Positions 1 to 64,000 of a stretch of 64,000 nt of DNA are shown piece after piece. Source of the stretch: Promethearchaeota archaeon (lineage in GTDB: Archaea; Asgardarchaeota; Lokiarchaeia; Sigyniarchaeales; SOKP01); assembly GCA_019057795.1 (NCBI GenBank), contig JAHLWS010000005.1, forward strand, positions 1-64,000, in the 5' to 3' direction. Position numbers and translations under genes: made by a program. A model generated the notes under the pieces. That model worked only from the letters and a program-made list of their open reading frames with translations, had not been told where the DNA came from and did not search any database. The first letter of the stretch is position 1. Every line of letters begins with the position of its first letter.

Positions 1-201
1 AATATTCCTTAGTAAAATCTTTCCTGAATTGGGTCTTAATAGTTTTGCAATTAGCTTAAGTGTCGTGGTTTTCCCAGCTCCATTTGGACCTATTAATCCA
101 ATAATTTCACCATCTTGAACTTCCAAATTAATATTATCAAGAGCTAAGAAAGAGCCATATTTCTTACTAATGTTTTCCAATTTGATAACGGTTTTTGTCA
201 T
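1..201 (-). CDS. ABC transporter ATP-binding protein (5' part; runs off the window)
   Basis: Manual translation from ATG 201: MTKTVIKLENISKKYGSFLALDNINLEVQDGEIIGLIGPNGAGKTTTLK (Walker A). Confidence 0.9.
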   Translation of the reverse strand, partial: MTKTVIKLENISKKYGSFLALDNINLEVQDGEIIGLIGPNGAGKTTTLKLIAKLLRPNSGKILLRNI

Positions 202-911
202 GAGCTTTTTCTAAAGAGATACAACAGCATAAAGGTATAACTAATATTAAATAGAGAAGGAAAAATAATTATTTCCATTTTTTTTTTAAGCTTATTTTTC
301 ACACTCACTAATTAGTAAGATTCAAAGTAAGTTAATAAACGTTGTGTACTTCCTAAGGTTTTTGTTTATTTTTAAACGCTCATCTCGTATATTAATTAAT
401 TGAACTATCTCACGGAAATCAAGTGTCATAATCAAATTGGGAGTTTTCAAGATGGTGAAGAATATAGTTTCTGGAACGTCTTAATTGAATTTAGAGGAGA
501 TTTTTGGTTTCTCAGATTTTTTTAAAGAATTTACCAGATCTAAAGTTTTTTTAGATTCAATTCTCGGCAAGAGGTATATTTCTGAAATGATTAAAAATCT
601 TGAATTTTTTATTTGATAAAATTGGAATAGATCTTACTGAATTTTTACAATCCGATGTGCAACATAGAAGTGTTTACAGGATAGAAACAATCATATTAGT
701 ATGAACTTTTTTTCTTAGAGGATTGCGATTTATAGGATTTTAAAAATTTAAATTCCCTTTTTATTTTATTGAAATCCATTCTAGAATACAACCAAGCATA
801 TTGTAGACTTTTATAAATAATTTAGATCAAAAAACTAAATATTCACAAAAATTATATATACTTTTATTGAGTATTTACTATTTAGTCAAATATTGAAAAA
901 TAAGTGATTTA

Positions 912-1313
912 ATGGATATAAAAAAGATTATCTATTACTGTATGGTAAGTATTTCTGGTATTTTCGGGATTGTGTATTCATTCTTCCATGTTAACCTATT
1001 AATTACATCTTTCTTGGCTAAATTAATGCTTATAGGTTCTTTCATTTTTTTAATTACGGGATTAATTTATATAGTTTATACTTTAAAAGAAAAGGAAAAA
1101 AAATATGGTGCTATGGGACATTTGAGTTTTCTTTGGTTTTTATTTTTACTTGTTGCGATTTCTTATACAAATGGATTAAGCAACCCAGATATACAAGGTA
1201 TGAACTTGCCATTTTTCGTCCTTGGAATTAGTATTACCCTTGGATTTAGTATTGGGATTTTGTATGTGTATTTTTCTGTAAAAAAGATTAAAACTAAAGA
1301 AATAGATAAATAA
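912..1313 (+). CDS. 4-TM membrane protein, hypothetical
   Basis: 133 aa ORF with four hydrophobic segments. Confidence 0.7.
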   Translation: MDIKKIIYYCMVSISGIFGIVYSFFHVNLLITSFLAKLMLIGSFIFLITGLIYIVYTLKEKEKKYGAMGHLSFLWFLFLLVAISYTNGLSNPDIQGMNLPFFVLGISITLGFSIGILYVYFSVKKIKTKEIDK

Positions 1314-1322
1314 ATAAAAAAG

Positions 1323-1970
1323 TTATTGAGCAATAGACCAGACAATAAAAAGAACAAGAAGACAAAATGAAAGTATAAATAAAAAAATAATAACAGCTTT
1401 ACGGTAATTTTCCTCAGTCTTTTTTGCACTTGGGTGCTTAGATGGTATTATTCGGCTATTTAAATCAATTTTATTTAACGATGTGAAGGATTCTAAAAAA
1501 TTATTCAATTGTTGCGCATAATCAACCGTAAATGGAGAGTCTCTTAGGTATGAAAGATATTTTGGTTTTTGAGAAATAAATTCAAGGGCTAAAAAATTAT
1601 ATTCTCCTGCAAAAAAATCAATTCCTTGCGTCCGAGGAATATTACGGGTGAAAACATTAAACCTTTTGATATCTTGCAATTTAAATGATCTCCGGTAGAT
1701 ACATAATTTAGACCAAAATCTCTCATAAATTAAAATATTGTCAGCATTATCAATCTTAAAAATCAATTCAATATTTTTACATAATAAACCAATAATAAAA
1801 GTTATGGTCACCAGTGATCCCAAAAATATATAATACCAAAACTCATGTCTTAAAAAAAAAGGAGGAAATACCAACATAATCATTGGTAGTAAAGACAATA
1901 GTAATATTACATACCAATATGTTTTAAGATGTATTTTTATTATTGGAAGATCCTCTTCTGATGAATCCAT
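1323..1970 (-). CDS. Membrane protein, hypothetical
   Basis: 215 aa; two N-terminal and one C-terminal hydrophobic helices. Confidence 0.7.
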   Translation of the reverse strand: MDSSEEDLPIIKIHLKTYWYVILLLSLLPMIMLVFPPFFLRHEFWYYIFLGSLVTITFIIGLLCKNIELIFKIDNADNILIYERFWSKLCIYRRSFKLQDIKRFNVFTRNIPRTQGIDFFAGEYNFLALEFISQKPKYLSYLRDSPFTVDYAQQLNNFLESFTSLNKIDLNSRIIPSKHPSAKKTEENYRKAVIIFLFILSFCLLVLFIVWSIAQ

Positions 1971-2097
1971 ATTAAAGTCATTTTTGTCAATATTATTATC
2001 TTTCCTTAGATAAGTTTGCTTTACATTTCTGACATTTAATTTTTTCTATTATTTTATTTAAAAGTTATATGGACCCTCTTTATGTTGAGTTTAATTC

Positions 2098-2270
2098 TTC
2101 ACGATGAGTGGTATTGTGTTGAATGTCAAGATAACGATCGCATCTGGTATCCCGCACATGGTAGTGAAGAAAATAGAAGACAGCACGACTATATTAATTA
2201 TTACTATGAACACAAAGAAAAATTTGAAAAGAAATATCTAAACAAAATTAAAGGAAAGTCGGATAAATAG
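2098..2270 (+). pseudogene. 3' fragment paralogous to the Zn-finger gene at 38822-39352
   Basis: HDEWYCVECQDNDRIWYPAHGSEENR...KEKFEKKYLNK versus HDEWYCTECHENDRIWYPAHGSAENR...KEKFEKKYLNK; DNA similarity continues past the stop (aatag-t/c-tctgcca). Confidence 0.85.
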
Positions 2271-2300
2271 TTCTGCCAGATTGGCAAAAATATTTCTAGT

Positions 2301-2420
2301 TGGTATCCAAAGGATGTCGCATTGATCATTGGGGGTATAATCATTGGAGGTTTAATCGGGCTTTTAAGTTTATCAATCTACCGGAAAAGAAAACGACTGA
2401 AGTTTTTCAAAGAACAATGA
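2301..2420 (+). pseudogene. Orphan C-terminal TM anchor plus basic tail (surface-protein sorting-signal remnant)
   Basis: Translates WYPKDVALIIGGIIIGGLIGLLSLSIYRKRKRLKFFKEQ* with no start codon. Confidence 0.45.
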
Positions 2421-2452
2421 CTATTTTTAAAATATATTAAACTCTTCTCTAT

Positions 2453-2950
2453 TTAGATATTTAACTTGTCACATATATTTAAGGCAATAATTTCCCTTGT
2501 AACTTGGGCTTCACATTTTTTCCATGATTCCAGTTTCTTAATTTCTTCCCAATCTTTTTCGGTATAATTTGTCCATTTAATCTCGTGTTCTTCCTCTAAA
2601 TCATCAAAAATGTTATCAGAAATTACATATTCTTCAACCTTATAAGGATATTTCATAAATTTTTTTCCATTTTTCCACATTACACTTATCAAATCTTCTA
2701 GTTTAGAATAGAGAAACGAATTCTCTAACTCTTTTCTTAATTCTTCGTATTTCTGTTCTTGAAATGGTTCAGTAATGAAAAAACATCTATGTCGACAACT
2801 AAAGTTTACAATTTCCTCTTTAGTAATCGTTACTCCAAAGTTAGTCAAGTTTTGAATATTAGGGTCCTCATCTTCCCCCATTTCTCTGGCAATTTTGTAT
2901 AGTGCAATTTTGATTTCTTTAATTTTATCTTTATTCAGCTTAGTAATCAT
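2453..2950 (-). CDS. Hypothetical protein
   Basis: 165 aa ORF, no recognised motif. Confidence 0.65.
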   Translation of the reverse strand: MITKLNKDKIKEIKIALYKIAREMGEDEDPNIQNLTNFGVTITKEEIVNFSCRHRCFFITEPFQEQKYEELRKELENSFLYSKLEDLISVMWKNGKKFMKYPYKVEEYVISDNIFDDLEEEHEIKWTNYTEKDWEEIKKLESWKKCEAQVTREIIALNICDKLNI

Positions 2951-3092
2951 TTATCCCTCTTGATTTATATCCATATAGAACCGCCTTAGTTGAAAAACAT
3001 TTATAACAACTTTTGAGGATAAAAAATAACTTATTGATTTTATGTCAATAGACTTAAGCGATTTTTAGGTTTTTTGAATAATTTTTAAACAA

Positions 3093-6092
3093 ATGAGAAA
3101 TAATAATTATATTATGGTCTTGCTAAAAGACATCGAAATCGATATAAATCAGATTAAGCGTTCTACAAGTGAGCATCAAATAGAGCATTGGTTTAATAGC
3201 TTATTTGATAATTTGGAATTGAATTATCAACCACAACTAAGAATTTTAAACGGAAAACCAGATTGTTTAATTGGAGATATCATTATCGATTTTAAATATA
3301 ATTTAAAAAAAAAGGAAATTAATGCTTGGGCAGCCAAAAAAGGTAAACAATATGTTCAGGAATATTACCAAAAAAGGGGTAAAAATCCATCCTTATTAAT
3401 AGTTATATCGGAAAAATATATCCTTTATTACGATAAGGATATTTCTTTAAGAAATGAGAGAGAGTTGAGCAAGGAATCGATTGTATCATTAATAGAGTGC
3501 CTTTTTGAGCCAAAATCGGTAAATTCAGAACAATTTGCTGTACTCTTTGGCGTTAATTCTCCATTATACATCTTAGCGTATTCAAGATTAGAAACTCATT
3601 TTGACGATCATCATGGAGAAAAGACAGTATGCTTTGATCAATGGAAACGTCACTTTAGATTAGCGTACCATGATGATGAAGTGGGAAAAGAGCTTTTTCT
3701 TAGGCATTCTTACCTTAGTACCCTTTTAAAATTGATTTTATATAAAGAATTCATGAATCCAGAAGAATATTCACGAGATTATTTTAAAGACTTAGAGAGT
3801 TATTTTGAAAAGAGAGGTATTTCGTTATTCCATTACGACTTCTTTCGTTGGGTTATTAATGTTCAAAACTTCTGTGATGATTATTTCGAAAAATTAAAAA
3901 TAATGGATTTCGAAGCAACCGATATCTTTCGAACAATCTATCAAGAAATGATAATAGCTGGAGTACGCCACCGTTTAGGCGAATATTATACGCCAGAAAT
4001 ATTATGTAAAAAAATGGTCGAAAAATCCTATTCAATAGGTGATCGGGTTTTAGATTCTTCCTGTGGTTCTGGTACATTCCTAATTGAAATTTGCAAAAAA
4101 ATTGATTCACATTTTGCCCTTAAAACAAATGAAAAACCACCAAAAGAATGGTTTAGTGTTGTTAATAATATTTTTGGTTTTGATATTAATCCAATTGCTG
4201 TTTTGACATCAAAAGCGAACCTATTATTATATTTTAAATCGCAAGAAAGATACATCGAAGATATTTCAATTAATATTTATCTATGTAACTCAATTGATCC
4301 AATTGAATTTTCTTCTTACGCTGATCTTGAGTTAGGAAGTTATTATTCGTTCTGTGTTGATCTATTAGAAGAAGAAAGAGAATTAAGGATTCCAGGAGAG
4401 GCATTGTCAGAGAAAAATATTCAATTCTTCCAAAACATTGTTAATGCTCTTTATAGAGTATGGGAATCGTTTGATAATTACAAGGATACTTGGGAAGCGG
4501 CAACTCACTCTTTAGAACCTAAACTAAAAAACACTTTTTTTGACTCAAATGAAAAAGTAGTAAAAGCAATTGAGAAGTTCTTTAATGAACTATACATATT
4601 AAAGCTACAGGATAAAGATCATATCTGGTTATATCTTCTCAACAACCTTGTAGGTATACATTTATTATTGTTAAAAAAGAAAATGGATCTGATAATAACC
4701 AACCCACCCTGGTTAACTTATAAGGATGCTGATAAAAGATTAAAAGAAAACATGAAAAAGATCACATCCCAATTTGGGATTAAACCTGCTGCTAAAAATG
4801 TAACAAACATAGAGGAAGCAGTAGTTTTTCTTTTTAAAATACCAGATTTATATTTAAAGAAAGACGGTTCAGGTAAAATTGCTTTTGTTATGCCGCGTTC
4901 ATTGTTAGTATCCTCTCAAAATGAAAAAGCAAGGCGGTTTGACCCATTCAATAATATTAGTTTTTTCGTATTTAACGATTTAATATTCAATATTGATTGC
5001 TGTTGTATTTTTGCTAATTACAACAAAATTAAAATCGATAAAAACACAGTATTTCAGAAATACCCTATTAAATGCGAATGCTTTGATTCAGAAGGTCTTG
5101 AACTTATCGAAGATTATGAATTAGAACCATATGTCTATTTTGAAAGTAATAGAAAAGAGAAATATTTAATAAAAAAACTAATTCAATCAGAGAAGAAAAA
5201 GAAGCTTCTACCAATTAAATTATCAGATTACTATAAGAAATTTATCCAAGGGGCGGATTTAGTACCGAAATCCTTACTTTATTGCAATGTAGTAAATGTA
5301 ATTGAGCATGGCAAAATATCCCTTATAGATCCATGGATTTCTCCGCAAGCGAAGGGAGTATGGAAAAAGAGATATTATAATAATGTAAGAGTCGAAACAG
5401 AAAATGTTTTTCAAGCAACGCTCTCTCGTGGTTTATATCCATTTTATATGAGACCATATTCAATATTTTTACCTTTGGATGCTAATTATCGATTTAGGCT
5501 CTCTAAAATAGGACCATTTAGTAGAAAACATTGGAATACTATCAATAAGATCTATAAAAAACATACGAAATATGATTTATTTGAAGTTGGGATAAATTAT
5601 AGGAATAAACTATGTACAGATAGAACAGTCAGACCTTCTCAACGCGAACAATATAAAGTAGTGTTTCCAAATGCTAAAAAATTGTGTTCTGCTGTTATTG
5701 AGGACCCTGAAGGAAGAATCTATATAGATTCTACTCTCTATTATTATGGAGCCGAAAGTAAAGAAGAAGCTTATTATATCTGTGGAATGCTGAATATTCC
5801 TGAACTTTATAAAAGTGTTAAAGTGATCAGTGATACTAGACACCACCATAAAAGACCACTCTATTTTAACATTCCAAAATTCACTAGTAGCAATGATCAG
5901 CTAAAAATTGCCGGTATTTCAAAATCTTGTCATGATCAAGTAAAACTTTTATTTGAAAATAATGAGAAAGTTAAAGAGAACGAGACATATGACCTAATAA
6001 AGGATAAACTCAGAATTATCCAAGAAATAGGGCTTAAGATTTTAAAATCTCCAGAATCTCAAGAAATAGTAAAAGAATATATGCTTAAATAG
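3093..6092 (+). CDS. Type IIG-like restriction-modification fusion (PD-(D/E)xK + N6-adenine MTase + TRD)
   Basis: N-terminal KPDCLIGDIIIDFKY; GEYYTP; motif I DSSCGSGTF; motif IV NPPW; 999 aa. Confidence 0.85.
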   Translation: MRNNNYIMVLLKDIEIDINQIKRSTSEHQIEHWFNSLFDNLELNYQPQLRILNGKPDCLIGDIIIDFKYNLKKKEINAWAAKKGKQYVQEYYQKRGKNPSLLIVISEKYILYYDKDISLRNERELSKESIVSLIECLFEPKSVNSEQFAVLFGVNSPLYILAYSRLETHFDDHHGEKTVCFDQWKRHFRLAYHDDEVGKELFLRHSYLSTLLKLILYKEFMNPEEYSRDYFKDLESYFEKRGISLFHYDFFRWVINVQNFCDDYFEKLKIMDFEATDIFRTIYQEMIIAGVRHRLGEYYTPEILCKKMVEKSYSIGDRVLDSSCGSGTFLIEICKKIDSHFALKTNEKPPKEWFSVVNNIFGFDINPIAVLTSKANLLLYFKSQERYIEDISINIYLCNSIDPIEFSSYADLELGSYYSFCVDLLEEERELRIPGEALSEKNIQFFQNIVNALYRVWESFDNYKDTWEAATHSLEPKLKNTFFDSNEKVVKAIEKFFNELYILKLQDKDHIWLYLLNNLVGIHLLLLKKKMDLIITNPPWLTYKDADKRLKENMKKITSQFGIKPAAKNVTNIEEAVVFLFKIPDLYLKKDGSGKIAFVMPRSLLVSSQNEKARRFDPFNNISFFVFNDLIFNIDCCCIFANYNKIKIDKNTVFQKYPIKCECFDSEGLELIEDYELEPYVYFESNRKEKYLIKKLIQSEKKKKLLPIKLSDYYKKFIQGADLVPKSLLYCNVVNVIEHGKISLIDPWISPQAKGVWKKRYYNNVRVETENVFQATLSRGLYPFYMRPYSIFLPLDANYRFRLSKIGPFSRKHWNTINKIYKKHTKYDLFEVGINYRNKLCTDRTVRPSQREQYKVVFPNAKKLCSAVIEDPEGRIYIDSTLYYYGAESKEEAYYICGMLNIPELYKSVKVISDTRHHHKRPLYFNIPKFTSSNDQLKIAGISKSCHDQVKLLFENNEKVKENETYDLIKDKLRIIQEIGLKILKSPESQEIVKEYMLK

Positions 6093-6404
6093 ATTTTAGG
6101 GAGATTGAGAAGATTATCTATAGATCAAGAGATTTCTTATATCGACAATAAGCTACATAGTCCTGAACATCATCTGAATCCATGATTTCTTCCAAAACTC
6201 TTTCTGGGGTTGGATTTTTTTAAGAGAATTCCATACCTTATTATTAAAAATCTTACTACTTAAAATCCTCAGTAATTTCAATACATTTAAAATAATAAAA
6301 ATCTTATTTTTATTTAATTCAATAGTTTAACAAAAATGTAAATTAAACAAAAATTATCGTCTAATTTATTAATTTCTATTAAATATAAAAAGGTGTAAAA
6401 AAAT

Positions 6405-6806
6405 ATGTTAAAACATCGTGAAGTAGTAAGGTGGTTCTTAATTATCGACTTTCTGATAGGTTTACTTTTTGCAGGAATCTTTGTAATCATTCCAGATCTC
6501 TTCTTAAACTTTATAAACTGGCCTATTTCTGCTGCTGATCACCAAGCCTTATTTGGCTACAGAATACTCGGTGCAGCTATGTTTGGCCTTTCTGTTGCTT
6601 CCTTTCTGGCATCTTTTGAAGATAAATGGGAAGAAATTAATGTAACAATGGAAATGCAATGTATTTGGCTTTTAGGAGCAATTGTAATGATGCTATGGGG
6701 TCATTTTAATTTAAGTCTCCCGTTAGAAGCTTGGTTCATTGATGTTATACTCATCGTGTTATTTTTTGGATTCTTAATTCTCTCCTTGATTGAAAGAAAT
6801 GTTTAA
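6405..6806 (+). CDS. 4-TM membrane protein
   Basis: 133 aa, four hydrophobic helices. Confidence 0.75.
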   Translation: MLKHREVVRWFLIIDFLIGLLFAGIFVIIPDLFLNFINWPISAADHQALFGYRILGAAMFGLSVASFLASFEDKWEEINVTMEMQCIWLLGAIVMMLWGHFNLSLPLEAWFIDVILIVLFFGFLILSLIERNV

Positions 6807-6960
6807 TGCAAATAGAAAACCTATAGAAATAACTTCGAAATCAATTTATTCCAAAAATTTATTTTTCTTTTTTTTGATGATTATTACTTTGATATTACAA
6901 TTAAATATTACGTTATTGGATTTGAAGTGGCCTTCCTAACAGCTCTAATGAAGTATTTGA

Positions 6961-7077
6961 TGAAAAAGGCGTAGTTTAAAAACATTTAAACTGAATTATA
7001 GTGTGCTAACGAAAGATGAAGTAAAGAAACTTTTCCTAATCTTATCTCAAGGATTTTGCTATACTTAAGGCAACAGC
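6961..7077 (+). pseudogene. 5' remnant (with upstream region) of a paralog of the wHTH gene at 35804-36154
   Basis: GTG 7003: MLTKDEVKKL(frameshift)PNLISRILLYLRQQ versus MLSSEEMKRFYPQLSSRILLFLRQQ; upstream AT-rich promoter-like sequence is also similar. Confidence 0.75.
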
Positions 7078-7200
7078 TTGACCAGGTGACTAAATTTATT
7101 TAAAATTAAAAAATTTACAATGAAACAAATAATAGGTAAAATACTTTAGAAAAATATTATTTGTAGATTCTTTATAACTTTCGATTGATATATAAAAAAT

Positions 7201-7671
7201 ATGAAAGAATGTTTTGGTTTATACATAGGTAACGATACGGATTGCTTTTGGGACGATCGATCTGGATGGTCTGTCGTACATGCTTGCAAACACCCATGTC
7301 ACTGTTATGCTGTAGGGTATAGGGGGAACCTACCTTCCACTCACCCGTCTTACTTAATATTTCGTCGCGAATCCCATTTAGTTTTAAATTTAGTAGATAT
7401 GGATCACCTAGATGACCGCTTTATGCGCCCTATCATAATGGCATTCTATAGTTTCATGGATGAGAAGGAAGGGCAAAAAATCCTAATACATTGTAATAAA
7501 GGTGAATCGCGTGCACCGAGCCTAGCTATCCTCTATTTAGCAAAACGCAGAAAAAAGATCCCAGATGATTCTTTTGATGCTGCAAAACAATCTTTTAAAA
7601 AGATTTATCCTATATATAATCCTGGACGAGGTTTTAATAAATATTTACATCAATATTGGGATTCTTTATAA
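7201..7671 (+). CDS. Dual-specificity/PTP-family phosphatase
   Basis: CX5R active site IHCNKGESRAPS. Confidence 0.85.
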   Translation: MKECFGLYIGNDTDCFWDDRSGWSVVHACKHPCHCYAVGYRGNLPSTHPSYLIFRRESHLVLNLVDMDHLDDRFMRPIIMAFYSFMDEKEGQKILIHCNKGESRAPSLAILYLAKRRKKIPDDSFDAAKQSFKKIYPIYNPGRGFNKYLHQYWDSL

Positions 7672-7693
7672 AGTAAATACAACATAAGCGATA

Positions 7694-7731
7694 CTATCTC
7701 CCTCCCCCGTGTTGCTCCCTCCTAAAAAAGT
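7694..7731. repeat. C-rich 38-bp intergenic repeat, copy 1
   Basis: CTATCTCCCTCCCCCGTGTTGCTCCCTCCTAAAAAAGT. Confidence 0.85.
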
Positions 7732-7870
7732 ATGGGTAGAACAAGGTCAAATTAGAGAATTTTAATATCCCTTATTCCCTGAGAGATACTCTCGATCACC
7801 CAAAGGGCTAATGTTGTGGTTTAAATAGGATTGCAGTACTTTTCAAAAAAATTAATTAAATATTTAGTTT

Positions 7871-8515
7871 TTACTGCTCTTCTTCTATTTTTTTAAGAAC
7901 TGCACAAATGTTAGGAAATATTTCTTCAAGTTTAGTTATTCCGGTGTTCCTTACTAATTCTTCAATAGATATTCCCTTTTCCCTTAAAACTTGTTTTATT
8001 TGTTTTTTAATTGCTTTTCTCCCCGCGGACTCTCTTTTTCTTGACAGGTCAATTTTTACACCCAATTTGAGTTCCACCAATTTAGCAACTTCCTCCTCAA
8101 TAAAAACTTCTGGTCCTCCTATAATACAAAATAAAATGACATTATTTGGTCCTGTTTTACATTTTATTAAGAATGCTCCTTGGAGGGGTAGAACTTGATT
8201 GACACTTATACCTTTAGATTTTAAATGTTCCTGAATCTCGATTGCTGCATTCTCCTTAATGTGTTCCCCATCCACAATGAAAATAATTGAATTTGTCCGA
8301 AATTTTTCAGATAATAAAGGGATAGCATTAAGTGCATCCAGCCCTGTTTGTTTCTTAAGCGGTGTATTAATAGAAAATATTGCTTTATCATATCCATTAA
8401 ATTTCTTACAGAGATTCTTAAATATAACACTCTCAGGAAATGTTCCATTACCAGAAATTATTAAGTAATAGGAATCAATACCCTTAATACTCTCAACCAA
8501 TCTCATCAAAATCAC
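7871..8515 (-). CDS. Putative TOPRIM-like partner of the adjacent ABC ATPase
   Basis: Co-oriented downstream of the ATPase; IIFIVDGE and IEEE acidic motifs are suggestive only. Confidence 0.5.
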   Translation of the reverse strand: MILMRLVESIKGIDSYYLIISGNGTFPESVIFKNLCKKFNGYDKAIFSINTPLKKQTGLDALNAIPLLSEKFRTNSIIFIVDGEHIKENAAIEIQEHLKSKGISVNQVLPLQGAFLIKCKTGPNNVILFCIIGGPEVFIEEEVAKLVELKLGVKIDLSRKRESAGRKAIKKQIKQVLREKGISIEELVRNTGITKLEEIFPNICAVLKKIEEEQ

Positions 8516-8524
8516 AACAAGGGT

Positions 8525-9484
8525 TTATAATCGAAGTGCGTCTAATAACAAGCGTGGGTCTGTGTTCGCATCTAATAAATCTTCTAATTCATCTAAAGTT
8601 AATATTTCATGACTTAAAATATCCTCATTTGACTTAGTCAATTGGATAATTGTAGTATCTGGTGGTTTAATATCTACCAAGTGATATAACACATCGATAC
8701 TATGGGTTGAAATTATTGTTTGCCATTTTTTACTCTTCAACCATTTTAGGAATAGTTTGATCATTGTAGGGTGAAATCCTGCTTCAAAATCATCAATTAT
8801 TATAAGTTTAGGTGATAGTACCTCAAATATCGCCATAATTTTTATTAATTTCTCTGCTCCAGATCCAAGATCTTTCAATTTGAGATATACATTGTTATCA
8901 GGATATACTTTTCTCAAACTAATAGGCTCAAGAAAAACAAGTTCGCTATAGACATCATTAACACATTCATTAAGGAATTTTGCGAGTTCAATATGATATC
9001 CTTTTTTCATTATTAATTCCTTAAGAACCTTCATTCTATTTTCTAAATCTCTCAGTATAAATGTAGTAAATGGAATGAATAATACCATTTCATTTCTTTT
9101 TGTTGGTGGCACTTCAAACTTTTCAGAGATTTTATTACCTATAGACATTTGATTGTTATTCCAATACGTACTGGTAGCATTTTCACTTATTTCAATAACT
9201 GCATTTGAGTTTTCAATCCCAAATTGTAAAGTTGAAGTTCCTGCATAAAGATAGAGAAGATCTTTAATTGAACCTTGGTGTAGTTCTTTTAAAATATCGA
9301 ATTTGTTTCTACCGGTTATGTAATCATAATCTTTTGGATCAGGTAATAAGGATAATGCTTCTAATATTGATGATTTTCCGGCATTATTCTTTCCAATTAA
9401 AACTGTAAAATTACTAAATTTTAAAGTTTTATCACAAGCCTTAATTCCTCTAAATTCTTTAATATTTAAACTGCTAACAAACAT
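8525..9484 (-). CDS. ABC-type ATPase (AAA_15/AAA_21-like, defence-associated)
   Basis: IKEFRGI start, Walker A GKNNAGKS, signature LGSG, Walker B IIIDDFEAGFHP, H-loop STHS. Confidence 0.85.
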   Translation of the reverse strand: MFVSSLNIKEFRGIKACDKTLKFSNFTVLIGKNNAGKSSILEALSLLPDPKDYDYITGRNKFDILKELHQGSIKDLLYLYAGTSTLQFGIENSNAVIEISENATSTYWNNNQMSIGNKISEKFEVPPTKRNEMVLFIPFTTFILRDLENRMKVLKELIMKKGYHIELAKFLNECVNDVYSELVFLEPISLRKVYPDNNVYLKLKDLGSGAEKLIKIMAIFEVLSPKLIIIDDFEAGFHPTMIKLFLKWLKSKKWQTIISTHSIDVLYHLVDIKPPDTTIIQLTKSNEDILSHEILTLDELEDLLDANTDPRLLLDALRL

Positions 9485-9640
9485 GACATCTCAATTTATT
9501 CTCTTTTAAATTTCTTTAATATAATATAGTATTAATAACTGATATATTTAGAGTTCTACAAATTAAACTTTACTTCATTATTATCTTAACCTATAATAAA
9601 TACAATAGAAATATATAATTTTTCTTATTCTCTACTATAA

Positions 9641-9678
9641 TTATCTCCCTCCCCCGTAGTGCCCCCTCCTAAAAAAGT
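9641..9678. repeat. C-rich 38-bp intergenic repeat, copy 2
   Basis: TTATCTCCCTCCCCCGTAGTGCCCCCTCCTAAAAAAGT. Confidence 0.85.
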
Positions 9679-9886
9679 AGAAAAATTGAAGTTTAATAAT
9701 TATTCGACCTTTTAGACTGAAACCTTATCCAAATTTCTCAAATAAAGGGTTATTTTATCATTATAAAGGTTAATTAGAGAGAATATCTTACTTATATATA
9801 ATATTCAACAATTCAATTAAGTGCTTTAATTTAAATATTAGATTAGATTAGCTATTAACTATATGAATTTAAATTAGTGACCAAAT

Positions 9887-10138
9887 ATGGCAAAAAAACA
9901 AAAAAAAAGAGATACTTATAGATATAAGTTAAAGGAAGGTAATGAAATTCTGAATTTTGGCATAACAGATGATCTAAAAAGAAGAGAATCTGAACATAAA
10001 AGTGAAGGAAAACAATTCTCTAAAATGGAAAAAGTTGGACCTGCGGTCACCAGAGAATCTGCCCTTAAATGGGAAAGGGAAAGTATCAAAAAATACAAAA
10101 AAAGTCATGGTGGAAAAAGTCCAAAATACAACAAATAG
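9887..10138 (+). CDS. Small GIY-YIG-family nuclease
   Basis: YRYKL...NFGITDDLKRRESEH...ALKWE...YN pattern; 83 aa. Confidence 0.7.
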   Translation: MAKKQKKRDTYRYKLKEGNEILNFGITDDLKRRESEHKSEGKQFSKMEKVGPAVTRESALKWERESIKKYKKSHGGKSPKYNK

Positions 10139-10167
10139 GAATTACCTCTTACTATTTCTAGTTTTAG

Positions 10168-10205
10168 TTATCTGCTTCCTCAGTGTTTTCCCCTCCTAAA
10201 AAAGT
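10168..10205. repeat. C-rich 38-bp intergenic repeat, copy 3 (diverged)
   Basis: TTATCTGCTTCCTCAGTGTTTTCCCCTCCTAAAAAAGT. Confidence 0.75.
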
Positions 10206-10401
10206 GGGTGTTGAATAAAATCAATTGGTTGTAAAAAGATTTATTATTTAAAACAGCTTGAGTGCAGGAGTGGGTTTTAGAAGAACATAAATATGAATTT
10301 GTCGCAATTTTGATTGAAATCGATTAGGGGAGATTTGAATCTAAAATAAAAAAGAATTACTTTGAGCATAAATTTTTTAGGAAGATTTATTATGTGATTT
10401 A

Positions 10402-11502
10402 TTGATGGAAACGAATACAAACTTTGAGGAAATTATTCGAGAACTAAATGAACGCGATCTGGAACGATTTAAAAACTTGTCTGATCGCTTTAAACTCCAA
10501 TTAGATAAGATAAAAGATGGATTCGCTCCACCGATTTTAGAAAATTTGAATAATTTTTATTTGGATATATTAAATCATCTCGCTGAGGGTTTCAAATTTA
10601 GATTAAAATTAGTTATCGATACAAATATTATTTTCAGTGAAATAAGAGCAATCCTAATGGGCAAACCTTCATTTTTAAGTAATTTAATTAATATTCCATT
10701 TTTAGAACTATTTGCTCCAAAAAAAATTAGAGAAGAATTATTCAAGACAATAGAAGAAGATTTGCCACCTAATTTAGACAAGGAAAATGCTTATTCCTTA
10801 GCTTATTTTTTTTTTGAAAAAATTAGTATTTTAGACCAAGAAAATGAAGAAGCTTGGGAAAAAGCTCATATCTTACTAAAACAATATGATAAGGATGATA
10901 TTCCTTTTTTAGCATTAGCGATTTCTCTAAATGCACATGGAATAATCACTAAAGACAAACATTTCAATAGACAAGAAGATATGAGCGTCTGGAAATTAGG
11001 AATAAGTGGTAAAGTAACTTCAACAATCTCAAGAGGTGTTTTTTCTCTTTATATCATAGATTATAGCTTTAATAAAATTCTCTTCACTTTAGCAAGGTGT
11101 ATCTTTATTATTTTTCAGGGGTTTCTTGAGTTTTGCCATGAACTTTATTCTGCTATTAAAGCTGCTTTTATTTCAATGCATGAAAAGTATTCTAATTTAC
11201 CCACATGGCTACAAGTAGGTATCCCTGTTATAATCATAACAATTCCTACTTTAATTTTAATTTTTTCAGAAAAAGCTCGTAATTCATTAAAAGATTTCAT
11301 TATAGATTTAAAGGATAATTTGAGTCTATTTATAAAACATTTCAGTGATGATTTGAAATTTAATATCGAAATAATAAAAAACCTAACAATAAAATTATAT
11401 CCTTTTTTTGAATTAGTAATTGAAGGTATGGGCTATCTCTTTTATTCAGCTATTTTACTTGCTAAACAAATAAAGACATTAGAAGATCGATCTGTAATTT
11501 GA
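10402..11502 (+). CDS. PIN-domain nuclease with C-terminal membrane segments
   Basis: LVIDTNII, DKDDIPFLALA and IITKDKHF PIN motifs; TM helix VGIPVIIITIPTLILIF. Confidence 0.75.
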   Translation: MMETNTNFEEIIRELNERDLERFKNLSDRFKLQLDKIKDGFAPPILENLNNFYLDILNHLAEGFKFRLKLVIDTNIIFSEIRAILMGKPSFLSNLINIPFLELFAPKKIREELFKTIEEDLPPNLDKENAYSLAYFFFEKISILDQENEEAWEKAHILLKQYDKDDIPFLALAISLNAHGIITKDKHFNRQEDMSVWKLGISGKVTSTISRGVFSLYIIDYSFNKILFTLARCIFIIFQGFLEFCHELYSAIKAAFISMHEKYSNLPTWLQVGIPVIIITIPTLILIFSEKARNSLKDFIIDLKDNLSLFIKHFSDDLKFNIEIIKNLTIKLYPFFELVIEGMGYLFYSAILLAKQIKTLEDRSVI

Positions 11503-11639
11503 TGAAACTATGATTTTTATCAAAAAGTTTAAATTATCTTAAATTAAGTTGTATTAAAAGAAGTGAAATAGAAAAAGTATCGAATAATGAATTTTTGGAA
11601 TACTTAGTGGATAAGGACAAATAAATTAAAACAGATCAA

Positions 11640-12809
11640 ATGATAAATTTAAGAAATAAAGTATTTTATATAATAATTTTTTGTTTTTCTTATGCTGTTT
11701 TCATTATAGTTGGATTAGGTCTTATGAGTAGATTAAATTATTATACAATTTTCTATACTTTAAAGGGTGATGATATTGTTGATAAAGAAGTATCCTTTGG
11801 GATGAATTTTCTCGGAAGTTTTATAAATTGGTCAGATTCAAATACCTATATTCTATTTTTTGAGGATAGTTTTCTGCTTTTATCCAATTTCATCTATTAC
11901 GCTTATGTTTTTTCTCATGTGATAATTTTAATTGGTTGGATCTTATTCACCTTGTCTAGTGCCAAGAAAAAAAAAAAGCTTGCAATTAGTATCTCCTTCT
12001 TTATTTACATTGGGATCTATATTTTTCTTATTTTTTATATGCCCTTAAGATTAGATCGAATGGTAGATCAAACAAATTTGAAATATATAGAGTTAAAGGA
12101 GTTTAATCCACAAATAACTTATCTTATTTTAAGCTCACCTGCTCCCTACTGTGAGATTTTCATTTGGTTTCCCATTATTTCACTCATTGCTTTTTATCTT
12201 ATTAATTATCTCTCTTTTCAACAATTAGTTGAGAAATTCGCATTTATCCTAAAGAGAGAGATATTTTTCAGAGATTTTTATGAAAAAGTTATAAAAAAAT
12301 ATAATGAAAACGAATATTGGGACATTAAAGAAACACTAGAATGGTGGAATAAGAGAACTCCTCCTCTCGTGAAGAAGCAAAAGCAAATTAAATTTTGTAA
12401 AATAGTTTCATCATTTGCAAACTCACAAGGAGGATTCATTATAATAGGCATTTCCAATTCATTTCCTCGAGAAATAATAGGAGTACCTAATATTGAAAAT
12501 TGGATGAAAGATCTCGAAGAGAAGCTGTTAAGATGGATGAGGTTTGAGAATAAATTCTATAGATTAAAAGAGATACTTCTTCCAAATGAAAATAACCAGA
12601 TGAGGAGATGCATTGCTCTCCTGATATTTCAGACTAAAAAACCCGTTTCGGTTGAAATAACTAAAGGAACATTCTTGTATGGTAAGAGATTAGGTTCAGA
12701 GAGCGTCTCAATTGACCCTAAAATATTAATTAAAGAAAAAAAAGAGGTCTCTAAATTAAACATTGACTTTCTCGAGGAAATGATAAAGGAATATGACTTG
12801 AGTTATTAG
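11640..12809 (+). CDS. Multi-TM protein fused to a Schlafen/AlbA_2 domain
   Basis: About four N-terminal TMs; ENEYWDIKE and VSSFANSQGGFIIIGI match the AlbA_2 signature. Confidence 0.75.
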   Translation: MINLRNKVFYIIIFCFSYAVFIIVGLGLMSRLNYYTIFYTLKGDDIVDKEVSFGMNFLGSFINWSDSNTYILFFEDSFLLLSNFIYYAYVFSHVIILIGWILFTLSSAKKKKKLAISISFFIYIGIYIFLIFYMPLRLDRMVDQTNLKYIELKEFNPQITYLILSSPAPYCEIFIWFPIISLIAFYLINYLSFQQLVEKFAFILKREIFFRDFYEKVIKKYNENEYWDIKETLEWWNKRTPPLVKKQKQIKFCKIVSSFANSQGGFIIIGISNSFPREIIGVPNIENWMKDLEEKLLRWMRFENKFYRLKEILLPNENNQMRRCIALLIFQTKKPVSVEITKGTFLYGKRLGSESVSIDPKILIKEKKEVSKLNIDFLEEMIKEYDLSY

Positions 12810-13086
12810 ATATAAAAGAATAACATAAAAATTTATTATTTAAAAATGATGAACTTCTTTATAAAAATAAATAAATTCAATTAAAATCTTGAAGTGATTA
12901 AAAAACCATCTGAAATCTTATTTAATATTTTTCTCGTATTGCCCTATTGGATTAATTTAAGGAGCGGAGATTATATTTTTCATAATGAAGAAATATTTAA
13001 TTCTCTATAAAAAAACAATAAAATTGAATCAGATACCATCTCAGGTTTGAAAAATTATATACTCAATATTCTGTCTCCTATAATTA

Positions 13087-13123
13087 TTAATTCCTTCCCC
13101 TATGGGCCCCCTCATAAAAAATT
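13087..13123. repeat. C-rich intergenic repeat, copy 4 (closest to the rps11 3' end)
   Basis: TTAATTCCTTCCCCTATGGGCCCCCTCATAAAAAATT; 13097-13112 is 15/16 identical to 39397-39412. Confidence 0.65.
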
Positions 13124-13333
13124 ACTGCTATTATATTGAAATTTCTTGCTTTTATAATATTTTAACACTATTATATATATAAGTGAATAGAAATATGGAG
13201 GATTAAATTCACTGTATTTTAAAAAAGAGTTATAAAGTATGAATGATAAAGAAAGTGTATTTAGATTAGTTTTAGATCTGGACACTTAAACGATTAGTGT
13301 ATTTTAAAAAAGTATTATGCTAATATGCATTAA

Positions 13334-14989
13334 ATGTTTCCTTTAGAGATTTATTTCGTTCTAACTTTAATTTTATTTATAAGCACTATACTCTTTTACA
13401 TCTCAAAAATTAGGGAATATAACTCTCGTAAATCTCAGTATATAATATTGATCTTATTGGTAATCATGTGTGCAATTTACTTTTCAAATTTGGGTTCATT
13501 TAATCCTTCAGACACAGAAGATCCTGTTGAAACCGCAATTTTTAGTGGATTTTCATATTTATTACTATTTTTTTCTGTTTTTGTATTCATTAAATCTTTT
13601 TTTCCTTCTGACCAAGACATTATTGAATTGAAACCCCCTTCAAGATATAGAGCAAGAAAAGGTATTATTGAAATAGGAAAAGTTATGAAAAAAGAAAGAA
13701 AGAAACACAAATTCTTTCTCTCCCTTAAAGATCTTGAAAGACATATGTTCGTATGTGGTACTACGGGCTCTGGGAAGAGTAATTTCTTACAATATCTCTT
13801 AACCAACTTTAAAAAACACTATGATATTCCTTTCTTACTTGTAGAATTTAAGGGGGAATACACGTTTTTACAAGATATAATTGAAGATATGTTAATAATT
13901 AGACCTGGAGAAAATTTTTCTATAAATATATTTAATCCAGAGGGGGCCAATCCAGAAATTCACGCTGAAAGAATTTTTAATATTCTAAAAAGTGGACAAT
14001 TTTTAGATGAGCAATCGGAATTCTCCCCTCAAATGGAAAAAGTCTTGGTGGATATTTTAACAATAGTATGTAGTAATCCACAATATCAGAGCTGGAAAGA
14101 TTTTTTTAACCAATGTGAACAGTATCTAGAAAAGGAGAAAAGAAATATCCCTATGCTACATCAGAGTCTTGTTAGTATTCAAAATAGAATTAGAAGATTT
14201 TCATTGGGACCATTAAAAGCTATTTTTTCTACAAGGTATAAATTGAAAGTAAAAGATCTATTTGACAAGAATATTCTAATCGATCTAAGCTCTATTATAC
14301 GATTAGGTGGAGAAAAAGAAGATGCTCTATTTTTTCTAAATATGGTTTTAAAATATTTATGGGATAAAAATATAACACAAGGAGCGTATCAATTCAAAGG
14401 CATAAAGCACCTGACAATTATCGAAGATGTACAATATTTTGCACCAAAAGATTCATCATCCCAATCCAAATTGACAACTTACTTAGAAGATATCGCACTT
14501 TTACAACGAGGTACTGGCGAATGTTTGATTTCAATTGCCACACGCCCTCAAGTAAGTGGCGAAATTTTAGCAAATTGTGGCGTTTTGATTGTATTTAAAA
14601 GTTATATGCAGAGGAGTCTCCTCCGTGAAATACTGAATCTTGAAGAAGAAAATGAAGATTATTTGTCAATTCTAGAAGAAGGACAATGTATTGCCCGTGT
14701 AAACTCTGTAAGGAGACCATTTCTACTTTGGGTTCCGTATTTCGAAAGACACTGGTTAAAACGGGGAGACGTGAATAGAAAAAACAAACAAATTCTAAAG
14801 AGATTAAAGGATAAAGATAAACCAGATATTAAACTAAATATAGAAGAACTAAAGCAAAATACTAAAAAAGAAATAAAAAACAAAAACAAAAAAAAAGGTT
14901 CTAAACCTCATAAAAAGAAAATTTCACTGGAGAGTAATGGATTTAAGCATAAGATTTATTGCAAATTTTGCGGAAAAGAAGTAGAGTAA
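13334..14989 (+). CDS. HerA/FtsK-like (DUF87) ATPase with N-terminal TMs; C-terminal Zn ribbon cut by an in-frame TAA
   Basis: RHMFVCGTTGSGKS Walker A, IIEDVQ Walker B; the frame continues after the stop as NMEKCEECSTK... to TAA 15100. Confidence 0.8.
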   Translation: MFPLEIYFVLTLILFISTILFYISKIREYNSRKSQYIILILLVIMCAIYFSNLGSFNPSDTEDPVETAIFSGFSYLLLFFSVFVFIKSFFPSDQDIIELKPPSRYRARKGIIEIGKVMKKERKKHKFFLSLKDLERHMFVCGTTGSGKSNFLQYLLTNFKKHYDIPFLLVEFKGEYTFLQDIIEDMLIIRPGENFSINIFNPEGANPEIHAERIFNILKSGQFLDEQSEFSPQMEKVLVDILTIVCSNPQYQSWKDFFNQCEQYLEKEKRNIPMLHQSLVSIQNRIRRFSLGPLKAIFSTRYKLKVKDLFDKNILIDLSSIIRLGGEKEDALFFLNMVLKYLWDKNITQGAYQFKGIKHLTIIEDVQYFAPKDSSSQSKLTTYLEDIALLQRGTGECLISIATRPQVSGEILANCGVLIVFKSYMQRSLLREILNLEEENEDYLSILEEGQCIARVNSVRRPFLLWVPYFERHWLKRGDVNRKNKQILKRLKDKDKPDIKLNIEELKQNTKKEIKNKNKKKGSKPHKKKISLESNGFKHKIYCKFCGKEVE

Positions 14990-15353
14990 AACATGGAAAA
15001 ATGTGAGGAGTGTTCGACCAAATTAGAAAAGGAAGATAAAGAGCATATGGAATTAGAAAAATTCATAGATACTTTGTTGGACAAACAAAAAAAGAGTTAA
15101 AAAGGTTTGATGAAATGCACATGAAAAGATCTCATGCTTTCTCTTATTTTTGTTTTAGAATTCATAGATTATTATTTAATTTTTGTAATTATAAATCTTT
15201 ACCATCTTAAAGATCGTTTTGCTGCAAAATTAACCATCGAAATGTATTTTGCTGCTTTCTCCTATCCTGTTAATCTTGCATTTGATCAATCGTTAAATTA
15301 GATAAGGCAAATACAAATGTGCTTTAAATTCTGGAGTAATAGTATTTTTTATT

Positions 15354-16223
15354 ATGTTACTCAAAGAAGTACCATACTTCTTAATTTGCCCTAAACATAC
15401 GACACGACATAAAAAGGATATCTTCAAGTCAATTTATCATTCACTTTATGACAAGATTGATTCTGTTGTATTACCTGAAGGACATTTTCTAGTTCAAAGT
15501 TATGGTAAAATTTTGGATTCAATTGTAATAGAATTAGATGATGAATCCGATTATAATTTCCTTAAAGCTTTAGGTCCATTTACGACATGGACTTTAAATC
15601 ATTTGGAAGATTATACCATTGGAAAGAATATAATGCAGGATGGATTGAGAGTTGGAACGATTTCGATTTTCGTCCTTAGAGTTTATAGATTACCTAAAAA
15701 TATTTTAATAAAACGGCCTCCTCAACAGAGCGTCTCTAATCAATTTTTTAATTGGGATGTTGAAGATGATGAAGTTTTTGATTTTAAAAATCCAGTTGTG
15801 CCTGAAGAAGAATTCAACGAAATCTTGTCTTCGATCAAATATATTTATTCCTTATACATAGCCATGAAATCTGCAAAAGATGAAAATTTTAAAAACCAAA
15901 TCACTTTCGAAGATTTATGGCAAAAAATTCAATCGAAATTTGAACCTAATATGATAATTTATACTTTGAAGCAAAAAAAAGCCAATGAAATCATCGAAAT
16001 TAACGACTCTGGAATAATAGTCAAAACTGAGAAAGGGACTGAATTAGTAGAAATTGAAATGATAAGAAAAGCATGGGAAAATTTAGTAAAAGATGGTGTT
16101 CTCTACAGAGATGAACATGAGAAATCAACTTATCGAAGCTCGTTTATTTTAGGACTACTATCACAATTTAATTTCATAGAAACAAGCTTGAAAGGTAGAA
16201 TATGTATAAAACTGAAGGTTTAG
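15354..16223 (+). CDS. DUF1802-like (PUA/ASCH-related) domain plus a C-terminal domain of the type seen on restriction proteins
   Basis: VLRVYRLP...PVVPEEEF resembles DUF1802; recalled from memory. Confidence 0.45.
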   Translation: MLLKEVPYFLICPKHTTRHKKDIFKSIYHSLYDKIDSVVLPEGHFLVQSYGKILDSIVIELDDESDYNFLKALGPFTTWTLNHLEDYTIGKNIMQDGLRVGTISIFVLRVYRLPKNILIKRPPQQSVSNQFFNWDVEDDEVFDFKNPVVPEEEFNEILSSIKYIYSLYIAMKSAKDENFKNQITFEDLWQKIQSKFEPNMIIYTLKQKKANEIIEINDSGIIVKTEKGTELVEIEMIRKAWENLVKDGVLYRDEHEKSTYRSSFILGLLSQFNFIETSLKGRICIKLKV

Positions 16224-16264
16224 TTATTTTTTTTTATATCATTAATTAATTAATTAACAAGGAT

Positions 16265-16561
16265 GTGAAAATTATATCTCAGCATAGGTGGTCAAAAGAA
16301 GATCATATAATCGCACTTTATTTATATCGATTTGGTATGGAAAGCTTGGGTGACCCTGTAAAACTATTATCTTTATTAGAAATACCTGTATCCTCAATGA
16401 CAATGAAATTTGCAAATTTAGTTTCAGCAATATATGGTAAAGATGTTGGAAAATTTGGAACTAGTGAATTGGATAAAGAAGTAGTTAAAGAATACCTAAA
16501 TTTGCCACAAGAAGATTATCGAAAACAAGTTTTTGATATCATTTATAAGAAAATGGAATAG
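16265..16561 (+). CDS. Stand-alone domain resembling the N-terminus of HNH restriction endonucleases
   Basis: WSKEDHIIALYLY...SSMTMKFANL...SELDKEV pattern; no HNH domain follows. Confidence 0.45.
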   Translation: MKIISQHRWSKEDHIIALYLYRFGMESLGDPVKLLSLLEIPVSSMTMKFANLVSAIYGKDVGKFGTSELDKEVVKEYLNLPQEDYRKQVFDIIYKKME

Positions 16562-16570
16562 TTTTACTAT

Positions 16571-17620
16571 TCATTCTTGTATCATAGCCTTTTTGAATTC
16601 AGCAATATGAGCATTATTCGCATAAAAGCGTTCTAAAGATTGTTTCATTTCAATAGCTATAGCTTTTATTACTGGGACGGGTACTGAATTAGCTAATTGT
16701 TTATATGCTTGTGTCATTGAAACAGGGAATATAAATGAATCGGGAAATCCTTGCAGTCGCGCCCATTCCCGTTCCGTCATTTTTCTTATCCCCTCGTTAT
16801 TCTTCTTTTTAAGTGGATCATCTCCTGGCCTCCACGCATCGTATTTTATGGTGTCTTTAACCAAATTTCTCTCTTTTCCCATTCCGCCGCAGACGATCGT
16901 ATTGGCCACTTCTTTCCGCCCTATGACCTGGTAACCGAATCCGTGTCCTTTTGCTTTATGACGTGTCCTATGATTTTTTAGCGTGTTCAGATATTGTTGT
17001 GATAAAAAATATTTTGTATTAACATCTTTTTCTAATATATTACCAATTCTAACATTTCTATTTTCGCCTTCAGGAAATTTAAATTTAATATCCTCCCTAA
17101 ATCCAACAATGTATATTCTTTTTCTCTTTTGAGGTAATCTAAAAAGACTGGCATCTAATATTGTGTAATAAATTGTATATCCTAATTCATTCCTTAAAAT
17201 ATCTTCAATAGTGTTAAAAGTTCTGCTTTTATCGTGATTTTTCAAATGTTTAACATTTTCAAGTAGAAAACATAAGGGTTTTTTTTCCCTTATGATATCT
17301 CTAATATAGAAAAAAAGGTTCCCTCTTTCGTCGTTAAAACCCTCCCTATATCCAGCTATTGAGAATGCCTGACACGGAAACCCAGCCAATAAAATATCAA
17401 AATCGGGAATATCTTTGGTAATTACTTCTTTTATATCAGCCTTTGGATTTTCTCCAAAGTTTAATTTGTAAGTTAGACAGCAAAATTCATCTATTTCACA
17501 TGAAAACACAAATTTTATCTGATCTCTGAATGCCTGTTCGAATCCTAATCGAATACCGCCGATACCCGCAAACAGATCAATTGCTTTATATATATACATT
17601 AAATTTATGTCAAAATCCAT
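16571..17620 (-). CDS. dcm: C5-cytosine DNA methyltransferase, M.HpaII-like (copy 1)
   Basis: FAGIGG, GFPCQ, ENV, QxRxR, REWARLQGF; TRD ANTIVCGGMGKERNLV resembles M.HpaII. Confidence 0.95.
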   Translation of the reverse strand: MDFDINLMYIYKAIDLFAGIGGIRLGFEQAFRDQIKFVFSCEIDEFCCLTYKLNFGENPKADIKEVITKDIPDFDILLAGFPCQAFSIAGYREGFNDERGNLFFYIRDIIREKKPLCFLLENVKHLKNHDKSRTFNTIEDILRNELGYTIYYTILDASLFRLPQKRKRIYIVGFREDIKFKFPEGENRNVRIGNILEKDVNTKYFLSQQYLNTLKNHRTRHKAKGHGFGYQVIGRKEVANTIVCGGMGKERNLVKDTIKYDAWRPGDDPLKKKNNEGIRKMTEREWARLQGFPDSFIFPVSMTQAYKQLANSVPVPVIKAIAIEMKQSLERFYANNAHIAEFKKAMIQE

Positions 17621-17728
17621 TATAAATATATGTTACTATATTCTATCTACATACATATATTTAAATTACAGGGAATTAAGAAGACGAAGATTGAGATTCA
17701 TATGGAAAGAACTAGAAAAGAAAGCGTA

Positions 17729-18952
17729 TTATTTTAATTTCCAAAAATCTCTTCCATCCCTATTAATATGAAGAATTTCTTGCTTTCGTACTAATTCACT
17801 TAGTTTAACCTTTAAGAATCTTACATCAAGCATTTCCTTCATTCTTAATTTTGAGACTAAATCATCTAAATCTTGCCATTTATTAGATAGAGTATTAATT
17901 ATATTTTCTTTAGTTATATCTATTATATGAATCTGTCTGGTTTTATCTAATCGTTCTATATCGGGCAATTTTGATTTTAGGGACGCGATTGGGACACTTT
18001 TTTCATATCCTAAAAATATTTTCTGTTTTTCACTTTTTTTTTTTAAAACTACTTTTTTCTTTGAAAGATCTTCTTCTATAATTTCTTTAATTAATTGTTT
18101 GAAATAGTTTTCCCATTTTGTTTTATGTGGTTTTGGCCATTTATTTCCATTTTCAGTTCCAAGTTGTTTTAATTTATTTCGTAATATCTGGGAGTGATTA
18201 GTAGTCCAACTTCCTTTTTTGATCTCATTATTTAATACTTCAATCAATTTAGGAATTTCATTTCTGTGATTAATTAATATTTCTTGTTTATATGATGTCA
18301 TAAAAGTATAGTGAGAATAGGCTACGGGTTTTACTTTTCCTATTTTAGTTATAACTTCATCTAGTATAAGTTCCTTTGGAATAAATTGTGCTAACCTTAA
18401 AAAATTTCTAAAACCTTCAGGGCTATAACCAATTCTTCCATTTGTCGAATATTTCTCGCTTTTTCTTATACCCATCCATTTTATTACTCTATCACCTAGT
18501 AAAGGAATTAAATTTCCAACCATTCTCAAAATTAATCTATTCTCGCTACTAATATCATGTTTAACATCAGTATACCTCTCAGAATCTTTCAAACGTCTTT
18601 TAATAAAACTATGTAAAATTTTTCCAATTGTATGAATTAATGAAGGAGGTTTTTTTCCAGATGTAACTTTTTTTCTACTTGGATCTTCTGGTTCATAAAG
18701 GGCTATACCATCTTTTAACATGTAATCCTTGATTTCCCTTCGAATTTTCAAAGCTGCACTACCTGAAAGAAGAACAAACGCATCTTTAGCCCACTTCTCT
18801 TTTGAGGAATAGATCAATTGCTCTGCTAATGTACTCAGTTCTATTGTAAGATCAATATCAGAAATACCTAAAATTGTCTCCTCATTAGTCATATCAGCTT
18901 CAAAGATCTCATCTTCATTCTTTATTTTATCTTCATCAATAATACCTGACAC
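17729..18952 (-). CDS. Hypothetical protein with probable C-terminal winged helix
   Basis: 407 aa; sits in the operon between the GHKL gene and dcm. Confidence 0.65.
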   Translation of the reverse strand: MSGIIDEDKIKNEDEIFEADMTNEETILGISDIDLTIELSTLAEQLIYSSKEKWAKDAFVLLSGSAALKIRREIKDYMLKDGIALYEPEDPSRKKVTSGKKPPSLIHTIGKILHSFIKRRLKDSERYTDVKHDISSENRLILRMVGNLIPLLGDRVIKWMGIRKSEKYSTNGRIGYSPEGFRNFLRLAQFIPKELILDEVITKIGKVKPVAYSHYTFMTSYKQEILINHRNEIPKLIEVLNNEIKKGSWTTNHSQILRNKLKQLGTENGNKWPKPHKTKWENYFKQLIKEIIEEDLSKKKVVLKKKSEKQKIFLGYEKSVPIASLKSKLPDIERLDKTRQIHIIDITKENIINTLSNKWQDLDDLVSKLRMKEMLDVRFLKVKLSELVRKQEILHINRDGRDFWKLK

Positions 18953-18964
18953 TTAATACCACCA

Positions 18965-21556
18965 TTATCTCTTCAAAGTAAATTTCTTATTTAATTCGTG
19001 AAATTTAGCTTCAAAATCCCACCAATTCATATTTAAATATTTTATGCGATCTTCAAAGCAGTAAAATAATAATATACCCAAACCTTTATACCAAATTTCT
19101 TTATCCAAACCTTCGGGTGTGTCAAGACGTTCAAAGAGTGGATGCAGTACATTAATGTATATTGTTTTTTCCTCTGGTTTAAAATAAGCTATGTCTTTTT
19201 CATCAGGATCAGGTATATATTTAATTTTAAGTGTTTTTCTTTCTTTCTCAGGTTTATCCTCTAGAATAATACTCTTTATTAATAATTCTTCTAATTCAGG
19301 AAATGATTTTTCATGAGGTTCTTCAAAATTCCATTTAGCTGAAATTGTGTACTCCCTTTTTCTTAAATCACTATAATCTATTTCTTTTACTGGAAACTTT
19401 AAATAACCTTCCTCATTGATATTAAGAAGATACTCATAATCTTTTCTTGTTTCACTTTCCGCTATTAAACTTACTCTTAATTTCCCTTTCATCTCACTGA
19501 CATAAGGATTTCTAATATGAATAATAGGACATTTATCAATTGTATTAATTTGTATTGATTTAAGGCTTTTTTCAACATAAATTGGAGTTTTAATTGTCTC
19601 GATAAGTTCATTATCTTTTTTGACATTTAATGCATATTCATATTTTCCCCTTTTTTCTTTTTTTTTAATTTCAGTATCAAAAATTTGACTGCTTAATTTT
19701 GTATATGATTTTAATTTTGAATTCTGAATAATTTCCCATTCAGTATCAGTTTCATGTTTTCTCTTAAATTCTAATTCTATTGGAAAGGGAACTCCAGAGA
19801 AGTTGCATTTAACATTTATTCGAAATGGTTGTCCTCTTAAGACTAATTTTGGATCCACACCTTCTATTTTCATTCTTTCCAGTATTTTATTAAAGTTAAA
19901 AAATTTTGTCTTGATATCAATACGTTGATTTTTTATATCTTTTAAAATTATATTGATTTTATATTTGCCTCTCTTGTGTTGATATTTTGGTTTTTTTGAT
20001 AGATTTATTCCTGGATATTTGATTTCCTTCTCTTCTAAGGGTTTGAGTTTATCAACTTCTATTTCCTTTAATTCATCAAATACTTCGCAAAGCAGTTTAA
20101 CTTCATTTAACTCTGTTTCTGATACATTTTTTATGCTTGTAGTTATAATAAAGTCAGAGATTTGGTCATGTATAAATTCTGGTTCATATTCGATCTTCTT
20201 TATATATCGCTCTATAGTTGGAGGTTCTTTTATGTCACTTTCAGTATTATCAGAATACTCTTCATCTAATTTTCCCTCGTCAGCTACAATGTCGACGATA
20301 TCTTTTAAGCCTACTTCCTCTAAGAAATTTAATATATCTTTAGTTAATGTGTCTTTCCCTCCTAATGTTTTAAGTCCTCCTATTTCCTGACTAAAAGCAA
20401 TTTTTAAGTTAATACAATGTGTTCTTATTGTATCTCTTAAAGTAGGTTCAATTTGATGAAAACCAGCATGAGTAGATTTTTCAAACTTTTTCAAAGCTGT
20501 CGAATTAATTTCTCCAATGATTTGATAATCATTCCTCCCTAGAGATATTTCATTTGGAAATATCTTTACTACTCTGTCATTTACGAGTATTCTAATACCG
20601 TCAAAAATATCCTTTGTATGACATTTATCACGTAATTCAAATAAATCATTCGTTTTCACAATACCAATTCTAAAGTTATCAACAGTAAAATTATTACTAC
20701 TTTTTCCCCTCCCAGTCCCCCATGTTTCAGGATTCTTCCTGATAATCGGCTTTAAGATACCCTTCTCTATTAATTCAGGATTATCAAATTTCTCAAAAAT
20801 AATTTCTTCTTGTATCCCTTCATTTTTAATTGATAAACAAATTTGTATTTCAGATCTATTAATAAATTTATAATATCTTGAATAAAGAACATTCCTAATA
20901 GCTGAAGAAAAATCAGAAATTACAAGTTCTTCAAGTCGATCACTGATATATTTCTTTAGTTTACCTTTATCTTCTTTAGAAAATAATTTAAAAATCCAAA
21001 CAGAACCATAGTTATTTTCAAGTTCATCCCCATTTGGGATATCCCATTTTTTATATACATCATCAGATTCTTCGTAAGCAAAGGGATTTGGATCTAAATA
21101 ATTCCCTATTTTATCAGTTACCCATGTGATTATCGAATATCCAGGATTTTCTGATTTATCTCTTGGATTTGAAAAAATTTTAATTTCCTTACAAAAAGCA
21201 AGCCAGGTTTTCCACCCCTGTCCAAAAGCCCCCCCTGATCTCCCCGTCATATCCTTAGTTTCTCCTCCAAACTTAAAAATACCTTCAATCCATTCTCGAT
21301 CAGTTATTCCATGGGTCCCTAATTGATAAAAAATGATCTGATTTTCTAAAAAGTCCAACACAATTTTAAGCTTAACATCATTATCATTAAAGTCTCTTCC
21401 AATTTCTATATCATCAAGAAAAGCATCAAAGAAATTTTGGAATTTTTCATCAACTAAAATCTCTGGTAATGGTTGATCATATCCTTTAGCAATATTATTT
21501 GCCTGTTTTGAAATGTTAATCTTAAATTTGCTTCTATGTGAAGAAATATCTGTCAC
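18965..21556 (-). CDS. MORC/GHKL-type ATPase-like protein with Ig/CARDB-like beta domains
   Basis: EKFQNFFDA (N box), LGTHGI, GAFGQGWK (G2 box); central beta-rich repeats (IKNVSETELNEV...LKPLEEKEI); C-terminal IYINVLHP. Confidence 0.65.
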   Translation of the reverse strand: MTDISSHRSKFKINISKQANNIAKGYDQPLPEILVDEKFQNFFDAFLDDIEIGRDFNDNDVKLKIVLDFLENQIIFYQLGTHGITDREWIEGIFKFGGETKDMTGRSGGAFGQGWKTWLAFCKEIKIFSNPRDKSENPGYSIITWVTDKIGNYLDPNPFAYEESDDVYKKWDIPNGDELENNYGSVWIFKLFSKEDKGKLKKYISDRLEELVISDFSSAIRNVLYSRYYKFINRSEIQICLSIKNEGIQEEIIFEKFDNPELIEKGILKPIIRKNPETWGTGRGKSSNNFTVDNFRIGIVKTNDLFELRDKCHTKDIFDGIRILVNDRVVKIFPNEISLGRNDYQIIGEINSTALKKFEKSTHAGFHQIEPTLRDTIRTHCINLKIAFSQEIGGLKTLGGKDTLTKDILNFLEEVGLKDIVDIVADEGKLDEEYSDNTESDIKEPPTIERYIKKIEYEPEFIHDQISDFIITTSIKNVSETELNEVKLLCEVFDELKEIEVDKLKPLEEKEIKYPGINLSKKPKYQHKRGKYKINIILKDIKNQRIDIKTKFFNFNKILERMKIEGVDPKLVLRGQPFRINVKCNFSGVPFPIELEFKRKHETDTEWEIIQNSKLKSYTKLSSQIFDTEIKKKEKRGKYEYALNVKKDNELIETIKTPIYVEKSLKSIQINTIDKCPIIHIRNPYVSEMKGKLRVSLIAESETRKDYEYLLNINEEGYLKFPVKEIDYSDLRKREYTISAKWNFEEPHEKSFPELEELLIKSIILEDKPEKERKTLKIKYIPDPDEKDIAYFKPEEKTIYINVLHPLFERLDTPEGLDKEIWYKGLGILLFYCFEDRIKYLNMNWWDFEAKFHELNKKFTLKR

Positions 21557-21824
21557 CCATTTTTATTTTCGATTTTAAAATTCTATAATTGAAATTTCTC
21601 ATTTTTTTTTTTAAATTATAATCAAATTTCCTTTTAACTTCTTCTATCGCAGATTTTATACTTTTAATAATTTTGTCTACTTCTTGTTGAGTATATTCAT
21701 AGATTTGGGGATTTGCACAATTTCCTAATATACGAAGTGACTCTAACACTCTTTGCGTACGAGGTGTTACTATTCGGATAAATTTCTCGTGTGGTGTTTC
21801 ATTTTCAATTCTTACTTTTACCAT
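21534..21824 (-). CDS. Small conserved helical protein of R-M/MGE loci
   Basis: ETPHEKFIRIVTPRT...LRILGNCAN...YEYT pattern recalled from mobile/R-M loci. Confidence 0.6.
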   Translation of the reverse strand: MVKVRIENETPHEKFIRIVTPRTQRVLESLRILGNCANPQIYEYTQQEVDKIIKSIKSAIEEVKRKFDYNLKKKMRNFNYRILKSKIKMGDRYFFT

Positions 21825-22246
21825 TATTTTTGTGAATCATATTAAGTGTTGGATTAGGTTTACATTATTAATGTGATCATTAGTATATAAATTTATTGTA
21901 TTAGATAATTATTAATGAGTATCTAATAAGATTTCATCGTATAGATAAATTTATTATATTTCTCTAAATATTATTAATCCTACTTTTTTATATAATAATA
22001 CTAGATCCTTTAGATATTCTTCCCAATATTTCTCTATTAACACAATATAAAAATAAATCTAATAATGTTAAAAAAATCTTAATTAATTTCTCAAACAAAA
22101 TTAACAAGAAAAATATTGATGATTTAAATATAATCATTTATTGAATTTCTAAAATTAAAATTTTTTTCTTTATATACTAAAAAATATGGATTATTTACGG
22201 TCTAATAGAAAAATGTTAATTAGATATTAGTATCCCTTATCACAGA

Positions 22247-23180
22247 ATGAATATATATAAAGCCATAGATCTTTTCGCGGGCATCGGCGGTATTCGTTTA
22301 GGATTCGAACAGGCTTTCAAAGATCAGATAAATTTTGTGTTTTCATGCGAAATAGATGAGTATTGCCGCAAAACATACTTTAACTGGTTTTCCGTGTCAG
22401 GCATTTTCTATAGCAGGATATCGGGAGGGATTTAACGACGAAAGAGGAAATTTGTTTTTCTATATTAGAGATATTATTAGAAAAAAACAACCAATTTCAT
22501 TTTTTTTAGAAAATGTAGATAATTTAATTACACATGATAAAGGTCGTACATTTTCAATAATTAATAATATCCTTGAAAGTGAATTAAAATATTATATCCG
22601 CTATAAGATTTTAAACGCAATGGATTTTGGACTTCCACAGAGAAGAAAAAGAATATTTATAGTAGGATATAAGAAAAATTTAAGGTTTGAATTTCCTAAA
22701 GGCGATAGTGGAAATCCTATGGTTGATGATATTCTAGAAACCAAATTAGTTGATGAAAAATATTATCTTTCTCAACAATTATTAAACACGCTAAAAAATC
22801 ATAGAACACGTCATAAAGCAAAAGGACACGGATTCGGTTACCAGGTCATAGGGCGAAAGGAAGTTGCTAATACGATCGTCTGCGGCGGAATGGGAAAAGA
22901 GAGAAATTTGGTTAAAGATACCATAAAATACGATGGTAAATTAGATGAGTTTTTAAAAATTGTTGAGCTTGTGTTAAACAAAAAACCTCAAAATATCGAC
23001 CTTGAAATGAAAGATCAGTATAGGCTTAAAATGGATGTAATTATGTTAAAATATATCGGTTTGAATAAAAAAGATGTTATAATTCTTTATAACGATTTGA
23101 TCAATTTAGTGAAACAAAGAGAAGAGAGAGCAACAAGTATAAAACGCGAGAAAAAGAAAAAAAATAATAATAAAAATTGA
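22247..23180 (+). pseudogene. dcm: Frameshifted, chimeric C5 methyltransferase (copy 2)
   Basis: Motif I in 22247-22380, then a deletion/frameshift into GFPCQ; lacks motifs IX-X and has an unrelated C-terminus after KDTIKYD. Confidence 0.85.
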
Positions 23181-23327
23181 CACAAATATAAAAACCTTAA
23201 CTTCTACTCTGTTATTGAAAAACAGATAAATTGAATTAATAGAATTTAGCTTAGGTAAGACAAAAGTTTGAACCTTTTTTTTTTATTGAAAATACATAAA
23301 ATAAACAATTAAATCTAAAATCAGAAC

Positions 23328-25384
23328 ATGTTAATAGAAACATTATCAATTGAGAATTATCGCTCCATAAAGAAATTAACCATTAAAATAAAAAATAACT
23401 TTTTACAATTGATTGGAGAAAACAATTCAGGGAAAACAAATGTTTTTAGAGCTATAGAGTTATTCTTTAAAAGTTCTGTTGCTGGAATTACACAAGAAGA
23501 TTTTTTTCAAAAGACCATAAAAAACTCGATTAAAATATCAATAACATTTTTCAATTTAACCGAGTCGGAAAATTCATTTTTTCAAGATTTTTTATGTGAT
23601 AACAAACTAATTATACAAAAATTATATCGATGAGCGAAGAAACTGAAAAAGTTTCATCAGATTTTCTAATAACACGAGATCTTCCAGAAATCCCCCATTT
23701 TGATGGTAGTAAATTTGATAAATGGAGAGAAAATAGCGAAGCAATTATTAATTTTTTTAAGGAATATGATTATGAAGATAATATTAAAAGCGATAGAGGG
23801 ACTATAACTAAAGCAAGTGTAGAAAAAGCTATACCTCAATTTATTAAAGAAAAAGGTAATGAATGTGAAACGAAAAAAAAGGAGTGTAATACAAACCTAA
23901 AATGGAAAGATATTTCTAGCTACTTACCAGAAGTGTTATATATTGAGGCGACAAAAAAAATTTCGGAAGAAGTAAAAACATCTGAAAGAAGTAAATCAAT
24001 TTATAAAAAAATTTTAGAGAAAATAATTTTAAAAAGCATAGAGGACAATTTGGATGATTCAAAAATAATTAAAGAATTTAAAAAAAATCGCAACCAGCTA
24101 GAAACCCTTCTAAAAAAAGGAGAAGATGAAGAAGATAAACGGTTTGAAATAATTAAACAAATTGAAAGTAATTTATTGAAGAATTTAAATCAAAATATTG
24201 CTACAAAAAGCATAGAAATTAAGATTTTTCCCCCAAGATTGCAAGATTTTTTTTCGAATACGGATATAATAATTAATGATGGAATAGAAAGCTCAATAGA
24301 AAATAAAGGCGATGGGTTAAAAAGGTCATTAATTTTTTCTCTTTTTATTACCTATTCAGAATATCTAAAGAATAAAATAAAAGATAAAGGAATTTCAGAA
24401 GATAAACCATTTTTATTTTTAATAGAAGAGCCTGAATTATATTTACATCCCCAAGCACAGAAATCCCTTAGGGATATATTAATTCTAATATCTACTTACG
24501 ATCAAGTGTTTTATAGCACTCATAGTTCTAATTTCATTGATATAAGTAAATATTTATCAATAGGATTAACAATTAAAGAACCGATAGAAACGGGTACTCA
24601 AATAAGTTTTATTGAAAAAAAGTTATTTGAACCACAGATACAAAAAGAATATGAACTTTTAATGAGATTCAATCCTGAAAGAAACGAAATGTTTTTTGCA
24701 AAAAAAGTGGTATTAGTTGAAGGTAATGTGGAGAAAATTGTATTATCTCATGTTGCTGAGTTAATGGGTAAAAATTTTGATAAATTAAATTTCTCATTAA
24801 TAGAATGCGGTGGAAAAACTATGCTATCTTATTTTATCACGGTATTATCCTGTTATTCTAAACCGATTATCGTTATTCATGATATTGATCCGTTAACCCC
24901 TGTACAAGAAAAATCTGCAGATGAATTACGAGAGTTAGGATATGAAAATCGAAAGATTGAGCAAATTCAAGAGAAGAAAAGACGATTTAAGGATAATAAT
25001 AAGATTGATGATCTTATTTCAAAAGAACATAATAAAATTGGCTTAATTACAATAAATCCTAATTTTGAAAAATTAATCGGAATAACACAACACGGAGATA
25101 AAAAAACTCTTAAAGCTTTTAAATTTGCTAAAGATCTTTCAAAAGAAAATATTGACAAAGATTTACAAGAAATAATTGATTTTATTTTAGCTTTTCAAAT
25201 AGATAAAACTCGGCACGAGATTAAAAAATACGAAATTGATTGTATTTCAAACAATGAAGAAAGTCATCTTGAAGAAGAACTATTACCAACAGACGAAACT
25301 GTACATGATAAGCCTAATTTAAATCAGAAACCTAAAGTGAAATATAAAGAACAAGTTAATTTAGATAGTTTTTTTGAAAGTTAG
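23328..25384 (+). CDS. OLD-family ATP-dependent endonuclease (ABC ATPase + TOPRIM), split by a frameshift at about 23620
   Basis: IENYRSI and GENNSGKT in ORF1; KGDG, IEEPELYLHP, STHS, LVEG and DID TOPRIM motifs in ORF2; one extra A in the run at 23617-23621 fuses them. Confidence 0.85.
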
Positions 25385-25538
25385 CGTTAATAACGAATGA
25401 ATGAATTTTACTATAATTTAATTAATGTATATTTTAGATAATATAACTTCTTTTCAATGATTTAAACAAGTATTAGATATAAGTATAAGATAGTAAAATC
25501 TAATTTATTCTTTAATCAATTGACTATTAAAATTAATA

Positions 25539-26228
25539 GTGATTCAAATGGAGAAAAAAAGTGCTAAAGCTAAAATTCTGGAGTTATTTCAAGCGAATGC
25601 TAACAAGTGGATTCCTATAAATGATATTCAAAAGGTTGCTCAAATAAGTGAGTGGGCAAGAACGATTAGATTTCTAAAGGCGGAAGGATGGAAGATAGAA
25701 AAAAAAGGCGGCGGTAAAACTACAGAATATTGCCTTACATCTTTAGAAAAAAAGGAAGGTGTTGTGAGAGGACCTATAAATCCCAGAACCAGAGCAGGAA
25801 TTTTGCGTAGAGATGGTTATCGTTGTGTACACTGCGGAAAAAACCCTGAAGAGGATAATATCAAACTTGAAGTCGATCATATTATTCCTGTTGCATGGGG
25901 TGGAAAAACTGAGCCAAAAAATCTTCAATCATTATGTAGAAAGTGTAATCAAGGTAAGAAGAGCTATTTTTCTGATTTCAACGACGATGATGCTGTTAAA
26001 GATATAATAAAAGCACCATCTGGAACAGAAAAACTCCTACTAATAGGAGCAAAATTAATAGATCGTCCTTTAACTGTAGATTTTATAGGGACATTAGCTG
26101 GAATTCGCGATTGGACTCGCACTATTCGTTCTTTACGCCAAAAAGGTAGAATCAATTACAAATGGGACAGTAAAACCAACACTTACACATTTTTAGAAGT
26201 AAAAAAGAAAGAAAAAGAACGTCAATAG
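25539..26228 (+). CDS. HNH endonuclease flanked by two HTH-like repeats (likely REase partner of dcm)
   Basis: RDGYRCVHCG...LEVDHIIP...GGKT...NLQSLCRKCN; repeated WARTIR/WTRTIR. Confidence 0.85.
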   Translation: MIQMEKKSAKAKILELFQANANKWIPINDIQKVAQISEWARTIRFLKAEGWKIEKKGGGKTTEYCLTSLEKKEGVVRGPINPRTRAGILRRDGYRCVHCGKNPEEDNIKLEVDHIIPVAWGGKTEPKNLQSLCRKCNQGKKSYFSDFNDDDAVKDIIKAPSGTEKLLLIGAKLIDRPLTVDFIGTLAGIRDWTRTIRSLRQKGRINYKWDSKTNTYTFLEVKKKEKERQ

Positions 26229-26261
26229 AAATTATTTTAGAGGATAAACAAAACTTATTAA

Positions 26262-27596
26262 TCAAATTTTTGATGATACTTGCTCATCAATAAATTTATC
26301 TAAACTAATTTCGGTATTAGGTGTAATGAGTAATTTCGATATTATGTTATGAAACTTTCTTTTATCGGAGATATTTAACAACTTCTTTGATATTTGAATT
26401 TGATTTTTATTAATTTTACTAACTATCTTAAAAAGCTCCATTTTTCTCAATAAAAGTTCTATATCGTTAATTCTAAGATAATTCCTGTTAATGAAAGTAT
26501 GAATGGATGAAATAAACTTCTTACCAGTCTTAGGAATGTCTTTTTTCTCGTAAAGCTTTTCCAATAAAACAACAATTTCTTCAAATTCTTCTGAAATTTG
26601 AAGCTTTTTCATAATAATAGGATTTAATAAAGAATTTTTCATTTCTAAAGCTAAACTTTTTATTACGGGTACAGCAACGGAATTTCCGAGTTGTTTATAG
26701 GCTTTGGTCATTGATACAGGAAATTTAAACGAGTCGGGATAACCTTGAAGGCGAGCCCATTCGCGGGGAGTCATTTTTCTTATTCCTTCTTCGTTCCGTA
26801 ATTGAATGTCGTCACCTTCCTCTTTCCAGCAATTTGGTAATATTTTATCATAAACGAGATTTCTTTCTCTTCCCATACCTCCACATACAATAGTATTTGC
26901 TATACCATTGCGAGATTTCACTTCGTATCCGAATCCATTTCCTTTTTCTTCGTGTCGGGCTCGATGTTTTTTTAAACCGCTTAAATATTCGTGAGAGAGG
27001 TAATAAGAGCTTTTAACTTCTTTTTCTAATATATATTCAATCTTTACAGGAGTATTGAGTGGTTTTGGGAATTTAAAAGCAAGATTATTCTTAAATCCGA
27101 TAATAAAAATTCTTTCCCTATTCTGAGGCACACCAAAATCTTTCGCGTTGAGAATTTTTGTATGGATGTTGTAATTCAAATCTTTAGTAAGAACATCTTT
27201 AATTATTTGAAATGTTCTTCCTTTATCGTGATTTCTTAGGTGTTTAACATTTTCTAATAAGAATGCATCGGGTTGTTTTACTCTTAAAATCTCGGCTAAG
27301 TTAAAAAATAAAGTTCCTCTTATGTCGTTGAATCCTCGCTTCTCTCCCGCTATAGAGAATGCTTGACACGGGAAACCGGCAAGCAGAATGTCAAAACTCG
27401 GAATTTCTTTAGGATTTACCTTAGTGATGTCTCCTAGAGGATTTTCACCAAAGTTTTCTTGGTAAGTTTTACACGCGTAAGGATCTATCTCGTTAGCATA
27501 CACGAACTTGATCTTATCTTTAAACACTTGTTCAAAACCTAACCTTATGCCTCCAATCCCGGCAAATAAGTCAACAGCTCGAAAATTTTGGTTCAT
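26262..27596 (-). CDS. dcm: C5-cytosine DNA methyltransferase, M.HpaII-like (copy 3) with C-terminal extension
   Basis: All C5 motifs present; TRD ANTIVCGGMGRERNLV; about 110 aa extra tail. Confidence 0.95.
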   Translation of the reverse strand: MNQNFRAVDLFAGIGGIRLGFEQVFKDKIKFVYANEIDPYACKTYQENFGENPLGDITKVNPKEIPSFDILLAGFPCQAFSIAGEKRGFNDIRGTLFFNLAEILRVKQPDAFLLENVKHLRNHDKGRTFQIIKDVLTKDLNYNIHTKILNAKDFGVPQNRERIFIIGFKNNLAFKFPKPLNTPVKIEYILEKEVKSSYYLSHEYLSGLKKHRARHEEKGNGFGYEVKSRNGIANTIVCGGMGRERNLVYDKILPNCWKEEGDDIQLRNEEGIRKMTPREWARLQGYPDSFKFPVSMTKAYKQLGNSVAVPVIKSLALEMKNSLLNPIIMKKLQISEEFEEIVVLLEKLYEKKDIPKTGKKFISSIHTFINRNYLRINDIELLLRKMELFKIVSKINKNQIQISKKLLNISDKRKFHNIISKLLITPNTEISLDKFIDEQVSSKI

Positions 27597-27894
27597 TTAA
27601 AATTACCTCTTTTTCTGATCTTTTATTGCATGACTATATAAAAGAAAATTCTTAAGAATAGATTAATAAATCTTCGGTTATTAAATTTAAGAGACCGGCA
27701 TAACAGAAATTTACCAATTCATAAAGGTTTTGCTTCGCATTAACTAATTATCGTAAATCAAATTTTTTTAAATTTACTGTTAAAGAATATAATTTATAAT
27801 CAATGCGTAATTGTTACACGTCAGATAAGAGAATTCTTTAAAATGGGTTGTAATTATCTCAATAACAAAAACAAAAACAAAAAAATTCCAAGAA

Positions 27895-28536
27895 TTGATC
27901 CTAAACTGGGCGGATAATAATTTAGTTGAGTATCCGTGGCGAAATAAAAGGAATCCCTATAAAGTATTAATTAGTGAAATTCTCCTTACGCGAACAAAGG
28001 CTAAACAAGTCACTCCAGTATATAATGATTTTATGACAAAATATCCAACAATAAACCATTTCTTGAAAGCAGAATTAATTGATCTGAAAAAAATGTTAAA
28101 ATCCCTTGGTTTATTGTTTAGAGCCGAAATGCTAATAGAGCTTGCCTTTCAACTAAAAAAGGACTTTGATAATAAAATTCCAAACACCTTAGCGGAGTTG
28201 AAAACTCTAAAAGGAATAGGGGATTACGGAGCAAATGCAATATTATGCTTCGGTTTTAATGAGAGAAATCCATTATTAGATGTTAACTTCATCCGCATCT
28301 ATACACGAGTATTCGGTATAGAATCAAAAACAAAAACGCCGAAAACGGATAAATTCTTATGGGAAACTTCGAAAGAATTACTCCCCGATACTAATTACAT
28401 AAACTTCAACTACGGTGTATTAGATATGGGAGGAAATATTTGTTTGAATAGAATCCCAAAATGTACTATCTGCCCGATTAAGAAGTTATGCTTGTATTAT
28501 TCCAAATTCGGAGCGAAACAAGAGATAATAATCTAA
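27895..28536 (+). CDS. HhH-GPD glycosylase, Mig/TDG-like (T:G mismatch) or MutY
   Basis: YPWR, SEILLTRT, LKGIGDY, LLDVN, FCL motif CLNRIPKCTICPIKKLC; divergent from dcm. Confidence 0.85.
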   Translation: MILNWADNNLVEYPWRNKRNPYKVLISEILLTRTKAKQVTPVYNDFMTKYPTINHFLKAELIDLKKMLKSLGLLFRAEMLIELAFQLKKDFDNKIPNTLAELKTLKGIGDYGANAILCFGFNERNPLLDVNFIRIYTRVFGIESKTKTPKTDKFLWETSKELLPDTNYINFNYGVLDMGGNICLNRIPKCTICPIKKLCLYYSKFGAKQEIII

Positions 28537-28841
28537 CTAATAGGCTAAGTGAGTTATTGGTTTTTTATAAGTAATTAAAGTAGGTTTAATTATTAGCTCT
28601 TGTTACGCTCCAAAATGTAAAATATATTGTAAAGATCTTAAAAATCCTAAGTCAAGTAGTCATATAAATTTAAAATTTCACTAAGAAAAATTAAAAACAA
28701 CTGTTTTAATTTTAAATGTATTTAAGACTTATATTCAATTTTAAATTAAAAATAATTGGTTTTAATAATATTTTTATAATAACTATTATAGATTAGAAAA
28801 CGGGAATTTAATTTAAAAATTAAAATTCAGAGATAATTTTA

Positions 28842-29813
28842 ATGCCATTTATTTTTTATAGTAGTGCTGATGAAACCCTCGATAATTTAGTTTTTAGTAA
28901 AAATATTTGGGGAGTTAGGACGAGTCGAGTAAAACCAAGTTTAGAAAATAAACCCAATGAATTTCGACAGGGAGCAATAATAATTTGGTATTCTAGTGAA
29001 AGTGCTTCTTTTATTGGCTAATCAACAATAAAGCATGCTAATTTTTTCCCATCTGAGCACACTAGTGACAATGTCAGTGCTTTTGAATTAGAAGCTACTT
29101 CTAAATTTAAAACAAAATTAAGAAGAACTCCTCAAATTTATAACTTGATTTCAGATTTTAGTCTATTATTTAACAATTATAGAATTATAGATAATGAACT
29201 TTTTAATAAAATTATCTCTATAGCAAAAACACCAGAAATAGAGTCTATAGAACCTATAGAACATTCACATAATTCAATAGTGAATAATTTATTAAATATT
29301 GGAAAATTAATGGGCTATGAGGTTTGGGTGGCCAATGATCTAAAGAACAAAATTATAAATGAAAAAAGGCTAGGAGATCTTTCTGTTGATGACTTAAATC
29401 TTCCTGGGTTTGACAATTCTACATTAAATATTCTAAAAGCGATAGATGTAATTTGGTTACAACAAACATATATTATAGCCGCGTTTGAAGTAGAACATAC
29501 AACCTCGATATATGGTGGGTTGCTACGATTTTCTGATTTGTTTTTATGCCTTCCTAATTTAAAAATAAATGCATATATTGTTGCACCAAATAATAGAAAA
29601 AATGTGGTTGAAAAACAATTAAGTAGAATTACTTTTAAACAGATCTTTAATAATAATATTGCCAGCGTAGTTAACACTATTTATTATTCTTCTTTAAATC
29701 TTGGGGTTGAAATTGTTGAATCTGTATATAAAAGAGGAGGCCATTATAATGCAGAAAACTTTCTTATTCATTGTGTAAATGAAGAGTGGTATGATATCAT
29801 GGATCAGAGTTGA
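28842..29813 (+). pseudogene. EVE-like + PD-(D/E)xK modification-dependent nuclease interrupted by a nonsense codon
   Basis: ATG 28842 is in frame with the 29145 ORF; IWGV...GAIIIWY...FIG* (TAA 29019-29021); C-terminal IDVIW...FEVEHTTSIYGGLLRFSDL. Confidence 0.7.
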
Positions 29814-29826
29814 AAAAATTAAGATT

Positions 29827-29841
29827 TCGTGAAACGGTTAG
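29827..29841. repeat. Boundary motif A (TCGTGAAACGGTTAG)
   Basis: Exact 15-bp match to 32791-32805. Confidence 0.75.
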
Positions 29842-29908
29842 TAGAGAACGAAGAGATGAATAGAGTTTATAAAAAAAAATAATTAATAAAAATTTTAACT
29901 CTATTATT

Positions 29909-30511
29909 TTATTCGTTTTTCTTAAATTTACTGGCTACATGCTGCATTTCGTAAATAATTCTTAATAACTCCATGGTAAACATTAAAGTGGCTTTAGTTC
30001 GATTCTCATCTGGAGGAATCAGTTTATGAGTTGATTGATTTCCAATCTCTCTTATCAAATCCGCCCATTCTTTAATAATTGGAGTTATATATCCCTTTTC
30101 TTCAAGATAATCTAAATAACTGATAAAGGATTGACCTTCTTCAGCACCTTTATCTACACTAACGTGCATTAGAATCTTACGGCATACTAGCTCACATGCG
30201 GTAAAGGCATTTATTGAAAAACAACTTCGTGCCTCTTGATATGCAGCTTCAATTTCCACTGGAAGCCCTTCTAATTTTTCCCCTGGTTTAGTACCAGGGA
30301 TAATCTTACCTTCTGACCATATAGATCCTTTTATACAGGATGTACATATCATAAATTGGATAATTGGGTCATCTAATTTATTTTGAGTTCGAGAATATAT
30401 ATTTACAACTCTACCCGACACATGTCGATCACAATGGCCACATTTATAATCAAGTCTAGAAACTTGACTAGTTCCACCGATATTATTAATTAAATTCTCG
30501 TCAATTGGCAT
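29909..30511 (-). CDS. DUF4145-domain protein with N-terminal Zn ribbon
   Basis: CGHC...CTSC; YQEARSC...ACELVCRKIL...IREIGNQSTH. Confidence 0.85.
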   Translation of the reverse strand: MPIDENLINNIGGTSQVSRLDYKCGHCDRHVSGRVVNIYSRTQNKLDDPIIQFMICTSCIKGSIWSEGKIIPGTKPGEKLEGLPVEIEAAYQEARSCFSINAFTACELVCRKILMHVSVDKGAEEGQSFISYLDYLEEKGYITPIIKEWADLIREIGNQSTHKLIPPDENRTKATLMFTMELLRIIYEMQHVASKFKKNE

Positions 30512-30569
30512 AGGAATTATTAAATAAGTTAATTATATAAAACTTATTATTAAATAATTGTATAAATAT

Positions 30570-30588
30570 TCGTGAAATAACCGATATT
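30570..30588. repeat. Boundary motif B (TCGTGAAATAACCGATATT)
   Basis: 17/19 identical to 35361-35379. Confidence 0.7.
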
Positions 30589-30632
30589 ATTAAAATTATT
30601 TCAATTAAATAATAATTTATACTTCATTTTCC

Positions 30633-31826
30633 CTATTCTTTATTTTCATCGCTCTTATCGAAGTGAAGTTTCCATAGTTTCCCTTCTTTATCCTCATAAA
30701 TGAAGCCCTCATCGGTTTCTTCAATTCTACTTAAATCTAATTGAATCATTTGGAGTCCTTCCTTTTTTCCCTTTTCTATAATTTGCTTTTGAACTCTGGC
30801 TTCTTTAAATGATGGGTCAATTTCCAGAGCTTTTTCAAAACATTTCAAAGCTTCCTCAAACTCTTTAAGCTCATATAATGCCCTACCCTTACATAACCAC
30901 TCAACTTTATCTTTTGGGTTTTTCTTTAATGCATTCTCGCAAGTTCTGATTATTTCTTCAGGATTTTCAAAGAAATTTCCCTCGATTTCATTGATTTCTT
31001 TTTCAACATCGTCTCTCATTATTACCCGAGGAATTCTTTCTTGAGGACTTTCCAAAAAACCTTTTATTGTATCTATTTGATGTCTTGCTTCTTCAAAGTA
31101 AGGATCAATTTCAAGTGCGGCTTTCATGCATTTTATTGCTTCCTCATAGTCACCTAAGCCTACCAACGCTATTCCCTTTCTATACCAAGCGTGTATAAAC
31201 GTTGAATCAATCTCTAATGTCTTATCATAATAAATTATAGCTTCACTATGTTTTCCTAACATTTCAAGGACCATTCCTTTAGAAAACAATGCATTAATAA
31301 AATTAGGATCAACTTCAAGAGCTTTTTCATGATATCTAATTGCTTCCTCGAATCTTTTTAAAACTCCCGCAGTCATTCCCTTTCTATACCACGCTTCTTT
31401 ATGCTCAGGATACAAATCAGTTATTTTAGTATAACATTCAAGGGTTTCTTCAAACTTTTGTAAATTGTAGAATGCCAATCCTTGATTCAACCATGCTTCC
31501 GCGTCTTCGGGATTCAATTCCAACACTTTCTTATAACATTCAATTGCTTCTTCATATTTTCCTAATATTCCCAAAGCAAACCCTTTATTATACCATGCCG
31601 CTGTGCTAGGTTCTATTTCCATGATTTTATCATAACAAAGGATTTCATCCTCAAATTGATTTAAGTTATGTAAAGCCGTCGCTTTAAAATACCACGCATC
31701 TAAATTAACGGGATCAATTTCAAGATATTTGTCAAAAATCTCAATAGCTTCTTCAAACTTCTGTTTTTTGATTAATTCAATACCCTTGTCTACCTCATGT
31801 TCACGATTAGGATTTTTGTTTTCCAT
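30633..31826 (-). CDS. TPR-repeat protein
   Basis: Multiple AWYNKG...ALEIDP repeats. Confidence 0.95.
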   Translation of the reverse strand: MENKNPNREHEVDKGIELIKKQKFEEAIEIFDKYLEIDPVNLDAWYFKATALHNLNQFEDEILCYDKIMEIEPSTAAWYNKGFALGILGKYEEAIECYKKVLELNPEDAEAWLNQGLAFYNLQKFEETLECYTKITDLYPEHKEAWYRKGMTAGVLKRFEEAIRYHEKALEVDPNFINALFSKGMVLEMLGKHSEAIIYYDKTLEIDSTFIHAWYRKGIALVGLGDYEEAIKCMKAALEIDPYFEEARHQIDTIKGFLESPQERIPRVIMRDDVEKEINEIEGNFFENPEEIIRTCENALKKNPKDKVEWLCKGRALYELKEFEEALKCFEKALEIDPSFKEARVQKQIIEKGKKEGLQMIQLDLSRIEETDEGFIYEDKEGKLWKLHFDKSDENKE

Positions 31827-31888
31827 TGGTTTTCAATTTGATTTGTTCTTTATATCTCTACTATGTTTCAGACCTTTTTAAAAAAAAA

Positions 31889-32671
31889 TTATTCGGATTC
31901 AAGAGAGGCCCAATATCCTGTTGGTTCATTACATGAAATTGTTTCTAATATTAAATCATAAGATCTTCGGAGTATTGTTTTATACTTATTTAGATCTTCC
32001 TCAGATTTTAGGGAGAGATAGCCCCATTTTTGTCCCCCAACGCGTTCTGTCCCTGCTGTAGCGGGATCTACGCCTTCCATCTCTTCTCCTCTGGTAAATA
32101 TCATTAATCTGATGAAGTTTTTTCTAAAATAAATATAAGTAAAGACTCTCTGGGGAGAATAGATAGTATAACCCAGTTTTACTCTTTTTACAACTATATC
32201 TTCAGAAAATGTTTTAAAGTAGCTTAGTAAATCATCGCTTAGATGAATTAAACTTTCGGGAATTATATTAAAATAATCTTCTCCTTCAGGAGGTTTTAAT
32301 GAATCAGGTCTTTTTATGGGTCTATTTTCAATCCCTTTTATTACATCCTTTAATTCTATCACTTCAAGATTTGAAGGACATCCATTCCAATTATGTTCCC
32401 AGCACACAATTACATCACATTCATTTGCATTATGACCATGTGTTTTAAAATTTTTGCTATAATATTCAAATTCAATTCTAATACGCGACCATCCCCTTCC
32501 AGTAAATCGTCTAGCAATACAATCTGGAAAACCAGGCTTTATCTCTTCTACATACATATTTAGATCTTCCATAACTTTACCAAAAAGAAATACAACTCCA
32601 TTTTCATTTAAAGGAGCATATACTAGACCTCTAAAATTAATTATATCTCCTACTACACTTTTATCTGCCAT
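31889..32671 (-). CDS. PD-(D/E)xK-type nuclease with a DUF5655-like C-terminal domain
   Basis: GFPDCIARR...IEFEYYS...CDVIVCWEH. Confidence 0.6.
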   Translation of the reverse strand: MADKSVVGDIINFRGLVYAPLNENGVVFLFGKVMEDLNMYVEEIKPGFPDCIARRFTGRGWSRIRIEFEYYSKNFKTHGHNANECDVIVCWEHNWNGCPSNLEVIELKDVIKGIENRPIKRPDSLKPPEGEDYFNIIPESLIHLSDDLLSYFKTFSEDIVVKRVKLGYTIYSPQRVFTYIYFRKNFIRLMIFTRGEEMEGVDPATAGTERVGGQKWGYLSLKSEEDLNKYKTILRRSYDLILETISCNEPTGYWASLESE

Positions 32672-32790
32672 CAGATTAACTTCCCATTATTAATATTTTA
32701 TTAATTTTTACTAATCTTTTAAATACATTATTTATATTTAATAATATTTTATTAACAATCATTAAAAATTTGACAATATCCATAATCTGA

Positions 32791-32805
32791 TCGTGAAACG
32801 GTTAG
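32791..32805. repeat. Boundary motif A, second copy
   Basis: TCGTGAAACGGTTAG, followed by GAATAGAG about 30 bp from the motif start, as in the first copy. Confidence 0.75.
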
Positions 32806-32992
32806 AATTTTAAATTAAAGAATAGAGCGTTCATTCACGTCTTACATGATTTTTTTATTTATAAAAGAAGAATACCAAATAATTTATGATAATTTAAATA
32901 ATTGTATGCCCTAAATTAATACAAAAACCTCTAAATTTCCAAACCCTTATGATTTATTGAATATTTCGAAGTAATAACATAAATAGATAAAA

Positions 32993-33769
32993 ATGCAAGA
33001 ATTGTCAAATATAAAAACAAGAAAAATTACCTTAGGAACTAAAGAGTGGGCAGATAGTAATGTAAATTGCTACATTGGTTGCTCGAATAATTGTAGATAT
33101 TGCTATGCCAAAAATATGGCTATTCGGTTTAAAAGAAAAACCGAAGATACATGGAAATATATGGAGCCAAATCAAAAAAATATTGATAAAAAATATGGAA
33201 AGCGAAGAGGTCGAGTGATGTTTCCAACTTCTCATGATATAACAAGTGAGAGTTTGGAAGGTTGTTTAACAGTTTTAAAGAAATTAATCGATGCAGATAA
33301 TAATGTTTTAATAACTACGAAACCTAAATTGAATTGTGTTATGGAAATTTGTGACTTAACCGAAAAAGTTAAAAATTTCATTCAATTCCGTTTTACCATT
33401 ACATCAATGAATGACAAAATCTTAAAATTTTGGGAACCAGGAGCTCCCTTATTTAAAGAAAGGTTTGAATCTCTTAAATATGCATACAGGAGAGGATTTA
33501 AAACGAGTATTTCGATTGAACCATTTTTAGATAAGGATCCATTACCGCTGATTAAAATTTTACTCCCTTATGTTACAGAATCGATTTGGATTGGCAAGAT
33601 GAATTATATAAAAGCAAATGACATTCCAAGTAATTTTAGAAAGGATTATAATTCAATTCGAGAAGTTAATAGCAAAAACAATTTAAAGGCTATTATTGAA
33701 AAATTGCATATATTCCCAAAATCTCTTATTCATTTGAAGGATAGTATTGAAAATTACCTTTCGCATTAA
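32993..33769 (+). CDS. Radical SAM protein (DUF5131/SPL-like three-Cys motif)
   Basis: GCSNNCRYCYA (CxxxCxxC); SIEP motif. Confidence 0.85.
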   Translation: MQELSNIKTRKITLGTKEWADSNVNCYIGCSNNCRYCYAKNMAIRFKRKTEDTWKYMEPNQKNIDKKYGKRRGRVMFPTSHDITSESLEGCLTVLKKLIDADNNVLITTKPKLNCVMEICDLTEKVKNFIQFRFTITSMNDKILKFWEPGAPLFKERFESLKYAYRRGFKTSISIEPFLDKDPLPLIKILLPYVTESIWIGKMNYIKANDIPSNFRKDYNSIREVNSKNNLKAIIEKLHIFPKSLIHLKDSIENYLSH

Positions 33770-33982
33770 GTATTGACTTTTAAAAATTACTAAATTAATC
33801 CATTTTATCTATTTTTAAATTGTTGTTGACTTTTCTAGCAAAACCTTAAAAACATGATAAATGGCTTTTTGTCGGCTACTAAAATCTGAAAAAGAACCAT
33901 TAGAGTCCTTTATTCTTTGATTTTAATTAACTGTTTAATAATAAATATTAATAGGCTAGTTGTCAAGTGTTAATGTATTGAT

Positions 33983-35356
33983 ATGAGTAGCAATAAAAAT
34001 GTGACCATGAAGGATTCAGCTTCTGAAAACCTCAAATTCCCTGAACATACCAAAGAAAAACTCGATGGAATTAAGTATTATTATAAGGTATGGTTTAATA
34101 TTGTTAAAGGCCAAAATTCATATATTATTGATTTCTATGCTGGAACGGGTTATTGTAAAATTGAGAACGCTATTTCTCAAATATCGGGTTCAGCATTACT
34201 AGCTGTTGATTTATTCAAAAATGATGATAATAAAAAACTGGGTGTTTTTTTAATAAATAATGATGTTGAACAATGCAAACTACTTGAGACTAATATATCT
34301 GATTATATCGACAAAAAAAAACTTCAAGCAAGTGTTGGTAAGGAAATCAAAATCATAGAGAGCGACTGGAAATTGGTTATTGATGAAATTTTAGGCTCTA
34401 CATCGGATGGGATTAGACTCTTTTTATTTGATCCTTATGGCATCAAATCAATTCCATGGGGAAATGTTGAACTACTTATTAAAAATGCAAAAAGCGAATT
34501 TGGATATAAAGAAACAGGGTTTGAAGTATTATTAAACTGGGGATGGCATAAAATCCGGCGAATATTGGGAAATTATTATAAAAATAGATTTTCTAATAAA
34601 GAATTGGATAATTTAGATAAGTTTTTTGGTCCTGTTAAATGGAAAGAAATTGTTGATCAGTATCCTAATACAATTTTTTCGGAAGAAGATGACAACAAAA
34701 TTGAAAAACTAGCTTATGATTTAATCAGAGCCTATGCTAGAAATTTCTTTAAATTTTTTAGATATGTTAAAGTCCATCCAATTCATTATCGTAAAAAGAG
34801 AAAAGAATCTCATTTAAAAGATAAAGGAAAGATAATGTACTTTTTAATATTTGCATCCAATTATTATGAAGCATTGAACATAATTGACAAACCATTTAAA
34901 GAATCGAGAGAAGCAAAGATTTTTTGTAATCTTCCAAAGGGTCAAAAAACATTTTCTGATTGGGGAATTAACTCAAAAGAAATTAAACCTAAAGCCTCGA
35001 CTAGAAGAATTAAAATAAATGATAAGATAAAAAGATTAGAAGAAGAATTAGGAGAAAATCTATTTCAAAAAACAAAGAACATAATTAAATATTTATATAA
35101 TGAAAAAAGCCATGATTATGGTTGTCCCGATTATGTATTATTTGATAAATTTAAAATAAATGAAGAAATATACATACCTTATTTAAAAAGAACTCGTATA
35201 ATTGATGTTAGATTAAAAAGAACAAAAAGAGGGAATATAATTAACTATTATTTTTTAACCCACCCTATCTTAGTTGATAGATCTGAATATCTATTTCTTA
35301 ACAATGAAGTATTTACTCATCAAGACGGCGTTTTTGATAAAATTATATTTGAGTAA
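33983..35356 (+). CDS. tcmP: Three-Cys-motif partner protein (TcmP/GMT-wHTH methyltransferase-like)
   Basis: HTKEKL, IDFYAGTG, GSALLA, LFDPYG...IPW; adjacent to the three-Cys radical SAM gene. Confidence 0.75.
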   Translation: MSSNKNVTMKDSASENLKFPEHTKEKLDGIKYYYKVWFNIVKGQNSYIIDFYAGTGYCKIENAISQISGSALLAVDLFKNDDNKKLGVFLINNDVEQCKLLETNISDYIDKKKLQASVGKEIKIIESDWKLVIDEILGSTSDGIRLFLFDPYGIKSIPWGNVELLIKNAKSEFGYKETGFEVLLNWGWHKIRRILGNYYKNRFSNKELDNLDKFFGPVKWKEIVDQYPNTIFSEEDDNKIEKLAYDLIRAYARNFFKFFRYVKVHPIHYRKKRKESHLKDKGKIMYFLIFASNYYEALNIIDKPFKESREAKIFCNLPKGQKTFSDWGINSKEIKPKASTRRIKINDKIKRLEEELGENLFQKTKNIIKYLYNEKSHDYGCPDYVLFDKFKINEEIYIPYLKRTRIIDVRLKRTKRGNIINYYFLTHPILVDRSEYLFLNNEVFTHQDGVFDKIIFE

Positions 35357-35360
35357 ATAA

Positions 35361-35379
35361 TCGCGAAATAACCGTTATT
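35361..35379. repeat. Boundary motif B, second copy (TCGCGAAATAACCGTTATT)
   Basis: Starts 4 nt after the tcmP stop; matches 30570-30588. Confidence 0.7.
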
Positions 35380-35803
35380 CTAGGTGTTCCTAGAAACAGG
35401 AAATTAAAGCCAAAACAACCAGAGCGCAAAAAATACTTTTTAATTTTATGCACAAACAAACCGAGTGCACTTTCTCTAGCGGGATATCAAATTGAAAAAA
35501 TAAGAGTGCAAATAAGAGAAGGTATAGCGGACATGAACACTTTTATTTATTTAAATAACCATCGAGGTAATTGAATATACTATCTTTAATCCTTAGAAAA
35601 GACTGATCATATACTTTTGCTTTTTCAATTATTTTTAATAAATTCTCTTTTGAATTAATTTGTTTAATATTGAAGAAATTATGTTTGCAATCGAAATTGA
35701 TACTCAGGCATTATTCTAAAAACTCAATCAATTAGGTATTAAGGATTATGTTGATATTAATCGACCAAATGCATCCAAAAAAGAACATATCTAAATTTTT
35801 AAA

Positions 35804-36154
35804 TTAGAATTTTAATCGCCTTTTTTTCTTAATCGAAACTTCAATCGCTTTTATCTCTAAAGGATTTAACCCCTCCAAAAGAATGGCTTCAGCAACCTTT
35901 AAACCACTCTCATTAAGAAGAATCTTATGCCGGGAACCGTGATTTTTAAGATTATCTACATATACTCTATCAATATATCGCTTTTTTGTTAAGAAAGAAA
36001 GCACTTGAGAAATTTCGCTCTTGGATTTATTAAACTTCTTAATGATGTCCTCTGTTAGTATCTCTACCTTACGATAACGCTGTTGCCTAAGAAATAACAA
36101 GATCCTTGAACTGAGTTGGGGGTAAAATCTCTTCATTTCCTCGCTAGATAGCAC
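35804..36154 (-). CDS. Winged-helix (MarR-like) DNA-binding protein
   Basis: SKSEISQVLSFLTKKRYIDR...LNESG pattern. Confidence 0.7.
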   Translation of the reverse strand: MLSSEEMKRFYPQLSSRILLFLRQQRYRKVEILTEDIIKKFNKSKSEISQVLSFLTKKRYIDRVYVDNLKNHGSRHKILLNESGLKVAEAILLEGLNPLEIKAIEVSIKKKRRLKF

Positions 36155-36544
36155 AATATTTATCTATTTAAAAGCTTTTAAACTCCATTTTTTTTCAATG
36201 AATAGTTAAACAGAAAAGATTTATAATAGATTTAATAAATTAGGTTAATTTTAAAATATTTTATCATAAAAGAAAGCTATATCTGGTCCGTATGGATACT
36301 TTTTTTGCCTTTCACATTCTACTAAATTAATAAATTTCGTACAGTCTAAAATTACTTCTTCTATGTCTTCAATAGAAAACTGAAAATTGATGGTAAAGAT
36401 TTACAGAAATTTAATGATTTCATTAATAACCTCTGGAAAGAGCAAAATGATAAATCATAAACCATTTGAAAAGAATTTAATTCCTTTTTCTGTTTTATGG
36501 GCTCTTTAAATTGATGAAGTTAAACCAAGTAATGTATTTCTATC

Positions 36545-36745
36545 TTGGTGAAAAAAATGAAGAGTGGTTATTACTACATCTCTTGCGATAAGTGTTATAA
36601 GCTTCAAAGTTTTGAAAAGGCTAAGAAAGATGACCCATTCCATGATGATGTTGATAATGTTGGATTAACGCTTCTTTCCTGCAGCACTTGTGGCAGTACC
36701 GACATACAGATTATTATCTCTCAAATAGTTTTAGGAAACTATTAA
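36545..36745 (+). CDS. Small Zn-ribbon protein
   Basis: CDKC...CSTCGS. Confidence 0.6.
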   Translation: MVKKMKSGYYYISCDKCYKLQSFEKAKKDDPFHDDVDNVGLTLLSCSTCGSTDIQIIISQIVLGNY

Positions 36746-37000
36746 ATTCTTTTTTTTTTTTTATTCAAGATAGATTTACTCTTCTAAAAGAAAATCAAAT
36801 AAAAATACAAATAGCCATTTTTTATTTAAATAAAACAATATAATATCATTAATAGATTCCTACCAGAAAAAGGTCATCATACAGCCTTCAAGATAGAAAT
36901 ACACTGGTAGGAATCTTAATCTCTAAAATAGTTTTAAAAAACTATTAAATTCCTTTTTTTTTATTCAAGATAGATTTACTCTTCTAAAAGAAAATTAAAT
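36718..37000. repeat. About 80-bp direct repeat (36718-36800, 36921-37000) containing a hairpin plus T-tract
   Basis: AATAGTTT(TAGG/TAAA)AAACTATT...TTTTTTTTATTCAAGATAGATTTACTCTTCTAAAAGAAAAT occurs twice. Confidence 0.85.
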
Positions 37001-37200
37001 AGAGAGAGAACACTGAAATAGCGAGAAGTTGTTCTCAATTACACTTGAAAGCTAAGTTTAGAGAAATTTAAACCAGTTTACAATACTTTAAACTTCATTC
37101 TTCATCTCTTTGGAAGAATAAATATAAATACTTGACTCTAATACTTAAATCATAAGACTGCGCGTTATTGCAATCTTAAAAACCAAAAGGTTGGAAAAAA

Positions 37201-38847
37201 ATGAATAATTTAGATAATGACAAAAATAATATGAAACAACTTGCAAAAATCAGAGACGCATACACTAGCCTCGTGGATTATTTAAAAGAACTCATGTTTA
37301 AAAAACGCATCCTAGATTCTCCTTCGTACGCAGAACTCTCAAGAAAACTTGGTTTTCGCTATAACTGGATCAAAGAAAAGAGATATTCTATGAAACAAGG
37401 CCATTTTCCTAAGAAAGAAACCTTTGACGATTTATATAACCGATTATCAGAACGATATATGGACCAACTAAGCAAATCATTGAAAGAAATCCAGACCAGA
37501 TTTAACGCTCTCTACACTTTTAGCTTCTCTACTGATATGCAATCACTATCGGATTTAAATTCTAATCAAAAGTCTATTAAAAGGGAATTTTTTAATAATA
37601 TAAAAGAAATTATCAAGCATTATTTCCCGAACGCTAGAATTTTTGACACGGACATCTCAAGGCTATTCTTTAAAAAGGATCGAGTGTTAATGGATTCCCA
37701 TTTAAAAGGAAACTATAAATACAGAAGGCTTGAACTCTCTACCCTCTTCAGTTTTATCTATAAGATAAAATTCTTAACTACTGAAGAAATAATCAACAAA
37801 ATTAGGGATATTGAAAAGGTCGATGAAATTACACTTCAGAAATTTAAAACTGATGTTGAAAATTTCATTGAAGAATTCATATTTTCTAATCCATTTGAGA
37901 GAAAATATATTGGCGATTCACATTACATAGGAACCAGATTTTTTGAACCTGAATACAACTTAACATTTAAGGTTTGGTTTGAATTATCCAAAGCAAAAAA
38001 AGAACCTATTCTCTTGAAGCATGCAAGAAAAAATATGAAGTATGAAACCTTCGGAAGAATAAACAGATTCGGAGAACCTGAGAAAGGTAAAGTGTATTCA
38101 TGGATAGGTCTTATTAACATGTTAAAAGAATTAACTAGACTTTTACCAGGCGACTCTTACGCAACTACCTTTGAACATGTTTGGGGATACATAGAACAAC
38201 GCGGTTTATATCCTGTTTTACCCAGAGTTTATCATCCAAGTTGGTATTCTATAAGCACTGTAAAATTTCATGTGATCATGCTCATCATCCGGGATTTAGG
38301 ACTCGATATCTTAAACTTAGAACCTATCAAAACTGAGTCTTTTAAAAAAACTCATCAAATGGATTCATTTACTTACGAAAGACATCACATCTTTATAAAC
38401 GATAAAATGTCCATCGATGTAAACAGATTAGCTCTCGTCATGCATAAAAATCATAGTGACCTTGAAGGAAAAACTGACTTAGTTCTTGATTTAATCCAAA
38501 AAAGAATAGATCTAACTTTTGATTGTCCTCAATATTATAAGACTAACTTAGAGGATTGGAGAGACAAATGGCAAAAATATCTGGAGAGACGATGCTTTTT
38601 AGTTCAAAACGGAATTGAGAACTTTATTAAAGAATATTTTACCGACGATAACGGAAATAATTACTTATTTGAAAGATTCTTCAAAGATGTTCCAAAAGAC
38701 AACATTGAACGAGAAATTAGAATCGTGATGCAAAAGTGGATTGAGAAAAAGCGACCAGCGCCCATCTTAAACGCTCACATCTTAAACAGACTCTTCTACG
38801 GCACTCCAAATTTAGTAACAAGTGGATTTATTCAATATAAATCCTAA
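37201..38847 (+). CDS. Hypothetical protein with N-terminal HTH and possible degenerate HNH motif
   Basis: SYAELSRKLG; YERHHIFINDKMSIDVNRLALVMHKNH. Confidence 0.55.
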   Translation: MNNLDNDKNNMKQLAKIRDAYTSLVDYLKELMFKKRILDSPSYAELSRKLGFRYNWIKEKRYSMKQGHFPKKETFDDLYNRLSERYMDQLSKSLKEIQTRFNALYTFSFSTDMQSLSDLNSNQKSIKREFFNNIKEIIKHYFPNARIFDTDISRLFFKKDRVLMDSHLKGNYKYRRLELSTLFSFIYKIKFLTTEEIINKIRDIEKVDEITLQKFKTDVENFIEEFIFSNPFERKYIGDSHYIGTRFFEPEYNLTFKVWFELSKAKKEPILLKHARKNMKYETFGRINRFGEPEKGKVYSWIGLINMLKELTRLLPGDSYATTFEHVWGYIEQRGLYPVLPRVYHPSWYSISTVKFHVIMLIIRDLGLDILNLEPIKTESFKKTHQMDSFTYERHHIFINDKMSIDVNRLALVMHKNHSDLEGKTDLVLDLIQKRIDLTFDCPQYYKTNLEDWRDKWQKYLERRCFLVQNGIENFIKEYFTDDNGNNYLFERFFKDVPKDNIEREIRIVMQKWIEKKRPAPILNAHILNRLFYGTPNLVTSGFIQYKS

Positions 38848-39352
38848 TTTTTTTTTTTTACCATTATTTAAATATTCTTTTTTCCATACCTTTACCATAC
38901 CTATGAAAGACGAACGAAAAATCGTCATCCGAAATGAACGGCTCAAAAAATTTAGAAATAACCTAAGACAAATCTTAATTCGAGCTGTATGGGATGAAAT
39001 CGAAATTTTAACCTATTACGCTAGTTTATACCCACCGCCACTTGACCTTCCACCCGAAGAGGAAGTAGAATTATACTACTTAGAAGGAACGAAACATAAG
39101 CTCTTTAGTCTTATGAGTAGATCTATTTGTAAGTGCGCTCGTTGTTCAAATCAAGAGAATGATATGATATATATCGAAACTCACGATGAGTGGTATTGTA
39201 CTGAATGTCATGAAAACGATCGCATCTGGTACCCCGCACATGGAAGTGCAGAAAATAGATGGCAAAATGATTATATCAATATGTACTATGAACAAAAAGA
39301 AAAATTTGAAAAGAAGTACCTAAATAAAGTAAAAAAGAATTCTAAGAAATAG
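38822..39352 (+). CDS. Zn-finger protein, hypothetical (true start probably 38903)
   Basis: CKCARC...WYCTECH; converges on the rps11 3' end. Confidence 0.7.
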   Translation: MDLFNINPNFFFLPLFKYSFFHTFTIPMKDERKIVIRNERLKKFRNNLRQILIRAVWDEIEILTYYASLYPPPLDLPPEEEVELYYLEGTKHKLFSLMSRSICKCARCSNQENDMIYIETHDEWYCTECHENDRIWYPAHGSAENRWQNDYINMYYEQKEKFEKKYLNKVKKNSKK

Positions 39353-39383
39353 CTCTGCCAATTCGCCCAAATAATGCTTTAGA

Positions 39384-39782
39384 TTAAACCCTGCGCCCCC
39401 TATGGCCCCCCTTGCGCCGGCAATGGTCGTGGGACTTCGGGGTGACTTCTTCTATCCTTCCTACGCGTAGACCAGAACGAGCGAGTGCGCGTATGCATGC
39501 TTGAGCTCCGGGACCGGGTGTTTGGCTTTTATTTCCCCCAGGCGCTCTTACTTTAATGTGAACGCCCAAAACGCCTTTATCTCTAAGATCGTTTGCCACG
39601 CGGAACCCGCACTGCATGGCCGCGTATGGATTCGATTCGTCGCGGTCAGCTTTAACTACCATACCGCCGCTACATTTTGCGAAGGTTTCACCCCCGCTGA
39701 GGTCGGTAGCTGTAACAATAGTATTGTTGTAACTGCTAAAGATGTGAACGATTGCCCACTTTAATTGTTCTTTTTTACTCAT
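39384..39782 (-). CDS. rps11: 30S ribosomal protein S11 (uS11)
   Basis: [38 protein letters not shown]. Confidence 0.99.
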
Positions 39783-39795
39783 ATTAATTATCTCG

Positions 39796-40299
39796 TTAAC
39801 TCTTTTCTTTAACTGTTGTTAGAGGGCTACTGGGAGCGTAACCAATGAAATCTTCTTCTTCTTTTTTTACTATGTAAGAAGGGGCGTTTATTTTCTTACC
39901 TACTACTTGAATGTGGCCGTGAACAATAAATTGTCTCGCTTGATAGATTGTTTTCGCAAACCCTTTCTCAAAGACCAAAGTTTGTAGTCGTCTTTTTAAT
40001 AAGTCTTCTACGGTGAGCGATAACACATCTTCGAATCTTGCTTCTGGACCTACTACGCCGAGCCTGATTAACTTTTTACTTAGCGTTTCTTGAACCTCTG
40101 CGGCTCTTTCTTTTGATAATGTTCTTGATTGTCGTGCTATTCTTCTCCAATTACCCAGCGTGGTACGCATTTTCCAGAATTCTCGTTTATTTCTAAGTCC
40201 ATATTTTCCTAGAAATTCAAGTTCTTCAGCCAACCTTTCTTTTTGAAAGGGATGTTTTGGTTTTTTAAATTTTTTTTTTAAACGTCGTGGGTCTCCGAT
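39796..40299 (-). CDS. rps4: 30S ribosomal protein S4 (uS4), apparent ATC start
   Basis: Frame extends to (I)[17 protein letters not shown]; [13 protein letters not shown] and [10 protein letters not shown] motifs. Confidence 0.95.
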
Positions 40300-40310
40300 T
40301 TTTTGTCACC

Positions 40311-40799
40311 TTATCCTTGTTTTTGCAATTTTAATCTTCTTCTCAATACGCCGACTACTAGTCCGTGTCGTCCAGTGCTTTTAGTTTTTTGACCTCTTAC
40401 TCTCAGTCCTTGGTGGTGTCGTACTCCTTTGTAGCTTCTAATCCGCTTCATTCTATCTATGTCGCGTCTTACTGACAATTCTAGCCTATTTCCAAAGATG
40501 TGTAAATTTTCTCCGGTAACTAAGTCTTTTTTACGATTAACCATCCACGCGGGGATACCATTTGTAATCGGATCTATAATAATTTCTTCAATTCTGTTTA
40601 AGTCTTTTTCAGGGAGGGCGCCAATTCTTATGTCGGGGTTTATGCCTGCAACCACAATTATTGCTTGAGCGAATCTTCTTCCAATTCCCCTTATTTGAGT
40701 TAATCCATATTCTACTTTCGCGTTTCCATCGACTTGACTTCGAAGTTTGCGAAAGAATAATTTTTCCCGAAAGTTGGTAGGTCTTGTAGTTAAGCTCAT
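40311..40799 (-). CDS. rps13: 30S ribosomal protein S13 (uS13)
   Basis: IRGIGRRFA, IPAWMVNR, YKGVRH, VRGQKTKSTGR. Confidence 0.99.
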   Translation of the reverse strand: MSLTTRPTNFREKLFFRKLRSQVDGNAKVEYGLTQIRGIGRRFAQAIIVVAGINPDIRIGALPEKDLNRIEEIIIDPITNGIPAWMVNRKKDLVTGENLHIFGNRLELSVRRDIDRMKRIRSYKGVRHHQGLRVRGQKTKSTGRHGLVVGVLRRRLKLQKQG

Positions 40800-40933
40800 T
40801 TTTACTCTAAATTATTACTTACTGTAATAATTAACGTTATAATTCTTAATATGAAATTAAATATTAATTTTATGGTTTATAAAGGGAGTAGGAATATTTG
40901 AGAAAAATTTAGAGAAAATCTAATACCTAATAT

Positions 40934-42427
40934 CTAATATCGCGGGTATCTTATTTTTTTATTTTTCTTTTTATCGATATGTTTAGTACATTTGTTTCTT
41001 TTGGATTTGGCAGTCTTTTCGAGAAGAGGTAATCCGGGTTTAACGTCCTTAATCTTTTTGGATTCAATTAAATCGTTTTCGATTAGTCCGCTGTATAAAT
41101 CTTTTCCTATTTGGGTTCTTATAATAACCGTATTCCAACCTGAGGGAGAACCAATAGAACCAATAGAAATATCTGCTGCTTCTGAGGTCAGATCAAAGCA
41201 GATTTCGCAATCTTCTCTTGCTAAGTGAGAAATCTCTTTAATAGGGACCGTTAATTCATCCCCAGAATTAGTATAAATAAAAAATTTGCCCTTATTTATA
41301 TCGGTTTTTCTTACGTCCTTTACGTTAACTTTCAAAACCTCGCATATTTTTAAAAAGGATTCGTACGAGAAGGACTCCATACAGAAGATGCCGATACGAT
41401 ATTTGATTTGATTTAACGAGGGTATATCGACATTATAAATTTTTGATTTTAATAGTCCTTGCATCATACAAGGAACTCCAACAACTGCTAATTTGGTTGG
41501 ATTTTTGTTTAAATCTTTTAACTCTCTTAAAGTTGGGTTATTTACGTATTTGGTGCCGGTTGTTAAAAGAATTTCGTCTTTATTTTGAATTACTAACGGT
41601 TCAGGCCTCCACGGAGTTCCGCTCATTTTTGCTCCTAGTGCTAGATCGATTTGGTTTGTGTCAAAAAGGTAATGTAAGCAAGTACTGGTAATTCCACCAT
41701 CCTGACATACTTTAGCAATACTTTTAATTTTAGTTCTTGCGGAATAAATTTCTATGTAATGTCCAATTGTAGAAACGCTTTTAATTTCTGAAGAGTTACC
41801 TTGAGTCATGTTCAAGATATCGACGGGTAAATACGTACGAGGGCATAAAAAATAACACATTCCGCATTTGATACACACGTCTTCGTCTAATTTACCAAAA
41901 CCATTATAAATATTTAAACAATTTACAGGACAAACTCCAGCGCATAAACCACATCCAGAGCAGATATTTGATTCAAACACCGCCTTAACTGGTTCGTAAA
42001 TTGATTTTACTTCTGAGGGGTTAACAAAACGGCTTTGAATATCGAAATCCTTAAAAACTGTAGCTTTAATCGCGTCGTTATTCTCTTCTATTGTTTCAGT
42101 GATTTTATTGACTACTACAAGGTTTTCATTCTTCAATAATTCTAATAAACTAAGAGTTTTTCTAACATCTATGGAGTTTTTTTCGGAAAATTGTTTAATA
42201 GAATCAAAATTATTGGGATTGTGTTGATTTAAATAATTGAAAAGTCTATATTTCAAATTCTCTTCATCGAACATTTTGAACAAGAGTTTAAAGTATTGTT
42301 CTTCGCTATAGATGCCCGCATCTAAGATTTCCTGCTTAGCGTCAATTAATGCGCGGATTCTATATGAATCTAAGGTAACAGCTACATCTTTTAAGGTTTC
42401 CCATGAAATGTTAGACTCAGAGCTCAT
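40934..42427 (-). CDS. F420-reducing hydrogenase/dehydrogenase beta subunit (FrhB/FdhB family) with ferredoxin domain and N-terminal extension
   Basis: CSGCGLCAGVCP, QDGG, GTKY, VGVPC, IGIFCMESF, ADISIGSIGSPSGW. Confidence 0.9.
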   Translation of the reverse strand: MSSESNISWETLKDVAVTLDSYRIRALIDAKQEILDAGIYSEEQYFKLLFKMFDEENLKYRLFNYLNQHNPNNFDSIKQFSEKNSIDVRKTLSLLELLKNENLVVVNKITETIEENNDAIKATVFKDFDIQSRFVNPSEVKSIYEPVKAVFESNICSGCGLCAGVCPVNCLNIYNGFGKLDEDVCIKCGMCYFLCPRTYLPVDILNMTQGNSSEIKSVSTIGHYIEIYSARTKIKSIAKVCQDGGITSTCLHYLFDTNQIDLALGAKMSGTPWRPEPLVIQNKDEILLTTGTKYVNNPTLRELKDLNKNPTKLAVVGVPCMMQGLLKSKIYNVDIPSLNQIKYRIGIFCMESFSYESFLKICEVLKVNVKDVRKTDINKGKFFIYTNSGDELTVPIKEISHLAREDCEICFDLTSEAADISIGSIGSPSGWNTVIIRTQIGKDLYSGLIENDLIESKKIKDVKPGLPLLEKTAKSKRNKCTKHIDKKKNKKIRYPRY

Positions 42428-42492
42428 TTTTTTTTTACTAATTTATTCTTTACAATTTATGTTTTATATTATATGTTTTAAATATCATAATT

Positions 42493-42561
42493 CCGAAAAC
42501 TCATGCTGTGAGTTAGTTACCTTCTAACTCCTTTTTTTTTAGAAGGGTCATTCTATTTCGG
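42493..42561 (-). ncRNA. SECIS-like stem-loop in the 3' UTR of mvhD
   Basis: Immediately after TAG: AUGAC-CCUUCUAA-(A7GGAG loop)-UUAGAAGG-UAAC, with an outer CCGAAA/UUUCGG stem; the 3' core reads AA rather than GA. Confidence 0.55.
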
Positions 42562-42981
42562 GTTAATTTTTTGTTTTGGTAGACGAGGAAGAGCTTCGAT
42601 TTTGTTGGTGATGTCTTCTACTGAGTTAAGGAAATTTTCAACTTCGGCTGCAGAGCAGAAATATTGTTGAACCCTATCTTCAGAAAGGCCTATGTGTTTA
42701 AACATCATTTTTAAAAATTTGACGTGTTCGTATGTATTTAAATTTCCTTTTCCAAACTCACATTCACCTTCTTTTCAGGAAATAATAGCTACTCCATCGG
42801 CTCCGTTCAAAAAGCATTCCATTATTAAATGAATTCCAATTCTACCAGTACATCTAACTCTTATTAAATGGAAAGTGTTAGAATACGGTTTTCTCATAGT
42901 GCCTGTTAAATCTGCTACGGAATACCCTCACTTTTCACATCCAAAAGCAATAATATTTCTTTCTTTTACGTTATTTGCCAT
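42553..42981 (-). CDS. mvhD: Hydrogenase iron-sulfur subunit MvhD/VhuD, selenoprotein with 2 Sec (missed by the ORF track)
   Basis: MANNVKERNIIAFGCEKUGYSVADLTG...IRVRCTGRI...GADGVAIISUKEGECEFGKGN...; TGA at 42930-42928 and 42777-42775 fall at conserved Cys positions. Confidence 0.92.
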
Positions 42982-43002
42982 TTATTCTCGCCTATAATCT
43001 CT

Positions 43003-45003
43003 TTAATTTTCAATTTTGGTTGATATTTTCTTCATAACTTCGATTTCACTGCCCGCGATTCCTTTAATTTCCGCCTTAAATTGCTTATCTCTGTAATATT
43101 TTAAATCGATAGCTCGTGCTGGACATGAGGAAACGCACACTCCACAACCTTTACATTTTAACTCGTCAACAACGGCAATTCCATCTTCATTTACGATTAT
43201 TGCTTGATATTCGCATAATTTCTCGCATCTATGACATCCCACGCAGAGGAGCTCGTCAACTTCAGCTATAATTAACTCTTGAACGATAGTATCGTAAGAA
43301 AGCAATGTAGCAGCTTTACTTGCAGCGGCTAATGCTGTAGAAACGGAATATGGAATGTTTTTTGGTCCCGCAGCACATCCACATATGTAAATCCCTAATC
43401 CTTTAGTTTCTTGAGGTTTTAAACACCCGTGAATTTCTGAAAGGAATCCATTGGGGCCTTTACTAAGCCCCATTACATCTATCATTTTATCTGTACCTTT
43501 TGAAGGTATCATCCCTGTTGAACACACTACTAAATCAAAATCCATGTAAGAAACTTCTCCCTCTAAAGAATTGTCGTAAAAGAGTCTCATAGTTCCATCC
43601 TCGTTCAGCTTTATATCGCCCGGTTTTCCCCTTATGAACATAACATTCTGTTCTCTTATATTTCTATAATATTGTTCGTTTCCTTTATCTGTGGTTCTAA
43701 TGTCTATATAGAATATCGTTATTTCCATATCGGGGTATTCCTGCTTTAACAATTGAGCGTTCTTCAAAGAAACGCTACAACAGACAGCTGAACAATAATT
43801 ATTTCCTCTTAACGTTCGGGACCCAACACATTGGATCATAGCTACTTTTTTAGGCGATTTTCCATCGGATATTCTATATACATGCCCCTCGGTTGGGCCA
43901 ATTGGACTTAACAGCCTTTCTAATTCGATTTGTGTAATGACATCAGGATAAATTCCATACATGTACTCGTTACTTTTCAAAATGTTGTATTCGTCCCATC
44001 CAGTTGCGACAATAACAGCGCCTACAGCAATATCGAGGATTTCGGGTTCTTGATCAAAATCGACCGCTTCACTAGGGCAATCTCTTTCACAATTTTTACA
44101 GTCTATACACACATCCATATCGATTACGGCATACTTTGGCACCGCTTGCGGAAAAGGAATATAAACTGCTCTTCTTTCTCCAAATCCTCGATCAAACTTA
44201 TTAAGGATCGTAATTGGACATTTTATCGAGCATAAACCACATCCTGTACACTTTTTTTCGTCAATATATCGAGGATTTTTTCTGATTTTAAACTTGAAAT
44301 TTCCAGTTATACCACTAAATTCTATAACATCGCTATAGGTCAGTAAAGTTATATTGGGATGTTTCGAAGCATTTACCATTATTGGGGCTAAAACTCAAAT
44401 TCCACAATCGTCAGTAGGGAAAATTCTATCGAGCTGTGCCATTTTTCCGCCTATGGTTGGTTCTTTTTCGACCAAATAAACAGATATTCCTTGACTGGCC
44501 AAATCTAACGCGGCATTCATCCCCGCAATTCCAGCACCAATTACTAAAGCTGCTTTAGTTACTGGTATTTCTTTTCGTGGAACGGCTTCTAATTCTCGAG
44601 CCCGATTTATTCCTGCTAATATTAACCTTTTTGCTTTTTCTGTCGCTTTTTCTTTATCGTCTTGATGAACAAAGGAGCAGTGTTCTCTGAGATTTACCAT
44701 TTCAAAATAGTAGGGACTTAATCCTGCTTCCTGTAATACAGCTCGGTATGTGGGTTCGTGAATTTTAGGAGTGCAGGCTGCGACCACTACTCTATTTAAA
44801 TCTAATTCTAATATATCGTTTTTGATTATTTGTTGTCCAGGATCGCTACAAGTGAAATTATTAACTCTTGCTATGACTACGTTAGGCAAAGGCTCAACAA
44901 AGTCTCTTACAGCATCGCAATCAACGTGAGCTCCTATATTAACGCCTCATCTACAAATGTAAACTCCTATTCTTAGTTTATCGATGGTCTGTTTATCAGA
45001 CAT
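43003..45003 (-). CDS. hdrA: Heterodisulfide reductase subunit A, selenoprotein with 2 Sec (666 aa)
   Basis: One frame from ATG 45003: IGVYICRUGVNI (TGA 44949-44947) and PTDDCGIUVLAP (TGA 44397-44395); FAD motif GAGIAG; ferredoxin motifs. Confidence 0.95.
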
Positions 45004-45242
45004 TTAATTCACCTTTAGTTGAAACATCACCGAAAGTAGTTATTGTTTATACATACTTCTTAAAATTTTTATAGAAGTCTCTTTGGTTTAGGAATTTTTG
45101 AATTAATATATTTTTAAGCATTTTTTTAACAATAATTCCATTTAGATTGTTATTGATCAAAAGAGAACATATTTTTTATGCCTTAGCAGTATTATAGGAA
45201 AACTTTTTACGAGTTATTATTGTTTTAGGTAAATATCTGTAA

Positions 45243-45263
45243 ATTTGCATTCAAAATGCAAAT
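45243..45263. promoter_or_regulatory. Perfect inverted repeat, candidate transcription-factor site
   Basis: ATTTGCATT-CAA-AATGCAAAT in the divergent region between hdrA and the small ORF/serS. Confidence 0.45.
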
Positions 45264-45278
45264 CTCATTAACTTTTTT

Positions 45279-45488
45279 ATGATAAATTCATTATTTTCTA
45301 ATATGGTGGAGCAAGAGGAAGGGAAAAAAGAAGATTTTGCTAAGCAATTTATGGCAGAAGAAGGCTTAAAAGGTAAAGCTAAGAGAATAAAAATCATGAA
45401 CATTATAGATAAAGTTGGATACGACAAAAGAAAAATAAGAGTTGCCTTTCTGCGCTCAACAATAACTGAAAGAGTTCAGCATGAATGA
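45279..45488 (+). CDS. Small hypothetical protein (start possibly 45303)
   Basis: Charged 61-69 aa ORF with natural-looking composition. Confidence 0.65.
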   Translation: MINSLFSNMVEQEEGKKEDFAKQFMAEEGLKGKAKRIKIMNIIDKVGYDKRKIRVAFLRSTITERVQHE

Positions 45489-45589
45489 GATTTTGGATTA
45501 TTCTTACAAATATCAATAATTTTCATAAATTAATTTAATGATTATTTATAATAGAAATTAGAAATTTTAAATTTTAATGGGATTAAAAC

Positions 45590-46873
45590 TTGCGAGATAT
45601 TGAAGATTTTAGAAGAAATTTCAAAAAAATCGTTGAATCAGAGAAGAAGAGATTTAATAATCCTGTTAATGCAGAAAGAGTATGTGAATACGATCAAAAG
45701 TGGAAAAGCGTCCTACAAGAAATTCAAGACTTAAGAAAACAAAGAAACGAAATTTCTAGTAAGATTAGCGCTTATAAGAAATCGGGCGATAATGTAAAAG
45801 CCGAGAAAGCGATAAAGGAATCAAAGCAAATTAAGGAAAAAATTGACGAGTTGGAAAAGAAGAGAATCGAATATATCAATAAAAGAGAAAAATATCGATA
45901 TTATGTGGGGAATGATCTACACGAATCGGTTCCTATTGGTGAAACGGAAGAGAGCAACGAAATAGTAAGAACTATTGGAGATTTGCCTAAATTTGATTTT
46001 AAACCTTTATCACATGTATTTCTAATTGAGAAAATTAATGGAGCAGATACAAAGAAGGCATCTGAAGTGGTGGGGTCAAGGTTTTATTACTTAAAAGGGG
46101 ATATGGTGCTACTTAATTTAGCTCTCATTAGATTTGCTTTAGATAAGTTGATAAGCAAAGGTTATACTCCTTTATGGACCCCATTCTTTATAAAGCACGA
46201 AATTATGAAAGCAGCTGCAGAATTGGCAGATTTTGAGGAACAATTATATAAAATACAAGACGAAGATCTCTATATGATTGCTACATCAGAACAGACTTTA
46301 GCTGCTTATCATTACAATGAGATTATTGATCCTAATTTGTTTCCACTAAAATATGCGGGAGTATCATCTTGTTTTAGGAGAGAAGCAGGTTCACATGGAA
46401 AAGACACTCTGGGAATATTTCGAGTACATCAATTTGAAAAAGTGGAACAATACGTTTTTTGTAAACCTGATAATTCGTGGAATATCTTCGAAGAATTAAT
46501 AACAAACGCAGAAGAGATTTATAAAGAATTAAATATTCCTTATCGAATTGTTAATATCGCCTCTGGCGAATTAAACGATAATGCCGCTAAAAAGTACGAT
46601 CTTGAAGCTTGGTTTCCTGCTTCCGAAAAATATCGAGAATTAGTCTCGTGCAGTAATTGTTTAGATTATCAAGCAAGAAAATTAAAAATAAGAGTTGGAA
46701 AAGTGGGTTCTACTCAAAAAAAAGAAATCGCACACACCCTAAATTCCACTGCGGTCGCGACTGAACGTACAATTTGTTGTATTTTAGAGAATTATCAAAA
46801 TGAAGATGGTTCTGTTAGGATACCAAAAGCTTTACAACCTTATATGAATGGTAAAAAATTATTAAACTCATAA
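45590..46873 (+). CDS. serS: Seryl-tRNA synthetase
   Basis: ATSEQ, CFRREAGSHGKDTLGIFRVHQFEKVE, ELVSCSNC, HTLNSTA. Confidence 0.98.
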   Translation: MRDIEDFRRNFKKIVESEKKRFNNPVNAERVCEYDQKWKSVLQEIQDLRKQRNEISSKISAYKKSGDNVKAEKAIKESKQIKEKIDELEKKRIEYINKREKYRYYVGNDLHESVPIGETEESNEIVRTIGDLPKFDFKPLSHVFLIEKINGADTKKASEVVGSRFYYLKGDMVLLNLALIRFALDKLISKGYTPLWTPFFIKHEIMKAAAELADFEEQLYKIQDEDLYMIATSEQTLAAYHYNEIIDPNLFPLKYAGVSSCFRREAGSHGKDTLGIFRVHQFEKVEQYVFCKPDNSWNIFEELITNAEEIYKELNIPYRIVNIASGELNDNAAKKYDLEAWFPASEKYRELVSCSNCLDYQARKLKIRVGKVGSTQKKEIAHTLNSTAVATERTICCILENYQNEDGSVRIPKALQPYMNGKKLLNS

Positions 46874-46898
46874 AATAAAATTTGTCTAAAAATTAATA

Positions 46899-48131
46899 AT
46901 GATTGAAATTTCATTAGAAGAATTCGAAGTTTTTTACAAGGAAAAGCTTGATTCTCAATTCTATAAAGTTAAAAAAGCTGTCAAAAAGCAGATTTCTGAC
47001 GTTCGAGATAACTTAATTGAAATAAAGGTTTGTACAGATCATTTTATTGAAGCAGGAGGCGGAAAAATAGATGAGAAAGCTGTTAAATCGTTACATTTCT
47101 TTTCTGACAGAATTAAAAAAGAAATTGATGAAGTTCAAATACCTGAAGAAGATATTACTTACGACAACTTGCATAGTTTATTAAACTCAATCAAGAAACT
47201 CTTTACAAGCATCAATGATATAGCAAAAAAATCTTTACCAAAATTCCAGAAACAAGTACAACCAGAAATAAAGGAATTAAGTTATATTACGCGGAAATTA
47301 GGCAATAAACAAAAAGGTATGGATGAGTTTCTAAGGAAAAAATACACCGATCTAAAGGAGGCAGAATATTTGCTTAAAAAGCTGCCAAAGATATTTTCTT
47401 TAAGAGATAACATCGAACATGCCAAGTCTGATTTAGATGCGTTTGAAAGTGATTTAGAAGCGAGACAGAAAGATCAAGAGGGGTTAATCCAAGAGCTAAC
47501 ATTGGTTGAAAAAAACGAGCTATTTAAAGAACAAGACGAACAAGAAGAAAACTTAGCCAAGTTGAGGATGAAAATAAACAACAAATTTGGTTTTAAAAAA
47601 GCTTTAAAAAAGTTGAAATTTGAATTAGAAAAAGAAACTATTCATATCCCTAGCATTAACACTTATTTTCTAAGAGATTTTTTAAAAAACCCAATAAATA
47701 CGTTAGTTAATGAAAGCAGGGAACTACCAAAATTCTCAAGTTTGCTTATCCAATTACGTCATGTTTTAGAAGAAAATAAGTTAAATCTTAAATCTGAAGT
47801 AAAAGATAAAACTATTAACCAAATTAATGCAATTTTTGACGAAAAAAAAATTCAAAGCGATATCGATAAAATCAAAGAGATTACTAACAAAATTAATGAA
47901 TTAAAGAAACAAATTGACCAAGCAGGTTTAGCGATTAATAGAGAAGATATCAAGAATAAAATTGCTACAAATACAATAAAAATAGAACGTTTGGAAAACG
48001 ATCTCAATAGAAAAAACAAAGATTACATAAGATATTTATCTTCTTTAAAGAAAGAAAGAGAAGAATTTCAAAAATCAGTTAAAAAGATTTTAAACGAAGA
48101 AGTCAAATTAAATATCACGTTCTCATTTTAA
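46899..48131 (+). CDS. Long coiled-coil protein
   Basis: 410 aa, K/E/L-rich heptads. Confidence 0.75.
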   Translation: MIEISLEEFEVFYKEKLDSQFYKVKKAVKKQISDVRDNLIEIKVCTDHFIEAGGGKIDEKAVKSLHFFSDRIKKEIDEVQIPEEDITYDNLHSLLNSIKKLFTSINDIAKKSLPKFQKQVQPEIKELSYITRKLGNKQKGMDEFLRKKYTDLKEAEYLLKKLPKIFSLRDNIEHAKSDLDAFESDLEARQKDQEGLIQELTLVEKNELFKEQDEQEENLAKLRMKINNKFGFKKALKKLKFELEKETIHIPSINTYFLRDFLKNPINTLVNESRELPKFSSLLIQLRHVLEENKLNLKSEVKDKTINQINAIFDEKKIQSDIDKIKEITNKINELKKQIDQAGLAINREDIKNKIATNTIKIERLENDLNRKNKDYIRYLSSLKKEREEFQKSVKKILNEEVKLNITFSF

Positions 48132-48166
48132 TTTTTTAGATAATTTGATAATTAATTAAAGCTTTG

Positions 48167-48898
48167 CTAATTAGTTTTAATAATTTTAAAATCTCGGTTA
48201 TTTCTTTTATTTCTTTTTTGCAAAGTTAATTTTAAATTATTTTTTAGAAACTTATACATCTCGGTTTCAATTAAATTAAAGATTTTAAAGTATTCATGCG
48301 CTAGTACTAAGTCTTGCTTAATATCGATATCAAAACCCGCCCGAAACGAGTCGTAAATCGTAAATTTCAAGTTTCTTTCTTGAGCGTCTTTTAGTAACGC
48401 GACAAAAGAAGGAATATTCGGATCTGAAAAATGCGTAGGCAAAATTTTGGGAGGATTTCGTCCAAAAATAGAAATACCGGCCGAATGTATAGCAGGACAA
48501 ACGACAAGTTGGTTTTTTTTCATTAAATTACTTACTTCAATAAAATTTCTTTCTGATATTAAAATAACATCTAAAAACGTAAAAATTGTTTCTGTAGCGT
48601 TAAATTCTTCAATGGCTATGTTGTTTAAATCTCTAATAACTTCGTCAAACGATTTTCTTGGTACTGTGAAGCGCTCCTTTATCCCAACTAATCCATATTC
48701 TTCTGCTAAGTCTAATATCTCACCGCTATTACAATAAACTACTTTTTGGTAGAAGCAATCAACGTTAACTACTTTATTTGCTAAGTCTTTAAACATAGCA
48801 ATAGTCAAATCTTTGAGTAATTCTTTTGAAAAGCAATCTCTAAGACGAGATTTAGTCCTTGACAAAGGGGCGATAGGGATTAAAAGAATACTCCTCAT
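48167..48898 (-). CDS. cofC: 2-phospho-L-lactate/PEP guanylyltransferase-like (F420 biosynthesis)
   Basis: LIP...TKSRL, AMFKD, DIDIKQDL motifs. Confidence 0.75.
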   Translation of the reverse strand: MRSILLIPIAPLSRTKSRLRDCFSKELLKDLTIAMFKDLANKVVNVDCFYQKVVYCNSGEILDLAEEYGLVGIKERFTVPRKSFDEVIRDLNNIAIEEFNATETIFTFLDVILISERNFIEVSNLMKKNQLVVCPAIHSAGISIFGRNPPKILPTHFSDPNIPSFVALLKDAQERNLKFTIYDSFRAGFDIDIKQDLVLAHEYFKIFNLIETEMYKFLKNNLKLTLQKRNKRNNRDFKIIKTN

Positions 48899-48962
48899 TA
48901 TGAAATTTAGGCATAGTTAAAATATAAAATATATCAAAATTAAGATCTTTAAGTTACTATTA

Positions 48963-49520
48963 CTATTTTAAATTATTTAATATTTGAATGGATAAACTTT
49001 CAAATGCCACATCCACATTTTTATTAAGTTTAGCGGAAGTCTCGAAATATTCTACTCCAAGCTTATTTACTTTTTCATCGATAAGAGACTGGTCAATTTT
49101 CCTTTCAAGGTCCGATTTGTTTCCAACTATTATGTATGGAACATCACCGCTTAATTCCTTCAATTTAGAGAGCCAGAAGGTTATACCCTTGAATGATGAT
49201 AATTCGTTTAAATTGAAAACAATCATAGCCCCAACTGCTTGAACAAAATAGTATTCGTTGCTAAAAAGTTTATCTTGTTGACCCCCTATGTCCCAAAAAT
49301 ATAGTTTGAAGCCCTTATCTTTAATATCCTTTTTCAATTCAGGGTTTTCTAATTTTATTTTATCAATCACATTGCTCAAATCAATCTCTTTAATTAAAAA
49401 ATTTGCACCGAGAGTTGGAACTGATCCTTCGTTAAATTTACCATCTACGTATCGAGCTAGTAGGCTAGTCTTGCCAACAGATGGGTCTCCGCATAAAATA
49501 ACTTTCCCTCGATAAGACAT
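48963..49520 (-). CDS. Rab-like small GTPase (eukaryotic signature protein)
   Basis: GDPSVGKTS, WDIGGQ, NKSD, ETSAK. Confidence 0.95.
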   Translation of the reverse strand: MSYRGKVILCGDPSVGKTSLLARYVDGKFNEGSVPTLGANFLIKEIDLSNVIDKIKLENPELKKDIKDKGFKLYFWDIGGQQDKLFSNEYYFVQAVGAMIVFNLNELSSFKGITFWLSKLKELSGDVPYIIVGNKSDLERKIDQSLIDEKVNKLGVEYFETSAKLNKNVDVAFESLSIQILNNLK

Positions 49521-49655
49521 GCTTTTTTACCCCTATGATTTTAAATCGTATTTGATTAACATTCAGATTAAAATTTAAACTTATTTTTATTTCAGTTTGT
49601 CCTTTTTATTCGTAATTTTTAACTACTATTTATTAATAAATTTGATTAAAATTAT

Positions 49656-50510
49656 TTACGTTTGGTATGGAGCTTTTGCGGGAGTTAACTTAATTTCTTT
49701 CGTTTCTGAACTAATAAAGTGTTTAAATAAGTGTTCATAACCAATAATTTGGTTTATTTTACCGTTTTCTAACCATATTCCGGATGTATACTCCGGAGCT
49801 TCTTTAACTTGATCAAGTGTAGTTAATAGAAATCCATAATCCGCAATCAATAAACCGAAAGGAATTACATTATCGCCTTCAATTGAATGTATTTTAACAG
49901 AAATTTTTAATAGCTTTTTAATTTCTTCTTTTAAATCCTCAAAATACTTAAAGGCAATTATAATTTCCATATCGGATGAAAATTTTTTGTTCCATAATTC
50001 CTTTAAAATCCATTCGTATCCTCCTAATTCTCCCATCAGTAAATCAGGCGTTATTATAAAATAAATCCGGTTTTCTGAAGAGCTAATTAATTCCTTAATT
50101 TTTGCTCTAATTTTTTCTCGAGAATTTATTGCCCATACTCTGGGTTCTGATTCTTCTTTATCGATTTCCAATTCTGTTATGGCTTTTTCTAGCGTTATTG
50201 TATCTGCGATTTTCTTTTTGTATTGGTCTCTAATAGTTTTAAATATTTTTTCAATAGGAATAACTTGGTAATTTGCGCCCCTCTTTACCGGTTCTTTTTG
50301 GATAAAGCCTTTCTCAATTAACCGGTTAAGACTATCGTATACTCTAGCACGATCGACTCCAGAAAATCTTGCTATATCTGCGGGACTTAAAATTTTATAT
50401 TTGGCAAGAGTTAGTAAAACTTTAGAATCGTTTTTAGTAAATCCCAACGATTGTAGAGAGAGTTCGATTTCTGATTCTTCAAGCTTTATAATACCACGAC
50501 TAAACGTCAA
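49656..50510 (-). CDS. TrmB-family transcriptional regulator
   Basis: LQSLGFT...IARFSGVDRARVYDSLNRLIEKG HTH plus a PLD-like C-terminal domain. Confidence 0.85.
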   Translation of the reverse strand: MTFSRGIIKLEESEIELSLQSLGFTKNDSKVLLTLAKYKILSPADIARFSGVDRARVYDSLNRLIEKGFIQKEPVKRGANYQVIPIEKIFKTIRDQYKKKIADTITLEKAITELEIDKEESEPRVWAINSREKIRAKIKELISSSENRIYFIITPDLLMGELGGYEWILKELWNKKFSSDMEIIIAFKYFEDLKEEIKKLLKISVKIHSIEGDNVIPFGLLIADYGFLLTTLDQVKEAPEYTSGIWLENGKINQIIGYEHLFKHFISSETKEIKLTPAKAPYQT

Positions 50511-50704
50511 GATTGGAATCTAATTCTTTTTTTATTTAGTATTAAATATCTAATTTTAAAACTATTATTTAATTTTAATTTTTCAGAAAAAAAATAATTA
50601 AATTGACACTTTTATTAAAACGTCTAATTTTGTTAAATATTTGATGACATGCATAAAAAGGTACTTTAAGCTAAAAATCCTATTGTTTAAAACTCAAATG
50701 TTAA

Positions 50705-50785
50705 TTTAATAAAAAATGAAGATTTCGAATATTTACATGATGTTAAATCTTTAATAAAAAAAGAAGATTTCGAACTTTTGCATGA
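50705..50785. repeat. 36-bp direct repeat (45-bp period) in the trmB/histone divergent region
   Basis: TTTAATAAAAAA(T/A)GAAGATTTCGAA..TTT.CATGA at 50705 and 50750. Confidence 0.75.
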
Positions 50786-51058
50786 AATCCTTTTTAAAAT
50801 CTCATTCTAGTGAAATTAAACAATCAAAAAAAAATTATTCCCAATTTAATAAATTTTAAAAATTTATTTTAATAATGGTATTTTGTCGGAGTAATAATCT
50901 TTAGTAAATTTTAGATACATAATAACTAATTAACAAAATTTCCATAAAGTATTATTCCGAACCATAATATTTATATAATAGAAAATCGTAGTTATTATTA
51001 ATTATAAATTTAAATTAAAACAGTTCAATTTAAAAAAAAATTTGTGGAGGAATAAATC

Positions 51059-51295
51059 ATGGCAAAAAAAAAAGCCCCAGCAAAGAAAAAAAGCGATAGT
51101 TATATTGCTAAAGCTCCAATTCGGCGATTGATGAAAAAAGAAGGCGCTGATTTAGTTGCTGCCGATGCTCTAGATAAACTTATCGGTTTTCTCGAAAAAA
51201 CCGCTGCTGACGCAACTAAAGAAGCTATTAAGGTTACCAAGGCGGACAAGAGGAAAAGGGTCACAGCGGCCGATATTCGTAAGGCTACGAGGTAA
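51059..51295 (+). CDS. Archaeal histone (HMf-type) with a short Lys-rich N-terminal tail
   Basis: IAKAPIRRLMKKEGA...RKRVTAADI; GGAGG SD upstream. Confidence 0.95.
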   Translation: MAKKKAPAKKKSDSYIAKAPIRRLMKKEGADLVAADALDKLIGFLEKTAADATKEAIKVTKADKRKRVTAADIRKATR

Positions 51296-51406
51296 AGCGT
51301 TAGTTTTTAAAAATCTTTAATATTTTTTTTTACTTTTTTTCTTATTATAATCTGCTTGTTATATTATCTTTTTAAGATTATTTTTACTTATTTTCTTAGC
51401 TATCTA

Positions 51407-52342
51407 TTAAAAAGAGTTGGTTATCAATAATTCCTTAATCTTTCCTCTTTTACTTCCATCACTATTTATAGCTCTTTTAGCGTAAAGGATGTTTATTTGA
51501 TAATCTTTATATAAACCTAAAATAAAATCAGAATAAGAATTACTCAACATCACCTTACAACCCCGTTCATCTAAATTTTTATATACATTAAAAAGCCTGA
51601 TTTGGTCTTCTTTGCTAAAATTACCCTTAGTATAACTGGTAAAATTAGCAGAACGCGATATTGGAACATAAGGTGGATCAAAATAAATGAAATCATCTTT
51701 CTCCGCAAAATCTAAACATATTTCGAACGAATTATTTATTAATTTAACATTTTTAAGTGCTTTATGAACTGCATTTAAATTTTTCTCGTCGCAAAACTTT
51801 GGACTTTTATATTTTCCAAAAGGCACATTAAACTGTCCTTTGCTGTTTACTCTATATAATCCATTAAAGCAACAGCGATTCAAATATATAGTTCTTGAAG
51901 CCTTGGTCACATCTGACAATTTATTATATTCTTTGGGATTTCTATCCTTACTTCGTACTTCGTAATAATAATCTTTTTCATTTTTGTGGTTTTTAAGGGA
52001 TTTTATGAGTTCAGAAACATTATTTTTTATTATATTAAAGGAATTAATTAATTCTTTATTTACATCAATTAATATAGCCGTTTCGGGTAATAAATAAAAA
52101 AAGATGGCTCCGCCGCCCACAAAAGGTTCAATATATTTATTGAATTCTTTAGGAAAATAATCGTTCATTTGTAGAATTAATTGTCTTTTACCGCCTACCC
52201 ATTTTAAAAAAGGTTTAGGCACATCTACAATAGATTTCTTCCTTCTATTTTGCTCTTTCTTAATATCAAGATAGTGAATTTTTTTATCATCTTTTCCTAA
52301 AAAATTTTGCAACGATTTTTGGGTCAAGCTTTTTTCATTCAA
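51407..52342 (-). CDS. dam: Dam-family DNA adenine methyltransferase
   Basis: KWVGGK, EPFVGGG, FNGLYRVNSKGQFNVPFG, DPPY. Confidence 0.95.
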   Translation of the reverse strand: MNEKSLTQKSLQNFLGKDDKKIHYLDIKKEQNRRKKSIVDVPKPFLKWVGGKRQLILQMNDYFPKEFNKYIEPFVGGGAIFFYLLPETAILIDVNKELINSFNIIKNNVSELIKSLKNHKNEKDYYYEVRSKDRNPKEYNKLSDVTKASRTIYLNRCCFNGLYRVNSKGQFNVPFGKYKSPKFCDEKNLNAVHKALKNVKLINNSFEICLDFAEKDDFIYFDPPYVPISRSANFTSYTKGNFSKEDQIRLFNVYKNLDERGCKVMLSNSYSDFILGLYKDYQINILYAKRAINSDGSKRGKIKELLITNSF

Positions 52343-52486
52343 CGTTAATATTTCATTTTTTCTAATATTATTAAATCAATTAAATCTAATATTTCTATTG
52401 ATATCAACTATTTAATTAATTTTATTACTATATGAATATCTTAAAATCAGGGATTAAAAAAGGAAGAAACCTATTGGTTTTTAGAA

Positions 52487-53008
52487 TTATCCAAACTCTT
52501 CAAAAAATTCCTTATTAAGAAATTTATCGATATTATTCTTTAATTTTTTCCTGACGGAATCCAATCCTTCAGGAACAATTCGAGTTTTGCTAAAAATATC
52601 AATATATCCTAATTCTGAGCCATATCTTGGAACTAAATGGAAATGTAAATGTTCTAAACTTGCTCCAGCGTCTTTTCCTTGATTAATTCCAATATTATAC
52701 CCCATTGGATTGTATAATTCATCGAGTAATAATTGTAAGCCTTGAATCGTTCTTGATATATGGACGATTTCTTCTTTCTTTAAATCGGTAAATTTTGTGA
52801 TATGACGATTTGGAACGCACATGAGATGTCCGGGATTGAAGGGATATAAGTTTAACACAACAAAGCAGATTTCATCTTCGTAAATTTTTAATAAAACTAC
52901 TCTTTCGTCATTCATTCTGATAGAGCATAAAAGACAATCAACATCGGGTTTTGCTTTTCCTTGAACATAATCTAATTTTCCTAACGCCTGTAACCATTTC
53001 TCGAAAAT
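52487..53008 (-). CDS. HIT-family hydrolase, apparent ATT start
   Basis: HLHFHLVPR, NLYPFNPGH; frame extends upstream through CLLC to (I)FEKWLQALGKLDYV. Confidence 0.9.
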   Translation of the reverse strand: MFEKWLQALGKLDYVQGKAKPDVDCLLCSIRMNDERVVLLKIYEDEICFVVLNLYPFNPGHLMCVPNRHITKFTDLKKEEIVHISRTIQGLQLLLDELYNPMGYNIGINQGKDAGASLEHLHFHLVPRYGSELGYIDIFSKTRIVPEGLDSVRKKLKNNIDKFLNKEFFEEFG

Positions 53009-53037
53009 TACATTTCACCTACTCATCAAATTAATTG

Positions 53038-53556
53038 TTATGAATATAAAGAGAAATCTGAAGTAAAATCTTTAGATTTAGAAAAATCTCCGGGTTTGAT
53101 TTTACCTATGCAATATTCATTAAGAATCATGTTTGAATAAGCCGCACAAGTAAATACCTTACGTATGCTTTTAAAAAACGAATTTTTTGAAATAGTACCA
53201 TCTTTTTTAAGGAAAATTTGATCGCTTATTTCGTATCGAAATTTCTGTGTATCGATTCTAAAAAAAACGTCACGAATTAGAAAAAATTTCCTCAAATCCA
53301 TAAAATATTGTAATTTTTTGTTATCTTCTAAAGCGTTTAAGGCATCCACTTGTTGAGGGGCTATTTGAATTGGGTTAGAAATTATAATTAAATCTTTATT
53401 TTTAGGTTTTAAAACAACCATTTTTGTTTTAAAACAAACAAATTGAAAGCCAAATTCAAGTTTTTTATCATCAATTGGAATTTTTTTTCTTAAAAGACCT
53501 TCATCTAATAGATATTCTTGGATTAGATGTTTTATATTACTCTCGTTGTCAGTCAT
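53038..53556 (-). CDS. DUF2299-like archaeal protein
   Basis: IQEYLLDEG...IFLKKDG...ISKNSFFKSIRKV pattern. Confidence 0.55.
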   Translation of the reverse strand: MTDNESNIKHLIQEYLLDEGLLRKKIPIDDKKLEFGFQFVCFKTKMVVLKPKNKDLIIISNPIQIAPQQVDALNALEDNKKLQYFMDLRKFFLIRDVFFRIDTQKFRYEISDQIFLKKDGTISKNSFFKSIRKVFTCAAYSNMILNEYCIGKIKPGDFSKSKDFTSDFSLYS

Positions 53557-53703
53557 TATTATACGTAATCTTTGATTCGATATAAACGTACAATTTTTAA
53601 GGGATGGATTAATTTCCTTATAATTACTTAAATCTTGAAATTATCAATAATAAGAATAAATATATTGCCTAACAATCAGGATTTAGACAATAATCTACGG
53701 GTT

Positions 53704-54195
53704 CTAATCCCAAAGTAATTTAGATCCGCATTTAGGACAAGGATTTGATTTAACGGGTATTAATTGATGGCAAATAGGACAATTCTCTGCAAGTTTAGGT
53801 TGATTTGAGACGCTTTGCGAAGCAATAGGTCTTGAATTATGAATGGGTGTGGTTGAAATGGGAATATTCGGAGTAGTAGAACCGTATTTGGTTTTAATAT
53901 GTGCCACGAATTCCTGCTCTGATTGATTCATTTTCTTGGTTAAAGAGTTCCCACTCGTTATTATCATACACGCAACTACGCCTAATGGGAGGAATGTCAT
54001 TTCATTAAAGGGTAATTCATTTAATAATAACCCAACTACAATAAATAATAATATAGCAACACCAATTAAAACGCCAATGAGGCTTGAACGGATCGATTTA
54101 TTTACCATTTTTTTATAAACGGCGTAATCATTATCCGTTATAGTAATTCCATTTTCGTCTTTAATCTTTGATATAAAGAGAGCCTTTTGTTTCAT
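53704..54195 (-). CDS. 2-TM protein with C-terminal Zn ribbon
   Basis: Two TMs; CPIC...CPKCG. Confidence 0.75.
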   Translation of the reverse strand: MKQKALFISKIKDENGITITDNDYAVYKKMVNKSIRSSLIGVLIGVAILLFIVVGLLLNELPFNEMTFLPLGVVACMIITSGNSLTKKMNQSEQEFVAHIKTKYGSTTPNIPISTTPIHNSRPIASQSVSNQPKLAENCPICHQLIPVKSNPCPKCGSKLLWD

Positions 54196-54427
54196 AGTTT
54201 AGTAATATAATTACAATAATTTAAACTTATGTTTATAGAAAAGTATATAAGAACAACATAAAATGGAGAAGAATTATAAGTGTGGTTGTGGTTTAGAAAA
54301 TGTGTTTAAAAAATTGTTTATCCCGTCATTTAAAGAAATGTTGAGTGTGGATATAATCGTTGGAAGGAAAGAAAATGCAAAAATAATGATGGTAATAAAA
54401 TAGTAAGCGAAAAATTACCAAATTAGG

Positions 54428-54790
54428 TTAATATTTGCCTTTTGGTCTAGTTTGAGGTTGAACTCCTGCGTTCTTTAATTTTTCAATATTTTTTACTAAA
54501 TCTTCTGAGGAAGTGCTGTAAACAACTTGTAGAGTGTCTAAATCTATATATAAGGAGCCAACAATCCCCAATCCCATCAATTGATTATCTTTATCTATAA
54601 AAGTATTATCAAGATTCATTTTAATCGCTTTTTTATTGCCCTCAAGCTCAACAAGCTGCGGTTGACACGCAGTGTACCCCACTCCTCTATTTTTAATCAA
54701 ATAACTCATTATTGCGTAGTCTAATTCGTCGTTGATCTCTCCTTGCTCTTGGAGAATTTTTACCACATTTGGAGGGTTTTGTGATGACAT
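54428..54790 (-). CDS. Hypothetical protein
   Basis: 120 aa ORF. Confidence 0.7.
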   Translation of the reverse strand: MSSQNPPNVVKILQEQGEINDELDYAIMSYLIKNRGVGYTACQPQLVELEGNKKAIKMNLDNTFIDKDNQLMGLGIVGSLYIDLDTLQVVYSTSSEDLVKNIEKLKNAGVQPQTRPKGKY

Positions 54791-54870
54791 TTTTATAAAT
54801 AAACTATATCATTTAAACAGAACTTTAAAGGGATAGAATTCACATGATGGATTTTGTTATAATAAAATTT

Positions 54871-55122
54871 TTATCTTTCAATAATAACTTCATCAACACT
54901 GTGCAGGGCACAGTTCATGCTTTCTAAAATGTCCTTTATTGAATCCAATGTAAGGTCTTCAGTACCTTTAATGGTTAAAAAGATTGAGGTTGTATTTTGG
55001 TCTATCTCGTCTGTCTTAATCTGTACATACGTAACACCCTCAGTTTTCATTAAAGTGCGGCCGATTAGTTCGTTATCGGGACTGTGTGGTTTCAAAATGT
55101 CTAATTTAAAAGTAATATTCAT
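54871..55122 (-). CDS. DUF211-family protein
   Basis: LDILKPHSP...EID...ALHSVDEV. Confidence 0.85.
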   Translation of the reverse strand: MNITFKLDILKPHSPDNELIGRTLMKTEGVTYVQIKTDEIDQNTTSIFLTIKGTEDLTLDSIKDILESMNCALHSVDEVIIER

Positions 55123-55212
55123 GATTTAATAAATTAAATATTTAATTAAAATTATATCACTAATTGAATTATTTCAATAATTGATTAAATTGTATTTATA
55201 ATTTATTTTTAT

Positions 55213-55280
55213 TAGTTTATAAAAATTGTTCAATGATTTCAATTAATTTAGATGGAATTTCTTTTGGTTCGATGATTTTA
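55213..55280 (-). pseudogene. Displaced duplicate of the HAD gene 3' end
   Basis: KIIEPKEIPSKLIEIIEQFL* versus HAD C-terminus KIIELHEIPSKLIETLEQFL*. Confidence 0.85.
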
Positions 55281-55381
55281 CTCTCTATGAAAAAGAAAAT
55301 GATACGATGGGTATAGCAATCGCATTTAATAACATGTTTAATTGCTCGTTCTATTCGATAAATCTTGTAATATTGTTTCTC

Positions 55382-55534
55382 TTATTTTTCTCTTACCCAA
55401 ACGTGAAAAGCACCCTCTATTAACAATAACTCCCAGCCTTCTGCAGCTATTGCGTTTAATTCTTCCTCTAACCTTTTTTTAATTTTACCGGTGGTTAAAG
55501 ATCCTTTAAAAATTTCAATTCTATATTCTTTCAT
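55382..55534 (-). CDS. DUF4177-like small protein (missed by the ORF track)
   Basis: MKEYRIEIFKGSLTTGKIKKRLEEELNAIAAEGWELLLIEGAFHVWVREK*. Confidence 0.8.
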   Translation of the reverse strand: MKEYRIEIFKGSLTTGKIKKRLEEELNAIAAEGWELLLIEGAFHVWVREK

Positions 55535-55586
55535 ATTTGATATCTCTTTTTCAAATGTTTAATTATTAGTTATAATAATTTTTAGT

Positions 55587-56282
55587 TTATAAAAATTGTT
55601 CAAGGGTTTCAATTAATTTTGATGGAATTTCGTGTAGTTCAATAATTTTATCTGCCTTTCTAAAAAATTCTCTTTTTAAGTAATTTGGAATTTTAGTGTT
55701 TAAAGCGATAGAGCGCGATCCTATGTTAATCGCTGCTTCAATATCTCGCCCAGTATCTCCAATAACCACAATTTGATCAGGTTTTACATCTATTTTCTCA
55801 CATATGTGTTTTAAATGATCTGGGTGCGGTTTAAGATTTTTAGTATCGTCACGACCTACTATAACTTCAAAGTAGTGAATGATACCTGCTGTGTCTAGTG
55901 AAATTCTTGCGTTGTTATGGGTATTATACGTAAAAACAGCTTGTTTAAGTCTTTTCTTTTTTGCAAACTCTAAAACCTGGTCTATACCCTGAGTTAAAGT
56001 CGCTTTAATGGCAGCTTCGTGTTCGACTTGAATTACGGCGTTATTCACTTCGTTAATAATTTCTTTAATTTTTTCGGAAGAAAACCCCAACTCATTAAAT
56101 ATTACTCTGGAGATTTTAACACTTTCTAAAATAGGCATTTCAATTGAAAGGTCTTCCTTTGGTATCCCATAATCTCTTAATACTTTAATAGCCTTTCTTC
56201 GAGCTTTAACCGAGTTAATTTTAAAATGTATTAAGGTACCGTCCAAATCCCATATAATTGCTTTAATAGGTTTTTCGTTCAT
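55587..56282 (-). CDS. HAD-superfamily phosphatase
   Basis: WDLDGTL, KPHPD, IGDTGRD. Confidence 0.95.
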   Translation of the reverse strand: MNEKPIKAIIWDLDGTLIHFKINSVKARRKAIKVLRDYGIPKEDLSIEMPILESVKISRVIFNELGFSSEKIKEIINEVNNAVIQVEHEAAIKATLTQGIDQVLEFAKKKRLKQAVFTYNTHNNARISLDTAGIIHYFEVIVGRDDTKNLKPHPDHLKHICEKIDVKPDQIVVIGDTGRDIEAAINIGSRSIALNTKIPNYLKREFFRKADKIIELHEIPSKLIETLEQFL

Positions 56283-56867
56283 TTAATATACCAAATCGGA
56301 ATATATCGGCCCTGTAGGCGTTAAAACAGACTTTTTTAGTTTTACCTGGCTTATATTGAAAGGTCCAAATTCGAAATTTTTATTCTCGTTAATTAGTTTT
56401 TTTAGCACATCAAAAGTTTTATAATTTACTTTATCCCTTCTCAATCTTCCTATCGTAAGATGTGGTTTGAATCCAGTTCTTTTATCTTTTTGAATTTTCA
56501 ATCGCTCAGATAAGAGTTGTTCTATTATATTTTTAATTTGTTGTAAAAATTGAACATCTCCAATAAGTTTTACCCATAAAACAGAGAATTTGTTAAATTG
56601 ACCTACCCCTCTAAGACTATATTCAATGGTTTTTCCTTGAAACATGCTTTCGTTTACATCTTCTTTCAAAATTTCATAAATTTTTAGTGCCACGGATTCA
56701 GAAATGTTTCCCAAAAATTTTACAGTCATATGAAGGTTTTCTGGTTCTACTACTTTAAGCTTGGGCTGATTTTGTTTTAATCGAGATGAGAAAGCCTGAA
56801 TTTTCTCTATCGTGTTCTTGTCTTTTAATTCGATCGCTATAAATGCTCTAATCATGACTACACCCAA
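56283..56867 (-). CDS. thpR: RNA 2',3'-cyclic phosphodiesterase (2'-5' RNA ligase family)
   Basis: RAFIAI; HMT and HLT 2H motifs; LTPTGPIY. Confidence 0.95.
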   Translation of the reverse strand: MGVVMIRAFIAIELKDKNTIEKIQAFSSRLKQNQPKLKVVEPENLHMTVKFLGNISESVALKIYEILKEDVNESMFQGKTIEYSLRGVGQFNKFSVLWVKLIGDVQFLQQIKNIIEQLLSERLKIQKDKRTGFKPHLTIGRLRRDKVNYKTFDVLKKLINENKNFEFGPFNISQVKLKKSVLTPTGPIYSDLVY

Positions 56868-56898
56868 TTAATGTTAATATTACAAGTTTTTTGACGAT

Positions 56899-57861
56899 CT
56901 ACCTTTCAATTTTGCCCGGAAGATAGAAATCATACTTTTTCTTAAAGACTTTAGTTTTAAGAAATCTATCAAAGCGTCTCACACTTTGAAAAATAACCCA
57001 CATACTGCTGTCGCTCTTGTAATATTTTTTAACTTCTTCTAATGTTAACGGTTCAATATCGAAATCAATTGCTTCTTCTTCAAAGAATTTATTGACAAGG
57101 TTAATCAATTCAGGGATAAGTTCGGGTTTTTGTTCCTTAAAGAAATTTGCGACTAAATCAATTGTAACCTTCCTCCAGTCGTAATATCTCCCGATAGTTT
57201 CTTCAAGAAATAAAGCTTTTAATAACCACCTTAGAAATGAAGGGGCACTTTTCAAAAATAGGACTGCCTCCATCGCTTCGTTACCATTAACCCTAAAAAA
57301 TGGTGTACTCGTATCGAAATACATTAGTTTTGTATCAAGATCAATTTTAGGATTGTTAGGATCGAAACCAATAATGGCAAAGTTAGATATTTGACCGTCT
57401 AATCCTAAATCTATAGTATTATGGTTTTTAGCGTAATCCCACACTTTCTTCATTTCTCTCATTACAAGTAGAATTAAAGTTTTAATGTCTTGATCGCTTA
57501 ATTGATGAATTACCTTATGCCCTATTGATTCTGAGGGAAGTTTTTCTTGAACGCAATAAAATTGAATTTTTCCCTCTTCGTCTTTAAACCATGCTACATC
57601 GTACTCAGGCAGATTGAGCCCCACATCTTCTTTTAAAAGTCTATTATATTCGTTATATGCCCAAATATGTCTTTCGACTTGCGTTTCATTATCAAAAATT
57701 GGAATCCTTTTATATGCTATTTGCTCTGGGTTATTCAAAATCTCAAAAACGAGGCTTATTTCACCATAACCTAAAATTTTTATCGGTACTTCTCCTTTTT
57801 CGGGATCAGAAGTATCAATTGACTTTTCTAACTTTTTTAAAACTTCAATATCAATTTTCAT
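56899..57861 (-). CDS. DUF6206-like kinase-fold protein
   Basis: LGYGEISLV, GLDGQISN, YFDTSTP. Confidence 0.65.
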   Translation of the reverse strand: MKIDIEVLKKLEKSIDTSDPEKGEVPIKILGYGEISLVFEILNNPEQIAYKRIPIFDNETQVERHIWAYNEYNRLLKEDVGLNLPEYDVAWFKDEEGKIQFYCVQEKLPSESIGHKVIHQLSDQDIKTLILLVMREMKKVWDYAKNHNTIDLGLDGQISNFAIIGFDPNNPKIDLDTKLMYFDTSTPFFRVNGNEAMEAVLFLKSAPSFLRWLLKALFLEETIGRYYDWRKVTIDLVANFFKEQKPELIPELINLVNKFFEEEAIDFDIEPLTLEEVKKYYKSDSSMWVIFQSVRRFDRFLKTKVFKKKYDFYLPGKIER

Positions 57862-57936
57862 ATCTAATCAATTCACTTCTTTAATATTTAAAAAAATTAA
57901 CTTAAATCTTTATAAAATTAACTCAAAAATTCAATA

Positions 57937-58980
57937 TTAATATTTTCCTAATTTCTCTACTAAGGTTTTTGCAATTCCTAAGTTTCTACTTGCCATAGTA
58001 AATGGTTCCCAGGGCCACTCACATCCTGCGGCATACATAAACATCCCACCTGGTTTTCCTAATTCAATTGTTGTTTCCACTTCGCTAATAACATCGTTAA
58101 TTGAATAAGTTGTACTTCCCAATATCTGTGTATTAGTATTTCCTCTAATACAATTATTTGTCCCGATCTTCTCTTTAGCTAATTTTAAGTCTACTTGATA
58201 ATCTAAGTCTAAAATTGCCGCGTTTGTATTCGATATTAACTTAAGCATATCTCTCCCTTCCTTATCTATCACCGAATTATCGCCACAAACATGATACAAC
58301 ACTGGAACTTTCCTTTGAATATCATCGAATAGTTCTTTTGTTGCCTTTAAACAGCATTTTTCATACCGCATTGGACCAATTTGAGATATCGCGGAATCGC
58401 CAGCGCCAATAATATTCGCTCCAACTTCGATCTGCATTTTAGCAAACTCTTTTTGTATTGGTAGTATTCGATTTATGAGATCTCTTATCCTTTTTTCCCA
58501 ATCTTGATGCTTACATAACATTAGAACATTTACCAAATCGAATAGGCAGCAAATTTCAGCAAAGGGAGCCTCGATCCATCCGATAATGCATTGTTCACCT
58601 CCAACTTTTTCGCTCAATAATTTAACAGCGTTAACTCTGTTCAATATTCTCTTATTTGAATTTAAATCAGGTATTTCGAGGGAGTAAAAATCATCAATTT
58701 TCAAGTAAGTTTTTGCTACAGGAGTGTGACTCTTCCAACCTATTTCTACACCCCACGCGTTAGCTTCGCGGTATGCATCTGTAGACACATTCACATGATC
58801 AATTCCAAAAAAATCTGAGCATTTTATTTGGGATTGCGCTAATATTTCTGGATTTTGGCAGTATTCGCGATTATAATCGATATTGTTCAAGTTGGCTGCA
58901 AGGTGCATAATAAACGGGTTAAAGGGTATCTTCTCGGGCGTCCCCTTAATCGCAGAGAGGTTTAATTCCAATCGGTTCAT
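57937..58980 (-). CDS. UroD/MtaA-CmuA-family methyltransferase
   Basis: EANAWG, WIEAPF, HVCG, GCE motifs. Confidence 0.85.
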   Translation of the reverse strand: MNRLELNLSAIKGTPEKIPFNPFIMHLAANLNNIDYNREYCQNPEILAQSQIKCSDFFGIDHVNVSTDAYREANAWGVEIGWKSHTPVAKTYLKIDDFYSLEIPDLNSNKRILNRVNAVKLLSEKVGGEQCIIGWIEAPFAEICCLFDLVNVLMLCKHQDWEKRIRDLINRILPIQKEFAKMQIEVGANIIGAGDSAISQIGPMRYEKCCLKATKELFDDIQRKVPVLYHVCGDNSVIDKEGRDMLKLISNTNAAILDLDYQVDLKLAKEKIGTNNCIRGNTNTQILGSTTYSINDVISEVETTIELGKPGGMFMYAAGCEWPWEPFTMASRNLGIAKTLVEKLGKY

Positions 58981-59091
58981 TTTTCTTTGGATGTTCTATA
59001 AAACTTTGAAAAATTCTTCATTTTCTTTCCAGAATTTATTATTAATATTAAATTTGGTTAAGTTTTTATTTATAATAATTCTTTTTTTCTC

Positions 59092-60975
59092 ATGGAAAAA
59101 TTAGGCGAAGATTATATACCTAGACCGGAATACCCTAGACCGCAATTTGTAAGGGCAGATAGTTGGATTAATCTTAACGGGGAATGGGACTTTGCTTTTG
59201 ATGATATAAATAGAGGATTAATTGAACGCTGGTACCTTAAAGAGAGTGCAAACAACTTTGATAAGAAAATAATAGTTCCCTTTTGCTTTCAAAGCAAATT
59301 GAGTGGAATTGAGGACACATCATTTCACGAAGTCTTTTGGTATAGAAAAAAATTTAATATTCAGAAACAATTCGAAAATAAGAAAGTTTTGCTTCATTTT
59401 GGGGCTGTTGATTATAGTTGTGTAATTTACTTAAATGGGGTTTATGTTGGCTCTCATGAGGGTGGTTATATTGGATTTTCTTTAGATATAACAAATTATA
59501 TTGAAGAAAATAATGTTTTGGTTGTTAGAGTAGAAGATCCGAGTCAAGATCTTGAAATTCCCAGAGGTAAACAATACTGGAAAGAGAATATAGAATTGAT
59601 ATTCTACCCTAGAGTATCTGGTATATGGCAAACGGTTTGGTTGGAGTCTCTTTCTCCAGATTACCAAATCGAAGATTTAAAAATTACTCCAGATATTGAT
59701 AAATCTGAAGCTATTTTTGAAATCAATATTAATGGGATGGGTTTCTCAGAGTTATATCTTATAATTAAGGTTTTATTTGATAATCAAATAATCACTCAAG
59801 ATAAAATTAATCTAGATTTCATCGGGAAAATCGGTAAAAAGAAAAATAAGAAAGTAATCAAAGAAAGGATCGAGATTTTCCATAAGAGAATGTTCCATGA
59901 GAATCAATCACGCTTTAATTTCAAGGTTGCAATACCTAACAATTTATTGCATCTTTGGGATGTAGATAATCCAAATTTATACGATCTATCATTAAAAATT
60001 GAAAATGAGAATACAGGTGAGATATATGACGAGATATCAAGTTATTTTGGTATGAGAAAGATATCAATATCAGAACAAGAGAATGAGAATAAGCAAATTT
60101 TGCTAAATTATAAACCCTTATATCAGAAATTGTTTTTGGTGCAGGGGTATTGGCCTGATAGCTTATATACGCCTCCCTCTGATGATCACATTAAAAAAGA
60201 TATTCAACATGTTTTAGATTTTGGATTTAATGGTTTAAGGACACATCAAAAAGCTTTTGATCCTAGATTTTTGTATTGGTGTGATAAAATGGGCGTTTTA
60301 GTGTGGGGAGAGATTGGTAATGCTTACCGTTTCTCTGTGAAATCACAACTTAAACTTATTAACGAATTTGTAGCTGAAGTTGAACGAGATTATAATCATC
60401 CTTCGATTATTGCCTGGGTACCCTTGAATGAAGGTTGGGGTGTCTCCGGAGCAGAGAGGGACCCTAAAAGAGGTTATTATACATCTTCATTATATTTTTT
60501 AATAAAATCAATTGATCCTACTCGATTAATTATAGATGATGATGGATGGTGGCATACGGAGAATAATGATGTGTGTACCCGACACTTTTATTCGACAACT
60601 AATTTTTTACCAGTATCATTAGAGGAAGAAATTAGAAGCCATAAAACCGCAGTTCCAAAAACTTATCTAAAATCATACGAGTATAAAGGTGAACCTATTA
60701 TTTACAGTGAAATAGGAGGATTTGCCTATGATTTTAAAGAAAATGTTGAAAAGAAATGGGGTTATGGAGGATTAATAGAAGATTCTGAAGTTTTATTTGA
60801 AAGAGTAATAGAATTACTTAAAGAATTCGAAGCAAGAAAAGAATGGATTCAAGGCTTCTGTTACACTGAACTTTACGATCAGTTCCAAGAAATAAATGGT
60901 TTATTAACTTTCGATAGAGAACCTAAATTTCCACCGCAGAAATTGAAAGAAAAACTAGATGCAATGTTTTATTAA
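59092..60975 (+). CDS. Glycoside hydrolase family 2
   Basis: PRPEYPRPQ, LHFGAVD, NHPSIIAWVPLNE, SEIGG, GFCYTELYD. Confidence 0.93.
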   Translation: MEKLGEDYIPRPEYPRPQFVRADSWINLNGEWDFAFDDINRGLIERWYLKESANNFDKKIIVPFCFQSKLSGIEDTSFHEVFWYRKKFNIQKQFENKKVLLHFGAVDYSCVIYLNGVYVGSHEGGYIGFSLDITNYIEENNVLVVRVEDPSQDLEIPRGKQYWKENIELIFYPRVSGIWQTVWLESLSPDYQIEDLKITPDIDKSEAIFEININGMGFSELYLIIKVLFDNQIITQDKINLDFIGKIGKKKNKKVIKERIEIFHKRMFHENQSRFNFKVAIPNNLLHLWDVDNPNLYDLSLKIENENTGEIYDEISSYFGMRKISISEQENENKQILLNYKPLYQKLFLVQGYWPDSLYTPPSDDHIKKDIQHVLDFGFNGLRTHQKAFDPRFLYWCDKMGVLVWGEIGNAYRFSVKSQLKLINEFVAEVERDYNHPSIIAWVPLNEGWGVSGAERDPKRGYYTSSLYFLIKSIDPTRLIIDDDGWWHTENNDVCTRHFYSTTNFLPVSLEEEIRSHKTAVPKTYLKSYEYKGEPIIYSEIGGFAYDFKENVEKKWGYGGLIEDSEVLFERVIELLKEFEARKEWIQGFCYTELYDQFQEINGLLTFDREPKFPPQKLKEKLDAMFY

Positions 60976-61050
60976 ATTAGATTAATTTTTCTTACAGAAT
61001 ATTAGAATTTAAAATTAAAATATTTTAGAATTAGTAGGTTTGAAGTTAAA

Positions 61051-61866
61051 ATGGCGAGACCGTTATGGTTCGTAAATTTGCTGAAAAAAACTTTTCCTAA
61101 TATTAAATTGATAGCTAAATTAACGAGGTTTCCTGTTGTTGGTAAAATCTTTGACTTCCTGTTATTTGAAGGAGACGAAATTATATACCTGACGCAAGAT
61201 AAGGTAATTCCTATTAATAAAGAAGTCAAAAAACAAGCGGAAATGGTGTTACCCTCAAAAGTTTTGGATCACTTTATAGAAAAAGCTAACTACCATTGGG
61301 TAATGAATTTCTGTATATGTCGAGATTCAATGCAGTGCAAAGACTATCCAATAGATTTAGGGTGTTTATTTCTGGGGGAAGCTGTTTTAGGGATTAACCC
61401 TCAATTAGGACGACTTGTAACGAAAGAAGAAGCCCTTGATCATATAAAAAAATGTAAAGAAGCTGGTTTAGTTCATATGATTGGAAGAAATCGATTGGAT
61501 AAGCAATGGCTTGGCGTAAATCCAGGTTATAAACTTCTAAGTATATGTAATTGCGATCCTTGCTGTTGTTTATGGCGTATATCTCCCGTTTTAGCTTCTA
61601 AAATTGGTTCTAAAGTGCAAAAAATGCCAGGAGTCACCTTAGAAGTATCAGAAAGATGTGTGGGGTGCGGAACATGCATGCAAGGAATATGCTTTGTCGA
61701 TGCGATACATATGGTTGACAACCGTGCCAAAATTACTGAAGAATGTAGGGGATGTGGTAGGTGCGTTGAAATTTGCCCCCAAAACGCTATCGAACTCACG
61801 ATAAATGATAAAGAATATGTAGAGAAATCAATCAAACAAATTGAAAAAATTATCGATGTTACCTAG
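61051..61866 (+). CDS. 4Fe-4S ferredoxin-domain protein
   Basis: CICR, ICNCDPCCC, CVGCGTC, CRGCGRCVEICP. Confidence 0.9.
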   Translation: MARPLWFVNLLKKTFPNIKLIAKLTRFPVVGKIFDFLLFEGDEIIYLTQDKVIPINKEVKKQAEMVLPSKVLDHFIEKANYHWVMNFCICRDSMQCKDYPIDLGCLFLGEAVLGINPQLGRLVTKEEALDHIKKCKEAGLVHMIGRNRLDKQWLGVNPGYKLLSICNCDPCCCLWRISPVLASKIGSKVQKMPGVTLEVSERCVGCGTCMQGICFVDAIHMVDNRAKITEECRGCGRCVEICPQNAIELTINDKEYVEKSIKQIEKIIDVT

Positions 61867-61900
61867 TTTTAAATCTTACCAATCTTAATTCTTTAATGAA

Positions 61901-63019
61901 ATGAGAATTAAGGACTTTAAATTAGAAGAATATTTCGCAAAGTATGAGTTTAATGTTAAATACTCTTTGTGTTCCTCAGATTGCGAATCATTTAGCGTAG
62001 ACGAATTGCTAACTTTAGATAAAGATTCCTTAGGAGAACTTAAAAAGGTTTGGCTAGGTTATACTGAATCTCTTGGCAATCCTTTGTTAAGAGAAGAAAT
62101 TTCTAAATTGTATAGCAATATAAAACCAGAAGAGATAATTGTTTTTTCTGGAGCTCAAGAAGGAATTTTTGTTTTTATGAATGTTTTATTAAAGAAAGGA
62201 GATCATGTGATCGTTCAATATCCTGCTTATCAATCGCTATACGAAATCGCTAACGCTATAGGATGTAAAGTTACTAAGTGGATAATGAGTGATGAGAACA
62301 ATTGGAAACTTGATTTGAAATTTTTGGAATCTAACATCAATAAATCTACTAAATGTATTGTTGTAAATTTTCCACATAATCCAACAGGGCAACTCATCTC
62401 AAAAGAAAACTACCAAAAAATTATTAAGTTAGCTAAAGAAAAAGATATTTACGTTCTTTCTGACGAGGTTTATAAATTTTTGGAGTATAACAAAGCCGAC
62501 AGATTACCATCTGCTTGCGATCTTTACGAAAAAGGAATATCAATAAACGTGATGTCAAAAGCATTTGGCCTTGCTGGGTTAAGAATTGGATGGATTGCAA
62601 CAAAAAATAAAACCCTTTTCAAAAAAATCGCTTCTTTCAAGAATTATACTACTATTTGCAATAGTGCTTTAAGCGAGTTTTTTTCAATATTGGCTTTGCG
62701 TAATAAAGACAAAATTATTAACAGGAATTTGGACATTATTAATAAAAATTTGAACCTACTGGATAAATTTTTCGAAAACTATTGTAAATATGTAGCTTGG
62801 GTGAGACCTAAAGCAGGTTCGATTGCTTTTCCAAGGCTTTTAATTGAACAAGATGTAGAAGAATTTTGTCTTGATTTATTAGAAAAAAAGGGTGTATTGT
62901 TGATGCCAAGCACTAAATTTGATTATGGAACATCTCATTTTAGAATTGGATTTGGTCGAAAGAACTTACCTGATGCCTTACAACATTTTGATAACTATAT
63001 GACTGAAAATTATGGTTAA
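61901..63019 (+). CDS. PLP-dependent aminotransferase class I/II
   Basis: NFPHNPTG, DEVY, SKAFGLAGLRIGW. Confidence 0.93.
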   Translation: MRIKDFKLEEYFAKYEFNVKYSLCSSDCESFSVDELLTLDKDSLGELKKVWLGYTESLGNPLLREEISKLYSNIKPEEIIVFSGAQEGIFVFMNVLLKKGDHVIVQYPAYQSLYEIANAIGCKVTKWIMSDENNWKLDLKFLESNINKSTKCIVVNFPHNPTGQLISKENYQKIIKLAKEKDIYVLSDEVYKFLEYNKADRLPSACDLYEKGISINVMSKAFGLAGLRIGWIATKNKTLFKKIASFKNYTTICNSALSEFFSILALRNKDKIINRNLDIINKNLNLLDKFFENYCKYVAWVRPKAGSIAFPRLLIEQDVEEFCLDLLEKKGVLLMPSTKFDYGTSHFRIGFGRKNLPDALQHFDNYMTENYG

Positions 63020-63348
63020 TAATAATTGTAGAACATTTTCAATGGTTATCTGGGAGAAAATCTGAAATATTTACTATTGAATTTTTGAATACTTAAACTA
63101 TAAAGGCGATGTAACTCTTTTTTACTAAACATTGGGTTATTTTTTAGTAATTATTACTTCTTAATATTGAAGATTTATTCATCGATTTAAATGATGCTTT
63201 TTTGATAAATGCATCAATTCTAATTTCTTCCTTTGAGATGGGGTAGTTAATTATTTTAGTGAATATTCCCGCTCATAGATTTATCCATAATAAAACAATG
63301 ATATATGAGTAGGTTATACCCATAAAAGAAAGAATAGTATGAATAAAA

Positions 63349-64000
63349 ATGTTAAAAGAAACACAAAGAATGACCGGAACGGTCAAATGGTATGATGAGA
63401 AGAAAGGGTTTGGATTTATAACCCTTGATAGGGATGGTAAGGATATTTTTTTACACCATACTGCACTGCAACCAAACGAAGATAATAATATCACCAGTGG
63501 TGATTGCCTTACTTTCACAATTCAACCACAAAAAAAAGGTCTTGCTGCTATTGAAGTAACACGGTTAGAAGAAGTTGTGCAATCTAGGATATCAAAAAAA
63601 AATAAACCATTACAATACAACCAAATTGATAGTGGTTTAAATTTTGCTGATCTTGATTTAGACTCTAAGATTTTACAGGCAGTAAGAGATTCGGGATATG
63701 AGGCTCCGACACCAATTCAAGCTCAAGCAATCCCGATTATATTGAATGGAAAAGATATGATAGGTTGTGCTCAGACAGGGACTGGAAAAACTGCTGCTTA
63801 CGCTCTTCCTATCTTGCAACGATTAGTTAGTATAAAGAACAACAATAACATGAAAACCAAGCGTAAAATCAGTGTTTTAGTAGTTGCTCCTACAAGAGAG
63901 CTTGCAATCCAAATTAAAGACAGTTTTAATATTTATGGAAAATATACTGGACTAAGAAATACTGTTGTTTATGGAGGGGTTGGACAAAACCCACAAGTGA
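63349..64000 (+). CDS. Cold-shock domain fused to a DEAD-box RNA helicase (5' part; missed by the ORF track)
   Basis: MTGTVKWYDEKKGFGFI...DIFLHHT is in frame with Q motif F..L.L...GYEAPTPIQ, AQTGTGKT and APTRELA. Confidence 0.92.
   Translation, partial: MLKETQRMTGTVKWYDEKKGFGFITLDRDGKDIFLHHTALQPNEDNNITSGDCLTFTIQPQKKGLAAIEVTRLEEVVQSRISKKNKPLQYNQIDSGLNFADLDLDSKILQAVRDSGYEAPTPIQAQAIPIILNGKDMIGCAQTGTGKTAAYALPILQRLVSIKNNNNMKTKRKISVLVVAPTRELAIQIKDSFNIYGKYTGLRNTVVYGGVGQNPQV

Follow-up and report, generated by a model that had tools for sequence, protein, structure and literature searches.

The locus described here raises the question of what a short C-rich repeat is doing between the defence-like genes of a Loki-type Asgard archaeon, that is, of a member of the closest archaeal relatives of eukaryotes. 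To our knowledge, integrons are the only well-understood system for stockpiling and shuffling single-gene cassettes, and they need both a folded attC site and the integrase IntI. In the window (the whole 64-kb stretch of DNA that was analysed), the initial annotation had noticed four co-oriented, intergenic copies of the repeat, and had read them either as att scars of repeated site-specific integration at the 3' end of rps11 or as cassette recombination sites, with an integron-like accretion of defence genes in both cases. The reading developed below, which we consider to have an even chance of being correct, is that the four repeats represent an exchange site carried by the cassettes and belonging to an integron-like cassette system whose site is not an attC.

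The copies themselves are well delimited. A sequence profile made from 26 copies and run over the 64-kb window gives exactly four matches, all on the plus strand and all identical with those annotated at first, the next match having an E-value of 0.1; an exact-pattern scan of the window yields two occurrences, with 0 expected. Copy 1 (7694-7731, profile E 1e-15) is the joint between a phosphatase cassette and an ATPase-pair cassette, and lies 22 nt past the stop of the gene at 7201-7671. Copy 2 (9641-9678, E 6e-16) agrees with the consensus at every position and lies upstream of the gene encoded on the minus strand at 8525-9484, 156 nt from its ATG, and copy 3 (10168-10205, E 5e-12) is found 29 nt past the stop of the gene at 9887-10138. 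Finally, copy 4 (13087-13124, E 1.5e-5), which is degenerate and marks the right edge of the array, lies 277 nt past the stop of the gene at 11640-12809. The window array has four copies, or five if contig C4 runs on into the window. The genome as a whole holds 26 copies, 21 of them in two arrays, the main one consisting of 17 copies at 58.9-102.9 kb of contig C78, all on the plus strand; the window array is regarded as a second, smaller array of this same system.

The likeness to the 3' end of rps11, from which the first of the two initial readings started, holds for one copy and fails for the family. Copy 4 does agree with 39397-39412 at 15 of 16 positions, a match unique in the genome. However, this match is confined to the most degenerate copy, and the consensus agrees with the rps11 3' end at only 18 of 38 positions, a value equalled or bettered by 14,522 windows of the genome, so that a resemblance at family level is unconfirmed; the profile search gives no rps11 match even at E<=10. 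Moreover, the array does not, as had been stated, adjoin this essential gene, since rps11 (39384-39782) lies at a distance of 26 kb, with more than 20 genes in between, and both the main array, on another contig, and all the copies in other genomes are unrelated to it. The likeness between the translated repeats and the end of the S11 protein may reflect the Gly/Arg codons of G-rich DNA. With these data, repeated integration into rps11, with the copies as its att scars, is scarcely credible. The motif is not enriched near rps11; it is, on the other hand, not scattered over the genome, and gene gains and losses in relatives end at it, as the initial annotation had anticipated. As a separate observation, a 190-nt "repeat" beside rps11 (39181-39373, corresponding to 2098-2292) proved to encode a small protein domain and is not a DNA site.

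The zone in which exchange is placed is a 31-nt core, CTCCCTCCCCCGTGGTGCCCCCTCCTAAAAA. Across 150 copies, conservation of its 23 central bases (columns 12-34) ranges from 92 to 100%, and the best-conserved positions are the T and G in the middle of GTGGTG (99%). The core is far GC-richer than its surroundings and forms a perfect 22-nt mirror repeat, which reads the same backwards, is not self-complementary and has no dyad symmetry. Known tyrosine and serine recombinases require such symmetry. As regards folding, RNAalifold of the alignment found no pair on one strand and two on the other, single-strand DNA folds of the four copies on both strands were no better than those of shuffled sequences (z from -0.67 to +1.03), and a hand-drawn hairpin in the tail (CTCCTA/TAGGNG) showed no covariation over the 150 copies. 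Neither an Rfam match nor a tRNA was found in the whole window. The longer version of the element was also considered as a small ORF, which was rejected because neither the start codon nor the frame is kept from copy to copy.

The modules lying between the copies agree with those first proposed (phosphatase, ATPase pair, GIY-YIG, PIN plus Schlafen, HerA), the GIY-YIG assignment staying below threshold. The DSPc-like phosphatase cassette (7079-7693, plus strand, with its gene at 7201-7671) matches Pfam DSPc with E 2e-7 and 31.2 bits, a score just below the Pfam cut-off. It is followed by a two-gene cassette on the minus strand (7871-9484), composed of an ATPase of the AbiLi/AriA/OLD type (8525-9484; Pfam AAA_15/AAA_21, PADLOC AbiLi 2e-20 and AriA 1e-19) and a 214-aa partner (7871-8515), a pair also present between or beside repeats in L106, L130, L123 and L097. 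The 83-aa ORF at 9887-10138 (plus strand) is possibly a minimal GIY-YIG domain, as judged from a Pfam match under the cut-off (E 0.032, 15 bits); a PDB search with it returned no match, and the gene is conserved together with copy 3 in L080. Two further plus-strand genes recognised by Pfam, PIN_2 (10402-11502) and Schlafen/AlbA_2 (11640-12809), are probably two former cassettes whose intervening joint has been lost. In L084, the end of the PIN gene (11168-11533, 92% identity) is followed some 75 nt on by a repeat copy, and no Schlafen gene is present there. The PIN protein has just three distant homologues among 400 Asgard genomes. A HerA-like ATPase, to the right of copy 4, is the last module. 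Taken over all copies, the cargo is defence-like, consisting mostly of defence or toxin-antitoxin genes, and the recurrent clusters of neighbours identified with Pfam (LRR, Ras/Roc, PIN, HEPN, AAA_15, DUF2695, DUF6602, RNase III and DUF3800) are of cargo type only.

Evidence for an exchange site comes from where homology ends. Each module of the window (phosphatase, AbiL-like ATPase pair, small GIY-YIG-like gene, PIN) has counterparts elsewhere, in other genomes or on metagenome contigs, with which it shares homology as far as the repeat and no further. Thus, 7079-7732 is 94% identical to L040 up to the end of the repeat, past which L040 carries a different cassette, and the homology to L111 (89%) also ends at 7732, that is, at copy 1. 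Homology to L106 runs from repeat to repeat (7695-9650, 83%) and 7870-9680 matches L130, where repeats flank both sides, while 8850-9697 and 2457-3909 are both found in L097 in a different order; the blocks shared with these three loci end at 9650-9697, around copy 2. At copy 3, 9803-10216 is homologous to L080 (83%) as far as the right-hand boundary of the repeat, and homology to G042:C21 begins within it, at 10191.

The same pattern holds in the pooled data: 55 of 299 ends of homology blocks fall within 25 nt of a repeat, with 5.9 expected, and only two of 156 blocks span one. Furthermore, when pairs of repeats are compared, homology up to the repeat is confined to the left flank in 36 pairs and to the right flank in 47, and is present on both sides in three, so that 83 of the 86 informative pairs with one common flank differ in the other. 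These reassorted flanks, together with the recurrent cassettes and the co-orientation described below, fit the second of the initial readings, that of cassette recombination sites in an integron-like accretion of defence genes, and make it likely that the core is the exchange site. Left homology reaches to +16 and right homology begins at -14 around the GTG|GTG centre, and the breaks are distributed over the entire core, with no sharply defined crossover point.

Some edges depart from this pattern. No cross-genome block ends at copy 4; in the closest relative, G042, there is no repeat beside the HerA homologue, and homology of the conserved HerA region starts at 13253, 130 nt to the right of that copy. 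Several cassette edges are without a repeat (7079, 9803 and the PIN/Schlafen joint). No two genomes were found to differ cleanly by the gain or loss of a single cassette with its repeat, the only case obtained being one of reordering. Terminal overlap, as in a circular cassette contig, was seen in 0 of about 110 contigs, an uninformative result. In principle, the assembly of metagenome contigs could have gone wrong at so short a repeat and mis-joined them.

In the proposed mechanism, small cassettes of one to three genes, in either orientation, would be joined head to tail, each joint being one core; recombination between two cores would then move, swap or stack cassettes and leave co-oriented arrays behind, the exchange being presumably catalysed in trans by a sequence-specific enzyme encoded elsewhere.

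The orientation and distribution of the copies separate this mechanism from an improbable alternative, in which the repeat would be regulatory punctuation only (a terminator, an insulator or a protein-binding site) and the breaks would coincide with it through the ends of gene blocks. It has in its favour that the repeat is near gene 3' ends on both sides, that its minus strand reads T6, a run similar to archaeal terminators, and that the promoter-like extension found at some copies goes with the orientation of the gene next to it. However, punctuation would not account for a repeat that is nearly absent from the rest of the genome outside the two arrays, nor for its keeping one orientation per array regardless of that of the genes. 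Copies are co-oriented in every multi-copy contig of five other genomes and in all 29 multi-copy metagenome contigs; one locus, L027, carries an inverted pair. Gene orientation is mixed: left neighbours are 94 on the plus and 64 on the minus strand, and right neighbours 70 on each. Homology ends in the core or at its edges and not elsewhere in intergenic space, and the lack of a fold, of covariation and of an Rfam match also speaks against a structured RNA or a hairpin terminator.

Among the genomes sampled, the repeat was found in one Lokiarchaeial family only (8 of 25 genomes) and in 0 of 126 genomes from 26 other Asgard families; the exact matches among 185,579 species genomes number 32, all with Asgard record titles, and viral contigs contain no exact match to the core. 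An 18-nt match in L053 is not a repeat copy by profile. At the C65 hotspot, between conserved genes, G017 and G010 are "empty" (160-180 nt) and have no repeat, and other species carry 1.5-10 kb of accessory cassettes there. Since the empty hotspots of relatives lack it, the repeat travels with the cassettes.

With the exchange-site reading retained, the next point is the enzyme. PF00589, PF00239 and PF01548 were searched in the genome of the window (G000) and in five other repeat-bearing genomes. No tyrosine recombinase is near either G000 array, the PF00589 matches being on other contigs or 43 kb off. A phmmer search with the five recombinases of G000 against 814 ORFs around 198 copies gave one tyrosine recombinase, an integrase located in L089 between two repeats with other genes, and its G000 homologues (C82 and C22) are not near repeats. 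The link between tyrosine recombinases and the motif for which the initial annotation had suggested looking is thus not there, and its idea of a recombinase acting in trans fits this result. One XerA-like PF00589 match (E about 1e-40) is present in each of the six repeat-bearing genomes and is the sole tyrosine recombinase of three of them; it is the only one common to all those examined, although this says nothing specific, XerA being a core gene. Serine recombinases are absent from the five other repeat-bearing genomes, and IS110 transposases from G000 and from four of these five.

These negative results favour a less likely but still serious alternative with the same role for the junctions and no dedicated enzyme, in which ordinary homologous recombination between cassettes and strains would occur preferentially at the core; a putative G-quadruplex, i-motif or triplex on one strand may stall replication or transcription and provoke breaks. 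No recombinase of a standard family is linked to the repeat or consistently present, the core is a mirror repeat of C-runs without dyad symmetry (G4Hunter 1.92 on the G strand), and the breaks are spread over all of it. In addition, 31 nt of near-identity is about the minimum needed for homologous recombination, and the empty hotspots without a repeat show that entire islands can be swapped by way of the conserved sequence on either side. Against it, the 99% conservation of the central T and G of GTGGTG is unexpected if only structure or generic identity mattered, drift would be tolerated and yet the sequence is constant across genera, and ViennaRNA with G-quadruplex energies, which chose no G4, does not support the structure-driven variant. 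A sequence-specific enzyme is slightly favoured over plain homologous recombination, because the 23 central bases, including the non-C GTGGTG, are near-invariant across species and the site is GC-richer than its surroundings.

How far the exchange system resembles those already described can now be considered. Integrons of archaea, including Asgard archaea, have been reported (Ghaly et al. 2022, PMC9668308). Like the arrays studied here, integrons and CALINs have tandem, co-oriented small cassettes, each delimited by a short conserved site, and related genomes contain the same cassettes in differing order; and sedentary chromosomal integrons and CALINs share a cargo rich in defence and toxin genes and the lack of need for a recombinase in cis. 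Moreover, Asgardarchaeota are reported to be enriched in integrons, of which most are CALINs (PMC9668308), a finding which together with the co-oriented arrays and the defence and toxin-antitoxin cargo would fit an ordinary integron cassette array that has no integrase.

The site, however, is not an attC. It is a C-rich mirror repeat of 31-38 nt without inverted repeats (R''-L'', L'-R') or hairpin, with no single-strand fold and no consensus pairs, and the consensus of 150 copies lacks the RYYYAAC and GTTRRRY cores. The published Asgard attCs have both, being GC-rich palindromes that end in GTTAGGC-type cores and are quite unlike this site, and the core is absent from the supplementary text searched. 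Further, attCs conserve structure rather than sequence, whereas this site is near-invariant in sequence across genera; integron ORFs are mostly in one orientation and promoterless, whereas here both orientations occur and some modules are promoter-like. Neither IntI nor attI was found beside the arrays, although the absence of IntI alone does not exclude a CALIN, because CALINs by definition lack it. An integrase-less integron array is thus very unlikely, and equally so a remnant of a MITE-like transposon, given that there are no terminal inverted repeats, that orientation is not random and that unrelated sequence flanks each copy. The core sequence was not found in the papers searched, and searches on repeats of Asgard cassettes and defence islands gave nothing on this site.

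Other systems offer partial parallels. The pdif modules of Acinetobacter plasmids, like other elements that make use of host Xer, carry one to three genes, often for toxin-antitoxin pairs or resistance, bounded by a short conserved site on which the host Xer recombinase acts; the cassettes are likewise modules of one to three genes without a recombinase of their own, in hosts with a XerA-like gene. However, dif-type sites are 28 bp long, with two inverted arms of about 11 bp around a 6-8-bp spacer, and flank their modules in inverted orientation, whereas the arms of the present site are mirrored and its copies are chromosomal and directly repeated. Additive flexible genomic islands and defence hotspots of the Alteromonas type lie between conserved genes and resemble the C65 locus, which is empty in some species and filled with accessory cassettes in others, but we know of no dedicated, sequence-conserved junction repeat described inside them. 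In Neisseria gonorrhoeae, G-quadruplex-dependent recombination at pilE drives gene conversion of one expression locus, and there too a short, G-rich, strand-specific element near promoter-like sequence is tied to the recombination of variable cassettes. This comparison bears on the homology-driven alternative only, neither G4 formation nor gene conversion having been observed here.

As a tentative extension, the arrays could represent a family-specific Lokiarchaeial gene-capture system parallel to integrons and mechanistically unrelated to them, in which either an enzyme from outside the tyrosine, serine and IS110 families or the G4/i-motif/triplex strand of the site would drive exchange, other Asgard lineages having different sites. 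The repeat bounds and reassorts defence and toxin cassettes in Asgard archaea through a different kind of site from that of integrons and with no visible enzyme. If the exchange is enzymatic, it would constitute an undescribed site-specific recombination system in these archaea; if driven by structure or homology, it would be an example of a defence island organised by a short selfish sequence. In either case the repeat is a practical marker: scanning uncultured Lokiarchaeia for it brings up candidate defence cassettes by the hundred, and for many of these no family is known.

A last observation concerns the extension present at some copies. To the left of copy 2 (9578-9640, plus strand) there is an AT-rich stretch of 65 nt with TATA-like boxes, conserved beside unrelated genes in about 50 blastn matches at 75-86%. 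It is probably a portable promoter for the adjacent cassette gene reading leftward on the minus strand: the left gene has this orientation at 15 of 18 copies with the extension and at 49 of 140 without it.

The 38-base C-rich repeat has been shown to contain a conserved core that is carried by cassettes, is co-oriented from copy to copy and marks where gene blocks reassort between genomes. In an all-against-all blastn comparison of oriented loci, 55 of the 299 ends of homology blocks fall no more than 25 nt from a repeat, against 5.9 expected (maximum of 15 in 2000 randomisations), and just 2 of 156 blocks cross the repeat with at least 100 nt on each side. Moreover, among pairs of copies on different contigs with a flank homologous all the way to the repeat, the left flank alone is shared in 36, the right alone in 47 and both in 3. 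Sharing is thus one-sided in 83 of 86 pairs, which fits one of the readings put forward in the initial annotation, that of cassette recombination sites. Counted from the GTG/GTG centre, left-linked similarity reaches +16 and right-linked similarity begins at -14, which places the exchange zone in the 31-nt core; this comparison does not position the crossover more finely inside it. Copies are co-oriented in all multi-copy contigs of five further genomes (for example 9/9 on contig C34 of G059) and in 29/29 multi-copy metagenome contigs. Locus L027 is the only one seen with copies in opposite orientation (2418-2458, plus strand, and 3987-4030, minus strand, 1.5 kb apart), a pair which could be an inversion substrate or product.

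In the window, the four copies of the initial annotation, at 7694, 9641, 10168 and 13087, all on the plus strand, proved to be intergenic without exception. Those at 7694 and 9641 fit the consensus pattern with at most 3 mismatches (chance expectation 0 in a pattern scan of the window), and those at 10168 and 13087 were seen on direct reading of the sequence. R1, a sequence-only covariance model with 26 copies as input, matched exactly these four when the whole window was searched with filters off (E values of 6e-16, 1e-15, 5e-12 and 1.5e-5; next best 0.1), the weakest being copy 4 (13087), which is clearly degenerate. The modules are largely those initially described: a DSPc-like phosphatase gene as the first, before copy 1; an AbiLi/AriA/OLD-type ATPase (AAA_15/AAA_21) and its 214-aa partner between copies 1 and 2; a PIN_2 and a Schlafen/AlbA_2 gene between copies 3 and 4; and a HerA-like ATPase gene after copy 4. 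The GIY-YIG assignment of the 83-aa ORF between copies 2 and 3 fell below threshold.

Several of these modules recur at other loci in different company. In L040, which is 94% identical over the phosphatase with copy 1 (7079-7732), the repeat is followed by another cassette, a HEPN-like one. The ATPase pair from copy 1 to copy 2 (7695-9650) has an 83% match in L106, and 7870-9680 is matched in L130 with a repeat on either side; in L097 the ATPase cassette and its repeat lie 4.3 kb from a homologue of window 2457-3909, so that the order is unlike that of the window. The small ORF with copy 3 (9803-10216) is matched in L080 up to the repeat, and the end of the PIN gene has a 92% match in L084, followed by the repeat, the Schlafen gene being absent there. 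A family of 66-69-aa ORFs (paralogues 69-77% identical) lies within a block of about 285 nt on contig C78 (70015-70224, 76239-76439 and 106677-106877); this block is found repeatedly in the C78 array, and in three other genomes (L020, L034 and L042) it comes directly after the repeat, at +22 to +307.

The repeat itself travels. A flexible hotspot between two conserved genes, at C65:28341-38555 of the source genome (L174 8341-18555), measures 10 kb there and holds one repeat copy and a VapBC cassette common to four other genomes. In G017 and G010 it spans 160-180 nt, in G054 and G008 0.8-1.5 kb, and it is also short in G002 (0.8-3 kb across G054, G008 and G002). The short versions in G017, G010, G054 and G008 have no repeat, which therefore comes in with cassettes rather than being an attachment site of the chromosome. 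The conserved flanks probably also allow whole islands to be replaced.

The initial annotation had also placed the array beside rps11 and offered, as its other reading, that the copies are att scars of the rps11 3' end. In fact, 26 kb and over twenty genes separate rps11 (39384-39782, minus strand) from the array, and none of some 200 further copies outside the window adjoins it. The 15/16 match of copy 4 to 39397-39412 does exist and occurs nowhere else in the genome, but the repeat family has no such likeness: its consensus agrees with the rps11 3' end at 18 of 38 positions, which 14,522 genome windows equal or better, and rps11 is absent from the R1 matches in the window even at E<=10. The distance, the poor consensus match and the missing profile match together remove the att-scar origin, and the match of copy 4 is taken here as a coincidence of a degenerate copy with G-rich Gly/Arg codons. 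A stretch of about 190 nt, found at 2082-2270, at 39181-39373 (the end of ORF 38822-39352) and at C4:22361-22442 with 82-95% identity, and in several copies per genome throughout the genus, was considered as a DNA site near rps11 and rejected, since it is a protein family: it codes for a small domain of about 62 aa that contains Cys; at 2082-2270 this domain stands alone, and it also forms the C-terminus of a 176-aa protein convergent with rps11.

Besides the array on C78, the system covers a second array, that of the window, as well as environmental populations and a defined taxonomic range. The source genome (4.95 Mb, 31% GC; the window is its contig C5) has 26 copies by nhmmer and profile, 17 of them on C78 (58.9-102.9 kb, all on the plus strand, spaced by 0.3-6 kb), the others being the four of the window and singletons on C4, C34, C65, C67 and C80; the two arrays are one system. 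The last 101 nt of C4 are the first 101 nt of C5 (window 1-101 equals C4:29809-29909 at 100%), and window 1-646 matches C4:5590-6234 at 93%. The break between the contigs is due to a repeated element at least 646 nt long, and C4 most likely continues into the window. Because of this shared end, the C4 copy (28058, plus strand) is probably a fifth member of the window array, about 9.5 kb to its left if the contigs join. Many genomes of the genus contain pieces similar to window positions 13-200.

Further copies were gathered from 42 genomes of the genus, where the kind of scan first suggested showed the repeat in 21; from an exact-match search across 185,579 species genomes, whose 32 loci all have Asgard record titles; and from a metagenome scan (at least 120 contigs, 80 of these analysed). 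Among 151 evenly sampled Asgard genomes, 8 of the 25 from the window's family (four genera) and 0 of the 126 from 26 other families carry the repeat. Many copies in relatives stand at contig ends, as strain-variable junctions would give; the copy number is therefore probably underestimated wherever an assembly is fragmented.

In an alignment of 150 copies taken from many genomes, conservation is 92-100% in columns 12-34 (CCTCCCCCGTGGTGCCCCCTCCT), 80-98% in the following A-run and 43-67% in the tail GTAGGT. The central 22 nt form a perfect mirror repeat, the same when read backwards, and not an inverted repeat. No structure was predicted by alignment folds of both strands, shuffled sequences did just as well in single-strand DNA folds of the four window copies, a possible tail hairpin showed no covariation, and Rfam and tRNA scans gave no match; G4Hunter scores the G-rich strand at 1.92. 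About one-eighth of the copies bear on their left side a conserved AT-rich extension of 65 nt with two TATA-like boxes. Of the copies with the extension, 15/18 have a minus-strand gene on their left, its ATG typically lying 78-97 nt from the core, against 49/140 of those without it, and the genes beside extension-bearing copies are unrelated to one another. The extension is probably a portable promoter. A purely regulatory role for the repeat as a whole is improbable, as it would leave unexplained both the co-orientation and the exact coincidence with homology breaks.

As regards the enzyme, a linked tyrosine recombinase, sought at the suggestion of the initial annotation, was encoded by just 1 of 814 ORFs around 198 copies, in L089; no other recombinase turned up close to a copy. 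Two co-oriented copies (2033-8417) enclose there 6.4 kb including this gene, which is closely related to genes on C82 and C22 of the source genome (E 1e-104); it might be an integrated element within an array, or a lead to the enzyme. Tyrosine recombinases of the source genome lie on other contigs or 43 kb away from the C78 array, and a XerA-like protein is the sole one in three genomes that carry the repeat, of which one is 99% complete. Serine recombinases were not found in five other repeat-bearing genomes, nor IS110 transposases in the source genome and four of those five. The recurrent neighbours are cargo (LRR, Ras/Roc, PIN/VapBC, HEPN, AAA_15, DUF2695, DUF6602, RNase III and DUF3800), and neither these searches nor the neighbouring ORFs yielded an enzyme for the exchange. 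This outcome, together with the missing dyad symmetry of the core, speaks for ordinary homologous recombination at a selfishly conserved identity of 31 nt, perhaps aided by non-B DNA; this is the main rival explanation, which we regard as quite possible though less likely. Since the non-C centre is best conserved and the site is unchanged across genera, we tentatively favour, at close to even chances, a sequence-specific enzyme encoded elsewhere, which would act in trans on the core to reassort the cassettes.

Such borrowing of an enzyme encoded elsewhere would be a point in common with Xer-dependent pdif modules, whose inverted dif-type sites are unlike the repeat core. The initial comparison with integrons holds for the logic, which is the same, but not for the parts: attC folds and core sites are lacking, neither IntI nor attI was found, genes stand in either orientation, and a promoter-like module accompanies some cassettes. 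Asgard integrons described by Ghaly et al. (PMC9668308) use canonical GC-rich palindromic attCs, and the supplement text searched does not contain the repeat core, a sequence likewise not found in the literature searched.

Finally, the HerA-like ATPase gene adjoining copy 4 (13334-14989) is present in most genomes of the genus at 68-71% nucleotide identity, and G042 has two copies of it (91% and 96%). It is thus not a cassette but a conserved gene that is duplicated in some cases. The accessory or defence region of the window seems to reach well past the array. Within 11 kb there are three related genes, or pieces of genes, for C-5 cytosine DNA methylases, 68-89% identical between pieces at the nucleotide level, at 16571-17620 (minus strand), 22356-23180 (plus strand) and 26628-27574, beside two large ORFs without family (17729-18952 and 18965-21556).

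Follow-up and report, generated by a model that had tools for sequence, protein, structure and literature searches.

The DNA analyzed here (the window) is a 64,000-nucleotide stretch from a Promethearchaeota archaeon, a Loki-type Asgard (GenBank GCA_019057795.1, contig JAHLWS010000005.1, positions 1-64,000 of the forward strand). An earlier note had described the genes between positions 16,571 and 29,813; all of them were found by ORF calling where it had placed them, and Pfam and PADLOC agreed with the domains that it had assigned to the methylase, OLD, HNH and glycosylase genes. The genes are as follows, together with a bordering one shared with locus L001, the closest of the related loci described below:

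16265-16561, plus strand: 98-aa gene, 74% identical to a 95-aa gene that occupies the corresponding convergent position in L001
16571-17620, minus strand: dcm1, intact C5 cytosine methyltransferase (full PF00145, E 1e-92)
17729-18952, minus strand: 407-aa helical partner (P0002), beginning 12 nt past the ATPase gene
18965-21556, minus strand: 863-aa GHL-type ATPase (P0001; ORF and AlphaFold model), in which a GHKL domain and a middle region are followed by three Ig-like sandwiches and, at the C-terminus, a conserved domain
21534-21824, minus strand: small protein of 96 aa (P0003), whose gene shares 23 nt with the start of the ATPase gene
22220-23180, plus strand: dcm2 pseudogene; the frameshift falls between motifs I and IV, and the C-terminal motifs are missing
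23328-25384, plus strand: OLD-family ATPase-TOPRIM nuclease, frameshifted (AAA_15 and OLD TOPRIM)
25539-26228, plus strand: HNH endonuclease (PF14279/PF01844; PADLOC REase_II, E 1e-10)
26262-27596, minus strand: dcm3, intact C5 methyltransferase (PF00145, E 3.5e-99), extended at its C-terminus by about 120 aa
27895-28536, plus strand: Mig-type T:G mismatch glycosylase (HhH-GPD; Mig.MthI, PDB 1KEA, E 5e-40; PADLOC PDLC03398, E 7e-42)

The genes of 96, 863 and 407 aa form a tight unit, in such a way that a 23-nt overlap is followed by a 12-nt gap, and the ATPase and its partner are translationally coupled. The four-gene operon proposed in the earlier note, with dcm1 as its last member, was not borne out: a 108-nt spacer, which includes a T-rich tract as well as a TATA-like box, precedes dcm1, a neighbour that may have its own promoter. 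The dcm2 sequence is related to dcm1 through two inverted repeats (16837-17023 and 22749-22935, 187 nt, 91%; 17468-17600 and 22246-22378, 133 nt, 86%), whose arms flank the three-gene module on both sides.

The rest of the stretch is ordinary. The HNH gene converges on dcm3, with which it makes a probable type II restriction-modification (R-M) pair, and dcm3, HNH and Mig constitute a type II R-M unit with repair; dcm3 is 62% identical to dcm1. For the methyltransferases that the note had called HpaII-like, the best solved relative was M.HhaI. Both dcm2 and OLD are decayed: the dcm2 ORF (22356-23180, plus strand) covers PF00145 profile positions 67-238 only, with the motif I piece at 22220-22435, and OLD, previously taken as a whole gene, is split by the frameshift into ORFs of 101 aa (23328-23633) and 584 aa (23630-25384). 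The earlier calls of dcm2 as a pseudogene, of the Mig glycosylase and of a setting among R-M and defence genes were confirmed for the window, where PIN, Schlafen, HerA and a type IIG MTase were detected (Pfam, PADLOC) as further defence neighbours of the ATPase pair beside the three dcm genes, OLD, HNH and Mig. The 13-kb stretch is a piece of a large defence island with several independent units and not a single methylation supersystem.

The 863-aa protein is divided into four parts, all encoded on the minus strand:

20783-21517: GHKL (Bergerat) ATPase domain, aa 14-258 (AlphaFold pLDDT about 80-90; fold search)
20216-20782: middle region, aa 259-447 (AlphaFold pLDDT below 50), with conserved GIRILVNDRVV and KSTH
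19127-20215: three Ig-like beta-sandwich domains at about aa 448-556, 557-662 and 663-767, and a beta-hairpin to aa 810 (AlphaFold secondary structure)
18968-19126: C-terminal domain, where conservation within the family is highest; its motifs are INxLHxLFxRLDxPxGL (aa 801-812 onward) and WWxFE (aa 845-849)

When the AlphaFold model was compared with the PDB (VIA), the GHKL fold guessed earlier for the N-terminus was recovered with TRAP1 as the top match (6xg6; Z 15.3, rmsd 3.0, 183 residues aligned), and with HtpG (Z 15.0), SMCHD1 (13.7), MutL (12.0), MORC2 (11.5), MORC3 (10.5) and also GRP94 among the best ones. Pfam, PADLOC, NCBIfam and PHROG models gave no match to the protein, the HATPase_c_3 and MORC models included, and PADLOC, as the note had anticipated, placed it in no described system. 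Its ESM feature neighbours were the HATPase_c and HATPase_c_3 clusters (score 0.97). The sole PDB sequence-profile match to the domain was TRAP1 (E 0.04), lining up motifs I-III; the sacsin ATP-binding domain was matched weakly (E 0.036), and a family homologue (P0008) showed a local match to TmtA (E 3.3e-5). These sequence signals, weak as they are, point to TRAP1/Hsp90, sacsin and Tiamat and not to MORC, so that the MORC label given to the protein in the note was not retained.

Motif I (E37-N41-D44) and motif III (G109-x-x-G112-x-G114) are intact, and motif II reads Q78-x-G80-x-x-G83, with Gln where Asp is expected and an extra residue between the two Gly. In an alignment of members that are 20-30% identical, E37, N41, D44, Q78, G83, G112 and G114 are invariant; in three relatives the domain is a stand-alone ORF of about 250 aa. 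The Asp replacement noticed earlier is real, and because QxGxxG is present in every family member, the alignment identifies the Gln as a family trait and not as a mark of decay. Retention of the catalytic Glu and the Mg-binding Asn makes hydrolysis likely, and the Gln that invariantly replaces the adenine-contacting Asp suggests a nucleotide pocket that is altered rather than dead. A pseudo-enzyme, in which nucleotide binding has gone with the Asp and only a scaffold or sensor on a GHKL shell is left, would agree with both motif II peculiarities and with a domain that no Pfam GHKL model recognises. However, the Glu, the Asn, D44 and the phosphate loop (GxxGxG) stay invariant at such low identity, which would hardly be expected of a protein that binds no nucleotide, and a Gln side chain could still hydrogen-bond the purine; we consider this explanation decidedly unlikely.

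In the middle region, GIRILVNDRVV (aa 320-330) partially fits, in a comparison made by eye only, the MORC S5 signature GhXhhpXXRhl (PMC2292703); KSTH lies at aa 360-363. The Ig part of the earlier "Ig/CARDB-like" description was supported by the model and by matches of the array to C3/alpha-2-macroglobulin MG arrays (Foldseek, E 1e-9) and to dextranase, GH2, HAP2 D3 and FN3 (VIA, Z 10-12), as well as by a dextranase Ig domain profile (E 5e-4), whereas CARDB had no Pfam match in the protein. As modelled, the repeats are generic Ig/FN3/macroglobulin-like sandwiches. In the C-terminal domain, N802, H805, L807, F808, R810 and W846 are invariant and helices are predicted over aa 819-861; a resemblance to the PadR recognition helix was non-significant (E 0.95).

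The partner protein has homologues in L001 (64% identity) and L002 (25% identity, E 3e-14), and more distant ones in L003 (hhalign, E 7e-4) and L004 (E 0.013). Its N-terminal module (aa 45-129, about 85 aa) is conserved and is followed by C-terminal domains that differ from lineage to lineage, the extension at aa 303-407 being lineage-specific. The model is helical, in keeping with the uncharacterised partner of the earlier note, and a fold search with it gave no match (best Z 6.6, TM 0.31 or less); its feature score to AIPR (0.76) was at chance level. Neither the ATPase nor the partner showed a recognisable nuclease domain or any other effector domain. The 96-aa protein is accessory and outside the core: it has no family match in profile searches and a homologue in L001 only, 44% identical and on the opposite strand.

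The ATPase family is rare and patchy, with 9 matches among 1.8 billion (1.8e9) representative proteins and 5 in 5.8e9 clusters. It was present in two of the 400 Promethearchaeota genomes searched and in none of the other 41 genomes of the window's genus, and no homologue was found in plasmid, phage or viral collections. Since it occurs in so few genomes of the phylum and also on a contig of 66% GC, its distribution is in keeping with horizontal spread rather than with Asgard ancestry, and the family looks like a horizontally moving accessory module.

The pairing of ATPase and partner is kept in five loci (the window and L001-L004), one of them in an organism of 66% GC, with intergene distances of -11 to +12 nt; as the window and L001 are close kin, these amount to four to five independent contexts and the association statistics are accordingly weak. 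In L001 the neighbours are dcm, Mrr (mREase_IV) and Mig (64% identical to that of the window); its dcm, 70% identical to dcm1, sits two genes upstream of the pair, and the 98-aa gene, which has no family match in profile searches, borders the module there as well. In L003 a Z1/MzaC-type helicase gene lies 29 nt upstream of the pair (E 8e-42) and a Mig-like glycosylase is near (39%), and in L004 the neighbours are HNH, PLD and a TIR-like effector. The pair of L002 has neighbours of housekeeping type (ABC transporter, PAP2, peptidase), and no defence gene was present in 9 kb of that locus.

The earlier note had proposed a 5mC-centred supersystem, in which a MORC-type ATPase reads or enforces 5mC with three Dcm, OLD, HNH and Mig as one defence or silencing system, ancestral or relevant to eukaryotic MORC silencing. 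In its favour are an Asgard host, dcm1 directly downstream of the partner on the same strand, Mig, dcm or both within a few kb in three of the five loci, the S5-like segment, and the fact that prokaryotic MORC/paraMORC genes neighbour dcm and vsr (PMC2292703). However, only the ATPase and partner recurred in the neighbourhood comparison; dcm is missing beside the pair in L002, L003 and L004, in such a way that dcm genes are neighbours and not core parts of the unit, and dcm2 and OLD are pseudogenes. The better fold match to TRAP1 than to MORC2 and MORC3, the silent MORC models and the apparent horizontal spread also argue against this proposal, which we regard as highly improbable, and no tie of the module to the origin of eukaryotic MORC was found.

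A role other than defence was also considered: the pair might serve a mobile element in maintenance, partition or chromatin organisation, or might be an Hsp90-like chaperone and its adaptor, and would then be found in variable islands only because the element is. The chaperones among the top fold matches, the inverted dcm repeats, as expected of a mobile or invertible segment, the lack of a recognised effector domain and the housekeeping-type context of L002 are consistent with it; the last two also count against defence, as do the partner without a fold match, the low pLDDT of the middle region, which leaves a transducer with a catalytic Lys/Arg hypothetical, and the missing motif II Asp. By contrast, no integrase, transposase or replication gene accompanies the pair in any locus, viral, phage and plasmid collections gave no matches, the middle and C-terminal domains conserved in Hsp90 are missing, and in L003 a restriction-type motor lies directly upstream, making this role rather unlikely.

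Among known systems, the prokaryotic MORC and paraMORC1-5 proteins (Iyer, Abhiman & Aravind 2008, PMC2292703), GHKL ATPases encoded in R-M-type operons, are similar to the window family in the N-terminal ATPase, the sporadic, laterally spread distribution, the family-specific C-terminal extensions and the presence of C5 methylases, T:G repair enzymes, HNH nucleases or Z1 helicases nearby. The window family differs in its QxGxxG motif II, the absence of a HATPase_c_3 match, an S5 likeness seen only by eye, three inserted Ig-like domains, a dedicated helical partner, and Hsp90-type instead of MORC/MutL nearest structural neighbours. With the Tiamat (TmtA)/sacsin/Hsp90-like defence ATPases (bioRxiv preprint 10.64898/2026.09.30.754977) it shares an Hsp90-like GHKL head, variable middle domains, a C-terminal module, rarity in prokaryotes and frequent proximity to methylases, helicases and nucleases, but it has an Ig-like array in place of the DUF3684, TPR-like and PD-(D/E)xK (NOV_C) domains, and its partner gene is obligate; Ig domains occur in none of the Tiamat-like architectures that the preprint lists. 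Hsp90, HtpG and TRAP1 are the structures that the ATPase domain fits best (Z 15.0-15.3), whereas the window protein lacks their middle and C-terminal domains and the adenine-binding Asp and is a patchy accessory gene within a defence island. The Mza system (PADLOC) is built on a Z1/AIPR/MutL-like ATPase neighbourhood, with dcm and a T:G repair gene as typical neighbours. L003 resembles it, with a GHKL protein in place of the MutL-like ATPase, but the window's genome has no Z1 gene, and MzaA, B, D and E models matched no family member or partner.

Our preferred reading, at a probability of about 0.55, is that the novel unit is a two-gene core of a GHL-family ATPase and a helical partner, with a small accessory gene added in the window lineage, acting as a restriction-like or abortive anti-virus module. 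By analogy with other GHL ATPases, the large protein would be a dimeric, nucleotide-driven clamp on DNA or a foreign protein, joined at its C-terminus, with the Ig array as a sensing or spacer arm and the partner as an adaptor delivering a DNA-binding or effector domain. Where a Dcm lies nearby, it may mark the DNA as self, and Mig would repair 5mC deamination. The occurrence of GHL ATPases next to methylases, helicases and nucleases is an established theme in defence (PMC2292703; 10.64898/2026.09.30.754977), and the ATPase-partner pair is probably a new branch of restriction-linked ATPase modules.

The ORF map of the 13-kb stretch 16571-29813, which an earlier note had read as one 5mC-centred MORC/GHKL-Ig supersystem with three Dcm methyltransferases, OLD, HNH and Mig, agrees with the gene list of that note, and the named genes were confirmed by Pfam and PADLOC. 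The genes are arranged as follows:

21534-21824, minus strand: 96-aa gene (P0003), with a 23-nt overlap with the 863-aa gene
18965-21556, minus strand: 863-aa gene (P0001, the ATPase), from the ORF map
17729-18952, minus strand: 407-aa gene (P0002, the helical partner), 12 nt past the 863-aa gene
16571-17620, minus strand: dcm1, after a 108-nt gap from the 407-aa gene
plus strand, divergent from these four minus-strand genes: partial dcm2, OLD and HNH, from the ORF map, Pfam and PADLOC
26262-27596, minus strand: dcm3, on which HNH converges and from which an HhH-GPD glycosylase diverges
29145-29813: ORF of 222 aa, the last within the stretch, with no Pfam or NCBIfam match

Several of these genes were accounted for separately. 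The dcm3 product is a C5 methyltransferase (PF00145, E 3.5e-99), the endonuclease adjoining it is of the HNH type (PF14279; PADLOC REase_II, E 1e-10), and the nearest solved relative of the glycosylase is the T:G glycosylase Mig.MthI (1KEA, E 5e-40; PADLOC PDLC03398, E 7e-42), in such a way that a C5 methyltransferase, an adjacent endonuclease and a Mig/Vsr-type repair gene are found together, and we read them as the usual genes of a type II R-M system that includes repair of deamination. The dcm3 protein continues for about 115 aa past its methyltransferase domain (aa 330-444, 26262-26600), and this extension has no family match. Two other genes, dcm2 and OLD, are decayed. The break seen previously in dcm2 is a frameshift, with a motif I piece at 22220-22435, the remainder at 22356-23180 and the C-terminal motifs gone. 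The OLD gene, formerly taken as intact, is broken in two by a frameshift, at 23328-23633 and 23630-25384, giving a 101-aa Walker A fragment and a 584-aa remainder (23328-25384 in all), which could reflect decay or an assembly error.

The dcm1 and dcm2 genes are inverted paralogues with 73% protein identity, and they share a mosaic inverted repeat (16837-17023 and 22749-22935; 187 nt, 91%) and a second one (17468-17600 and 22246-22378; 133 nt, 86%), which flank the three-gene module on both sides. Recombination between these repeats could invert the enclosed segment, and they may record gene conversion or the route by which the module was inserted. The 108-nt spacer ahead of dcm1 contains a TATA-like box and a T-rich tract, so dcm1 may be transcribed separately from the module. 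Beside the module lies a 98-aa gene (16265-16561), convergent here and in its counterpart in the closest relative locus (L001:11406-11693, 95 aa, 74% identity), with no family match. Taken more widely, the window is a defence island with a type IIG methylase-like gene, PIN, Schlafen/AlbA_2, HerA, DUF1802 and DUF4145. A ribosomal protein of the window shares 94% identity with that of "Promethearchaeota archaeon Loki_b31" and related MAGs, and therefore the host is an Asgard archaeon, as had been assumed.

The partner gene follows directly after the large gene in 5/5 loci, at a distance of -11 to +12 nt, and the comparison of these five loci shows that the recurrent unit is the pair of ATPase and partner. 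The closest relative locus, L001 (27% GC), has in common with the window a dcm (70% identity), Mig (64%) and the 95-aa flanking gene (74%), in a different order and with Mrr in between. At L001:4595-6587, a C5 methyltransferase adjoins this Mrr-type methylation-dependent restriction gene (PADLOC mREase_IV, E 2e-18), a potentially conflicting combination. Among the more distant loci, the L003 pair has a Mig-like glycosylase beside it, and its large gene is preceded, at 29 nt, by a Z1 helicase-like gene (PF10593, E 1e-49; PADLOC MzaC, E 8e-42), and no methylase or glycosylase was found within 9 kb in L002 (66% GC) or within 21 kb in L004. In L003 the Z1/MzaC-like gene (L003:1-1308) precedes the large gene, P0010, and a 377-aa Mig-like HhH-GPD gene and a 450-aa AGOG-like gene come after it (L003:4666-7205), so two glycosylase-type genes are adjacent there. 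A link to cytosine methylation is thus plausible in some lineages, not a defining feature. The 13-kb supersystem does not hold together as one unit, given that only the pair recurs, that dcm3, HNH and Mig are ordinary R-M genes and that dcm2 and OLD are decayed; we consider a MORC/5mC supersystem improbable. From the proposed four-gene operon, the pair stands, being kept in the five loci; dcm1, beyond its spacer, need not belong to it, and the 96-aa gene is accessory, since it has a homologue only in L001, on the opposite strand.

The partner is obligate and translationally coupled, and it combines a constant docking module with ends that vary. It is 64% identical to P0002 in L001 and 25% identical in L002 (E 3e-14), and the partners in L003 and L004 have in common with it just an N-terminal helical module of around 85 aa (hhalign E 7e-4 and 0.013, over the same region). 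The C-terminal part is variable: in the window it is longer by a tail of about 100 aa, and the L004 partner (552 aa, L004:11014-12672) carries DUF7226/AAA_assoc_C and a 90-aa domain. This domain of approximately 90 aa, with a YRSSFI..LLS stretch, is also found in the DUF1802 protein of the window (15354-16223, aa 202-288) and in L004:211-990, besides aa 462-549 of the L004 partner, at 35-42% identity, and is a small mobile domain that connects the two islands. The model of P0002 gave no fold match (best PDB Z 6.6; ESM Atlas TM 0.31 or less). Its neighbours in ESM features are AIPR clusters, with a score (0.76) at chance level, and no AIPR match was obtained with PADLOC or Pfam.

The structure of the 863-aa protein was modelled with AlphaFold2 from the family alignment, with a mean pLDDT of 67.6. 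The model has a confident alpha/beta domain at aa 14-258 (pLDDT about 80-90), a poorly modelled stretch at aa 259-447 (pLDDT below 50), a run of beta-sandwiches at aa 450-810 and a helical end at aa 819-861. Searching Foldseek with the whole model gave Ig/macroglobulin arrays only, and the GHKL match came from an exhaustive VIA search, where aa 7-272 were found to have the Bergerat alpha/beta sandwich fold, with TRAP1 as best match (6xg6, Z 15.3, rmsd 3.0, 183 aligned), followed by HtpG (Z 15.0), GRP94 (14.7), ParE/GyrB (about 14; ParE 14.0), SMCHD1 (13.7), Topo VI-B (12.5), sacsin (12.2), MutL (12.0), MORC2 (11.5) and MORC3 (10.5). The family profile matches TRAP1 (E 0.04), a match in which motifs I-III line up, and in ESM features the N-terminal half falls among HATPase_c and HATPase_c_3 clusters (score 0.97). 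Structure, profile and features therefore agree in that the N-terminus folds as GHKL, as previously proposed.

In GHKL proteins, motif I (ExxxNxxD) provides the catalytic Glu and the Mg-binding Asn, the Asp of motif II (DxGxG) contacts adenine N6, and motif III (GxxGxG) is the phosphate-binding loop. Motif I reads E37-x3-N41-x2-D44 and is invariant in every member spanning the region, and motif III reads G109-A-F-G112-Q-G114-WK, aligned with GQFGVGF of TRAP1, with G112 and G114 invariant. The canonical motif II is absent, the family reading Q78-L-G-T-H-G83 (Q78-x-G-x-x-G83). The replacement of the Asp had been noticed before; Q78 takes the position of the TRAP1 and MutL Asp in alignments and does not vary among members just 20-30% identical, and thus the Gln is a conserved family trait, not a lesion. 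With the catalytic Glu, Mg-binding Asn and phosphate loop kept in the family, it is unlikely that the protein is a pseudo-ATPase scaffold.

The Ig-like domains that had been claimed number three, at about aa 448-556, 557-662 and 663-767. By Foldseek this region resembles macroglobulin/C3 arrays (E 1e-9), and domains of dextranase, GH2, HAP2-D3 and FN3 match it with Z 10-12. The best-conserved segment of the whole family is C-terminal, INxLHxLFxRLDxPxGL ... WWxFE. Its version in the window, INVLHPLFERLDxPxGL (aa 801-812, 19121-19156), is like the recognition helix of PadR-type wHTH proteins (xTLYPLLxRLExxGL) at a non-significant E of 0.95, the one likeness found for this domain in PDB and Pfam, and could hint at DNA binding by the C-terminus. 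A MutL-type DQHAxxE endonuclease motif, looked for by eye in the same domain, was dropped because its spacing and conserved positions do not fit. Three relatives (L001:7389-10011, L015:75-960 and the contig of the family member P0016; 63-70% identical) encode the GHKL domain in an ORF of its own, about 250 aa long and overlapping the next ORF by 11-29 nt, so natural split and fused forms exist; the separate ORF reflects either a split gene that is conserved or programmed frameshifting. The split point coincides with the domain boundary of the model, that is, of the fused gene of the window, and the two forms together mark this boundary for biochemistry.

As for the affiliation of P0001, Pfam, PADLOC, NCBIfam and PHROG models leave it unrecognised, and scans of all three core proteins, both entire and as fragments, with E allowed up to 10, gave nothing above noise in these libraries except local matches to the sacsin type and TmtA. 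Signals at the sequence level are restricted to TRAP1, the NCBIfam sacsin ATP-binding domain (E 0.036) and, through the family member P0008, PADLOC Tiamat (E 3.3e-5, local). When the family profile was aligned by hhalign with the MutL of the same genome, only the GHKL part aligned, with the right motifs, at E 0.48. MORCs were defined by a GHKL domain plus an S5 domain with the signature GhXhhpXXRhl (Iyer et al. 2008, PMC2292703). Here an S5 domain would lie in aa 259-447, the stretch modelled with pLDDT below 50. The segment GIRILVNDRVV (aa 320-330), compared by eye and not by profile, fits this signature except at the polar position, its R being H in two members, and Morc6_S5 (PF17942) gave zero matches over 201 genomes, with controls likewise at zero. 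For a MORC proper, searches should retrieve MORCs ahead of other GHKL families. The MORC label fares poorly, as the structure ranks Hsp90-type proteins above MORC (TRAP1 15.3 versus MORC2 11.5), HATPase_c_3 gave no match to P0001 in Pfam scans, and the remaining signals go to TRAP1, sacsin and TmtA. From this ranking and these signals, we file P0001 as a GHL-superfamily ATPase closest to the Hsp90/sacsin/Tiamat sector, with MORC membership unproven.

Two known systems come near. Tiamat (TmtA) joins an Hsp90-like ATPase to DUF3684 and a PD-(D/E)xK (NOV_C) domain, whereas P0001 has neither DUF3684 nor NOV_C in Pfam; the likeness is a local ATPase-motif match in one homologue, and P0001 carries Ig domains instead. 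Tiamat-like architectures catalogued in a preprint (10.64898/2026.09.30.754977) include none with Ig domains. In comparison with Mza, or Z1-AIPR-GHKL, a Z1 (MzaC) helicase gene is present in L003 only, and no Z1 match was found in the genome of the window (completeness 100%, 87 contigs). The Z1 helicase is the classic partner of MORC/paraMORC in R-M-type operons (PMC2292703), and it is the motor of CglI-type restriction enzymes (PMC5861437).

The family is rare. Nine proteins were found by phmmer against 1.84 billion representatives, and five matches by a profile search of 5.8 billion clusters. Within the phylum it is carried by 2/400 genomes, that of the window and another one of the same order and a different family; the remaining 41 genomes of the genus lack it. 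Homologues of P0001 were absent from plasmid, phage and viral collections (tblastn for plasmids and phages), and a search of genome contigs and viral contigs for related loci gave no relatives. The family is patchy and horizontally spread, and it sits in variable islands where R-M and defence genes abound. A non-defence role, either in element maintenance or as a chaperone, is unlikely.

We favour the pair being a defence-type GHL ATPase module, with a probability of about 0.55. By analogy with MutL, Hsp90, MORC and Tiamat, the large protein would form a nucleotide-gated dimeric clamp, the Ig arm would be a sensor or a spacer, and the partner could be an adaptor bringing DNA-binding or effector domains, in such a way that the assembly would act on foreign DNA or trigger abortive infection, with nearby Dcm methylation, where present, as a putative self mark. 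More tentatively, the pair may be a self-sufficient, undescribed anti-virus system common to Asgard archaea and bacteria, in which the Gln-variant pocket would drive the clamp, the Ig arm would sense a viral component and the modular partner would be the DNA-binding or effector end, coupled in some lineages to 5mC self-marking or to a Z1 translocase.

The pair is a real and rare module, and a testable one, but it has few loci and no recognised effector. In kind it is one of the R-M-linked GHL ATPase modules already known, and as far as shown by searchable libraries and the literature, where no paper joining Asgard, defence systems and MORC was found, both family and pairing are undescribed. 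Against these libraries and papers, the new architecture consists of a GHKL head whose adenine pocket has an invariant Gln, an Ig-like array inside the cell and a partner in which one conserved docking module is combined with various C-terminal domains. On the origin of eukaryotic MORC silencing, for which it had been thought relevant, the family has no bearing, so its value is that of a defence-type module, not of an evolutionary link. GHL ATPases (MORC, paraMORC, Tiamat and Hsp90-like) are being found more and more often to power immunity in both prokaryotes and eukaryotes, but few have been studied, and, if the anti-virus reading is true, the pair would add a new branch to GHL-ATPase immunity, next to MORC/paraMORC, Tiamat and Mza.
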